A DNA stretch of 63,033 bases, counting the filler, from Folioceros fuciformis (lineage: Eukaryota), in the NCBI GenBank assembly GCA_049999805.1. It is 6 parts of 6 records of this genome, joined end to end, with 100 filler letters (N's around TTAATTAATTAA, not from the genome) between each part and the next. Parts side by side here need not be neighbours in the genome. Positions count along the whole stretch, not along the records: positions 30,655 to 57,829 come from JBNGIO010001640.1; 5 more parts are not named here. The stretch is one strand, 5' to 3'. The notes beneath the pieces were generated by a model. The model did no database searches. It had not been told where the DNA came from and saw nothing but the letters and a program-made list of their open reading frames with translations. Below, piece by piece: positions 1-63,033 of this stretch (the first letter of the stretch is position 1; every line of letters starts with the position of its first letter). The position numbers and the translations under genes are program-made.

Positions 1-1061
1 GAGAATGAACGTACTCCTTAAGAGCAGTTAACCCCTTTTATAGGTTTAATAAAAAACCCTCCAAAAATAGAAAATAAATACGCATAAAATTGAAAATGAA
101 AATATATGACAAAATCTTCACAACCACATGTTTCACGCCCACAATTGGAATAGACCAAAGTATAAACTTCACTTTTACCAAAAATAGAAACTTTGGGTGA
201 AAAAGGAGAATAGGCTCTTGTAACCTTTTATTTACTAAGTAAAAATTCTATAAAAGCTCTTAAACTCCAATGAATGACTAAGTCTCATAAAATAGGCACC
301 TTAAGACCACTTAGGAAGGAAGGCTAGTCACTTGTCTTCAATGGGACTTAGGGCACACTTATATAGACATCTTCATCATTCCATCTCGCTATTCATAAAG
401 TGAGGTAAATATAGCAAGCACATCGATAGATAGTTAATACAAAAATTTACAACTAAGATTATTTTATTCATTCATTCACTAAATATACCTAATTATAAAA
501 TAAATCACAATCTTATATATCTAGTCTTGCATATATGAGCTGCGAATAATGGAAACACCTGCTAGTGTTAGTTTATGATACCAATTCATGAATTATTATT
601 TTTATAATCCAAGTTTCATTGGATTTTGTAAAAGAATCACTTCATATCCACCTATTTATTAAGAGGGAACAAATTTGGCCATTTGTCCTCCCTGCTCTCT
701 TTTGGCTTCCCTTCCCGTCCCGTCCCTTGGCTTTCCCCCTCCTTGTCCCCTCCTCTTCTTCTGGCATCTACCCCTCTCTCTTTCTATGACTTCTCTCCTC
801 CCCCCGCCCTGGCCTGCCCTTTTGTGATGGGGGTGTATACATACATACATAAAACAGGAGTTCCGTGGAAACCAGCCTTTGGAAAGAACACATATCCAAA
901 TCAAACGGCCTCCCGGTGAACCGTCGTGATCGCCTGACAGTCGCAACTGCGGAGTGCAGACCCAGACCAGGAGGGGGACATTTGTGGACCAGACATTTGA
1001 TTCGCGGCCTATCTTGGTACCTGGTTTCAACACGCGCGGACTCTCCCAACGAGAGTTGGCG

Positions 1062-3514
1062 ATGGCGACGATCACTGCTTTGCAGGCCACGGCCGGGGCA
1101 TTCGGGTCGCAACATTTGGACGTGAATCGTGAGCTTGCGTTGCTGTCCCCGTGGTCTCGCTTCTCTGCATTTTGGCGGTTCGTTCAGTGTGTCAGGGCCG
1201 TGCTGAATGCTGTGGGGCCTCACAGGCGCGTCCGTGGCTCAGCTCAGCTCCTGTCGCACCAGTTTGATCGGCACCAGCTTGGTTCCGGACTCTGTCCACC
1301 TCGCTAAACTTCAACTGTCTCCGACGCTCCATCACAGCAAATCCAGGCTCACAACTGTCATGACTTCCGATTTCGAGAAGAGCAATCCTTTCGCCGCGGA
1401 GTTGAAGCACACTGCGGCATACATCGCTCGACCTGGGAAAGGAATCCTGGCGTCGGACGAGAGTAATGCCACGACGGGCAAGAGGTTGGTGTTAGTAGCA
1501 GTAGCTGTCGATCGGCCCGCCTGATTTTGTGTGATAGACTCCGAGTCGCTGCTGCTTCCTGTGCTTTAGGTTGGCAACTGTTGGCCTGGAGAATACGGAG
1601 GCAAACAGGCAGGCGTGGCGTGAATTGCTGTATTCTGCACCGGGCCTCGGTAATGTAAAGCTGTGGATATTGTGTATGGCGAGCTGGAGAGGGCTCCTGG
1701 AAGCATGTTGTCTGGCCGATGGGATTGCCACGCAACAGGTGCTCAAAGTGTGTGTTGCCTTCTGTGACCTGAGCAGTACATAAGCGGGACTATCATGTTC
1801 GACGAGACTCTGTTCCAGTCGAGCCGGGCAGGAGTACCTTTCGTTGACATCTTGAAGGAGCAAGGGATACTGCCCGGCATCAAGGTGGATACAGGCTTAC
1901 AGCCAATAGATGGCACAGACGGTGAGACTGCCACCCAGGGGTTGGATGGCCTTGCTGATCGCTGTCGAAGGTATTTTATGCCTACTTCTGCAATGCCGTG
2001 TTCCTGCAGTTGCGCTTGCTGAGGTGGACTTTCATACACCCCATACATCTCCAATGGCTTCCCTTGTAGATATTATCAACAGGGGGCTAGGTTCGCCAAG
2101 TGGAGGGCTGTAATCAAGGTCGACTCCGAGAAGCATCCATCTTCTACAGCCATCCTGGAAAATGCTCATGGCCTTGCACGCTATGCCCAAATTTCTCAGG
2201 TACGAGATCACGCACCCTCTTGTAGCGGGCTTGAAATTTGTAAGCTGTCTTCACCAGCAAATTTTGAAGCCGATACCCAGCACAGCCGTTGTCTGCCAGT
2301 CTGAGAACGCCCGTGGAATCTTTGGATGGCTATTGTGCAGGCTAATGGTCTGGTTCCAATAGTAGAGCCCGAGGTGACTCTTGGTCCTGGTGATTACAGG
2401 TAATTTATGTCGTGCCATTTGCCTCTCTGTCAGGACACAGACTTCCATCTTGCAAGGCTTTGATTTTTCTGCAATGTCTTACAGCATAGAGAGGACGGCT
2501 TACATATCAGAGAAGGTCAATTCACATGTCTTCCGATTACTGAATGAATACAAGTGAGTTACACCGCTCACCTTGTCAGTTACTGGAATTACTTCCTATC
2601 ATGTCTGAGGATGTTTTGCGCTTGTGGTCTTGTGAACAAGCAGCGTCATACTGGAGGGCATCTTGCTGAAACCGAACATGATATTGCCGGGTACGGCCGG
2701 TTTCCTTTCAGAGGCACCGCATGTTATGTTGCTCCCCTTCGATATCGTTTTCAAGCTTTGAAATTTGCTTCCATCTCAAACATCGATTGTGTAGGGCTGG
2801 ATGTGCCAACTCCTGCTCCTGAGGAGGTAGCCAAATACACCTACCGAACTATGCTGAGATCCGTGCCAGCAGCTGTTCCGGGTACGTCAGCAGAGGTAGC
2901 AAGCAGAATTCAGCTGCCCGCGAGCAGAAGTGTGTGAAGGAACAGTTTCACCCTACCCGATGCGGCTATTTGCAGGAATCCACTTCTTGTCTGGTGGAAT
3001 GAGCGAGGAAGAGGCGACCCTGAACCTCCAGGCGCTACAGGTAAGAAAACCTGACCCATAAAAGACATTGTCCGTGGGATCCGCCTGTTCCCCAATTTCA
3101 GACCCCTTGGTGCTGTTTCCTTTGCCTCTGCAGGGTGTAGGACCAACTCCATGGTCCTTGACATTCTCTTACGGCCGTGCCCTACAGTCGAGTACTCTCA
3201 AGATCTGGTCAGGAAAGGTGATCGACGCAGTGTCCAAATCCCTACTTGTTGTATGTTGCAAGTTTCTCACGTGGCGACGGTCCTGCAGGAAGAGACCTGG
3301 ACTGCCGCCCAGGAGAGGCTCGTGGCCCTTGCAAAAGCTAATTCTGAGGCTCAGGTAATCCACCCCTAGTCTCCGATGTTCAAGTCAAATTTTTCTTCCT
3401 CAATTTCTCTGAGACATACGGCCCTTGCAGCTCGGAAGATACACGGGACCACATCCATCTCCCGGGGCAACCCGTATCCTGCAAGCCCTACGGCTTGGAG
3501 GAGCCGGAAAGTGA
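1062..3514 (+). CDS. FBA: Fructose-bisphosphate aldolase class I, probably plastid-targeted (multi-exon)
   Basis: Exon peptides [50 protein letters not shown] and [11 protein letters not shown] are separated by GT-AG introns. Ser/Ala-rich N-terminal extension from ATG 1062. Last exon 3431-3514 ends ...LRLGGAGK*. Confidence 0.95.
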
Positions 3515-4834
3515 CCCACGGAGCAGTCGACGGGATATGAGAAGCCTTGTTACTACTCATAAGCTGAAGTAATTCCGTTCTCCTCATGTAAACGCACGAC
3601 GTCGCTGTTGATGTCGAAGGATCCCATCTGACTACCGACATAAGTAAAACGGACCCCTGCAGAGCTTGAAGTAATCTGGTTAGATTCATCGAGCGTGGGC
3701 TCGACAGTCTTGCATCACAACCTTCGTGAAATGCCGGAGGTCTCTTGACAAGGTAAGCACCCAGTCCAGGAAGATGATTCCCCCCATGTGCAAAAAAATT
3801 GTGTTCTTCTCTGTACTCTATTCAAAATGCGGTAATTTAGGTTGATGTCATTCCCATCCTGGAATTAGGAAAAAATGAAAAAGGTGAAGTAGTAACAATG
3901 AAATGAAGTGAAAATCGAACGTATAGTTGTCTCCAGACTTGTCAACTAACGTGGTGAAGAGCTGATAATGGACCATGGGATCCGTCTGAAGGGCAGCCAA
4001 CAACTTCTGCGCTGCCTCCTCGTCGGTTAGCATGCCCGTGCCATCCCTCAACTTTTGCAAATGAGGGAAAGCCATTTGGATAGTCTTGCCTTTCTTGCAA
4101 GCTCAGTGATCTTCTCCGGTATCTTGGAAATGCCTTGTCCAAAATTGCAAAGAAAACCTCAACTGGATTTTCATGCTTGAGAACATTCAACAGATCTAGG
4201 ATCCGTGCTGTAGGAGTCGCCATCTCCGCAGGTGTTGTATTCACGACTGTTGGTGGTGCCACCGTGGCTACCACCGTGCTTGCTGCGATTGCTGCTTGAT
4301 GGGCAAGCACAGCTGCTGCCAGCAAGGTGTTGTATGCTAGCTGCAAGGCTGTGGCATATGATAAGTTGGGCCTTACCTCCACCGCGAGCATCTCTGTTGC
4401 ATGTATTTGGTACAAGTCCAGAGCCTATCTGCCAAATAGCCAGGCAATTGTTCAAACATGTACTGGTGAGTGCCAAATAGCCTAGCACTTGACTTGTGCG
4501 TTATCAACCACTTTGACTTATAATTGAAAACCCTAAGAACTAACCAACTAAACTCTCTACCAGCATAATTCCTAAGAACTGGCAAAATAAACTCTTTACC
4601 AACATAATTTAGACTTATAATTGAAAAACCTGAGAATTAGCCAACTAAACTCTCTACCAACATAATTTAGCACAATTTAACACAATTTAGCACAACTTGT
4701 CATGATTTTTTTCAGCACCATGGTAAGTAGACTTTTTTGTTATTCTACATCGTGACATTTTGAGAGTAGTAAGTAGTTTTTGAGAATCATATTCAAAGGG
4801 ACTAGTACTCTTTTGAATCTTTGGAGTATATGGG

Positions 4835-4934
4835 NNNNNNNNNNNNNNNNNNNNNNNNNNNNNNNNNNNNNNNNNNNNTTAATTAATTAANNNNNNNNNN
4901 NNNNNNNNNNNNNNNNNNNNNNNNNNNNNNNNNN
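4835..4934. other. Artificial contig linker (N44-TTAATTAATTAA-N44)
   Basis: Six-frame stop spacer between N runs; the same 100-nt structure occurs five times. Confidence 0.97.
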
Positions 4935-5012
4935 TACGCGCCAAAGGGGACCCCTCAAACTTGCGTACGCGCCAAAGGGGACCCCTCAAATTTGCGTACG
5001 CGCCAAAGGGGA
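4935..5012. repeat. 31-bp tandem repeat, ~2.5 copies, at contig edge
   Basis: Unit TACGCGCCAAAGGGGACCCCTCAAA(C/T)TTGCG. Confidence 0.85.
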
Positions 5013-5446
5013 CACATAACCCGTGTGTTTGTAAAAAAACCTAGAGAGAGGGGGCGTGTGCCCTTTGGTATGCCATAGTAGGCTGCATTCTCACGCACTT
5101 CAAAAAATTAAGCCACCAATGCGCAACAAAGGAAAGACCAATAAGAGACAAAATTAGTCATATTAAAAGTTCGCAAAGATGGTTTTCAAGAAAAAGATAG
5201 ATTTCAGTGGTAAACATAATGTCTTCAAATGAGAAGAGTTTTTCTCAATGTATAATATTACAAGTTTGGAAGTTAGAAAATATCATATTTGAGGTCCAAT
5301 AGGTCAACTTACCTCAGACATTAAGGATGGAAAAAGCTCAAGATAACCATCTTCATAAGAGGTTGGAACATTAATCCACTAAGAGACAAGTTGCTCATAG
5401 CATTTCCAATCTAGCAAATGGTAAGTGACGTTTAATGAGCTCTAAG

Positions 5447-6262
5447 AGCTTTTGCAACCTCTTCACGTGGTATATCTCATCCCTACAATGAAATGATAAA
5501 AACAATAGATAAATATTGATAGGCATGCATACCCTTGAGTTCTAATAGCGTTTTGCAACCCCTTCAAGTGGTGTATCTCATCCCTATTCTAATAGCTTTT
5601 GCAACCTCTTCATGTGGTGTATCTCATCCCATTCTAACATAGCTTTTGTACTCTCTTCAGGTGGTGTATCTGATCCATATTCTAACAGCTTTTGCACTCT
5701 CTTCAGGTGGTGTATCTCATCCATATTCTAACACCTTTTGCACTCTCTTCAGGTGGTGTATCTCATCCATATTCTAACGGCTTTTGCAACTTCTTCAAGT
5801 AGTGTATCTACCTCTTTAGCTGGTGTCTCTCATCCCTATTCTAATAGCTTTTACACTTTCTTCAAGGTGGTGTCTCTCATCCCTATTCTAATAGCTTTTG
5901 CACTTTCTTCAAGGTGGTGTATCTCATCCCTATTCTAACAGCTTTCGCCCGTGATGTATCTCATCCCTTTTCTATTCAGCTTTTGTATCTCATCCCTATT
6001 CTATTCAGCTTTTGCAACCTCTTTACACGGTGTATCTCATCCCTATTGGAACAACTTTTGCAACCTCTTTACACGGTGTATCTCATCCCTATTGGAACAA
6101 CTTTTGCAACCTCTTCAGGTGATGTATCTCATCCTTATTCTAGGGGCTTTTGCCACCTCCTCATATGGTGTATCTCATCCCTATTCTAACAACTTTTGCA
6201 ACCACTACAGGGTGGTATATCTACCTCTTCAGGTGATATATCTCATCCATATTCTACCAGCA
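5447..6262. repeat. ~46-bp minisatellite array, roughly 15 degenerate copies
   Basis: Consensus ~GCTTTTGCAACCTCTTCAGGTGGTGTATCTCATCCCTATTCTAATA repeated head-to-tail with no unique spacers. Confidence 0.92.
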
Positions 6263-6665
6263 CATCTCATGTCTACAAGAAATGAGAGAAGCAAAAGATA
6301 AATATTGAGAGACATAGATTCCCTTCATTGATTAGCTATTGGTCTTCCTTGAGCTGAGTTTGGTTGCAAGGAGGCAAGTGTGTTGCCCTGATAGAATAAT
6401 CACCTAGGGTGCTTGGGTGCCCAGCCTCAATAACCCGTCATTTGCATCTTTGATGACCAGAACGGCCTCCCTTAGTACTTTAGCCATACAAAGCAAATTG
6501 AGAGATCTTCACAGAAAAGAGGAGAAATCTGCAGGAAGAAGATGAGCGAACTGCATATTGCGTGAACAAATGGAAGCATGCAAGTGATAAGGTGTACAAA
6601 CTACAGGAGTGGAAGTCCAGGCTGAGACGGACCTTCAATCCTGCAAAATGGTGCATTCTGGGTAA

Positions 6666-8851
6666 TCACTTCACGCAGAAAGCGTAGAGAGTGGTTCCTG
6701 GATATTGAGCAGGTGGAGGTGGGTAACCAGATCCCACGAATGCGCAACCCTTGGACACAGAAATGCCCCCTCGGGTGCCTCCGTCAATGGAGTCATATTG
6801 CCACAGAACATCTCCAGTCTTGCCGTTCAGAGCAAAAATGTGGCCAGATTTGTAGGTGGAGGTTCCGAAAACGACGCCGTTGGCAACCGTGACAGGCCCT
6901 TTGACAGTTGCGCCGTTGGGATCAGGAGTTGTCCATAGAATCGAGCCTGCGGCAAGGTTCAAAGGCCTGGTGACGTGATGCGCAGGCTAGCAGACACGAC
7001 ATGGACACCAGAGAAGATCGGCAAAGGCATGTAGCGTACTGCACCTGTGGCTGCATCCATCCCCACCCATGCTCCGCCTTTTGTGGTTTTGTTCGAAGGA
7101 AGCAGAGTGAAAGTGAGATTCCCGGAGTTGGCGTTGTTGGTGTACACATACTTCCCATCTGTGGAGGATCCCCACAAAGCTCCTCCGTCTTGCCCACCAG
7201 GTCCTGATACCTGATGATCACAATGCAGTCAGAGAGCGATCCATTCGTCACACTCTTGCATGTGCTGTGTGAGGTTGATGGAAGAGACGGTACCGTGCTC
7301 CACACCACGTCACCGGTGTCTCGATCCAAAGCCCAGACTATGCCGCTTTTTTGCGCAGCCACTGCCACATCAACCCAGGAGGACTTCACTGGGATGGTGA
7401 GCAACATGGGGGCTTCTCCGAAGTCGTAGTCTAACCCAGGGCCTGGAGGACAGTTGGCATTGCGAACAGACGGAACACAAGCTACATTCCAAGCATCAAG
7501 GGATCCGACCGATGTGCCCCACCTGATGCGTCCACTCTCCAGCTCCAGGGCTAGTATGGAGTCCCCATGATTCCCCGGTTCTAGACAGGGGTCAGGAAGC
7601 TGCCAGGCGCCACAAACCCAAAATCAATACACATACATATGCTATCAGGCCTGGGGTTGATGATGTGAAGCTCACCACAGGTTTGGAGACGTTCTGCTGT
7701 TTCCGCAGGCATTCGGAAATGGCTGGAGGGGTGTTGTATACGTTCCCCGTGGCTATGTACACCAGACCCCGAACCAGGTCGATGGCAGGACTGCTTCCCC
7801 AGACAGAACCTCCGGAATACTGTCCTGGCTTGCCCCCATTGTCTGGCATCGTCCTTGTCTTCCACACCACTTTCCCAGTTCGGATATCTAGCTTCTGAAG
7901 ACTCCCGATGAAGCTGCAACAGACGTAGCCTGGGACCAGAACTGGCGCAGCTTCCTCCGCTGAAGACACCCCGAAGTAGTATGATCTGTAACACGTGAGC
8001 AGATTCTGAAACATCTCCATTGCTCTCGAGCTTGTGCATTAACATCGCCCGTGTACAAGAGACGAACAACCAGGAGCTGACAGAAAGCTACCTTTTGTGG
8101 GCAGTCCCCGATTGCGTCAAAATGGCCCAAGGATGGTCGTCCACCAGAGTGGTCCACAGAACCTTCCCAGTATGTCGATCGAGAGCAATGACGTAGGCAG
8201 GTCCGTTGAGTCCCACCAACAGCTTGTTGTGAGATACCACAGGCGTGGCCCTCGTAAATGCGTTGGGTCCTGGCCAGAGACGCCACAAGAGGTACTTCCT
8301 CCTCAACCATTGCCATAGGAAGTTCAACGCTAAAACACTGACAATGCCACCCTCTGTGCACGACCAGGAGCGTACCAGCGATAAAGGTGTATACACTATC
8401 CTGGATACCCGTGGCCTCCGTCAGATTGGTGGACCAAAGAAGCGATCCAGTCTCCTGCTCAACCGCGAACACGGTACCAGACCAGGTGGGAAAATAGAGC
8501 ACGCCCTTGTAGATTGCAGGAGTAGCGGAAACCGCACCACCAGCCTCAAATTTCCACTTGAGAGCCAGGCGCTGAGCTGTGTCAACGCTGATGATTCTCT
8601 CCTTCTTTGCAAACCTCCAGTTACGCAGCCCTCCTCCATGATTCTCCCACTGACAAGAATGGAAATGCAGCAGCCTCTACTTGTCAATTAGAGAGCGTCC
8701 ACGGCTATGCTACTGCTCTACTTGGCATTCAGAGTAATGTGCCTACCTGGTCTCCATACGCATTGGAGGCTGCTGTTGCCAGAGGCAGAAGGATGGCAAG
8801 CTGTACAAGAATGGCAGGAATGAAACAACGTCGACAGCGAGGTATCTTCAT
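6666..8851 (-). CDS. Secreted PQQ-like beta-propeller protein (polyvinyl-alcohol dehydrogenase-like), copy 1
   Basis: Signal-peptide exon MKIPRCRRCFIPAILVQLAILLPLATAASNAYGDQ, then WENHGGG..NWRF, ALDRHTGKVLW, GGSVWGSSPAIDLVRGLVYIATGN, DYDFGEAPML, QKSGIVWALDRDTGDVVW and ...TLYAFCVK*. Repeated AxDxxTGxxxW Trp-docking motifs. Confidence 0.85.
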
Positions 8852-9618
8852 ACTGTTCAACTTCTCGTTTGCTGTTGTGAAGATTCTGGAAGCACAGAGA
8901 GTAGAGAAGATGAAAAAGACTGGAAGACTCCTCTTGGCACACTGCCACCTCCCCTGCAAAAGCCGACCGAAGTCGTCTAAAAGTGTGCAACACAGCGAGC
9001 AGTCGTGTGGGAGCCACCATCTTCTCTTCTCATCACTGGGGGTCTTGTGGCCTGTCCTTTCCAGCAATCAGGGCCATCCTCCTCCGTCTTCAAAGATGCA
9101 GGTGAAGTCATTGTTTTGCATTTTCTAGGTGGGATGTCTCCTAGTGCGTCATCGCTTGCTCCGATGTGCAGGCTCCTCCTTCTGCGCTGCGTGGACCGTC
9201 ACGATTCGCCCCGTCGCCAAGCTCTCCTTGTTCGTGAGAGCGCTCCTTACAGCGCGGGAGTAACGTGGCAGGACCCGACTGGTGCCTGGCGACCTTGCAG
9301 GCTTGCGCAACACGATGGAAACAAGACCTCCTGCATCGTACTTACCTCGATTACTGCCGCATCTCAAATGGCAATGTCTGTATGACGGTGGTATGGTCCC
9401 GTTCTGCCTGCATACATGTCAAAAACATAGGAACGATCCCTCACAAATTAGGAGGAAGGACCTGTTGCAAGGAGATGGAGCAAGAAAAGGGTTCATGATC
9501 AAATGTCCACACGAAGGCTTGGGAGTGCTGATTGAAGCAAACTATCTACACTGGGAGTGCTTAGGATTGGCCTCATATCCTGCTTTTCGAACATTGCAAA
9601 CTGGTGGATTGTGGGGAA

Positions 9619-11824
9619 TCACTTCACACAGAAAGCGTAGAGAGTTGTTCCAGCAGTTTGACTAAGTGGGTAGCCAGATCCCACGAAAGCGCAACCCTTG
9701 GAAACGGAGATCCCGCCTTGGCTGCCTCCGCCCAAGGAGTCATAGTGCCACAGAACATCTCCGGTCCTGCCGTTGAGAGCAAATATCTGGCCAGTCTCGT
9801 AGGAGGCAGTTCCGAACACAACTCCGTTAGCAACGCTGACGGGCCCTATAGCAGATACGTTGTTGGGAGTAGGAGTTGTCCACAGAACCGAGCCTGCACC
9901 GAAGTTCGAGAACCTTCTGACGTGAAGCCGTCCTTGCGCAGTAATGGCACTGATAAGGCGGAGGTTAACAAATGGATGTAACGTACCTGTGGCTGCATCC
10001 AACCCCACCCATGCTCCGCCGTTTGTGGTTTTGTTTGAAGGAAGGAGCGTGTAGTTGAGTTTGCCAGAGTTAGCATTGTTTGTGTACACATGCTTGCCAT
10101 CCGTAGCAGATCCCCACATAGCACCTCCGCCGCTCCCACCGGGTCCCGACACCTTATAAGAATGCAGCAATGCATTTCTTAGTGTCAAGATGGTGCCAGC
10201 ATTCCAAGCACTCTGCTCCTGGATGTTCTCTGTTTAAAGGGAAGGAACAGTACCGTGCTCCACACTACGTCACCTTTGTCTCGATCCACAGCCCATACTA
10301 TGCCGCTCTTCTGCCCAGCCACTGCAACATCAACCCAGGAGGACTTCACTGGGATGGTAAGCAGCATGGGGCCTTCTCCAAAGTCGTAGTCCAAGGCAGG
10401 GCCTGCCGGGCAGTTCACATTATCCGCAGGCAGAATGCAGGCTATATTCCAAGCATCGAAACGTCCTACAGATGTGCTCCACCTGATGTGTCCACTGGCC
10501 AGCTCCAGAGCTAGTATAGAGTTCTCGCGATTCCCCGGCTCCACACAAGGGTCAGGAACCTACAAGTTCAGGCTCTAAAAAACCAGATCAGTCATGCTCA
10601 GAGATAGACAGCCACAAGCCCACTCATCCGATGCAAAACCAAAGTGTGGTCAGCTCCGAGAGGCCCACCTCGGGTTTGGAGAGATTCTCCTGTTCCCGCA
10701 AGCATTTTACGATGGCTGGAGGAGTGTCGTAGACGTTCCCTGTTGCTATGTACACCAGGCCCCGAGCCAAGTCGATAGCAGGACTACTTCCCCAGATAGC
10801 AGCTCCGGAATACTGTCCTGTCTTGCCCCCATTGTCTGGCAGCATGCTAGTCTTCCACACCACCTTCCCAGTTCGAATATCCAGCTTCTGGAAACTCCCG
10901 ATGAAGGTGCAGCAGTTGTAGCTCTTGTCGACGAAGCCTGCGGCCTCCTCTTGTGAGGCCACCCCGAAGTAGTACGACCTGTGTAGCAGGAGGCCAGATT
11001 CTGAAACATTTCCAGTTGCCTCAAGCAATTCATCGCCCCCTTAGCAGAGACGAACATACAAAGAGACTAAAAACCACAACCTTTTGTGGACAGTCCCGGA
11101 TTGGGTCAAAATAGCCCAAGGATGCTCGTCCACCAGATTGGTCCACAGAACCTCCCCCGTGCGTCGATCGAGAGCAACGAGACAGGCAGGGCCGGCGAGT
11201 CCCACCAGCACCGTGTTATGAGCTACCACAGGTGTGGCCCTCGTGAAGGCGTTGGATCCTGGAAAGACCAGAACTTCCTAGTCAACCCTCTCTCTCCATA
11301 GAAACAGTGAAACCCACACAATACCAATGCCAAACTCACGGCCTGGGGCGTACCAAGGATGAAGTTGTACACAGTGCCCTTGATACCCGTGGCCTGCGTC
11401 AAATTGGTGGACCACAGAATCGATCCAGTCTCCTGCTCCACCGCGTACAATCTGCCTGACCAGGTTGGAAAATAGAGCACCCCCTTGTAGATTGCAGGAG
11501 TGGCGGAAATGGCGCCTCCAGCCTCAAATTCCCACTTGAGAGCCAGACGCTGGGCAGCGTGCACGCTGATGCTTCTCTCCTTCTTTGCAAACCTCCAGTT
11601 AAGCAGCCCTCCTCCATGATTCTCCCACTGAACAAGGATTGAAATGCAGCACGAATCTGTCGTGGTCAATCACACAGCGTTCCCGTGCAAGCTACGGTGT
11701 TGCTTCACAGTAAGGAGCGCACCTGGTCTCCGTACGAAACTGCTGCTATTGCCAGAGGCAGATAGATCGCAAGCGAGACGACGACGGTGAGAACGACGTG
11801 ACTCTGGCAAAGGATATGCCTCAT
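9619..11824 (-). CDS. Secreted PQQ-like beta-propeller protein, copy 2
   Basis: Same exon structure and motifs as copy 1; signal exon MRHILCQSHVVLTVVVSLAIYLPLAIAAVSYGDQ; ends TLYAFCVK*. Confidence 0.85.
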
Positions 11825-13964
11825 CGTCTTCAACTGCACTTTGCTGGTGCGCAGCTTCTGGCAGCATGGGACTGTGTCGGGAAGACGGATAGCACCTGGC
11901 TGGCTACGACTTCGCCTGCAAAAACCCGACGAAAAGTGTATGGATTTTCATGCACGTCTGGGCACAGGCTTCCAGAATCCAGGACTCCAGACTCCTCAAG
12001 ACGCGCCACGCGTGCCAGACAGACGTGGGGCCCATCGCCCTCTTCCAAGAAGACTACGCGGCCTAGATTGTACATGTGTAGTAGAACGCCCGAACGGGCA
12101 GCTTGATGAGAGATCGGCCTCAGTCCGGCCTTATTTCACAACTCCTGCCAAGTGGCTACAAGCTGGTGAAGTGGGTAGACTCACTTGACGCAGAGAGCGT
12201 ACAGACTCGTTCCTGCCACTGTATTGAGTGGGTAGCCAGATCCTACGAACGCGCAACCCTTGGAGATGGAAATCCCGCCTCGGCTGCCTCCGGCAATGAA
12301 ATCATAGTGCCAAAGAATATCTCCAGTCCTGCCGTTGAGACCAAATATGCGGCCAGTGTGGTAAGAGGAGTTTCCAAACAGCACTCCATTCGCTGCAGTG
12401 ACAGGCCCTACCGCAGGTGCGTTGTTGGGAGCAGGAATTGTCCACAGAATCGATCCTGCTGTCAAATTCAAAACATTCGTCACCTGATGCCGTTCTTGCG
12501 GAGGCCAGCAGACACGACGTGACTTTACAAAGTAGAAGATCGGCAAAGGGATGCACAGGGGCGCAGCTGTTGCTGCGTCCAACCCTATCCAGGCTCCGCC
12601 GTTTGTGGATTTGTTCGAGGGAAGTAGTGTGTAGGTGAGATTGTTGGTGTTGCCATAGTTAGTGTAGACGTACTTGCCATCCGTAGAAGATCCCCAAATA
12701 GCACCTCCTTTGCTCCCGGCAGGTCCCGATACCTGAAGCTCAGAATGGAGGAATACAGTTGTTTTGATTTGTCAGAGTGCTGTGAGAGGGCAGTACATGC
12801 ATTCTGCTTGGGATACGGTCTGTTTCAGGAAAGGAAGAGTACCGTGTCCCACACTATGTCACCGGTGTCTCGATCCAAAGCCCAGACTATCCCGCTCTTC
12901 CGCGCAGCCACTGCAACATCGACCCGGGAGGACTTCACTGGGATGGTAAGCAACATGTGGGCTTCTCCAAAGTCGTAGTACAAGGCAGGGCCTGGAGGAC
13001 AGTTGGGATTGCCTCCAGGCAGAAGACAAGCTCCATTCCAAGCATCAGATCGTCCGACAGCTGTGCTCCACCTGATGTGTCCACTGACCAGCTCCAGGGC
13101 TCATGATTTCTCATGATTTTCCGGCTCCACACAAAGGTCAGGAACCTACAATATATTTCAGGCCCCATAAGCAACAGACCCAGATGTGCACACGTATGAC
13201 TTAGTCTACAAACCAGATCAAAACACACTTCAATGCTATCAGCGTCACTCCTGTGCAGACACACCATTAAGGATAGATTAAGCTTATGTCAGGTTTGGAG
13301 CGGTTCTGCTGTTCCCGCAAGCATTCTAAGATGGCTGGAGGAGTGTCGTACACGTTCCCTGTTGCTATGTACACCAGACCCCGAGCCAAGTCGATAGCAG
13401 GGCTACTCCCCCAAACAGCAGCTCCGGAATACAGTCCCGGCTTGCCCCCATTGTCTGGCAGCATGGTAGTCGTCCACACCACCTTTCCCGTTCGTATATG
13501 CAGCTTCTGGAAACTCCCGATGAAGGTGCAGCAGTTGTAGGCTGGCACAAGAATGGTTGCACCTTCTTCCACTGAGGCCACCCCGAAGTAGTATGATACG
13601 TAAAACAGGACGGCAGATTCTGAAACATCTCCATTGCTCTGAAGCTGCTGCAGCAGCAGCTACCATTACTGTCGCATCTTGAAAAAGTGACTGTGTCACC
13701 ACGACCTTTTGTGGACAGTCCCGGACTGGGTCAAAATGGCCTAAGGATGCTCGTCCACCAGAGTGGTCCACAGAACCCCTCCAGTGTGTCGATCCAGAGC
13801 GACGAGATAAGCAGGGCTGGCGAGTCCCACCAACAGCGTGTTGTGAGCTACCACAGGCGTGGCCCGCGTGAACGCATTGGATCCTGGAGACGCCAGAACT
13901 TTCTCCTCAACTAGTGCGATAGCCACACTGACATATACAGTCAGTATCGCAACACTGACATATA

Positions 13965-15860
13965 CAGTCAGACCCCCTCTTATTGGGAGAAGCAAAAATC
14001 GTCCCATTTAGAGGGGTTCCGGTTTAGGCATTTTCATTTTTTTTGAAAATAAAAAATATTTAAAAAATTTAAAAAATTAAATCAAAAATTCGAAAGAGCT
14101 TAAAGCTTCCAAAAAATCCATAATGCTCCCTCATACTACATAGCTGCCAACCTAAATTTAGTTTGCCAGGTTAAAATAATCATCAATCCTTGATTGATTA
14201 TGAGTTACTTTCATCTAATGACTAGCAATATATTTTTCCAATTGAGAATGCAACTTCAAAGCATTAAGAGTGTTATGTAGCATCTCTTCCAAAAGCATCT
14301 TCGGTATCCTCATAACATTATCTACAGCATCTTTTGTCGTACGCGGTCTTGGCGCTATGGTCTCCATTGACGCTGTATCATTCTCCTCACCCTCCTCATT
14401 GATAGACGGAGGGATTAATGCTTGCCATATTTCGTCATTTGTAGGAATATACGTAGCCTCCAATCCTTCATCCTCCTCAAAGTTCAAATACTCTTCAGCA
14501 GTCATCGTTGGATATCTAACATTAGCAATTCTTGTCATATCCTCAAATGTTAATAATGCTAAGCTTCGCATGGATTGTTGTAGCTCTTCTACCTGCATTT
14601 CTAACGAATTAGAGTAATTTTGAGGATCCGACAATGGATCCTCTGGATCATATGGTGCGTTGTTTAGATCCAAAAGACTCATGGAACCGAGCATCTTGTG
14701 CACGCAATTCCGCATCCAAAGTGCTATGCCTTCAACAATTGCGTATGGTATGAGGACTCACAAATGAAGTCCAAGCTTTTACCAACATAACCACTACTTG
14801 ATATACATCGATAGTTGTAGTCGTATTGTCTATGATCTGGTTGCATTGGTACGAAATCATCAACTTGCGATACTGAGCCTTGAAAGAACGGATGATCCCC
14901 TGGTCCAAAGGTTGATATACGCTTGTCACATTGGGTGGAAAGAAAATCACCTTTGTAAGTTGCAATTGAGCTACATTACCAAACCGATGCCCAGAAGAAT
15001 TATCCACTATAAGTAACACTCTAGCCTGCGCTGATGCAACCATCTTCTGATCAAAATCTAGCAAAAACTTCTCAAACAGCTCTATTGTCATCTATGCCTT
15101 TTGGTTTGTAGACCAGATAATATTCAAATTTTTGAGATTTTGAACATTCCTGACGAAAAAAGCACGAGGCCTAAGATATCTGTTAATCACAAAAGGTGGC
15201 AACTTGCAAGATCCATCAACATTTGTTGTCAGTCCAATTGTCAACCGTTCCTTAAACTGCTCCTTTGTCTTGGTGATTCACAATCCTAGAGAATGCACTT
15301 TTAGAAGCTGCTATTGAAAACTTCTCTGTTGTCCATCTAGTCAACTCCTTAAGTGTGCAAGAGTGTTGGACATAATATTCGCAAACCTCTTTCTTTTGTT
15401 GCTTTATTAGGGTAGCATGCTTGGGTGGCAGCTTGGGTGGCATTGTTCCTATACGTCAAAGAGAATGGGTAAGAAACACATACAAAATATCTCACAGCAA
15501 GATAACAACTTACAACACTATAAGACAACTTGTACAATGAAACAACTTATGTACTAGGAACAATGCTTCTGATCACAAAGCATAGTGTACATAACTGCTA
15601 CATATATAAGCTCAATCTCGATGGCTGTCTATGTTTTATGATATAATTTCGATAGCCTTTAACTTGACATAATCTCAATAACTCATGATTTAAAATCTCG
15701 ATAAGACGATTTCTTTAAAATTTTTATTTTATTTTAAATATATATTTTTCTTTTACGTAGATGTACTTGATTGAATGTTTGGAAGACATGTTCCTATTTA
15801 CAAATTGGAGATTTCCTATTCACATTCAAGGAGTAAGCCCAGGCGTAAGGGGGTTCTATA
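13965..15860 (-). mobile_element. pogo/Tigger-like (Tc1/mariner superfamily) DNA transposon, defective
   Basis: AT-rich insert beginning TA|CAGTCAGACCCCCTC inside a copy-3 intron and containing transposase remnants. The right end is only approximately located. Confidence 0.75.
14215..15443 (-). pseudogene. CENP-B/Tigger-type DDE_1 transposase remnant
   Basis: N-terminal HTH-like segment (KKEVCEYY...LTRWTTEKF), KERLTIGL, VLLIVDNSSGH and FFPPNVTSVYQPLDQGIIRSFKAQYRK. Stops at conserved Trp positions (KA*MT, IRNC*); apparent internal deletion and frameshifts. Confidence 0.85.
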
Positions 15861-16964
15861 TGGGTCCCAGTTAGAGCATACATCCTGCCAAATTCCATGT
15901 TTCCAGCGATGGAAGCATTACACTGTACGTACCAATCAGACTGCGGTATCCTATACCAGAGAGGATACCGGTGGTCTGAGTCAAATTGGTGGAATCGAAT
16001 TGGGAGTCAATGGCAAGAACGAGGCAAGCTCCAGATCCAGCCCGGCAGTTGGAAAGCGAAAGGAAACGTCTCATGATTTTCGGCATCCAGTTCAGTGGTG
16101 GACACACGGGTCATATTGTGAAGCTCGGACCTCGACTCTAGAAACCGACGAGGCGTTCGGATCACGGAATTGCACTGTACGTCTCTCATAGATGGTGGTG
16201 CCACCTTTCGACTTTTGCCGCACAACCAGGGTTTGTCCTGCACCGCATCTTGGCATTGGGAGAGACCTCACCCAGAGTCACCATTCTTCGTCTCAGGGAT
16301 GTATTGGTAACTAGAGGCCGGAAAGAACAAATATTGTTGCGCACGACGCGAAACTTCGCAGACTCAGGCCCGCGACCTCGCACATTCACGACCTCGCACA
16401 TTCACGACCTCGTCAGCAATCAACCCCTCCCTGCTCAGCACCGGCAACAAGAACTTTACTGACGTAGTCTCTAAGATGTACGAACCACCATGGCACAGGA
16501 TTTAGGCGTCCCTCAAAGAATGGAGGGTCCCATACGTGGGGTCCGCATTCCTTGTCCGCAGTCAGACGTTCATCTTTGGATGCGGTTTTCGAGCTGACCT
16601 CATGTCTGCCAAATGAGGAGAGCAGGAATGTCAGGAAACAAAAGATCCTGCAACATACTGTATGTAGTTGCGGTACCGTTACTACGTCTAGTACCGGTCG
16701 GCCGAAGCACGGGGTAATTGTACCTGTCGTCAGAGAGTCAGACTTTCAGATTTCCACTCCGAATGCACCTCGATAGGGCAAGGTCTCTCTCTCTTCTGTG
16801 CGTCCAAAATCTGCATGTAATCCAACAAGGAAACAGGAATGATAAACAAGTTCATCATCATCCCAACCCAGAGAAAATCCTGGATTACCATCACTTACAG
16901 GGTCAGATGCCTCCGCCTTAGACATCCAGTCGTCGCACATCTTCAAACAGTAAGCAGTGCTTCC

Positions 16965-19900
16965 TCAGCATGCTTTTCTCTCAATTTTGCACTGCTCCAA
17001 GAGCTCAACTAATTTTTGCAGTGCTGGTTCACTTGCACAACCTTGCCATGCATCGAACGTTGGCCCTGAACACCTGTATGCTTCAAAGGTGCATTAGGAT
17101 CTTGATAGTATTGCATCTGTCTACCAAGGCAAGCTTCCAGAGGATTGACACTGACATGTACATGAGCCTGCAGATCTCTTGAACTTCAGCCTCAATCTCA
17201 GCAGAAAAGCCTCTGTCCCGTGCGCCCTTATACACTTCAATCAACTCTCCCCAAATTCTGCCAAGCCAGATTAAGGTCAGTGCAAACTCCACAGAGAGGC
17301 TACGTAACCCATTTCGTGCTTTACCTATTTGCATGGGAAGGAATTCTACACCACGTGCGCAACACAATTTGCCGTAGAATACGAAGAGTCTGTTCCAAAT
17401 GCAAAATGTATTACTCCCTATACTTCCCGTACACAAGCAAGATTTGCTCCCAGGAGATGGGTGAAGGTTTGAAACAGACCAAAATGCAGGTCAAGTCGTC
17501 TGGTGATAGCAACCACCTCGAGAGAAGTGGGAGCAGACGCTTGAAATGTGCAACGAGAATAAGGCCCATCGCCTCCAGCTGAGGTGGTATTAACTTAAGC
17601 CAGACAGTTCTTCGGTCTTGGTCATCTGCATTTCTCTCAAGTTCTCCCAGCATTTCAACCAGTACCCGCCCGTACCTTCACAGATGTCAGAAAAAATTTA
17701 AGAAATGCAAAAGTACTCATCAGATGCTTTCCCAAGTCCCTAGAGAACTGAGCTTAAGCTGAAAAGATGACTGCAGTACCAGATGCCCCGTGGATTCCGC
17801 CCCTCTATGCGACAAACAAGTTTCACAGCCATCGGTACAGCAAGTGGCCAAAGGTCACCGCAACCAATCAAACTGCGACAGACGGCATCAAGGATGGCAT
17901 CCCCATACCATCGAAGTTCTGACACGTTCAAATTCAACCCCAAGTGCAACAAGCTCCTCATACCCTGTTTCTGTGAGCCCACAACACACCAAGTGATTTA
18001 AGTACCAGAAAGACAAGCTAAGCACAGCCAGATCATGCACGCAACTCTTCAAACACAATGTTGTTACCAATAAAACGGCATGTGCAATACCTTAACAGCT
18101 GGAGAATAATGGTCCAAGGTCGTCAACGCACAGGGAACAAGCAACTCACAGTGGGGTCCCAGGTGAGGATGTTGCACCTGCCATGTGCACCATTGTCAAC
18201 GTCAGGTCACTGCAGGTGCACTGACAAGATGCCTCTAAACCAGGCACACCAAAAATGTTCCTTGTTGTTTCAAATCTGCACAGGGCGTGGCGTAAACTAC
18301 CTGTCTTATACACCACTCCAACTGGTGTGATGCTACAATAGAAGCGCCTAAGTCGCCACCTTCAGGAGAGATGTAAATCCTATCTGCAGTGCCAATGTTG
18401 GAGCTCCTCTTGATAATGTCCTTGATTCTTGGGATCATGACTGGCAGCATGGACAAGATCAAGCTTCCAATCCCTCCAGCCTTCATGTCTGCTCTTACTG
18501 CCTTGCTCACATCCTGTGTAGTCCTATAGTTTGACAGTGAGCTTCCAACCTTAGCCTCAACTGCCTTTGACAATAAGCAAGCAGCATCGACAGCCAACTT
18601 TTGTAAGTCTGTGGAGGTCCATGGTACATCAGTTTCTCCCCTTCCGTCAGCACAGGCAAGAGCAGCAAATGCCTGGGTTAAATCTTGAACCAACACCTGC
18701 TTGTCTTCCAAGTCTAGGGTTAACCAAGAGTTGCCCTCTAAGATGCAAATTGCTATCTGCACGAACGAGCCTGCGCGCTCCAAGAATTGGTTTGTGACAC
18801 TTTGAAGGCTCTCCACACTAAAACCTTTGCAGAGCTCAGACGGTATCTGGAGAACCTGGGACATCGGAAAATGAACAGATCATGCTGGGCATAAAGACTT
18901 ACGTATTAACAGCCATCACTGAAACTCGGGCATGCAACTGCTTCTGACCTCAACAATATACCGCAATGCAGCGACGTCCATTCCAGAAGCCCCATCTGTT
19001 CTCCTGCTAGCAACCGGTAGGAGATCCTTGTGAACTCGAAAATCACCATACCAATCTACTCCACGTAAGGCTGAACTGAGGCCTCTCAGGACTGTTTCTT
19101 CTGACACGACCTGTAGAGCTTCTGTTTCTTCGTCCCCTAAGATTCGACCTTGCTTATAGAATCTTGCCACCCAATCACATGTATGTGCCCGAGCGTTTAG
19201 CATCGCAAGCAGTGAATTTCTGTAGAAGGGTCTCCCCATGGACCTACAAGACCGGATGCTATTTCAGCACCAGCTGCACAATGCACAATCACGTACATGA
19301 CTACCAAAACACACTGAAAAAAACGCTACCTGACTAGTTTTGCGAGTCTGTCACGCAAGGATTGATCCCCGCGTTTCTCTGCTTCCTCCAGAGCAGCAAT
19401 AGCAGCTACAAGTAAGAGAGGCAGCCTGTCCAATTGCCTACCTTGAGCCTGTTGAAAAAAGGGTGGTCCTGGCAAGAGCAGCATTCCTATGATGGCATTT
19501 GTACTATCCAAGAGCCATGCATCGGCAGAGAGTGCGTGAACACTCTTGGCTCTCCCCCGTTCTACAATCGTCGCCAGAGAGGATTTGATGAACTTATCGA
19601 CTAGATTCAAAATAGCATCCTACAGCAAGAAAGAAATGCGAGGAAGCCAACGAGTCAAGCTCATCCTTCAGCACAGATCCTACAGTGAAACTGATCGACA
19701 AAGAAATCCACCTCAAGACCATCTGGTGAGGAGAGCAGCATGAGTTTCAGCGCAGCTTCACACCCGCTCTTCTTAACTTCGGGTGCCGGGTCCATACATG
19801 TGCCAAGTATCCCACCAAGCAGGTCAGAATACCTGCAAACGATAGCCAAGAGGTCAACCATCAGCCAAGTTTACAACAAATGGGACGACATTGCAGAAAG

Positions 19901-20903
19901 GTACTAGCAACCCACTGCATGAGTCAGTTGAAGGCCATACAAATCTTTCGGTAACTGCTCAAATTTGATTGAAATTAGTGTCTTGGCTCCATCAACAGCA
20001 GCAACCCTGACCTGCACCAGTCCCTCAATCGTTCACTATGCTGCAGCAAGTATGGTATCGGCAAGGACTTCGGAGAAGACACATCCCTCAAAGGACTATA
20101 CCTGAAAATGGTCCGAAGCAAGGCCGAAAACCAGCACCTTCAGCAGATCTTCCAGGGCATAAGACGGGGTGGACAGAAAACCCAATCCGGAGCTCGTGCC
20201 CCGCACTGAATTGCCACAAACATTACCCTCATTGAGAGCCACGCAAACTGCCAACTGCACAGCTGCAGCCCTGGCACGCCATCTGCGCGCCTGAACGCCA
20301 CCGACCCCGGCCACCTCGGGCCACACTCTGTCCAAAGACAACGCCATCCCAAGATTCCGTACCGATTCTCCATCACGATCCTGCAGCCTTGGATCCCAAT
20401 CGAGAGCAACGACAGAAGCGAGATTCTTCAAGCTCAGGAGCCACTGAGCACAAAGGCTTGGAAACTGTCGGCCTAGATTGGAGGTCACGCTCCCTCCAGT
20501 CCCAGACCCGAAACCAGCCAGGCAGCACAGGGCATAAGATGAGAGAAACGCCTGAGCTGCAGCAGCCTGCTCGGGACCCCGACCTGCACGCATCCACCAG
20601 ATTGCTCCTCACCCCAGCAAATTGGCAACCAGCGGAAGGCAATCGAAAGGAGAGGCACACACCCGCCAGCTCCTGCCCAGTGTGTAGAACGAAGGCACTA
20701 GCCTTCACTGCAGCAGAAACCGCAGCAGCAGCTTGCTCCTCATCGATATTCTCCTGCCGAAGTAGGACACAGCATTGCACAAACTTCCCAGCTTCACAAT
20801 CGACGTCCCCCGACGAAGCCAAGGGATTGCCATCGCCAGACAGCTCAACAGTGGCCTCCGACATCACTAACCCGCGACCACCAGATGTCATGGTCTGGGT
20901 CAT
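16965..20903 (-). CDS. TTI2: TTI2-like (Tel2-interacting protein 2) ARM-repeat protein, multi-exon, with long N-terminal region
   Basis: C-terminal exons HQLEWCIRQV..PHLGPHCELLVPCALTTLDHYSP, ELRWYGDAILDAVC, MLGELER..RRTVWL and MGLILVAHFKRLLPLLSRWL recall the plant TTI2-like family (from memory). Stop at 16965; start codon uncertain. Confidence 0.7.
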
Positions 20904-21164
20904 TCCAGGCAGAGCGCAGGGAAAGGCGGCTGCACTTCCGACAAGAAGCCGATCGAGTGTGTGAATTAAAATTTGATGTAAGGGCAGAATTTGCGTTGTA
21001 CGCAAGATAAAATACATGCTAATTCTTTTGTGACTGCAACAGCATGCATACGCGGAATGCTCGAGGACAAGAGAACGAATCACCACCCATGGAGGTGTCG
21101 TTCAGTTTAGCATGCTAGTTCCTACCTAACATAGCTCCATATCCTTCAATATCTTTGGCCTCAC

Positions 21165-23681
21165 CTACTCGGTGCGGTCAGTCTGCAGCATGAACTCGAT
21201 ACCATGGCTCAAGGCATAATCCTCGACGAAGGAGGGGTACCCTCCGACTCCAATAAGGGCGGAATTCAGCGGATGAAACATCCAGCGAACTCTGCAGCCA
21301 CGTTCCTGGACAATAGAAATGGACTCTTTGGGCACGTATCTCTGGAGATCGTGGAAGAGCTTCACCTTCTTGAGGCTGGAGCATCCCAGCAGCACCTTCT
21401 CGTAACAGTCGGTAGTGACGTTCTTCATGTCCACTATATACAGGTGGAGGAGGCACTTGAGGTTCGACACCGCCAGCACCGCTACGTTCGTCAGGGGGGT
21501 TTGAGACAGGTTGATGTGTTGAAGGCCGGGGCAGCCGGCCACAAGGGCCAAGATGCCGTCATCACCAATCCCTTGGCAATGCTTCAAGTCCAGGTACGTG
21601 AGCCGCTTGCACCCGAGTCCCAGCGAAGCAAGGCCGGTGGAGGAGACACGGTCGCAGCCCCGCAGCTCAATCTGGTGCAGCTCAGTCAGCTGGGACAAAG
21701 AGCGTATGGCATCATCCGTGATGTTCCGACAGTAGGACAGGTTGATGGTTTTCAACCTGCGACAACCAGCACCGATGGCGGCGATGCCCGCATCTCCTAC
21801 CCGTATCGATCTGCGGCATACGCGCGAGAGAGAGGAGGAGATTAGTTGGAATCACACGAGCAGGCAGTCCATGAGAAGAGGAATCCGGATGTGGATGGTC
21901 ATGCACCTGTAGAAGTCTATCTCCCGAAGGTTGCTGCAACCAGCACCGATGTGCTCCACCCCTTCATCCGTGATGAAGCAAATCCCGAGTTTCAGCTGCC
22001 GAATCGCGGAACACCTAGCGACCGACTTCAGGCCTGCAGATTCAGAGAACCAGGAAGCGCGTTACATGAAAAGCAGCGGCAGCCGCGGCGTCCTTCCCTT
22101 CCGTTCCTTTCAAAGCACGCAGGGAGGCCATAGGTCCAGTTCAAAACCAACCTTCATCGGTAATGCAAGTGTCGGTGAGGTCCAGCTCTTCCAACAAGGG
22201 GCAGCCCAAGCCCAGAAAAGCCAACCCGGCGTTGCTAATGGCCGCGCAGGCTTCCATCCTCAAAGACCGCAACCCTCTACACCACGTGGTGACATGCCTC
22301 AAGGCACGGTCCGTGATTTCCCTGCAGCACGTGAGATCCAGCGTGTGAAGAGATCCACACTGGGACACGATGGCCTCTATCCCCTCGTCCGTCACGCCAA
22401 GGCACTTGCTCAGGCTCAGCTCCTTCAGATCCCTGCACCCCCTTCCCACGCACTCCAGCCCCTTGACGGACACTGTGCATCCATCCAGCTTGACGATTTC
22501 CAGGATGGGAAAGCTGGGCAACCTGGCCAGAGACTCGCCCGTGAACTGCAACACCACCACCACAGCGAGTTCCTTTCATGAGCGCTCCACACTCCATTCC
22601 ACAGCTGCAATCCAATCCCTCAGTCTCCTGAAAAACCATCCAACCTGAGCATTGTGCGTGAGCGCAAGCTGGCGCAAAGCCACGCTGCCGCCATCGCCAG
22701 CCAAGCTGAGGATGCCGGCGTGGGTGACGCCGGGGCACTTGGACACGTCCAGCTTCTGCAAGGACTTGCAGTTCCTCTTGAGAAGCGTGAGCCCCAAGTC
22801 ATCGATGTTGGTGCACCTCACCAAATGCAGCGTCTCCAGGAAGGCCAGCCCCGAGACAGGCTTCAGGCACTCGTTCGTTACCTGCCACATCGCCATCGCC
22901 GAGACGACTTGCGTACTTAGCACGGGAAGCAAAGCAAGAAACAATGATGAATCGCACACCCCTAGAGCAAAGGCAAGAGGCAATGATAACGAAGATGCAA
23001 GGGACACGAGACGAGGCGAGACGAGACTGAGACTTCGCGTACTTCGGTGAAGGAGAGGTCGAGGGAGCGGAGGCGAGCGCACCCCTGCGCCACCATAGCC
23101 ACGCCCTTATCCGTAATCTTAGCGCAGCACTTTAGGGAGAGGAGCTCCAGCTGCGGGCAGCCGGCGGCAATGCAGGTGAGGCCGAGGTCGGTGAGGCGCT
23201 GGCATTTGGCGAGGCGCAGCAGGCGGAGCTCCGGCAGGGACCTCAGCGGCAGCAGGTATTGGTCCCCGACATGCAAACAGTTGGAGAGATCGAGGTCGCA
23301 GAGGCGGGGGCAGGAGGCGGCCAAGGCCCATAGGCCGGCGTGCGTGAAGCCCGTCACCTTGGCCAAGCCGAGGTCACGAAGACGCGGCCCCGCCGCCCGC
23401 GCCAGGGCCTCCATGGCCGCGTCCGTCACCCTCCGCGCCAGTGACAGATCTACGCTCTCCACCATTTGGAAACGACGCAGCAGATGTTCCAGTGTATCGG
23501 GATTGTGAGGCCGCACCCGCTTCCGCACACTCGCCTCCAGGTCCCGCATCCTTCTGCTCACGGCCCGCCAGGCCAGCCTGTCCGCCACATCCCCAACCCT
23601 CTCCAGCACCTCCAGCAGCAGCTCATCGCTCAGCTCCTCCATCCCGCTCCTCCTCCGAGCTGCGAGTGTCCTCCCCGCCAT
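21165..23681 (-). CDS. F-box/LRR-repeat protein (FBL3-like)
   Basis: N-terminal F-box (MEELSDELLLEVLERV...WRAVSRRMRDLE) followed by many Cys-containing LRRs (LxxLxLxxCxxITDxGL) across several exons. Confidence 0.92.
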
Positions 23682-24512
23682 CTCCCGACGCCGCGGCTGC
23701 TTCCTCGTTCTTTCCGCCTCCTCCTCCTCTTCCTTCTCCTCCCCTATCCGGTCCCTCCTTCTCCTCCTCCTCCTCCTCCTCCAGCTCAAGCTTCCTCCCT
23801 TCTCCTTGTTCTTTTCCTCCTCCTTACATCCCAAGCCCCATTCATCACAATCTCAATCCCAATGCCGCGCTCCTCCTCCTCTAGAGCCCCTCTATGGCGT
23901 GCGCAGACGTGAAGGAGACAGGGCGGGAGGGAAGCAGCCTGGAATGCACTCCATTCATCGCATATCTCGGCTGGGACGGCCTGTAGTGCGTGTCGCGGCC
24001 AGCGGTCCGCTTCTTCCCCGAGAGCACCGTGACCAACGTGTCCGGCTGGAGTCGCAGGTGGCTACTGGAGCAGGGCCGGTACGGAAGTGCCCGGTCCGAG
24101 TACGAGACCCTCCGTACGAGGCAGGCGGGCTGGACCGGCTGTCCCGGCCCGTACCCCGGCTCTATCTCGCCCGTGCACGACTCGTCCGGAAGGAACCTCC
24201 TCGTGGGTCCCACCACCAACCACTGTATTGTACTGTACTGTGCAGGTCTGTGTGTATTGTACTAATGCCAGGCGCTATTCGTCACTACAAAGTAATTGAA
24301 GGCACGAAACCCGAAGCGCCAAGTCGTCATGGTCATGTCTTTGTTTGCGTCATGCTAAGCGCAAAGTCACCATGGTGTCCATGATCTGAGCTCTAATAAC
24401 ATAGTACCTGGCCGTAATGCATGCCGTTCCGGATCACTGTAATCTCACTGCAGCGTAACCGTAACTGTTTGTATTCCACCCGTATATAGCACAAATACTT
24501 TGCGCGAGTTAT

Positions 24513-24636
24513 TTGACACGCCTTATACGTTACTTGACAACGTCTTATACGTTACTTGACAAGGCCCTATACGTTACTTGACAACGCCTTATACGTTCCT
24601 TGACAACGCCTTATACCTCACAACGCGTATAAGTTA
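24513..24636. repeat. 22-bp tandem repeat, ~5.5 copies
   Basis: Unit TTGACAACGCCTTATACGTTAC. Confidence 0.9.
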
Positions 24637-25239
24637 CATTGAGTGGTTGCTTGTGTTTCGAGAGGATAGCATAGTAGCGTGCACTTCAAGCAGGCTTCAT
24701 AGTGCACGGTGAGGATTGATCTCCAAGCGGTGATCGCTCAATTGGAAGAAGATGAACCTATGCAACTCGGTTATGTGCTGCTGCGCATTGTTGTTGAGGA
24801 TTATGATGTAGGCTCACAAGTGTATCAATAATGTGTTACTTGTTTCACAGCGATCTCCCCAAATGGTTGGTGCAAAAAGTGTAACAAAGTTGTAAGTGGC
24901 AAGCTGCATTATCGTGCGGAAGGGATTTTATGAGGTTGACTCCGAAGGAGTTCAGTATGAAAGAAGTGAGAGGAGAAGCCTCAACAATGCTTAGAAGGTT
25001 GCAAGGAAGGCATTTCTTTTGCCTCTTCTCCATTAAGAGAGCCACTACTCACCACCCTACAAACGTTGTTATTTTATGAGCTGATGCAGTGTATGTGCAG
25101 GACTTGTTTCCAACCATTTCAGAGCTAGGGAGCACACTAGCTAGACCACACTTAGGAAAACCATGTTGTGCTAACAGCCCGAGAACACCAAGCATTGAAG
25201 ATCTGTCCTTAGGTGTCCTAGACATGGCCATACCCATAT

Positions 25240-25965
25240 CTTCTCATGCAAACATGAATTTATAACTAGCAAACAAGCCTCTTCTCATGCAAACATGAAT
25301 TTATAACTAGCAAACAAGCCTTTGTCATTATTTGCTACTCTTTTCATTTGCTCTAGCTTATCCATAGTAAGAGCTATAGTGATAATGTCCCTCCCAACTA
25401 CCACCCTTGCCAATATTTCTCTCATACTTTGTCTTGTAGGCATTGCACTATTCTAACCTTTGTAAGACTTCCCCACGTTCTAGCCTTTGTAAGACTTCCT
25501 CACGTTCTAGCCTTTGTAAGACTTCCCCACGTTCTAGCCTTTGTAAGACTTCCCCACGTTCTCTATTTGAAAACCGAAAGATGTGGCTTAAAGTGGAAGC
25601 ATCTTTTGTCTATCCATGTAATCACAAAAATGGTATATGTACACACATTCATGATTCCAGCAAGCAATAATGAAAACTACCTAGTTCGAGCTACCAATGC
25701 CAAATCTATGGCTTAAAGTGGAAGCATCTTTTTGTCCATGTAATCACAAAATGGTATATGTACACACATTCATGATTCTAGCAAGCAATAATGAAAACTA
25801 CTTAGTACGATATACCAATGCTAAATCTAACAGAAACTATGCTTCAGGTGTGTTTGTTCCAGCAGCTACATGCTCCATGCTTCAAGTGTGTCTATTCCAG
25901 CAGCTACACACTCCATGAATGATCGCTGTCTATTCCAACAGCTACACGCTCTATGAATGATCGCT
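25240..25965. repeat. Cluster of tandem duplications (41 bp x2, 27 bp x4, ~125 bp x2, ~34 bp x2-3)
   Basis: Located at 25240-25321, 25451-25562 (TTCTAGCCTTTGTAAGACTTCCCCACG), 25583-25829 and ~25856-25965. Confidence 0.85.
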
Positions 25966-26949
25966 TCTTCTTCTGCTTAGAAAGCTTCCAAGCTTCCAAC
26001 TACTTTTCGTTTCCCAAAATGCAAACTATCTTTTTAAGCTATTATCAGAATTGGTGGGATCAACCAAGGTAGGAAGTGTAGGCAACATGGTCTTCGCTTC
26101 TGCCTTTGCTCTCAATACGAAGGGCTAGAGGCGTCCCTCCAGCCCGAGTGTTCCTACAAGCTTAAGGCTGCAAGCCTCCGAGCCTACAAGAACACAAGGG
26201 TTGGAGGGGCGGCTGGAGACACCCTGCCAGCCCGAGTCTTCGTTCAGGCTCTAGGCTACGAGGCACCCCTCCAGCTCAAGTCTTGGTGAAGGCTCCACGC
26301 TGCAAGGCATCCCTCCAGCACCAGTCTTCCTGCTGGCTTTAGGATGTGAGGCACCCCTCCAACCCCAGTCTTCCTACACGCTCCATGCTGCGAGGCGCCT
26401 GCTGCAAGGATCCCAACATCTCTCTTTTTCCTGCTGCAAGGATCCCAACAGCTCTCAGATATGCGGGGCATCGCTAGCTAGAAACGGCCTCAATGTGCAC
26501 CCCTCCCCCTCGGCCGATTTTTCCAAACATCATGCCTTCTCACCCACTCCGGCTGCCGACGCCCTCGAGTAACACAACCCTAGAGGATCCTCCTTACTGA
26601 TCCTAGCCCGGTGTGGGGTTAAAATATGGTACCCGGGGGTACCGCGAGGTCCACACAAGCCCTCTATGTCGTTGTAGCTCTGGGATTCGATCCCAAGGGA
26701 ATGATTCGTGTTAAACTACACAGGTTAGCTTCTAAAGTCAATTAACACCTAAACTCGACTGACCCACGCACACACGTCCAATGCTCGGTCCTTACCCAGC
26801 CCCCTTACTTCTCCCACCAGACGACTCTCCTACCACCCAGTCGCACCAGGGACTACCTCCCCCTGGACTACTCTTGGTGGGCCACCGGACTACCCTCCGT
26901 TCCCCAATGGACTACTACCGTCGTCTTTCGGGCTACCACTCGTTGGCCA

Positions 26950-26951
<2 letters not shown>

Positions 26952-26989
<38 letters not shown>
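26952..26989. repeat. (CT)n microsatellite
   Basis: About 19 CT units. Confidence 0.95.
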
Positions 26990-26990
<1 letters not shown>

Positions 26991-28742
26991 GGATTTTCTC
27001 TTTCTCCGAGTCGTCCCTACCGACCGTTTTCTCGCGCTTTCCCTTTTGCGCTTTCCTTCCTTGGTTCTCCACAAAATCGCCTCTCACCCTCAGGATCAAA
27101 CGCACACACATATGAACAGCAACAATCTGCCGGTCGCCTTCCACCCATGTGATTTCACACTCTAGGTACACCCTGTGCAGTCTCAAATCAACTTCCTCAC
27201 AATCTCTCCAGTCTCATCGCGGCTAGTCACTCATACACACCACGTCTCGTTACACATTACTCACCTCGCTTCCAGGGTTTCTCCGGCTTCGTTCTCCACT
27301 CACCAGTTTTCGATATACGTTCTCCTCGTCTCTGGTTACTCGCTTCTCCTCTTTCTCACACACGCGCACCCTTGCGCTTCTTTTTTATCCAATCCTCCGT
27401 CTTCTTTCTCAGCAATGCCCCTCCTTGGCTTCCATGAACATTGAGGAATGGTGAGGTACCGGAGCTAAGGGAAGAGGGACCTCTTCCACTCCGACCTCGC
27501 GGATTCGGCTCCGACACCCACACCACCCACGTGACCACTCCGAGGACAGCTGGGGAGCTTCTCTCCCACTTGGCGAGGCTCCTCCTCCCGATTCGTCCCC
27601 GGACCTGATCACGGAGCGCCCACCATCTACACCCGCACCCCAAGTTGCTACGTGCGCTCGCTTGCCTGGACCTCCTGTCCAGCAACGGCCATCGCTAGGT
27701 TCCTGCAAGGTCGACTGCTCGGCTGGTGTTTTGCTACTTCCCTAGGCCTTCAAACCGGCCTCTTGTACACGGTGATGGCAGTTTTTCCGCCATAAAGTCT
27801 GTCAGGCAAGAGGGCTGCGCTCTTAAATTCTGAGCGACTTGGGTCCAAATAAAGCACGCTAAAAAAAAACTATTCTAGCCTGCATTTACTATCGCCCTGT
27901 CCTACGCCGCTGGCGGCTTCCTCCTGGCCTTCACACGTCACCTCTCGCTGCTCCTCCTCTCGCTCTTCTGCCCCTCCGTTGATCCGGCAGGTCCTCCCAG
28001 AGGATCTCCACATCACTGCTACTGCTGCTAGGCCTGGCTGGCGGTGCAAGTGGGTCCCGCCACTGTGGTCCACCACCCAGCTCCTTCTCTGGTTGCTGAG
28101 GACAGCCACAGGCCCCCGTTCTACCCAGCGCTGGGCCTCCTCTTCCGTCAGTTCCTGCAGAAGTGCCTCCGCATAGCAGTGGGACAGTCCTGTCACCCAC
28201 CATCTGTAGTGGTAGAGTCCCAGGCGCGTCCTCAACTGCAGGACGTAGCCCCGCGTCCTTCTTGTGCCCATACGTACATACAAAAACAGCTTCAGAACCC
28301 TGGCCCCTTCTACATACAGTCCTGGCACATAGGAGGCCTCCTCCTCATACTGCAGCACAATCCGACCTTCTGTCATCACAGAGGTGCTTACCCCGTTCTC
28401 CCTTGGGCTACCTCGGGTTGCCTGCTCCCCCTCCTGCTGGGGTACCTGAAGGTTCTCTGCCTGCCCAGCAGGTGTCTCCTCCGGTTCTGTTCCCCTGGTA
28501 CGGGTCACCCTCCTGGAGCGCCTAGGGGCAGGCGCCCCTACTGCTTCCTCCTTTTCCAGGGTTGGTTCTTCAGCTATCCTGGGCCTTGCTGGGCAACCAG
28601 TAGCCCCGTCGGCTACCCGACTACTGGAAGTCCCGTGGACTACCGGACTACCGATAGCCCCCTCGACTACCGTTCCCCTGGTTCGGCTACCGGTAGCCCC
28701 GTCGGCTACCGGGGTCGTCGTTTGACTCGGGCGCCCAGCCTT

Positions 28743-28842
28743 NNNNNNNNNNNNNNNNNNNNNNNNNNNNNNNNNNNNNNNNNNNNTTAATTAATTAANN
28801 NNNNNNNNNNNNNNNNNNNNNNNNNNNNNNNNNNNNNNNNNN
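28743..28842. other. Artificial contig linker
   Basis: N44-TTAATTAATTAA-N44. Confidence 0.97.
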
Positions 28843-30554
28843 TCCTAATCCGGAGTGGTCTTACCTCAGAGATGTTGAGACAGACATCCGGATGTGCCAC
28901 TTCAGCTGAGATCTGGTTCAGACTTCAGGACCTGTATGTAGGAAGCAATCAAACTAGTCAGATGACAGCCCTGCGAAACTTACAGCTTTGTAAGATGAAG
29001 GATGGTGAATCAATTGAGAAACACCTTGGACATTTCAGAACACTTGTCTCAAAATTTGAAAGTGCTTCAAATGAGGTTCTGAAGGATGATATGCTTGCTT
29101 TGTATGTCCGTATATCACTTCCGGAATCTTGGTCACATTTCGTTACTTCCTTCAATGCTTCAAGGCTCCAAACTGAAAAGCTTGCAAAAGCTTCAAATGT
29201 GACTCTGCCAAAAACCACATTTGCAGAGTTAGTGGGAGCATTATTACAAGAAGAAGCTACAAGGCAAATTCATAGAAGGACAGGCAAGCAACAAGCACTC
29301 TACACATCTAATAGAGGACGTGGTGGAGGCAGACCTTATAACAGAGGTGGAGGCAGCTCTTCAAGGGGTGGTGGCTCACAAGGACGTGGATCCGGAGCCA
29401 GCCAAAGAAAACCAAAAAGGACAGGCAACTACAACTGGTGCAAGTTACCTGGTCATTGGGAGCGTGAGTGTCGTAAAAAGCAAGCTGGTATTCCTCGCAA
29501 GGAGGGTTCAACCAGTGCTGAAACTCATGTGGTTGTGAAGAAACAACCAACCCCTTCAGCCCTCACAGTAGGTACAATTGTGTTTGCAACAAGTTCATTC
29601 TTGTATCCTGCCAGCCTGTCAGCAAACACAAAAGCAAGGCCAGTGTCAGATTGGTATCTTGACACAGGGGCTACAGCCCACATCTGCTTTGATAAAGGGT
29701 CATTCCAAACGTACAAAACATATAAGGATCAGTATGTGTACCTAGGTGATGATAGATCCCTAGTGTCTCCTGGTCGTGGAACCATAGACTTGTCAGTTCC
29801 ATCAGGGCACTTGTTAACACTGTATGATGTTTACTATGTCCCTGACATGACTCGGAATTTGATTTCAGTCAGAAAACTCAATGCTGACAATCACTGTCAC
29901 ATTTTATTTACACATACAGAATGTCAAGTACTGGATGCTTTCAATCATAATAAAGTACTTGCCTATGGGTCTTCAGACAAAGATTTGTTTCTTCTTCACA
30001 CAGACAGTATTGTACCAACTTCAAATTTAACACATGATGCCAGTGCTGTATCTACACAACAAATAGAAAAGGTTAAGTTGTGGCATAAGAGATTAGGTCA
30101 CCCACATTCAGCAAAACTTCAGAAACTTCACAGTGATTTTTACCAAGATGGTCCTATTGGGCAGTTGGCATCTCTTCCCTTGTGTGAGACTTGTGTTATT
30201 TCCAAAAGGCATCAAGCAGCCTTTAGAAATAAAGCTCCACATAGAGCCTCTGAGGTTCAAGAACTAGTACACACTGATCTGTGTGGACCTCTATCTCAAG
30301 AATCCATAGGAGGTGGCAGATACTTCCTAACCTTCACTGATGATAAGACTAGGTTTGTCACCACCTACATATTGAAACAGAAAAGTGAGTGTTTTAGTCA
30401 CTTCATAAACTACATCAAGTATGCTGAAAGATGGACTGGAAAACAACTCAAAACATTACGATCAGACAACGGGGGAGAGTGTACTTCCCATGAATTCCTG
30501 GCATACTGTACAGCTGAGGGAATTGGTCGCCAGCTGACAGTGGTTGCTGAGCGT
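28843..30554 (+). mobile_element. Ty1/Copia LTR retrotransposon gag-pol fragment
   Basis: One open frame with gag (SLPESWSHFV), zinc knuckle (YNWCKLPGHWEREC), protease WYLDTGAT, GAG-pre-integrase WHKRLGH...CETC and integrase LVHTDLCGP...LRSDNGGE. Integrase follows protease, the Copia order. Cut by gaps on both sides. Confidence 0.95.
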
Positions 30555-30654
30555 NNNNNNNNNNNNNNNNNNNNNNNNNNNNNNNNNNNNNNNNNNNNTT
30601 AATTAATTAANNNNNNNNNNNNNNNNNNNNNNNNNNNNNNNNNNNNNNNNNNNN
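30555..30654. other. Artificial contig linker
   Basis: N44-TTAATTAATTAA-N44. Confidence 0.97.
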
Positions 30655-31246
30655 CTTCTATTATGCAATCAATAAGATTTGAGACTTCTTCCAGATTTGA
30701 GTGTAGCTACCTTTTCAGCTACGGAGGGGTCGTACACCTGATGTCCTTGTGCGAGTCGGGAAAGGAGGCATTTTGAACAAGCCCACGATTTAGCGTGACC
30801 CCCAAATCACATAAATGGCTTGCCTAAGACAGAGCTATTCTAGATGATGAATTCGCCATGAAGAGAACAAGTTCAGTGAAAACCTTGGGTCCAAGAATTC
30901 TGACTTTGGGTGTCATGATCGAGCTTGAACACGGGACAGAAGTTTGTACAGCCCAAATCACTCCTCTGCGCTGTCCAGAATCGAGTGGAACAGTTAATTA
31001 CGCACGCCAGACAGGGGTAGCCCGATTCAGAGACGATCTCGGCTCACGAGCAATCTGATAAACCAACATCCCCCCCACCCTTGCCTTGGCAGATGTGGCT
31101 GCTTTTGCAGTGCACGTACCGCGTTGTAGCACAGAAATGTTTCTCCTATTTGATGACACAGTTGGCAGTAAATTATCTTATGGGATGGCGCATCCAGAAG
31201 CGCACACACCATCTGGAGGAAATGGGAGCCTATCCGATCACAGCTT

Positions 31247-33211
31247 TTACTGTGCTAGAGAAAGCTCTTGGTCCGCTGTCCAGGAATCGCCAGGCTGCAG
31301 TGTGACGGGCTCGAGCTGCGACGGCAGGCGTGTTTTTTCAGTCTCTGCGGGAACAACCGGGGCATGGCATGGGCACCGACGTTCCTACAAAGTTCGGAGT
31401 CTTATCTTACCTTGGCATTCTCCACGCACACGAAGTCCTTGTACGAAGCCTCCATTGTCAAATACGGATTCCAGACAACAGCGTCCGTCCAACTGCGAGG
31501 AACGAGGGAAATATTCAGTAAGCGAAACCAGAGACATCGGGTAAAGACAGTAGTACAGTGTCACACCTGCACATGTCTACTTACTTCTTCTGTTTTAACA
31601 AAATAGTGTCGCCGAGGCCATTCTTGAGGAGCAGTTCATTCGGAACGGAAAGATAAATGCAATCCACAAAGCCCGGGAATGTAACGTCCTCCCTGAACCA
31701 GCGAGAAAGTATTAAACGGATTGGTTAAGCAGCGACTAGCAGTAAGGCAACTTCTTCAATGTACCTCTCTTCTACGCCGGGGGTGGGGTTTTTTGGATCT
31801 TCAAAACTCTTCTTCAACGTTTTGCTGCCCTTTAAACCCTTCACGACCACGTCTGCGATGGAAGCCTGTACGTACACACATCCACGGAAATCAACAGCTC
31901 AGAGCCGGCCGTAGTTGGATGATCAAAGACAGCATGTGCACAAAAGACCAGGGTGGAGCCAGTTTGCAGGTCTTAACCTACCCGAAAGTAGGAGTGTAAG
32001 GCAGTGGTGAAACTGAATTCCTTGCTGTCTGTATTTGTGACGGTCAGTGTCGTCAAAAGCTTTTGAGGCTCCAAAACCACCTTCAGGAAACAAAGTTTAC
32101 TCACAAACCACAGGCATGACAACGACACAGAGAATCTTCCGTGAAATTACTATGGTACCTTGAAGGAGCAGACAAAGGCGTAGTCCCACATGGCGCGGCT
32201 GTAGTCATTGTCTCTTAGTTCAAGAGTCACAGAGGGTGATCCTTGTTCATTCTTGGCATCAACAATTTCCCAAGACAAGTTGCGGGCAAATCCATGCTGT
32301 GAGCACGACCTTGAGTCAGCATCGCTGACAATCAAGACAGAACAGCACCGCAGTAGGAACAGATTTGGATGCATTGGGAAATATAACTTGCATGCTAGCC
32401 GACCTGCTGGATAGGGCCTGGTCCGAATTGAGGGAAACAGTGCGGGACCCCACCGCTGCACAGAATTCAGTGCACCTCGGGAATGAGATTGCAGAAGGAT
32501 TCCACCGTGACCCCATGCCAGGCTGACGACATTTTGGTTCCCAGGTTCAATTGGCTTCCACACACGTACCTGATAGGTTTCTGACCTGTGAAGACAGCAT
32601 CGGGCCGGACGAACAACAAGTCCTTCCCATTTGCAACCTTCCACGAGGTGACACAAGCTCCGAACAAGTAGATCTCGGCCGAGCTAAACAAATGCAGAAC
32701 GAGGCAGCGGTGAGCATTCCTTCGAGAGATGAAAGTTATCCGCTCAACATGTATGCAATGCGGTATTGACGGACGACGGACCTGCCATTGTCGCTTGTCA
32801 AGACAACCTTGGGGAGGCCGCCTTCGCCGCTGACAGTTTTGACACCATCAGCTTCAACCCTTCCTTGCAGAAGGAAGAGGAGAGGTGAGACGATTGCGAG
32901 GCGGCAGGGGAATGCTGAAAATCGAGCGAGTTCCGGAAGCTGGGGCAGGAACTGGCAGAAACGTGTTGCCCTGGAATTGAAGAGCTGCTCCCTTACCCTG
33001 CCGCCTGCACCGCGCGGACACGAAGCGCGGATGGCCTTCCAGTGCGCATGCGATGGCTGTTTCCTACCAACTCCAGCTGCACAGCACGGCGCCCTGCAGG
33101 CAGCCACAACTTGGAGGAAGAAGGGAACCGGGGAGAGGACCCCGCAGGCCGACGGTGAGGGACCTCCGGCGAGCGCACAACAGTACTGCATGCCGCCGCG
33201 GATGTCGCCAT
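31247..33211 (-). CDS. Aldose 1-epimerase family / glucose-6-phosphate 1-epimerase-like, probably plastid-targeted
   Basis: Exons GEGGLPKVVL, AEIYLFGACVTSWK..KDLLFVRPDAVF, QHGFARNLSW, EDVTFPGFVDCIYL, DAVVWNP..YKDFVCVENAK and LQPGDSWTADQELSLAQ*; transit-peptide-like first exon. Confidence 0.9.
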
Positions 33212-33699
33212 GTCTCTTCCTTCAGATGCCAACTCCCAGCAGCAAGACGCTTCTCAAAAGATCGACGTGACTGGAGGACCGGCTGAAGGCAGGCCAACCG
33301 GAGCCCAGTCACATCACCCTGACGGTCTCACCTAACGAATATTCCAAAGTAGCTCCTTCCCACTTGCTGACTGCCTGTTAAAACCGATACGTGGTATCGT
33401 TGCAAGGACATCTGAGAAAGGGAAGGATAGCGCAGGTTGCTTAGGCTATTCGGGCTAAGCCATAAGGGCCCGCCCCGGGTGATCAACTCAGGATCCCATA
33501 GTCCTGAGCAAATTTGTGGTACACTCGGATAGGATAAGCATACGGGCATGGTATGCCGTTCCAACTAAGAGAGTCAGAGTGTGTAAGCACTTTCCCAGGA
33601 TGTTGGTCTTCGCCATCCTGGTAGGAGTTCACCCAGAAACTAAATTGTCTCAGAATCCAAATGCCGCAAATATATTTTAAGACTGGTATCCTAGATTCC

Positions 33700-36600
33700 C
33701 TAGGCTGGAACGGACCCAAACTTCTCCAGGGTGGACCGGAAGTGCGCCACAAAAGCTTCAGTCAAAGTGGAATCATCAGCCTTCACTTTTACCGAAGTCG
33801 TTAAAGGCGACGTCATTTGCAACTCAACTAGGAAGAAGCCAGAGCCGGAAGGAGCTTCTGCTGATTGTGCATAAAAGAAGAACTTGAACTTGCCAGTTGC
33901 CATGCACTGTATAGAGTTAGCCTGCATGTGGCGGACAAGCGGTTGTGACCCTGTCAAGAGAGAAGACGCGTGCTGAGGCAGGGGTATCTCCTGCAAACAT
34001 CCACAAGATTTTGTTTAGGGAGGCCTGAAACCAATCGCGAGGGACTCACAAAGCAGCCGGTCGTGAAACAACAATTGCAACACGACAGGATGTAGAGCTC
34101 ACAAGAGCCTGGGCGACAGGCAGCAGGCCCCATTTTCGCTTGAAGCTTGCTGGATCAAGGGCTGGTATCTGCACAAGCTTCAGGATGGGCGGTGATGGCG
34201 ATCCTGACAAAGTCAAATCCCCAAAGCCAAGCAAGTCATCAACATTAGCGGCGGAAGTTGCAGGGACCGCAGTCGAGGAAATCGAAACCGAAGGAGAAGA
34301 CCGAACAGGCACAAATGGCACAGGAGAGTGGGATCTGGGCCCTAAATTTGAACTCTCATTTCCTGGAAACTCATAAGATCCATTGCTAATAGCACGATTT
34401 TCCTCCTCCTTCTCTGATGCACTGAGTAGTAGGTCGTTGTCACTTGCGTCAACACTCTGACTTGTTAACACTTCGTCAGATGAAGTTGGCCCAACGGCAA
34501 TTGGTCCTGTATCTTCAGATAATTCCAGAGGCCGATGTTCTTTGTCCAGAAACATATACGAAGGCTGAAAGAACGTGAGCAGCATCCAAGTCAGTTGTAG
34601 AAGGTACTTTTAAGTGTAGCAAGCGGACAATTGTTGCTCTAAACATGTCAGCGAGACTAATATGCGATACACACTTACCTGATGATAGACAACAGCAAGG
34701 CTGTTGAACTCATCAAAAATACGATCCTTGATTTCACTAGATTGTCTATCAGCAAACACAGAGACCGCTTGTTTTTGAGGCGAAACAACACGTTCAGCTA
34801 TTTCCACACCTTGCTGCAAAAGTCTGTAATACAAGAGGGCCCTATCATGTACATCCTGCGGGATTACAGCCAATTATCAAAAATACTAGTCTTATACTCG
34901 AGTAATTACTCTAGCCAGTCAAAGGACCAGAGTCGCACCTGATGACCATCAGCTAGACCAGAAGCCAGGGCGTTTCCCAATATTTTCTGGCTTTCTGGAG
35001 GCCTTTTGAAGAATATTTTCATAGCTGCCGTGAGCAACTCCAGACGAACCTGGACATTGAGCTCCTGGTGAGACCAGAGGCCAGAGGAAACAAACATCTA
35101 CTTCACATGATGTCCCACTTCACTTCTCTCAATGATAATATGTACGACTCTAAACACTTATTTGATCTTCAATCAAACAGGAGACAGACGTCCGCCGTAC
35201 CTCTGCAGAATCTTCCTCCACCCAGCTCTCAACAAAGCCTTCCAGGACATAAGGAGCATCCTCCATGTCATACGCATATTCACCAAGCATCCATACCAGC
35301 GCTGCTTTAGCTTTAGGTTCTTGCACAGTCTTGCTGCTCACATTACCGACAACAGCTATGCAATCATGGCTCCACTGAGGGTACTTTCGGAGCAGGTCTT
35401 TGATCAAGACCTGCAGCCATCCAACCATTCGACATCAAACACTTGAGACTTTTAACACCATTGCAGAAGAGGAGAATTGCAGATAGAACACAGACCAGAG
35501 TTTCTGCCGTCACATAGTCCTTCTCCATCTCAAGGAACTGGAGCAAACGGTCCACAATTGCATTCACATCATACTGCTCCAGTGCAATTTTCCCAACAGC
35601 TCGAATAGACTCTCTTGCAATAACCACGTCCACATTCGCTGCATACTCGCTGAGCTCGGTCACTGGTAGGCATGCAAAACATTCCTTCATTGAGTGCATT
35701 GGTAGAAATGTGCTACCATAACATCATCTGCCAAGTCATCACAGACACAGTACTCAGCAGCCATTAGTTCACACTAACCCATCCAGCCCCAATTACAACC
35801 TACCGATCTCGTAAGTGTTGTTGCTGTTGGCCACAGCAGTGAGCATCTCGAGCTTCAACTTCTTGACATACGATGGGTCACTGTACCGGCAGTAAAAATG
35901 TTTGTAGTCATCAGCAAATAGCACAGGAGCCCGAATCACTAGTAGGTGCAGATGGGCAAAAACTGCGTAGGATTGCTCTGCACTTCCAGAGCTCACAAGT
36001 GTGAGCAATGGAGCCTTTATACGCTCATAAACCTGCTCCATTTGCAGAACTGAACTTTTAGAGGCATGCATTGCTTGGTGGTCCACTCACCTACCAGTAA
36101 ATCACGCAAAACATACTGCTTGCAATACCTGTTGGTGCACATCTGCCATTGACATCGTCATCTGAAGGAATACTTTAATGCTCGCCAAAACTACAGCACT
36201 GTTGGCATGCTGTAGCCTGTCTTCCAACAGATTCATTATATCAAATATCTCATTCGCATCTGAAGGAACATACTTGGTGATGATATCAAGAACCAGACAT
36301 TGTGCCCATTCAGAGAATTCCTTGATCCTGCACGGCTAACAAAAGTTACAGGCCTGTGACCACATTCGTTGAACTGTGCACAGTTTAAACAGGACCTGTT
36401 CATACCTGTTCAGCAGCGCAAAGATGACAGGCCTGCTGAAAAGGTATTCTCTGTCTCGACGTGCAGACTCACTCTTGGCAGCTTCTGCCCCGAAGATTTC
36501 CAGCAAAGCACAAAGACAGTTGGCCACGACCTACAGCAGAACTCCCCTCAGCAGCCATCTGGGCGAATCTGCGTTTTCTGTAATTGCTCTGTGGCGCCCA

Positions 36601-37179
36601 AGTCAAGAGGAGTGAAGAACAACATTTAAGAGGTGAAGGACGAACCTGTGCCTCTGAGTCATTAAGAAGTAGCGCTTTGAGTGTTGCAGGGAGCTCATTC
36701 TCCAGGCAGGCAGCGGGAGCAAGCTGATACAGCTTGAGCACACCCATCGATGCCACCATCCTCACATACCCGTGGTAATCTTTAAGCCCCACTTGCAGAG
36801 GCCTGACCAAGTACTCCACCAGATTCTTCACCCTGAGGGAGCAAAGGCTTCTCAATGCAAGCCCCCGAATCATAGGGTTGTCATCCTGGCAGTCCTTCTG
36901 CAAAAAATTGATGGTGAGGAGGGCTAGATCGGGGCGAACCCTGGCGTAATTCCCGACATACAAGTAGCACATTTTCTTGAGCACGAGATCCGACGTGGCT
37001 GAGCACATCACCATCTCGCTGAACAGGGGCGACATATCACTGCCGATAGTCATATAAGATATCACCTTCTTGTACAGCTCCCTCTTCACATCCTCCACAC
37101 CGGGAGCACGACTTCCAGCAAGCTGCCGGAGCTGAGTCTTGAGCTCCGCGAGCTCACCTTTCCTGTTATCAGCATTCAT
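33700..37179 (-). CDS. AP4B1: AP-4 complex beta subunit (beta-adaptin-like protein A)
   Basis: KGELAELKTQLRQLAGSRAPG, KKVISYMTIG, NPMIRGLALRSLCSL, YCRYSDPSYVKKLKLEML and DVHDRALLYYRLL, plus a C-terminal appendage exon. The true first exon may lie upstream of 37179. Confidence 0.92.
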
Positions 37180-38087
37180 GTTGACGCGTTTCAACAGCCT
37201 CAAGGCGGGAGACAACCCTAACCGCGGCAATCTGAGGGCTCAAATCCAGCTCCCTCGAAACATGCAGATGACCAACAGACCTCAGCACCAACTCTCCATG
37301 ATTCGGCAGCGGAGTACAACCAGATCCTCCACCACCGTCTTAAGCGACTCAAATTCTCCCATTTCAGCTCAAGGTAGGTCGTGCACAGGCAGGAATCAAC
37401 ACTTCATCCAGCATGGAGCACCGCGTGTCCGGGGATGTGAGGTCATATTCCAACGCAAATCACAACCACCTCCACCACCAGCATGAGGGCAAGCGATTGC
37501 AACGATTGCCAGCTTTCAGCATCCCCGGATCCCCTGCGGCACATGAGGGAGAAGAAGATGTACAACAGAGATACTGGCAAGTGCAGCGAGAGGAAGAGGT
37601 CGTCCATGGGGGTTACCGATTCACTCATTCACTACCAGGCTGGGCTCTTGAAATTTATTATCGTGAAGCTCGTTTGCCATTGAAATTCTCGGGTTGAGGG
37701 CTGAGTGTGGATATACACATGTACCCATGTCTAAGCATCGATGCAATATTATATACATTCTTCAAAATATAAAATATTTCTCTTGAGCGCGAAAACTTAA
37801 TGGGGAAGGGCCATCCTACACTGGACGAGACAGCACATCGGAAAGGTGAGCGAGCTTCTTCTATGGGCGAGCTTCCCTGTTTTGTTTCGGGTTGAAGAAA
37901 TCATGTTTTTCTACTTGGCGAGTGTTAATCAGTTCATGCAAATCGTGCAATCGAAATCCGGGAGCAAGGGAGGTCGTTGAGTGGTTGGACATGAGCCACA
38001 GAGACATGGCAGCAGAGGCAAAGAAGGAGCGGTAATTGGGCATTGGAATATCAGGTGGAGGGCTATGGGCTGGTTTGTGAAAGAGGT

Positions 38088-41000
38088 ATGGCTGGGTGGA
38101 ACGTGGCAGTTGTGTCACGTAATGGGCAAGAACAAACGTTGTGGGGACAGTCATTGTTGTTCCAACGGAGTGGTGGGTTGGTAGTTGTTGGAGGAAGAGG
38201 TCGAGTCCACCATTCCTTGAGGGACAGGACGTGGGAAAATAATGAGGCCCCGATGGGCACAGCTTTTGCAAGAAAGCAAGCCCGTCCAAGAGCATCTGGA
38301 GACGGATGTGGAAGGGAGAGGGGTCTCCGGCACGACGTCTTGTGGCAACAGTCTTTTCTGGACCCGACACTTTGGGTGGATGACAGGCAACACAAAAGGA
38401 GTGTACATTTGCCTGACTTTCGGCACAGGGAGACCCAGCAGGGGCTCTGGCTGAGCAGCCTTCACAAGCCAGATTGGGTGGATGGAGAGCTGGCTGCTCT
38501 GCACATGCGGATGGCGCGTCCTCCGGGGCCTGCAGGATACTGCATGGACGTGACGTGTGAGACCGTGGCAGGTCTGTGTGATGGGGGGAGGTCAGTGAGG
38601 CCGTGGAGGCTCTGGGAGTTCTGGTGCACAGGGATGTTTGTATTACGAAGGCTCTGTTTTGTGGGGTGCCGAGAAGATGTGTGGGTGAGACGGGGCTGGT
38701 TCTGGGGAGGCGTGTTCATGCTCTCGTGGTGAGGAGTGGATGTGAGAGGGACGCGTTCTTGTGCAACCATATTCTGCGGATGTACTCTTGTCATGCGAGA
38801 TTGGAAGAAGCTATGGGTGTGTTCGATATGGCTGCTCACCCTGATGCTTTCTTATGGTCTTCTATCATGTCCGCGCTTGTGAAAGATGGGCAAGACGCGC
38901 AGGCTGTGACGCTGTATCGTCGGATGCGCACGTCCAGTGTGAAGGCAGACGGGCATGTGTTTGTGGCAGCGCTTCAGGCTTGTGCGAGGGGAAGAGACTT
39001 GGATTCCGGGGTGCAGGTGCATGCAGATATGCTGGCTCATGGCGTTGAGTTTGATTTGTTTGTTGGGAGTTGTTTGGTTGATATGTATGCCAGGTGTGGG
39101 AGCTTGGAAGACGCTCGAAGAGCGTTTGACGGGCTTTCTCGGAAGAATGTGGTGACGTGGAGTACCTTGATTGCAGGATACGCGCAGCAGGGCATGGGAC
39201 GGGATGCCCTTTGTCTTTATAGGACTATGTTGGAGGAAGGAGACGTCGCACCCAATTCTGTGACCTTCGTGGGCCTTCTACAGGCGTGTGCAGGTGTGGG
39301 TGCTGCTGCTTTGGAGGAGGGGAAGCAGCTTCATGTGCAGATTAGAGAACGTGGGCTTGAGGCCGATGTAGTTGTAGGTGGGAGCCTGGTGAACATGTAT
39401 GCAAAGTGTGGCAGCCTGGAGGCGGCGCGGAGTGTCTTTGAAGGACTTGGTCGGAAGAATGTGGTGACTTGGAATGCCATGATCGCAGGATATTCCCAGC
39501 AGGGCATGGAACATGAAGCCCTCTGTCTTTTTACGGTTATGCAAGAAGAAGGAATGGCTCCCCCTGATGCTATCACACTTGTGTCACTTCTGCAGGCATG
39601 TGCAAGCGTGGGCACGTCAGCCTTGGAGACGGGGAAAGGAGCTGCATGCACAGATTATGGAACGAGGTTTGCAGGCTGACGTTGTTGTTAGTGGCAGCTT
39701 GGTGAACATGTTTGCAAAATGTGGAAGTCTAGAACAGGCTCGGAGTCTGTTTGATGGGCTTGGTCAGAAAAGTGTGGTGACATGGAATGCCATGATAGCA
39801 GGATATTCGAAGCAGGGGATGGTGCAGGAGGCCTTTCTCCTCTACAGTGCCATGCGGGAAGAAGACATCATTGGGTCTGATTCTGTGACTTTTGTGTGTC
39901 TCCTACAGGCGTGTGCGAGTGTGGGCACTCTTGCTTTGGAGAAAGGCAAGCAGCTTCATGCCCAGATAAGAGAACGCGGGCTGCAGCTTGACTTAGCTGT
40001 ATCTGCGAGCCTGGTGAACATGTACGCCAAGTGTGGGAGCCTGTTGGATGCTCGGGGAGTGTTTGACGCGCTTGATAAAAAGAATGTGGTGACGTGGAGT
40101 GCTATGATAGCTGGATACTCCCAGCAGGGCATGGGGCAGGACGCTCTTGGGTTATACAGGGCTATGCAGCAAGAAGGCGTGGTTGCAGTTGATTCTGTGA
40201 CATTTGTGTCTCTGCTGCAGGCATGTACAAGCGTGGGTGCCATGGCTTTGGAGGTGGGGAAGCAGCTGCATGGACAGATAACAGATCTAGGTCTTCAAGC
40301 TGATGTAGTTGTCGGTGGTAGCCTGGTTAACATGTATGCCAAGCGCGGGAGTGTAGAGGATGCTCTTGGAGTATTTGAAGAACTTGATGAAAAGAATGTG
40401 GTGACATGGAATTCTATGATATCAGCCTATAGCCTGGGGGGAATGGGGCTAGAAGCCCTTCGTCTTCATGCTGCTATGCAAGAAGAAGGTGTTGTTGTTC
40501 CCGATACCGTCACATTTGTGTGCCTTCTGCAGGCATGTGCAAGTGTGGGGAAACAGGCTTTGGAAAAGGGAAAGCATCTTCATTCACAAATTCGGGAACT
40601 ACAGCTTCAAGCTGACGGGTTTGTGGCTAGCAGTTTGGTAGACATGTATGCAAAGTGTGGGAGCCTAGAGGATGCTAAGGGTGTGTTCGACGGACTTGAT
40701 AGCAAAAATGTGGTGACTTGGAATGCTATGATAGCGGGATATTCCCAACAGGGCATGGGACATGAAGCCCTCCGTCTGTATTGTGGAATGGAAAGCGAAG
40801 GCTTTGCCGCACCTGATTCTGTAACAATTGTGTGCCTCTTACAGGCATGTGAGAGTATGGGCAACCCAGCTTTGGAGAGCGGGAAACAGCTTCATGCCCA
40901 AATCAGAGAACGAAATCTCGAGGCCGACGAGTTCGTGGCTGGCAGTTTGGTCAACATGTATTCAAAGTGTGGCAGCCTAGAAGATGCTCAGGCCTTGTTT

Positions 41001-41999
41001 GATGGTCTTGGCCAAAAGAATGTGGTGATGTGGAATTCCATGATAGCAGGATACTGCCAACAGGGCATGGGGCAGCAGGCGTTTGGTCTTTACAGGGCTA
41101 TGCAAGAAGAAGGCATGGTTACACCCAACTGTCACATTTGTCTGCCTGCTTCAGACTTGCGCCAGTGTCTCAGCTTTGCATCTTGGACGGCAGCTTCATG
41201 AGAATATCAAAACAGAAGGGCTTCAGGCTGATGTGCTCGTGGCTGGCTCTTTGTTAGACATGTATGGGAAGTGTGGAAGCATGGTGGATGCACGGCAGGT
41301 ATTCGATGCTTTGCCTGAAAGAGATGTTGTCACCTGGGGTGCCCTAATTTCCGGATACACCCGACAGGGAGACAGTGAAGAAGTCTTTGACTTGGTTGTC
41401 AGGATGGAACAAGACGGCATAGAGCCAGATGGTATCACGTTCTTGAGTCTACTGACAGTGTGCAGTCAAAGGGTCTCTTGAACAGGGGGCAAAAATACTT
41501 TGAGGCTATGAGCGAGTGCTATGGCATCACTCCCACCTTGGAGCACTACACGTGCATGGTGGATCTCCTGGGTCGTGCTGGGCATCTAAATGAGGCACTA
41601 GCCTTGGTAAAGTCAATGTCAGTAGCGCCAAATGCTGCAATCTGGCATGCTCTATTGGGTTCTTGTCGAAAGTGGAGTAATGTGGAGGTGGGATCCCATG
41701 CTTTCCATCAAGTGCTGAAGCTAGACAAGGAAGACGCTGCAGCTTATGTGTTGATGGCAAACATATACACCAGTGTACACATGTGGCAGGAGGCTCTGGA
41801 GGTGCAATCGCAGAGAAAACAAACGGGGGCTTGGAAGCAGCCAGGCCAGAGCTGGTGGACGGACAAGGATGGACTGGTCCACACGTTTTTGGTTGGGAAT
41901 ACGAGGCAGCTGGGGCCAAGGCAAGGACGAAACGGAGGGATTAGGGCTCCTTACGGCTCAATGGCCGTAGGTGAGCCTGGTTGCCTCATGACAGCCTAG
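38088..41999 (+). pseudogene. PLS-class PPR RNA-editing factor, DYW:WW-type PG box, truncated DYW, four frameshifts
   Basis: Intronless P-L-S triplets at ~312-nt period, then P2-L2-S2-E1-E2 and KQPGQSWWTD..VHTFLVG. No HxE/CxxC before the stop. Frame changes at ~38592, ~39632, ~41129 and ~41468. Confidence 0.85.
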
Positions 42000-42906
42000 C
42001 CCAAGGCTTCAAGGTGGTTATAGAGGCCATTGAGATGCATCCGGCACAGCTCTTTGTTCTAGCTGGGGACATCAATTTGCCGGAATCCTTACACTGGTAC
42101 CAGCTGTGCTTCAAGCACAAGCTCAACTTTTCCCGAGTATGAAGGTCCGAGGAAAGGCAGGTTCGTGTTCAACTATTCAGGGTTGCCTGGAATGTTCCGT
42201 TGTTGGATGGTGTTGTCAAGTTGCCTGACAACATGTATGATTTTGCAGCCATGCAAAATCAAGGTGGAAGGAAGCTTCTGCAAGGTTGTCAGCTGTTCTT
42301 GTGTGGCGACCGCAGTATGTACGCTCTGTAACTCTTATCAATTGCAAAATTCTGCTTACCAACAGCGTCATGTAGGTTATCTGCAATCGAGTCGTTTGGC
42401 GACTAGCTTTTACATCGCTCTGAATGTCTGCAGCATTTTGGGAGGAAACTGATACTCCGAAGGACAACCGTCAGCGCGTGCAACGTTGGAGACACAGAAG
42501 GCCATGAACATGGACGTGATTAAAGTTAGCATCATGAGGAGGACTCAGTGCAGGTGAAGTCAAGTGCTCGCAGACGGAACGAGACGTTACGGCATCCGCA
42601 TGTTGTAAAAGCAGCCTGCTGATGAATGTTCTTCGGTTGCATCTGATGGTCCTGAACCGAGGACGCCGAGACGAGCTCAGCTTTGCCCCTTCTTGCGACC
42701 AAGCTCTGTCGAGCCCATCGAGTTGTCACCGAATCCAACCGGAAGCTTTGAAGCGTTCCCAGTGGTTCCAGGGAGGAGAAAGCAACGCAATTTATTGAGT
42801 CGATCAAACACGTCCTCTTACAATACTCTAAGAATATACCTCTCGTCTCACACAGCTGGACGAAGTCTGTCGCGGAAAGGGAGGATCTTGAGACTGACCT
42901 CATCGG

Positions 42907-43332
42907 TCATGCACTACTTGGCTTGGGACTAATCCAAATTGGTGTCTGGATGCCCACGTTGTAGATGGCTATGGTAGCGTCATCAAGAACGACGAGCTCG
43001 AAGTTGGAATCATTCCTGTTGGTGTTGCTCGCCCACTTCACCGCGCCAGACCCATCGTAAATCACCAAGTTGCCATCCCGCTGCATATCGGCGTGGCAGC
43101 CGGTACCTGCCAGGTAAGTGTTGGAAGCCCACACCGCCTTGCTCAGCGGATACTTGTACAGCACCAGGTTGCAGTCCTGCTGCATAGTCAATCTGTAGAA
43201 ACCCGAGGCCGAGATGAGGGACACCTTGGGAGCCAAGCTGCCTGGGCTGAGCAGAGTGTCCGTCCCGCTTACTACCTGCAACATCAGAGGTAAGAAAAAG
43301 AGCCACATCGCCCAGACTTCCATTCCGCTCAT
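42907..43332 (-). CDS. Secreted GNA-type (bulb/B-type) mannose-binding lectin
   Basis: Signal peptide; QQDCNLVLY and QRDGNLVIY match the QxDxNxVxY motif; WASNT repeats; single exon, 141 aa. Confidence 0.92.
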   Translation of the reverse strand: MSGMEVWAMWLFFLPLMLQVVSGTDTLLSPGSLAPKVSLISASGFYRLTMQQDCNLVLYKYPLSKAVWASNTYLAGTGCHADMQRDGNLVIYDGSGAVKWASNTNRNDSNFELVVLDDATIAIYNVGIQTPIWISPKPSSA

Positions 43333-43691
43333 CCACTCCTAGTGAGTGGAGCTCCAATTGTAGACGCTCTAGAAGGCAGACAGACGCGAAGGAATCGCGG
43401 ACGGCAAGAGAATGTGATGCCTGTCTGACGTTTGCAACATGTCAATGACATCGGAATTGGCTCTGCAGGTGAGAAACCGAACTGGCTCCAACCTTTCGTT
43501 CTTCTGGTTGGAGTGAATTTTTTTGTTGAATTCTCCGTCGTCGATGAATTCTCGTATAGTCATCGACCAATTCTCTGTGACTCGGATCATCGACGTCCGA
43601 AGAGAAGCAGACAGTCGGAACAAGTGAGGTGGGCCATCCAATAGACAGACTATGTGAACAAGCACCTGGAACAACCACGAGCTTAGAGGAA

Positions 43692-43770
43692 TGCAATGAA
43701 GTACCTCCAGAAAGGAACGCAATGAAGTACCTGCAGAAAGGAACGCAATGAAGTAACCCCAGAAAGGAAC
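43692..43770. repeat. ~26-bp tandem repeat x3
   Basis: GCAATGAAGTACCTCCAGAAAGGAAC and variants. Confidence 0.8.
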
Positions 43771-43789
43771 GATCAGGGCACCACATGTC

Positions 43790-44000
43790 ACCACATTCTT
43801 TGTGGCACCAGATCTCTTGTATTCATGCCGACAATACCTGGCGGGCGTCCTTCACTTCACCACACTTTGCATACCCAGCGATCAGCGCCCCCCATGTCAC
43901 CAAATCCTTCTTGGCCATGCTTTCCAAAATCCTAGCGTGCACTGCCAGTTCCCCACATTCTGTATACATGCCTTCCAGGACGTTGCCAACAAACAAGCCA
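43790..44000 (-). pseudogene. Degenerate PLS-PPR fragment
   Basis: LFVGNVLEGMYTECGEL...KDLVTWGALIAGYAKCGEVKDARQV resembles S/SS motifs, but the frame is short and broken. Confidence 0.7.
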
Positions 44001-44757
44001 GTGGGAGTCATCAATGATGGCACACCACGACCCACCAATGATCCACCTCTTTTTGACCGCCAGTACATCTTGGAAGCAACACAGGCAGAGAGAGAGGCTG
44101 CCGGAACTGCACTCACATTCACAGAACGTGACAAGGACATGCCCTCTAGTCCAACAGAATCGTTTCATCTACCACCTTCCACAGCGGAAGACGCAAGTTT
44201 GGCGGATCAATTGCTCTCCTCATGTGGGTAAGTGGTGAGAGGAGCCCCATATCAGGACGGCCGAAATTGGCCTTCGCCATGAATGCCCATCACATCCTGC
44301 TGCATTGCTACTTTTCTTTAAGCTCGTTCAAGCATGTTGGCTATGCCATCGTCAGGTAAGCTCAAAGCGATTGAGCTGATGGAATTCCTCATGTGTGATC
44401 GTCGGGAACACGGCTGTGTGGAGAAGCTGGCTGCTGACATGTGCCCATTTACTGCATTCCCTCAAAACATCTCTCGGCAGCATCCCTGCTGCAGGGTCTA
44501 GTCAGTTGCCGAGTGCGTAGTACGGGGCTTCAAGGTCACCACATGTTCCTCGTTCCGCTTGGCCGCCTTCCTCGCCTCGTCCATTGATGTGCTAGCCCGT
44601 GGCCATGAGCTTTGAAAGCCCTTTACGTTTACTAACTACCTAACTAACTGATCGAATGCTGAGATTGAGGGCTTCGTTAGACACGCTCTAGGTCTTCCGA
44701 TCTCCGTCTTTCAGAATTACTGCGTACCACGCCCGGGGCTTGTCACAGTGGACCACC

Positions 44758-46608
44758 ATGGACCAGGAGGAGGGCAGCCAGGACGTGAAGCTGGTGCTGG
44801 GCCACAAGCTCTTCCTTCTCCGATCACGCGATGTGCCCGACATCGAGAAGGTTCAGCTCAAGGAGGATGCCCTGGCGATCATCTTTGCCGACGGTGGGTG
44901 CGGGTATGCTGTGCGGGGTTGATCGTTTCCAGGGCGGTCTGGGGAGGCGGAATGAAATCACGGAGTGTACGCTGATGTGGCTGCAGATATGGTTTCGCTC
45001 TACGAGAGCCTCAGCGGTGAGCTTGGATGGGAGGTGGACCAGGCTCGTGTCAGCGCTATGCATGCCAGAATTGAGGAGGAAGTGAAGAAACTGGATGAAA
45101 AGCAAGTGTTGTTTCTCGTCTGGGGCGTCTTTTGCTCGCCAGTGGTGAAGCGAGCTGACCCGGCATTGTTGTGTGTGCAGGATTGCCGATGCGGAAGAGA
45201 ACTTGGGGGAAAGCGACGTTCGGGATGCGTTGCTTGCGAAGGCACTTTGTTATCTTCGGATTGGTGATAAGGTGCCTGCTGTTGTGTGTGGTTGAGGCTC
45301 TTGGTGTGGTTTGGCACGTCCAGAGAACCTGACGATTGGGTTTGGTCTGTTGGTGTGTTTTTGTCCAGGAGAAATCCCTGGAACAACTGAAAGTCACAGA
45401 AGCCAAGACCGTGGCTGTTGGTCAGAAGATGGACCTTGTGTTTCATACTCTCAGGCTGGGGTTTTTCCTCTTGGATTTTGATTTGATCTCCAAGAACATT
45501 GACAAAGCTAAAAGGTAAGATTTGTTTTTGCGTAACAGGCTGTTGTAACCATGGTACCTCGTGAAGCGCGACTCTTAAATGTGTTCTACTGTCTGTAGCT
45601 TGTTCGAAGAAGGTGGAGACTGGGAGCGAAAGAATAGGTTAAAGGTCTACGAGGGCCTATTTGCCATGGCCACAAGAAATTTCAAGGGAGCTGCCCAGCT
45701 GTTTCTTGATTCGATCTCTACCTTCACGACCTATGAACTTTTCTCATACGACACCTTCATTTTCTACACTGTCCTTACAAGCATAATCTCGCTTGACAGA
45801 GTATCCCTGAAGCAACAGGTACTGCGTTACCCTCTTGCATGCCGTGGAGGGTTCTTTGTTTCCAGTTTTGTATGCTAGTTTCAAACTTGTAACACTGTCC
45901 GACAGGTGGTGGATGCCCCAGAGATCTTGGCGGTTATCGGCAAGATTCCTAATCTCGCCGACTTCTTGAATTCTTTGTATGGCTGTCAGTACAAGACGTT
46001 CTTCATTGCCTTTGGTAAGGGCAGTCTTACAGCGTCGCCCCTGATTTTCTATGTTGGCCAACCAGATAAACTGAGCATCATGACGTAAAAATATTTGATT
46101 TAGTTCACCGTGAATCTGGACGTGGTGATGTGTTCCAGCCAATTTGACAGACTCAATCCGGTTGGATCGGTTTCTCTACCCACATTTCCGATACTACATG
46201 CGAGAAGTCCGGATGGTGGCCTACTCTCAATTTTTGGAAGCATACAAAAGTGTGACTTTGGAGGCTATGTCAAGAGCCTTCGGCGTCAGCATGGACTTTC
46301 TGGACATGTAAGTCAGGCGGGAGCTGGGGTGTTTTGCCTTACTCTTGCTTGCTTGCCTGCCTATCCACGTTACTTTGTAGCGCTGCTGTCCAGCGCCACA
46401 CGCACTGATAATCTGCTGTTACTACTGCTGCAGGGAATTGTCACGTTTCATAGCTTCGGGTAGGCTCAGCTGCAAGATTGATAAGGTAGCTGGTGTGCTA
46501 GAGACTAATAGACCTGATGCAAAGAATGCACTGTATCAGGCTACCATCAAGCAAGGCGATTTTTTGCTGAACCGCATCCAAAAGTTATCCAAAGTAATAG
46601 ATCTGTGA
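44758..46608 (+). CDS. RPN7: 26S proteasome non-ATPase regulatory subunit 6 (RPN7)
   Basis: Exons [49 protein letters not shown] and [30 protein letters not shown]...KVIDL*. Confidence 0.96.
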
Positions 46609-47190
46609 GATTTGCCTCCTTCATCTGGAAAAGTGGTGATTGTCTTCTATGCTTTGTGACGAGTTGATAACGCATGAAGTACTGAGGTTGAGCGCCAAAC
46701 AAATGGGCTGTAACCTAATTTTCATTGCGGAGAGCTCTGCGCTTCTTGCTTTGCGGCGTGGATTGTGTTGTCTCCATGTCCGCCAGTTGAATCGCGACAC
46801 ACTTTCTGCTGTTATAGGTTCCTCACACGCAACTCTAGCTCTAGGACCAGCAGCGGTTTGTACATGAGAATCAATCGCTGAGCGAGAAGCGACGAACCTA
46901 TCCCTGTCCCCAAGCAAGAGCGGAGGGTTATATAAACTAGATCAGCCTAGGAACAGAGGAACCAGCTTGTTGCGTACGCCGATGCTGACTCGAGGCATGA
47001 ATAAGATATGAACTCCTTTCTTTCTTAATTTCTTTTTGATCTCTCTCCGGGTACAAAGTTGGATACATACTTGCATAGTTGCGTTGATTTTCTCAGCTCT
47101 CATCGTGAAACACAGGCGAAGGTCTTAGATCTACCTTGGTTCAGCTGTAAATTCCTCTAGGATTGGTTCCAACCGCGGTCCTTGAGGAAG

Positions 47191-49716
47191 ATGCCCATAG
47201 TGTGGCAACCGGACCCGTTGCGGATCCAACAAGTTGGTTTGTGTACAAGGATTGCACAGGGAGCTCCTGCTCACCTCCTCATCTGGAGTCAACCTCTGGT
47301 AAACAGAACCTGTAGGTATGGCAGTGTAGAAGGCCCAGCTCTTCCACTTCCGAGAAACTGGCTGGGTAGAGACGCGTTTTCCAACGATGGTGGTTGCCAG
47401 GAGCCCTTGTGCCAACATCATTTTCCTCCCACCACAAGAGATAAGAAGAGCGCTCGTTTGCCTGACTTCCTGCGTAAGCCGGAACAGCTCGCTTCCTTGG
47501 GTGCACAGATGCGCTATGATGCCTCTTCCGACTCCAGCTCTTCGAATAAGCCTAAATCTGGCAGGCATGAAGGATTGAGACTGGGTGTCGTGACGGGTGA
47601 AACGGTGAGCACATTATGTCAACAGGGGAAGCTTCCTGAGGCCGTTGAGGCCCTGGAAGCTCTGGCAGAGGCAGACTTTGCCATTTCTCAGTCTCTGTTT
47701 TACACTGTGCTTAAACTGTGTACAGCTAAGAGGGATCTTGTTGTGGGGCGACGAGTGCATGATCTGAGTGTCAAACTTGGGTACGAGTCGAATGCATTCT
47801 TGGGGAACCATATCTTGCGCATGTATGCTTGTGGAGGTAGGCTAGAGGAGGCCATGGATGTGCTCACCAGGGTGGCCTACCCAAACGCATTCATGTGGTT
47901 TTCCATGATCTCCGCGTATGCTAAACATGGGCAGCCTGAGGTGGCCGTACGACTGTATCATGAGATGCGGATGTCTGGGGTGAAGGCGGATGCTCACGTC
48001 TTCGTGGCTGCCCTTCAGGCTTGTGCATTTGCTGGTGACTTGAAATCTGGCAGAACAGTGCACTGGGATGTGTTGCACAGTGGCATTCCTCCTGACCTGT
48101 TTGTTGGCACCGGCCTTGTGGACATGTATGCGAAATGTGGTGAACTGGAAGATGCACGCCACGTTTTTGACAGCTTGGCCACGAAGAATGTTGCGACATG
48201 GAATGCCCTGATAGCTGGATATTCCCAGCAAGGTCTTGGACAGGAGGCGCTTGTTGTGTATGGACAAATGGAGCAGGATGGGTGGGTTGTGTGTAACCAT
48301 GTTACGTTTTCTTGCCTTCTGAAGGCCTGTGCAAGCAGCGGTGCCTTACAGAATGGGAGGCAGCTGCACTCTCAGATTGTCCAAAGAGGGCTGCTGGATA
48401 ATGTAGTGCTTGGAACCTGCCTGGTGGACATGTATGCGAAATGCGGTGAACTGGAAGATGCACGCCATGTTTTTGACTGTATGTCCGCAAAGAATGTGGT
48501 GACCTGGAATGCCCTGATTGCCGGATACGCACAGCAAGGTCTCGGGCAAGAGGCGCTGCTTGTGTGTGGACAAATGGAGAAGGAGGGCCTCAGTGTGCCT
48601 GACGATGTTACATTTTCTTGCCTTCTGAAGGCCTGTGGAAACACTGGTGCCATACAGAAGGGCAGGCAGCTGCACTCGCAGATTGTTGAAAGAGGACTGC
48701 TGGATAACGTAGTGTTGGGCAACTGCCTGGTGGACATGTATGCAAAATGTGGTGAAATGGACGATGCACGCCAGGTTTTTAACAGCATGAATACAAAGGA
48801 TGTTGTGACATGGACCGCCCTGATATCTGGGTACGGTACTTGTGATGAAGGTCACAGGGCTCTAGCTTGTTTTGAGGAGATGTTAGTTGCTGGTATTCAG
48901 CCTAATGATGCTACTTTTACCTGCCTTTTGGTGGCATGCAGTCATGCGGGACTGGTACACGAGGGTCGCAAGCACTTTGGCTCCATGGCTGAACAGCATG
49001 GCATCAACCCTTCTGTAGACCATTACGTTTGCATGATTGATCTTCTTGGGCGTGCCGGCCATTTAGATGACGCAGAGAAGATGCTATTATCATGCGAAGG
49101 CCAAAGTAGTGTTGTAGGCCTGAGGTCTCTGTTGAATGCCTGCAAAAGCCACGGGGATATAAAGAGGGCAACGTGGTGTTTTGACAGCATTGTTAGGCTG
49201 GACCCCCAAGATGCGCCGGCATATGTGCTCATGGCAAATGCCTATGCAGATGCAGGTAGGTGGACCGATGTAGGCAGGATTGAAACACAGAGAAGGGTAG
49301 CAGGAGCCAACAAGAAGCCTGCAGTAGTGACCATTGAGGTGAACAAGAAAATACATAAATTTGTGGTGGGAGAAATGAAGGAGGATATTGCTCTTAATCT
49401 GGAGAGCATGAATGCACGACTGAAACAAGAAGGAGGCCACGTACCTCACACAAAGTTGGTGTTGAGGGCACTGTGCGAGAAGGAAAAGGAGGATGTCCTT
49501 TGTGGGCATGCTGAAAAGCTAGCTCTGGCGTTTGGTCTCTTGAACACTCCAAGTGGGACACCTCTGGTGGTAACCAAGAATCTACGCATGTGCACTGACT
49601 GCCACAGTTCCACGGAAATCATGTCAAGGCTCGAACGAAGAGAAGTTGTTGTAAGGGATGGGTACCGTGTGCATCGATTCGCAGCCGGCTGTTGTAGCTG
49701 CAAGGGGCGGCCGTGA
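47191..49716 (+). CDS. PLS-class PPR protein with DYW:KP (GRP-ending) domain; candidate U-to-C RNA-editing factor
   Basis: Intact intronless ORF with L-S-(P-L-S)x3-P2-L2-S2-E1-E2, then KKPAVVTIEV, LCGHAEKLALAFGL, KNLRMCTDCH and RDGYRVHRF..CSCKGRP*. First in-frame ATG is 47191; the actual start may be downstream. Confidence 0.93.
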   Translation: MPIVWQPDPLRIQQVGLCTRIAQGAPAHLLIWSQPLVNRTCRYGSVEGPALPLPRNWLGRDAFSNDGGCQEPLCQHHFPPTTRDKKSARLPDFLRKPEQLASLGAQMRYDASSDSSSSNKPKSGRHEGLRLGVVTGETVSTLCQQGKLPEAVEALEALAEADFAISQSLFYTVLKLCTAKRDLVVGRRVHDLSVKLGYESNAFLGNHILRMYACGGRLEEAMDVLTRVAYPNAFMWFSMISAYAKHGQPEVAVRLYHEMRMSGVKADAHVFVAALQACAFAGDLKSGRTVHWDVLHSGIPPDLFVGTGLVDMYAKCGELEDARHVFDSLATKNVATWNALIAGYSQQGLGQEALVVYGQMEQDGWVVCNHVTFSCLLKACASSGALQNGRQLHSQIVQRGLLDNVVLGTCLVDMYAKCGELEDARHVFDCMSAKNVVTWNALIAGYAQQGLGQEALLVCGQMEKEGLSVPDDVTFSCLLKACGNTGAIQKGRQLHSQIVERGLLDNVVLGNCLVDMYAKCGEMDDARQVFNSMNTKDVVTWTALISGYGTCDEGHRALACFEEMLVAGIQPNDATFTCLLVACSHAGLVHEGRKHFGSMAEQHGINPSVDHYVCMIDLLGRAGHLDDAEKMLLSCEGQSSVVGLRSLLNACKSHGDIKRATWCFDSIVRLDPQDAPAYVLMANAYADAGRWTDVGRIETQRRVAGANKKPAVVTIEVNKKIHKFVVGEMKEDIALNLESMNARLKQEGGHVPHTKLVLRALCEKEKEDVLCGHAEKLALAFGLLNTPSGTPLVVTKNLRMCTDCHSSTEIMSRLERREVVVRDGYRVHRFAAGCCSCKGRP

Positions 49717-50498
49717 CAACAATGGGGAGTAGCCAGTGTCCAAATGTGTACGCAAGGGAATCTGAAACTATCACGGTTCGAGAAATGCACAGCAAGGCTT
49801 CAATGAACGTCCGCGTCCGGTAGGCCTTCTCTCGAGATTTCTGGAGGCCTGACTGAGCCTCCAGATACCGTGTTAGCGGCTGTCGATGCGAACGTTTTTC
49901 TTGAAAGCTTTTTCAGGGCAAGGGCTATCAGGTGGAGACCTTGGAGGCCTGTCTCGCTCGCTTGTGGAACAAACCTCCAGCTCCACACAGAGATCCTGCA
50001 TGGAGCTTACAGCAGTTGTCTGATCAAGAGTGGTGACAGGTTCTACAGCCGACGTCTCACATTGCCCACAACAGCAGCATCCTGTCTACAGATACAAATT
50101 CGTGCCGATGGATTCTCTCGAAAAGAGTCCGATAGGATGGTGACCATGTTCAAGACCTGAAGGGGTCGGAGTGGCGGATGTCCAGTTGGCCATAGCACAG
50201 AGCCTCAACAGGCTGTCAGACGGGATAACGGCGGAAAGTGGATATTGCACGAACTAACAGGCGCCGTCCATATTGACGTCGACTACTTAGACGCCGTCTG
50301 AACCGGGGCCGCTTGAAAAGAAGGTACATATATATGTAATGAAGGAATTTAATGCAATTTGCTAGATGGAAATGAACGTGGCCAAGAGTCGCGTCCAGGT
50401 GAAGGAGATGGCGAGGAGAAAAGCGTGACTGTCTACATAAAATCCAGAATTGAGGAATCAGAACCAGAGTAGGAACTGGACCAGGAGAAGCCATAGCG

Positions 50499-52053
50499 AT
50501 GGCGGCGGCGGCCCTTCTGGAGGACGCCGAATGGCACTCCTCTTTGCTCAAGAATCTCTACTACGCGCTGGGCTGGTTTGCATTTGCGGTCTGGTCCATC
50601 AGCTTTTATCCCCAGGTTCTGCTCAACTACCGCCGCAAAAGGTGATTCTCGTTGTTGTTGTTGCCGGGATGCCCCGCCTCCCGTCACTAGATGTGCATTC
50701 GGTTGGTGACTGATTCAGTGGAAGCTGATGAGTGTGGCAGTGTGGTTGGGCTCAATTTCGACTTTTTATTTCTCAATTTCACCAAGCACACATCCTATCT
50801 GGTGTACAACGTGCTGCTCTACTACAACCCTGTTGTGCAAAGTCAGTACCGGGAGAAGTTTGGAGAATCTGAGGTGCAGGCGTGCATGCAATTGAACCCT
50901 GTCGTAGGAAGCTACTGCTTTCCCGGATTTGTTGTGAGGGTTTCACTCGGTTGGGCTGGATCGGACTGATGTGGTCATGGTTGCCAAACAGCTCATCCCG
51001 GTAGCGCCAAGTGATGTTGCTTTCTCCGTCCATGCAGTGCTGCTTACCAGCATCACTATTGCGCAGATCTATATTTATGAGGTGCAGTGGAGTGGAGGTC
51101 ATGTGTTTAATTTCTCGTTCTTGCAATAGTGTGCTGCCTTGCTGAGTTGTGCTGCAGCTTGTTTTGTAGAGAGGAGCTCAAAAAATATCTCTGCCTGGTA
51201 TTGCCATCACCGTAGCAGCTTGGGGGGCAGCACTTATTTTGGTGATTGTCTCCTGGGCTAAGGGACAGTGGCTTTGGATTGCTCTAGGGTTCAAGTAAGA
51301 ACTCTCTGCAGAAGGATGAGCGGATGCTGTCTCACTTATTCCTGCTTACGTGTTTGCTGAAGCATTTGTCTGGGTTTGATATTGCAGTATCATACAAGTT
51401 ACCATGACAGCAATCAAGTATATACCTCAGGTACAGAGCCGTCGCGCATGTTACACCAACTTAAAAACAAAGATGGCGGATCCGACATTGTCTGACGGAT
51501 AATTTTTGTCTTGATGCACAGGCATGGTACAATTACGTGAGAAAGAGTACTGTGGGCTGGAGTATTGGAAACATTCTACTGGACATTTCTGGTGGCCTGG
51601 CCAGTCTCGTGCAGATGAGCGTTCAGTCCATTGATCAGAGTATGGAGCCTCAGCTGTCATGCCCTGCTCTTGTTGACTATCCCAACTGGGTTTTCCAACC
51701 ATAGATTGTATTACCTACTGGAATGGTGTCTGCAGAATCGTGGGTGAATTTCACAGGGAATGTGGGAAAATTGGGTTTATCTTTGGTGAGTAGTATCTGG
51801 AACGATGTGCGTTGCTACGTTACTCTCTCCTCTTGAGCCTAACTGAATCACTGCTCGTGTGCAGGAAACGGTTGTGTTTGATATCCTCTTCATTATTCAG
51901 CACTACGTGCTGTACCGTCAGAGAGCCGGGGACGACTCCTACCATGCTATCGGGGATCCCGAATCAGAGGTTGGAAAGCCACAGGGTCATGAGCACCATG
52001 AAAATCCATTCGTTTCTCAAGACGGTCACCCTGCACCCGGGCAAAATCCTTGA
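50499..52053 (+). CDS. CTNS: Cystinosin homolog (PQ-loop lysosomal/vacuolar transporter)
   Basis: [51 protein letters not shown] and [13 protein letters not shown]. Confidence 0.95.
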
Positions 52054-53220
52054 ACTTGTTAGAAACATGGGTTAGACTCTAGGGGTTCAGGTTTAGCCCC
52101 CCGGTTGTCGATCATGGTAAAGGTCTAATGGGGAATTCCTGATCGCGTCTCTATCTCTAGCAGGACGAAGAAGCATGACACTTCTGTTTAGGGACACCAG
52201 AGTGAAGTCTTGAAGCAGCAGAGACTGAAGATAGGAGGGTGGACCAAGCATTGGCACAGCCACAGTTTCCGAGATTTCATGCCGCAGGTTTTCAGACAGT
52301 TTGTTTACCATCCTCGCCTGCAAGCCAGTCACGGAAGTGCTGGCCCCTTCCCGTGAAGAATTAATTGCAAGATTTGTGCACAACAAACCCTTGTTTAATT
52401 CGAACCAACCTATTCTGTTGCCCACTGATTGTCTGGTGCAGCTTCCTCGTGATATATTCGTAATATGTAGATCTTAACATGTGTATGCCATATGAAAGTC
52501 AGAAGACCACTAAGTAGTAGTCTGGTGGTAGGTATGGTAGTCGGTGACAACAGAGGATCGGATCGGTCACAGGTAGCCTAGTCGCTAACGTGTTGAGGAC
52601 GGAGAGGTTTCGTTGGGAAGGTCCCCTTGGAATTACGATGTCGGTTTAACCAAACATCCAGCTCTGCGAGATGTAGGGCACTGCAGGCCCTCATGCTTTG
52701 CCATCCTGCTGTGTACCGTGATCTGATGCAGTGCACTGTCGTGGTGGGACTGTCCGGTGTTCTCGAGAAGAGGTGATCCATCCGGGTGAGCTCGAGGTCT
52801 TCCAGGCCTGTCGGGGGACAAGAATTGCTTGGCCAGCCATAAATGCGGCAACCTGCGGCCTGTAGGGTTGAATATTTCTCTGTATCTGATCGTGGTCAGG
52901 CCTCGTTCGTTGGAGCTCTGCGGTCTACAGGAGACGCAGTTTCCACTTGTGTAACGCCGGTGGTACACTTCGGGGCCTCCACGACAAGACGCAGACTTGG
53001 CAGGGTTCTGACCTTGAGCTGGAATTGCACACCGTAGACTCCTCCTGGCGCTTGTGAAGAGTCGAAAAGAGGAAAGACACCCAACGACTTTGCAAATTCT
53101 GGGGTTTTGAACACTCTGCGAGGCACTGGATAGAGGCTGCTGTTGTCACGGCCTCAAACTGTCAAGGTTCTCACGGGGGAAAGGTCTTGTCGCATACATT
53201 GCAATCTCATAGCTCACAAC

Positions 53221-56197
53221 ATGGACGAGCGCAGGAGTCGATCGAAGCGGCATGGAAAGCGATCCTCCAGGAGGAAGCGACACGGATCCACGTCTGGCTC
53301 CTCTGATTCCGAAACCAGCCGCAGTCGGAGTCGAAGCCGAAGTCGGAGCCGGGCTCGTAGCCGGTCTCCGACGACGATCACTGAGGACGATATTCGGGAG
53401 TATTTGGCTCGGAAGGCGCAGAAAAAGGTATGGTATGGTTGCAGGCGCAGGGAAGTTTGAGGTCCGCAGGCACTCTACCCCTTGCTGACGCTCACCCTAC
53501 TTCCTCGAGGCTGCAGGCGCTGAAAGTGGCCAAGAAAATGAAGACGATGACAGTTTCAGGCTACTCTAACGACAGCAATCCCTTCGGTGACTCCAACTTG
53601 ACGGAGAAGTGCGTGAGGGCTGTCCAGCTGCTGTAGAAGGCTCGGGGCCGGGAATTGCGGAAATGCTGATGTCTCCTTTTGCTGCAGGTTTGTGTGGAGG
53701 AAGAAAATCGAGAAGGACCTTTTGACCGGCATGGATCCCAAGGAGTTGTCTCTCAAAGCTGAGAGGAAGAGGCAGAAGGAGCGGATGGTCAGTATTGGGC
53801 TTCAGTGAGAGGGTTTGGTTGTTCTCATGACACCGACACGTCATACTTACAAAACGAAGGTGTGGTGTTTATTGTTCTTTTGGTGCAGTCTGAGATTGAG
53901 AAGGTTAAAAAGAGACGAGAGGAGAGGGCACTGGAGAAAGCTCAGCATGAAGAAGAAATGGTATGCGAGTGGGCTAGAGTAGGTTCCTTTCTCGTTTCTT
54001 GTATGGAGACAGTGGTTAAAAACATTGTTGCTCTTGGCAGGCAATGCTTGCGAGAGAGAGGGCAAGAGCCGAGTTTCAAGATTGGGAGAGAAAGGAGGAG
54101 GAAGTAAGTGATCTGTTTCTGATGGAAATGTGCAAATACTGTTTACCTTATGAGACAACCTATAACACGTTGATGAACTTGCAGTTTCATTTCGAGCAAA
54201 GCAAAGTCCGCTCAGAGATTCGTCTACGTGAAGGCCGTGCCAAGCCAATCGACATACTGTCAAAAAATCTTAACCTTTCGGATGATTTTGATGTGGAAAT
54301 CAATGAGCCCTATAAGATTTACAAGGTATGTTTGTACTGGACGTCTTGCACACTTCAGCGGTGCCTGCTTCATCTGTGATACCCACTTTTGTCCAGTGTT
54401 CTGAGAAGGGTACATTAACAGGGTCTCACGGTCAAGGAGATGGAGGAGTTGCGTGTAGACATCAAGATGCATCTGGAACTTGACCGTGCAACACCAACAC
54501 ACATTGAGTTTTGGGAGGTGAGTTTCAGTGGTTTATGATTGGCTGGTGTTTGCCGCCTGCCACAGGAAGGCAGGTGGTCCATTGGTGTAATTACCAACGT
54601 ATGTTGCAGGCTATGATGGTGGTCTGTGATTGGGAAATTGGCGATGCCCGGAAACGGGACGCACAAGACCGTGCACGTGTAAGGGGTGAAGATCCTCCTC
54701 CAGAGATAGTTGCTGAAGATATGGGTCTACATGCAAGTGTTGACACCGCTGTGAAAGAAATGTTGCTTGGCAAGAGCTGGTACGAGCTGGATGATTTACA
54801 AACAAGTATAGAGGCGAAAATGAGGAATGGCACTGCCAAAGTAGTGGAGTACTGGGAGGCTGTCTTAAAGCGCCTCCACATCTTCAAGGCTAAGGTGTGT
54901 TAAAAGTTGGTTCTAGCTTGTGCTTCCACACTTTTCTTCGATCTCAACGTGACCCTGTTCTCAACCTAATTCTTGGGTTCTCAGGCAAGACTCCGAGAAA
55001 TACATTCAGATTTACTTCGGCAGCACCTACAGAGATTACAAGCTTCAGAAGAACGAGATCGTCAGGCAGTGCAAGATATGGATGAGGGGGATCATTATCC
55101 TGAGAAAGCTGAAGGTCCTGAAGGTAAATGTCAATTGGCTTCGTGCTCTGTGGACTATGTTGGTAGTGGGTGTGGCTTTAACAACCTGAAGGTGCAGATG
55201 TGCGACCTTTCTCTCCTGAGCTGGTTAGCTCTGCAGAAGCTAAGGAGGCAGATGAGGAGGCAGGTTCATTTTCGCCGGAGCTTGTTCATGACTATAATGG
55301 AGAAGAAGTGGTGGATCCAGAACATGACAAGGCCGAGTTGGTATGCTTGCTTAACTAATTTATTCCAGCTGTTGAAAGAATGCTTCCCAAGTGGACTGTG
55401 GCTAAAAGACCTTGATTCATGCTTCAAAACTCTAGGATCGAAAACGAGCTGAAGTGTTGGAGGAGCAACAAAGGAGGATGCAAGAGGCTGCAGCAGGGCC
55501 GCCTCCGGCGGATGATGAGTTTGAACTAACTGGTCAAGAGAGAGCCCTGGTGCTGAAAGCGATGGGAGGTATGGAGGACGGGGATGCTATTCTTGGCTCA
55601 GGGGCTGAAGTAAATTTAGAGTCTCAGGTAAGATCTTTTCAGCCAGCTTGGTATTCAAAAATGTCTTTAGCCTCACGGCGTTCTAATGCTCCATCCTTGT
55701 GCCATCCTTAAAGGTTTATTGGTGGCATGACAAATACCGGCCACGCAAACCGAAGTACTTCAACAGGGTTCATACTGGGTATGAGTGGAATAAGTATAAC
55801 CAAACCCATTATGACCATGACAACCCTCCACCTAAGATTGTACAGGGATACAAGTTCAACATCTTCTATCCAGACCTGGTTGACAAGACAAAGGCACCGA
55901 CATACTGTATTGAACGAGATGGGAGTACTGGGGAGACGTGTTTGATTCGATTCCATGCAGGACCACCATATGAAGATATTGTATGTATCTTTTGCTGGGT
56001 TATGATTCTTAGTCTACCTTTTTCTTGACTCATACCAGATGTACAACATCTGAAACTCCTGGTGTCCCCTTTTGTAGGCTTTCCGAATCGTGAATAAGGA
56101 GTGGGAATATTCGCACAAGAAGGGATTCAAGTGCACGTTTGAGCGAGGCATCTTGCATGTTTATTTCAACTTCAAGCGCTACAGATATCGGCGCTAG
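53221..56197 (+). CDS. CACTIN: Cactin (spliceosome-associated)
   Basis: RS-rich N-terminus, GYSNDSNPFGDSNL, RLREGRAKPID, KYRPRKPKYFNRVHTGYEWNKYNQTHYD, FHAGPPYEDI and ...FNFKRYRYRR*. Confidence 0.96.
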
Positions 56198-57829
56198 TGA
56201 GATGGTTGAGTACGAAGCCAACTTCATGGGAAGCTTATGATGTTCAGGATGAGGCTGGGTGCTGCAATGCCTAGCTCGTTATACATGCCGTGTTGGGATA
56301 CTCTCACCATGTAACAAGGACAAGTTGGTGCCAGCTTCAGGCGTTTTCCGTGCTAAGTGGAAGCCATCAGCGAAGAGGTATCTTCCGTGTTCGACTGTGT
56401 GATGTGAGTTCTCTTGAAGGATGAGGGGCCTCGGATTCCGAAGCCCCCTAGAAGACTCAATCTAGAACATTGCTTTCTCAAAGTCAGAAAACGGATCTGG
56501 TTTAAGATAGTCTTGAAACTCCGCACTTGTTATTTTATTCGCTGTGGTCTTTTTCCTTGTGCTCTAAGCCTGGTCGCGAGTTTTAGGAGGACAACATCTT
56601 AATTTTATTTGGAGATCTCTGTTTGGCTTCTGGTTTTTAGGGCTTTGGTCTCTTGTGCATACTTGCTGAAAGTGCAAACTTGGTAGGTACTTCCAGCGGT
56701 TCTACTGCAGGACAAGGTGCTGCTTTGTGACAGCAAGTTCATTGTTTTGATAACAGAGTACTTGTACCTTCACAACAAAGCGGTGTGAATTGTTGGCATA
56801 GCTTCTGCTTGACCTAACGATTCTAGCCAGGTATGCTAGGGCTGCTAACTTGCACGCTGTTTGATGCGGGAGGTGGAAGGATGGGTGATCATGTATCTGA
56901 AATCTTCATTCAAACCATGTTTGAGTTTGTTGCGCCTTGCGGTAGCTGCCCTGACTCTGCCTGGTTTTCTAGATATTGTTGGTGCGCTAAGCATTGTTTT
57001 CGCGTGGCAGGACTCTCGGCTCCGGTCACACCATGACTCCGCTGAGAAGCGCTAATACCGGGTTATTGTCAGTTCCGACTTCTTTACAATTAAGTTCTGC
57101 AGCCTGGTCATGGGCAATTAAACCCTGCTTGGGGTTGTGGCCGGGAATCACTCGGATGTGGGGACTGCATTTCTGATCCATCAGGAGTTCGCTGCAGCAC
57201 ATAAAGGCGCCCTGCTGTCCGGTCCCAAGGGACCTTGCTGTTTGACTTTTCGTAACTGAAAGTCCTTTCTGGTACTCGGGGCGGAACTGGATCCCGTGCA
57301 ATCGTACAGCCGTCCGTAAAGTTAGGATTGTGCGATTTCATCGACGGATGAGTGGTGCTCTGACAAATTTGCCACGTTGCGACCTCGTCAACTTGTGTCG
57401 CACATATCGCACTCCCCTTATGGTTGTCGTGGTCCGTGAGGATCCTCCCAACCATGTCCGTCGGAGGATGCATGATTCTCTCGCCGAATGGTGTGCATCC
57501 TGACTTTTTCCAACGAAGGAAAAAACATAGGCACACACGCAAGGTGAGCTAATAAAGGTACTGATCGTCGGCCAAATTTCTGCAGGTATCATCTCCAACA
57601 GCGTTGTCCAGGCCGAGTGTGGGATTAAGCCATCAGTGAGCAGACGCGGCATCCGCCATCCCGTGTTCTTGGTACGTGAGCAGCGTCGGGAAGCTGGGTT
57701 GCGCGTTGTTGGAGCAAATTCAAAGAGAGAAGCAAATTCAAGTAACATGGAGAACGGAAAGCGGGAGCTGGAGCTGGTGCATCCTGGTTACACTGGCCCC
57801 CCTGTGAAGATACCATTGCTGGGGTTGGG

Positions 57830-57929
57830 NNNNNNNNNNNNNNNNNNNNNNNNNNNNNNNNNNNNNNNNNNNNTTAATTAATTAANNNNNNNNNNNNNNN
57901 NNNNNNNNNNNNNNNNNNNNNNNNNNNNN
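57830..57929. other. Artificial contig linker
   Basis: N44-TTAATTAATTAA-N44. Confidence 0.97.
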
Positions 57930-60825
57930 TGAATCATGTCAGGATACCTGTGGGGCTTGACTCGGAGCCAAACAAACTGGCCAACGGAGTAGTTGACGTC
58001 GCGTTGGTGACGGTTTGCTGTGATGCAAGTCCGGTCTTGTGCTGCTTGGAGTTTTGTTGAGCCATCTTGGCCTTGTGCCAAATGTCCTCGGTGATTTCAA
58101 CAGCGCTTCGCCACTTGTCTTGACGGTTGGGCCATAAGCCTGAAGGTGGGGGTGTCTCACCATACAGGAGTTTGAAGGGAGTAACCCATGTGGCTGCGTG
58201 CTTCAAGGAATTGTACGCATACTCCAATAAGGGAAGGAGTTCCTCCCACTTCGTCTGCTTCTCGTGTGTGACGAAGCATGTCTTCTAACACCTGATTCTG
58301 CTTCTCTGTCTGGCCGTCCGTCTCTAGGTGATAGGCTGAAGACATGTTCTGTTTGATGCCTAGTGTGTCCATGAAGTTCCGCCAAAACCCGAAGGTGAAT
58401 TTTGCATCCTTGTCCGACACAATGTCCTCTGGTGTTTCGTGTAATCGGAAGATTTCACGAACAAAAAGGGTGGCCAGTTTGGGGGCAGTGATGGTCGAGG
58501 TGACTGGAATGAAGTGGCAGACCTTGGAAAACCTATCTGTCACCACCCAAATGCTGTCCTTACCAGAGCGGGTACATGGTAGGTGTGTAATGAAGTCCAT
58601 GGCTATTGACGGCCACTGTGGATTTGGAGGGGTTGGAGTAGACCTGGGTATTTCTGACAGCTAGGTTTGGCTTGTTGGTAGGATTGACAGGAGTGCACCT
58701 ACTCTATGCAATCGGAGCGCATGCCTTCCTAGTGGAAATGCTCCCAAACCTTGGCATAGGTTTTGTCAATACCCAAGTGCCCCGAGATTGGGGAATCATG
58801 CACATAATGGAGGATGGCCTGTTTGACAGCAGTGAGCTAGGAGGGGATGACCAACCGGCCCTTACGATAAACACAGGCATCCTTGAGGGAATAGAGTTGG
58901 GTAAGTGCTGTGGGAATACTTGTTCCTGCATCTGCTAAGAGATTTTGATACAGCTACCACAACTCTAGGTCTTGAGGCAATCCATCCCGGACTAACTGCA
59001 CCGTTTGGGACTGTGTGGTCATGAGTGTGCAGGCTCTCCTGCTCAAGGCATCTGCGACCACGCTAGAAGTCCTAGTGACATACTTGATCCCGAGGTCAAA
59101 ATCCGCCAGGTATTCGGCCCACCTACACTGTCTGGAGTTGAGGTTGGGTTGTGAGAAGAAATGTTGCAAGGAGTGGTGGTCTGTGTGACACACCACCTTC
59201 TGGCCTAAGAGGTAAGGCCTCCACACCTTGAGAGCGTGGGTGATTGCCAATATCTCTTTGTCATGTATAGCGTAATTCAACTGTGCCCCTTGCAACTTCC
59301 TGGATTCGTAGACAATAGCTCGACCCTGTTGTGACAGTACTGCACCCATAGCAAAATCTGATGCGTCTGTGTGCAGGGTGTATGGGGCTTGGGGGTCTGC
59401 CACCGCTAGCACGGGAGCCGACCTAAGGGCTTGCTTGAGCTGTTCAAATGCCTGGATAGCCGCTGGCTCCAATTGTAAGTGTTTGGTGGTTGAGTGCCTG
59501 AGGGCATCCGTTAGGGGAACAGCTATCTTACTGAAACTTTGGATGGAGCGGCGGTAAAATCCAGCCATGCCCAGGAACCCACGTACTTTGTGTGATATCT
59601 TGGGGTAGGGGCCAGTCCACCACGGCTTTGAACTTGCGGGGATCTACCCGGATACATGTTGCACTAATGATGTGGCCCAGGTATTCACAATCTTGCCTCA
59701 TGAAGTCACACTTACTTCTTTTGGCCAACAACTTGTTTGCACGTAGCAGCTCAAGTACCTTTCTGACCAAGGTGTAATGTTTCTCTAGGTCAGGTGTGTA
59801 TATGAGGATGTCGTCGAGGAAAACTTCTACGCCGTGCCCCAACAATGGTCGTAAGATGTCTTGCATGAGACATTGGAATGTTGCAGGTGCGTTTGTCAAG
59901 CCAAACGGCATGACCCTGAACTCGAAGTGGCCATGTCTTGTGCGGAAGGCAGTTTTAGACTCATCCCCTTCCTTGATCCTGATCTGGTGGAAGCCAGATC
60001 TCAGATCAATCTTGGTAAACCACTTTGCACCATGAAGTTGGTCCAGGATCTCATCGATCCTCGGCATCTGGTAGACATTTCTGACTTTGGCCCGGTTGAG
60101 TCCTCGATAGTCAATGCATAGTCGCCAACCACCATCTGGTTTGCCAACAAGAAGGACTGGAGCTCCGAAGGGGGACACTGAAGGGCATACAAACCCTTTC
60201 TGTAGAAGTTCGCCTACTTGTTTTTTTATTTCCTCGTTTTCAGTGGCTGACGTACGATATCGCTGGATACTGATGGGTTTATGGCCTGGCAGGAGCTCTA
60301 TGGCATGGTCGATAGGACGTCTAGGGGGGAGTTTTGCTGGTTCGGTGAACACATCTTGGAACTCCTGTAGTAGTGACTTCATGGTGGGTGGTAGGAGTTC
60401 CTCATGAGCCTTGGCTTCTACAGCTCTGGACTCTGGGGTTCCTTCTAGGGGTAAGACTTTTTTCAGCTTAGCTACGTACATGAACCTGCCAGAGGCAATG
60501 GCTATATTGAAAGCAGATACTGCAAACAACTAATTGTCGGGGGTATATTGTTCACCCTGCATGGTGTATGTCTTGTCCCCCTTTGTAAGACTCACTATGT
60601 TAGACAACTAGTCTATGTCTAATGTGTGGGTATGCTTGGCCAGCCAGGGCTTACCAATAATAATGTCATGACACAAGGACGACATTACAGTCAGCTTGAA
60701 GACTTCTGCAAAACCACCTGGGAAGGTGACTAGTGCATCAGTCCACTCTTCCTTGCTGGTTTCATGCTCGCCCAATGGTGTCACTACTGTGGACACATGT
60801 CCTGAGGTACGGATCTGCAGGCCAA
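57930..60825 (-). mobile_element. Ty3/Gypsy LTR retrotransposon pol fragment, degenerate
   Basis: Protease tail (DIIIGKPWL), RT (WRLCIDYRGLN, KIDLRSGFHQIRI, VMPFGLTNAPATF, FLDDILIY), RNase H (HTDASDFAMG, DALSR) and integrase (MDFITHLP, ETDGQTE) in RT-RH-IN order, with frameshifts and stops. Confidence 0.95.
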
Positions 60826-60925
60826 NNNNNNNNNNNNNNNNNNNNNNNNNNNNNNNNNNNNNNNNNNNNTTAATTAATTAANNNNNNNNNNNNNNNNNNN
60901 NNNNNNNNNNNNNNNNNNNNNNNNN
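60826..60925. other. Artificial contig linker
   Basis: N44-TTAATTAATTAA-N44. Confidence 0.97.
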
Positions 60926-62122
60926 CCACACGTTGCAAGAACAAGGATGGACTCCACCGGCAGAATGCCACACTGGCAACATCGAATTAATGTCAAGTCA
61001 CTCTCGATCTTTCTCTAATAGTCAACAGGGAAGAACAAGTGCGCGAACGAGAAGAGATGAAACCGTTGATCTCGTCGTCTCTTCTTCAAGCTTGAGTTCG
61101 GCACTTCGTTCAAGCTCTGCACGAATGCATGGAGGACATCAAACAACCACGCGTCCAGGCGCCTCACACTGTGGCCGTCCCCCCAAGATTGCTTGTGAAT
61201 TTGCTCCAAATCAAGAGGAATTGGACTCTGGTCTGCTGGTGCAGGATCAGCACGATGTTGCTTCAATTCCTAACTGCATTTCAGATGTAAGATCGCCCAT
61301 CCAGGGCGCACGGATCCATGCAAGAGTCGCCCACAATTGCACATCTGAAGCCGAGATTTGGACGGGCGCGCCGGTGGCTGGAGCGGATGCTACGGGTGTG
61401 CCCGTGGGTGGAGGAAACTTGCCCCCGCGCGCGGGGGAGGAGCCGGGATGCATAACTGCCCCCGTTCGCCAACCGGTACAGCCGGTATCCAACTTAAGTT
61501 GGAAACCGGAACGGGACGGTGCACCCGTTCTTCGAACGGATGCGACCCCCCGTAATGTGAACGGTCCCCATGATTATGCTCCCAATTTCTCTACTTATAA
61601 TGCTTCTGGTGGTGCTTTAAAATCAGAATTTCTTGGCGATTCTTGTGGAGTTCCTCCTCAACCTCGACGGTTCCTTGCATGCGATGCGTGCCACCTAAGC
61701 ACGATTTCCAATCAAACACCTCCAAGTTGACGCCGACCTTGGTAGCTGTCAAAGAGGAACCCAAATCTCTGACACACGGCTTTGAGGCCCTAGAAGCTGC
61801 TTATACCAAATATAAGTACAACGAGGCTCCATCCCAAGCTTCTACAATGGAACAGCGCTCACAACACTATCATAAGCTTTGGGAGTCCATAACCAATTTG
61901 GTGCACGACGTGGAAACTGTGCGCAAACTTGAGTCTAGCTTCGATCGTGACTCAATTCCGGAGAGCTCTCAATTGCTTTAGTTACCGGACAGTGGTCCAT
62001 AGGTGGTTGATGTGACATACACAATATTTTCTTTGACATACTCTTCTACTCTGACGTTATTCTAAGCCTTGTGTTTTAACGCAATACTTGCCTAACTCTC
62101 TGTTGAAGACTAAACCACAAGA

Positions 62123-63033
62123 ATGTCCGGGACAAGTACTCCAATGACCTCTATCCCTCCATCTATGGCACCGGTGATCAATGTTATGAACGTTTCCACC
62201 GACTTCAAAGAAAAAGATAGGTTCAATGGGACCAAGTATGAAGTTTGGTCTCGGCGGATGAAGGTGGCACTAAATACGCGCGATCTTCTTCCACTCGTGG
62301 AAGGAACTTCCTCCAAGCCTTTGGCACCCCCGTCGGCTGTCGAAGCTTGGTTAAAACTTGATCGTCAAGCCATGCATATGTTGATATATGGCCTTGACGA
62401 GACTACGTTACACCATACCGATGGTGCAACTACAGCAGCAGAAGCATGGAAGCAGATAAATGACATTTATTAGTCCACCAATGTGATGACCCTGGTCACT
62501 GTGCGGCAGGAGTTTTATACTCTTTGTATGCAATCAGGCGATAGTATTGCTCACCATGTGAGTCGATTTCGTTACCTCCGGGCACAATTGGCTGCACTAG
62601 GCACTGCTATGTCTGAGTTTGATGCTGCTGTACAATTGTTGGCTAGTCTTCTGGCTAGCTATCAATCCTTTGTCTCTTCACACAACCAGTCGGTCCGTAA
62701 CTCTCAGCGAGCAGTGGCGACTGGTGGTCACTCCACTCTTACTGTGTCCGAGATTGCTGGAGCACTTCTGTAAGAGGAGGCTTCTCGCTACAATTCTGGC
62801 ACATCTAAGCATGGTGGTGAACGCGTGATGTTTGTTACCCAAGGCCGGTTTCAACATCAGCCTAAGAAAAGAGACAATACCACAAAACGGATGCCTTCCA
62901 ATAGTCATCCCAAATCCACTTCTTCTGCCTCTACCTCCAAGACCCAAAAGCGCCAAGGTACTTGTAATTGGTGTCTAATTCCGGGTCATTGGGAGAGGGA
63001 GTGCAGGAAGAAGCAAGCTGGTGAGGCTAAGAG
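62123..63033 (+). mobile_element. Ty1/Copia gag, defective, runs off window end
   Basis: FNGTKYEVWSRRMKVAL, UBN2-type gag and CNWCLIPGHWERECRKKQAG. In-frame stops at 62471 (TAG) and 62771 (TAA). Related to the element at 28843. Confidence 0.9.

Follow-up and report, generated by a model that had tools for sequence, protein, structure and literature searches.

The gene at positions 47191..49716 (plus strand) of the window, that is, of the whole stretch of 63,033 nucleotides that was analysed, is most probably a nuclear gene, likely of a hornwort, for a PLS-class PPR protein with a DYW:KP domain of the GRP subgroup and, judging from its sequence, for a native organellar U-to-C editing factor. 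According to this reading, the protein would be imported into the plastid or the mitochondrion, its 15 PPR motifs together with E1 and E2 would each contact one base of a stretch of about 17-18 nt that ends immediately 5' of the uridine at one site or a few sites, and the C-terminal zinc domain would turn this uridine into cytidine. We infer the activity, the direction, the target and the compartment of the protein, and U-to-C sites are assumed in the organelles of its host.

The C-terminal domain comprises 133 amino acids (49315..49713; this and all the features given below are on the plus strand) and was recognised by the Pfam DYW_deaminase match, by matches to PDB sequences, by profiles and by trees. 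It begins with a K-P pair (49315..49320) which replaces the P-G pair and which lies in the 10-residue string KKPAVVTIEV (49312-49341), found by translation at exact coordinates and described in an earlier note on this DNA as replacing the PG box. The other motifs reported in that note were also recovered, namely H-A-E-K at 49507-49518, C-T-D-C(H) at 49591-49605 and the end CSCKGRP, of which C-S-C (residues 127-129) is at 49693-49701 and the terminal G-R-P (G131-R132-P133), in place of D-Y-W, is at 49705..49713, followed by the stop codon at 49714-49716. The H-A-E triplet (49507..49515) corresponds to the zinc-binding His65, to Ala66 in the place of the serine of the PG class and to the catalytic Glu67, and the segment 49591..49605 holds the CxxC zinc ligands Cys93 and Cys96 and then His97. 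Lys88 is encoded at 49576..49578, its number being that of a 133-residue count that starts at the K of K-P and that was checked by the equivalence of A66 with S69 minus 3.

The residues of the domain were compared with two reference sets, KP (51 rows) and PG (104 rows), which were defined from two traits. The signature of the DYW-type deaminase fold was complete (H65, E67, C93, C96, H97, H120 and C-S-C at 127-129), and H65, E67, C93, C96, H97 and H120 were invariant in all 155 reference rows, the CxxC with His97 being found in 51/51 KP and 104/104 PG rows. The glutamate of the HxE motif is kept, as the earlier note had pointed out, but this is universal in KP (51/51 rows) and lowers the weight of the finding. 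Other positions separated the two sets. The residue after K-P is A, as in 41 of the 51 KP rows, and G occupies this place in 99 of the 104 PG rows. At the position of the lysine-tethering serine of the PG class (S in 95/104 PG rows, A in 46/51 KP rows) the protein has V. Every KP row has A or C at position 66 and every PG row has S, the sets being themselves partly defined by this position. Met92 is shared with 47/51 KP rows versus 13/104 PG rows. In addition, the xHP insert is absent, the protein being gapped at 4 columns (beginning with H-P) which are filled in 101/104 PG rows, and the same H-P gap appeared in the HMMER alignments to 9kfx and 7o4e. The Lys88 position is K in 51/51 KP and in 102/104 PG rows and, as it is equally conserved in PG domains, its presence alone proves nothing about the class. 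Finally, position 101 is E; it is other than K in 4/4 GRP rows and K in 10/10 DRH and 100/104 PG rows.

The scoring of the C-terminus against class profiles, which the earlier note had proposed, gave 201.8 bits for KP and 151.7 bits for PG with home-made profiles instead of the published PG/WW/KP HMMs. The KP profile without the GRP rows (47 rows) gave 199.1 bits, and the subgroup profiles gave 222.6 bits for GRP (4 rows) and 213.8 bits for DRH (10 rows). A terminal G-R-P was also present in 4 of the 51 KP rows and those four rows formed a single clade with our protein. In a tree of 97 rows the protein fell inside the clade of all 5 GRP rows (SH-aLRT 98), with the longest end branch of this clade (0.28), and a branch of support 100 separated a group of 44 rows, of which 43 carried the PG label. 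In a second tree, from which the trait columns had been removed (the KP box, positions 66, 88, 92 and 101 and the last residues), GRP still formed one side of a branch (support 86) and the protein belonged to a 23-row GRP/DRH set (support 97). Clustering with PG, which according to the earlier note would speak against its assignment, was observed in neither tree, the domain grouping with KP in both. Among 54 C-terminal relatives, the closest 33 all have H-A-E and a non-DYW end, and the more distant 21 have H-S-E (21/21) and a D-Y/F-W end (20/21). Its relatives of the GRP and DRH types suggest a hornwort as the host.

The K-P pair in place of P-G at the start of the domain is the hallmark of DYW:KP (PMC11845758), and the KP domain has a length of 132-133 amino acids, without the xHP residues of the 136-residue PG domain (PMC9478123). 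K-P, H-A-E, a non-DYW end, 133 amino acids without xHP, Lys88 and the grouping with KP were all found in our protein, and P-G, H-S-E and D-Y-W, the traits of DYW:PG, were all three replaced. The GRP subgroup of hornwort DYW:KP proteins was named in PMC9478123, which ascribes to it a G-R-P end, the loss of the conserved terminal Asp and a K103-to-E change; the protein has the G-R-P end, lacks the terminal Asp and carries E101 for the K103 of PG. On sequence grounds the domain is therefore assigned to the DYW:KP class and to the GRP subgroup known from hornworts, and the DYW:KP/GRP identity given in the earlier note was borne out by the trees, the profile scores, the diagnostic positions and the terminal GRP. 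Five residues set the protein apart from the other GRP rows: V5 for their A, T6 for their G, K47 for their E, G116 for their A and K130 for their G.

Upstream of the domain, the motif parse placed E1 at 49111-49212 and E2 at 49213-49314, with a Pfam E_motif match on residues 654-716 (E 2.7e-12), and a PLS-type array of 15 PPR motifs at 47596..49110, which is also matched by Pfam PPR, PPR_1, PPR_2 and PPR_3. Working backwards from the C-terminus by motif length, the parse was contiguous through the 15 motifs, E1, E2 and the domain. The order of the motifs is a short P-like motif, L1 and S1, then three times P1-L1-S1, and finally P2-L2-S2, and the array contains internal 306-nt repeats of 83-86% identity. 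Read with the fifth/last-residue code (PMC12733224) and with S2 aligned to base -4, the P and S motifs predict C at -16, A at -13, C at -12, A at -10, U at -9, U at -7 and A at -6 upstream of the target site, and the L motifs hint weakly at A at -11 and -8. The AF2 model (mean pLDDT 88.5, pTM 0.78) showed paired helices along the whole PPR array, with pLDDT below 50 at residues 600-636, an insertion between strand 2 and helix 2, and its best PDB fold match was 9kfx_A, a synthetic PPR-DYW protein with RNA (E 1.7e-38, TM by target 0.79). The Pfam matches, the parse and the fold match all identify a PLS-class PPR protein with an E1-E2-DYW extension. The 135 amino acids ahead of the first PPR motif (47191..47595 by the motif parse) form an N-terminal extension that is presumably organelle-targeting, with 6 R+K and 2 D+E among residues 1-60. 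A second in-frame Met of this extension (Met107, at 47509) would give a form of 735 amino acids. The extension did not significantly resemble the N-terminal part of the relative P0016 (best E 0.69), and for this reason Met1 was chosen over Met107 from the position of 47191 as the first ATG of the part covered by contigs. Neither the 841-aa nor the 735-aa form had an exact match in a collection of 15 billion proteins.

The ORF listing and the translation gave a single open frame of 841 codons plus the stop codon, in which no intron was seen, and the translation at exact coordinates agreed with the uninterrupted ORF of the earlier note. The listed ORF spans 47182..49716 (+) with 844 amino acids counted from a TTG, and the first ATG inside it is 47191, which is the sole ATG within 47115-47193; an in-frame stop lies just upstream. 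By our own arithmetic, a stop-free frame of 841 codons has p ~3e-18 under equal codon use, and this value and the Pfam E-values (PPR 3.8e-68, E_motif as given above, DYW_deaminase 6e-32) exclude chance. The gene is transcribed, and parts of it are covered by exact contigs of run X2 (47115-47824, 47846-48009, 48880-49050 and 49666 onward), which give neither transcript ends nor transcript levels. The first of these (record 18, 710 nt, 0 other letters) includes a 5' untranslated part at 47115..47190, free of ATG before 47191. Runs X2 and X1 were labelled RNA and DNA, respectively, by an automatic guess, and reliance was placed instead on what the X2 contigs bridge: GT..AG-spliced contigs of both neighbouring genes were present in X2, which was consequently taken as transcript-bearing, and X1 runs unspliced through the splice sites of both neighbours (record 1, 46000-47820; record 7, 50211-50497). 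Between the last covered base of the upstream gene and the PPR contig (47025-47114) there was no listed X2 piece, and X1 spans this interval. A neighbouring adaptin exon was closest to those of bryophytes and lycophytes (76-86%), with no near-identical named match.

With respect to the reaction, the restriction of KP domains to lineages with U-to-C editing (hornworts, ferns and some lycophytes), invoked in the earlier note, is already in print, and the U-to-C activity that it attributed to engineered KP domains agrees with the designer KP proteins described in PMC9478123. In that work two designs derived for the most part from GRP sequences edited U to C in E. coli, KP2 at about 26% and KP3 at about 22%, with C-to-U undetected. 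Of the earlier statement that the class was known and the chemistry not evident, the first half stands and the second must be softened, since these two active hornwort designs come from the same GRP subgroup. In the model for designer KP proteins, Lys88 attacks the uridine C4 to give a covalent intermediate, whose resolution is aided by Glu67 and the zinc site (PMC11332814, PMC11845758), and U-to-C editing by KP2, KP3 and KP6 requires Lys88 (PMC11845758). The lysine found at this place in PG domains is tethered to the catalytic glutamate through two serines (PMC7611903). These serines are replaced by valine and alanine in our protein, which in our view would fit a freed lysine. No characterised native KP protein emerged from literature searches or from passages of two later papers, and natural KP proteins were still described in 2025 as being of unknown activity (PMC11845758).

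The direction of editing is not safely readable from sequence, because KP6 carries out both reactions in human cells and single changes shift the balance between them (PMC11845758). It is accordingly conceivable, if unlikely, that our protein is a C-to-U or bidirectional editor despite its KP-type domain. The zinc site and the Glu67 needed for deamination are intact, and KP6 is driven towards C-to-U by E64G, L113V, F133H or the replacement of K88 by any other residue (PMC11845758); at two of the eight KP6 tuning positions our protein has the C-to-U-favouring residue, G64 and V113. Moreover, it lacks at 47 and 116 the consensus residues whose introduction favoured U-to-C in KP6, having K at 47, where E/D is found in 31/51 KP rows, and G at 116, where A is found in 34/51 KP, 4/4 GRP and 10/10 DRH rows. 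However, G64 and V113 are both the KP and the GRP consensus (42/51 and 38/51 KP rows, respectively, and 4/4 GRP rows), our protein has Lys88, the tuning experiments were made in a fern-type and not a GRP background, and the GRP-based designs gave U-to-C without detectable C-to-U in the E. coli results cited above.

We also considered that the gene might be transcribed and yet be a functionless or redundant paralogue without a current site, which arose recently as the family expanded and is now decaying. A very large family is indicated by the 2431 to 16765 short contigs per run on a 4.7-kb stretch at an identity of at least 90%, and 5.5 kb upstream the window contains a PPR array with a frameshift. 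In addition, the searches revealed no close orthologue, the most similar full-length protein having 57% identity and those in organisms B and C yielding only short pieces of 90-95% identity, mostly of conserved motif segments, and the protein departs from the GRP subgroup at several conserved positions. Nevertheless, the 841-codon frame is open, the zinc ligands, Glu67, Lys88 and all 43 columns invariant across 31 relatives are intact, and the gene is covered by exact contigs of the transcript-bearing run, so such a paralogue is improbable. Some PLS proteins act without catalysis of their own. This general precedent, with nothing specific from the present analyses, is what speaks for a protein that mainly binds RNA (stabilising, processing or recruiting) with a catalytically idle DYW:KP domain; against it, the domain is complete at 133 amino acids and its whole catalytic set is conserved, which makes such a role highly improbable. 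Native U-to-C editing is the reading we keep.

Hornworts are reported to have more than 1400 PPR proteins (PMC10030945), so one more intact member is expected and not surprising. The protein is a further member of a large, already described family of known class, and many such KP genes are likely in each hornwort genome. The KP work that we found deals with consensus designs, which in bacteria seem to become arrested as crosslinks between protein and RNA (PMC11332814, PMC11845758), and for this reason any native KP gene that is intact and expressed can reasonably be proposed for a first assay of a native enzyme. This one belongs to the GRP subgroup, whose consensus designs are active. Considering its departures from the subgroup, including 47 and 116, which tune direction in KP6, we can speculate, at long odds, that this divergent GRP protein has properties not shared by the consensus designs, for example a full catalytic cycle in which no lysine-RNA crosslink is trapped, or a different neighbouring-base preference. 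If so, it might be the first biochemically tractable native enzyme for U-to-C editing, the least understood of the pyrimidine editing reactions. Only the departures from the subgroup consensus mark the gene as special, and its value is that of one catalogued candidate and not of a discovery.

Compared with DYW:PG domains, the protein shares the fold, the zinc sites and the preceding E1-E2 with the OTP86 DYW domain (7o4e, E 6.5e-29), DYW1 (7w86, 1.9e-28) and the synthetic PPR-DYW protein 9kfx (5.6e-57). Unlike them, it has all three PG motifs replaced and the 4 columns of the HP insert missing, the PG profile scores 50 bits below KP, and both positions of the lysine-tethering serines of OTP86, S828 and S893 (PMC7611903), are non-serine. 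The fern and lycophyte DYW:KP proteins have, like ours, the K-P box, H-A/C-E and a non-DYW end, and one of them, Adiantum P0030, is about 50% identical to it in the C-terminal region; however, tracheophyte-like rows cluster separately from it in the 97-row tree. KP6, the designer of this type, edits U to C at about 50% (PMC9478123), and also C to U.

Hornwort DRH proteins, on which designer KP1 is based, belong to the same class and to the 23-row set of the trait-column-free tree, but they keep the terminal aspartate and have K101 (10/10) and C at position 6 (10/10). Only KP2, KP3 and KP6 of seven designs edited in E. coli (PMC9478123), so KP1 was inactive there. The greatest likeness is to the hornwort GRP proteins and to KP2 and KP3, although ours is a natural single gene and these are consensus designs, to which it was likened by their published description. 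The nearest GRP row has at most 70% identity in the domain and 57% over the full length. With this group the protein has in common K-P, H-A-E, Lys88, Met92, the 133 amino acids without xHP, the loss of Asp, E for the K103 of PG, the G-R-P end and the PLS-E1-E2 array.

The PPR gene is contained in a single ORF of the window (47182..49716, +), whose first ATG, at 47191, opens 841 codons followed by a stop at 49714-49716. This ATG is the only one within 47115-47193 and an in-frame stop lies just 5' of it. The chance probability of an open frame of this length, assuming equal codon use, is about 3e-18. Translation at exact coordinates confirmed both the uninterrupted frame at 47191-49716 and each of the strings quoted in the earlier note: the ten-residue replacement of the PG box (49312-49341), H-A-E-K (49507-49518), C-T-D-C followed by H (49591-49605), C-S-C (49693-49701) and the terminal G-R-P (49705-49713), all on the + strand. 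The ORF product gave Pfam matches to PPR (3.8e-68), E_motif (2.7e-12) and DYW_deaminase (6e-32). An exact look-up of the protein sequence in a collection of 15 billion proteins found no entry, and the nearest full-length relative shared 57% identity with it.

The motifs were parsed by placing standard motif lengths backward from the C-terminus, and the outcome was contiguous. The protein consists of an N-terminal extension of 135 aa, a short P-like motif, L1 and S1, three P1-L1-S1 triplets, P2-L2-S2, E1, E2 and a terminal domain of 133 aa; the triplets are visible in the DNA as 306-nt direct repeats with 83-86% identity. The fifth and last residues were SS, YN, NN, FD, VD, TN, NN and SN in PPR motifs 1-8, TN, ND, SN, ND, TN, TS and VS in motifs 9-15, RD in E1 and VK in E2. 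Residues 136-841 were modelled with AF2 on an input alignment containing 30 relatives, which gave a mean pLDDT of 88.5 and a pTM of 0.78. In the model the array consists of paired helices along its whole length and the C-terminal domain is of mixed alpha/beta type; only an insertion that separates the second strand from the following helix was modelled poorly. The top PDB fold match of the model was 9kfx_A, a synthetic PPR-DYW protein with RNA (E 1.7e-38, TM by target 0.79), and the matches ranked after it were other PPR proteins. At sequence level, the last 202 residues matched 9kfx (5.6e-57), the DYW domain of OTP86 (7o4e, 6.5e-29) and DYW1 (7w86, 1.9e-28).

In published descriptions, DYW:KP domains replace P-G by K-P and the S that follows the zinc histidine by A or C, vary in their C-terminal triplet, are 133 aa long without 'xHP' as against 136 aa in PG domains, and have M92 at the place of PG V95 and a universally conserved Lys88 (PMC11845758, PMC9478123). 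Two hornwort subgroups have been named, DRH and GRP, from which the tracheophyte KP proteins form a separate cluster; in GRP the terminal aspartate is lost and a glutamate stands at the place of PG K103 (PMC9478123). Parsing, alignment and translation revealed every one of these DYW:KP and GRP marks in the domain of the PPR protein.

To place the domain among its relatives, 201 proteins were collected by two database searches, and the 178 whose domain reached the C-terminus were kept. The first search gave 54 proteins at E <=1e-3 among 778 candidates; the second gave 4337 at the same threshold in a database of 1.84 billion, and the 150 best of these were taken. The 33 closest relatives from the first search all carried H-A-E and a non-DYW end (GRP in 4, DRH in 10), and the 21 more distant ones carried H-S-E, 20 of them ending D-Y/F-W. 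A tree of 97 rows (all 53 H-A/C-E rows, the query included, 40 of the 122 H-S-E rows taken at random and 4 others) placed the query within a clade of exactly the 5 GRP rows (SH-aLRT 98), and a branch with support 100 separated a group of 44 rows, of which 43 bore the PG label. As a guard against circularity, a second tree was built without the columns of the KP box, without positions 66, 88, 92 and 101 and without the last residues (positions here and below count from the K of the K-P box). GRP was still one side of a branch (support 86), with the query inside a 23-row GRP/DRH set (support 97). In addition, the query was scored against profiles from which it had been excluded, built from sets that are our own, defined by two traits and distinct from the published HMMs: 201.8 bits with KP (51 rows), 199.1 with KP without GRP (47 rows), 151.7 with PG (104 rows), 222.6 with GRP (4 rows) and 213.8 with DRH (10 rows). 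Left out were 18 H-S-E rows with other endings from the PG set and one H-C-E row ending D-Y-W from the KP set. The domain grouped with KP in the trees and in these home-made profiles, clustering with PG/WW was not seen in either, and the DYW:KP reading of the earlier note is supported.

Contigs of the sequencing runs X1 (DNA by guess) and X2 (RNA by guess) and of two runs from other organisms were compared with 46000-50700. A spliced X2 contig omits 46308-46433, with GT..AG ends, a site in the upstream gene also spliced in run X5, and another joins 50321 to 50397, omitting 75 nt that start with GT and end with AG on the + strand. X1 reads through both places unspliced, and processed transcripts of the two + strand neighbours are therefore present in X2. 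Exact X2 contigs, with 0 other letters, lie on 47115-47824, 47846-48009 and 48880-49050, so that the PPR gene is under transcript contigs collinear with the genome; such contigs show neither transcript ends nor levels. The start codon at 47191 is the first ATG of the covered stretch. Contigs are interrupted within the repeat array, on which short paralogous pieces stack in their thousands. On 47700-49770, which takes in the PPR repeats and the DYW region, 2431-16765 short contigs per run fell at >=90% identity (four runs, three organism labels), a sign that those organisms have very large families of motif segments nearly identical to one another.

The covered part of the upstream + strand gene (46138-47024) ends 167 nt short of the PPR start codon. 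On the other side (49666-50641), a 2048-nt X2 contig takes in the last bases of the ORF, from 49666 on, and continues across the spliced 75-nt GT..AG intron (50322-50396) into the downstream + gene, with an ATG near 50499. Since this contig begins in the last 50 nt of the ORF, the PPR 3' end and the 5' UTR of its neighbour overlap or read through, which points to a very tight spacing between the two genes.

A second, longer PLS-type array was observed about 5.5 kb upstream, at 38582-41996 (+), with at least 7 repeats of about 312 nt (one spacing of 313) and 60-75% identity. It is readable only across three different frames, and no DYW domain was recognisable after the PG-type box that ends it. 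Decay or truncation of a PG-type paralogue could account for this array, or else its frameshifts may stem from errors of assembly. An exon of a beta-adaptin-like gene of AP-4 beta type lies at 36472-37239 (-) (Pfam Adaptin_N, 3.8e-36); its nearest named relatives are from liverworts, mosses and lycophytes (76-86% identity), with no near-identical match among named sequences. Considered with the GRP/DRH relatives of the PPR protein, whose subgroups are those of hornworts (PMC9478123), this suggests that the host genome is most likely the nuclear genome of a hornwort. Several ORFs at 6925-12771 (-) match PQQ-like beta-propeller families (PF01011, 1.2e-09; PF13360), and two similar C-terminal ORFs among them (9622-10233 and 12184-12771) suggest tandem paralogues. 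An ORF at 21168-21851 (-) contains leucine-rich repeats (LRR_6, 3.7e-09). Ten runs of 44 N occur in five pairs (4835-4934, 28743-28842, 30555-30654, 57830-57929 and 60826-60925); the pairs at 28.7/30.6 kb and 57.8/60.9 kb flank long ORFs, such as 28791-30599 (+) and 59531-60529 (-), which look like putative mobile-element coding regions.

Published work already describes the DYW:KP class and its GRP subgroup and connects both with U-to-C editing. More than 1400 PPR proteins are credited to hornworts (PMC10030945), and U-to-C editing by KP2 and KP3, designer consensus proteins derived from GRP sequences, has been obtained in both E. coli and human cells (PMC9478123). The activity of natural KP proteins is explicitly called open in PMC11845758, and no characterised native KP protein was found in the openly accessible main texts covered, among them a review dated December 2025 and an assay paper dated October 2026. 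The PPR gene would make a good candidate for assaying a native enzyme, yet it is no surprise.

The gene probably encodes a functional DYW:KP factor of the GRP type that takes part in U-to-C editing. That the protein edits C to U, or in both directions, is unlikely. In our reference sets Lys88 shows equal conservation in PG and KP rows, and is thus necessary but not diagnostic. Single changes shift the editing direction of designer KP6 (PMC11845758). At the eight tuning positions of KP6, the query has the KP/GRP consensus at 17, 64, 113, 119 and 133 and differs at 6, 47 and 116. It is unlike other GRP rows also at positions 5 and 130 and, having the longest end branch of its clade in the 97-row tree, is a somewhat divergent GRP member. 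Such divergence could be expected of a relic without a target, which we regard as quite improbable for an intact frame lying under exact contigs. A factor that only binds RNA is very improbable, as the catalytic residues are all conserved and the terminal domain is complete at 133 aa.

With the S2 motif aligned to base -4, the predicted target bases of the P and S motifs would be -16 C, -13 A, -12 C, -10 A, -9 U, -7 U and -6 A. In the PPR code, pyrimidines correspond to N at the fifth position and purines to S or T; U or G correspond to D at the last position, and C or A to N (PMC12733224). In the model proposed for designer proteins, Lys88 attacks C4 of the uridine with the assistance of the zinc/glutamate site (PMC11332814), and changing Lys88 abolishes U-to-C activity and makes the designs C-to-U editors (PMC11845758). 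The equivalent of this lysine by alignment is K915 of OTP86, five residues N-terminal to the first cysteine of CxxC. K915 is ion-paired to the catalytic glutamate and, in the inactive state, is held in place by the serines S828 and S893 (PMC7611903). These serines align with positions 5 and 66. At position 5 the query has V, whereas A is found in 46 of the 51 KP rows and S, the OTP86 tether, in 95 of the 104 PG rows; at position 66 it has A instead of the tether serine. A lysine released from both serine tethers would fit the role of nucleophile.
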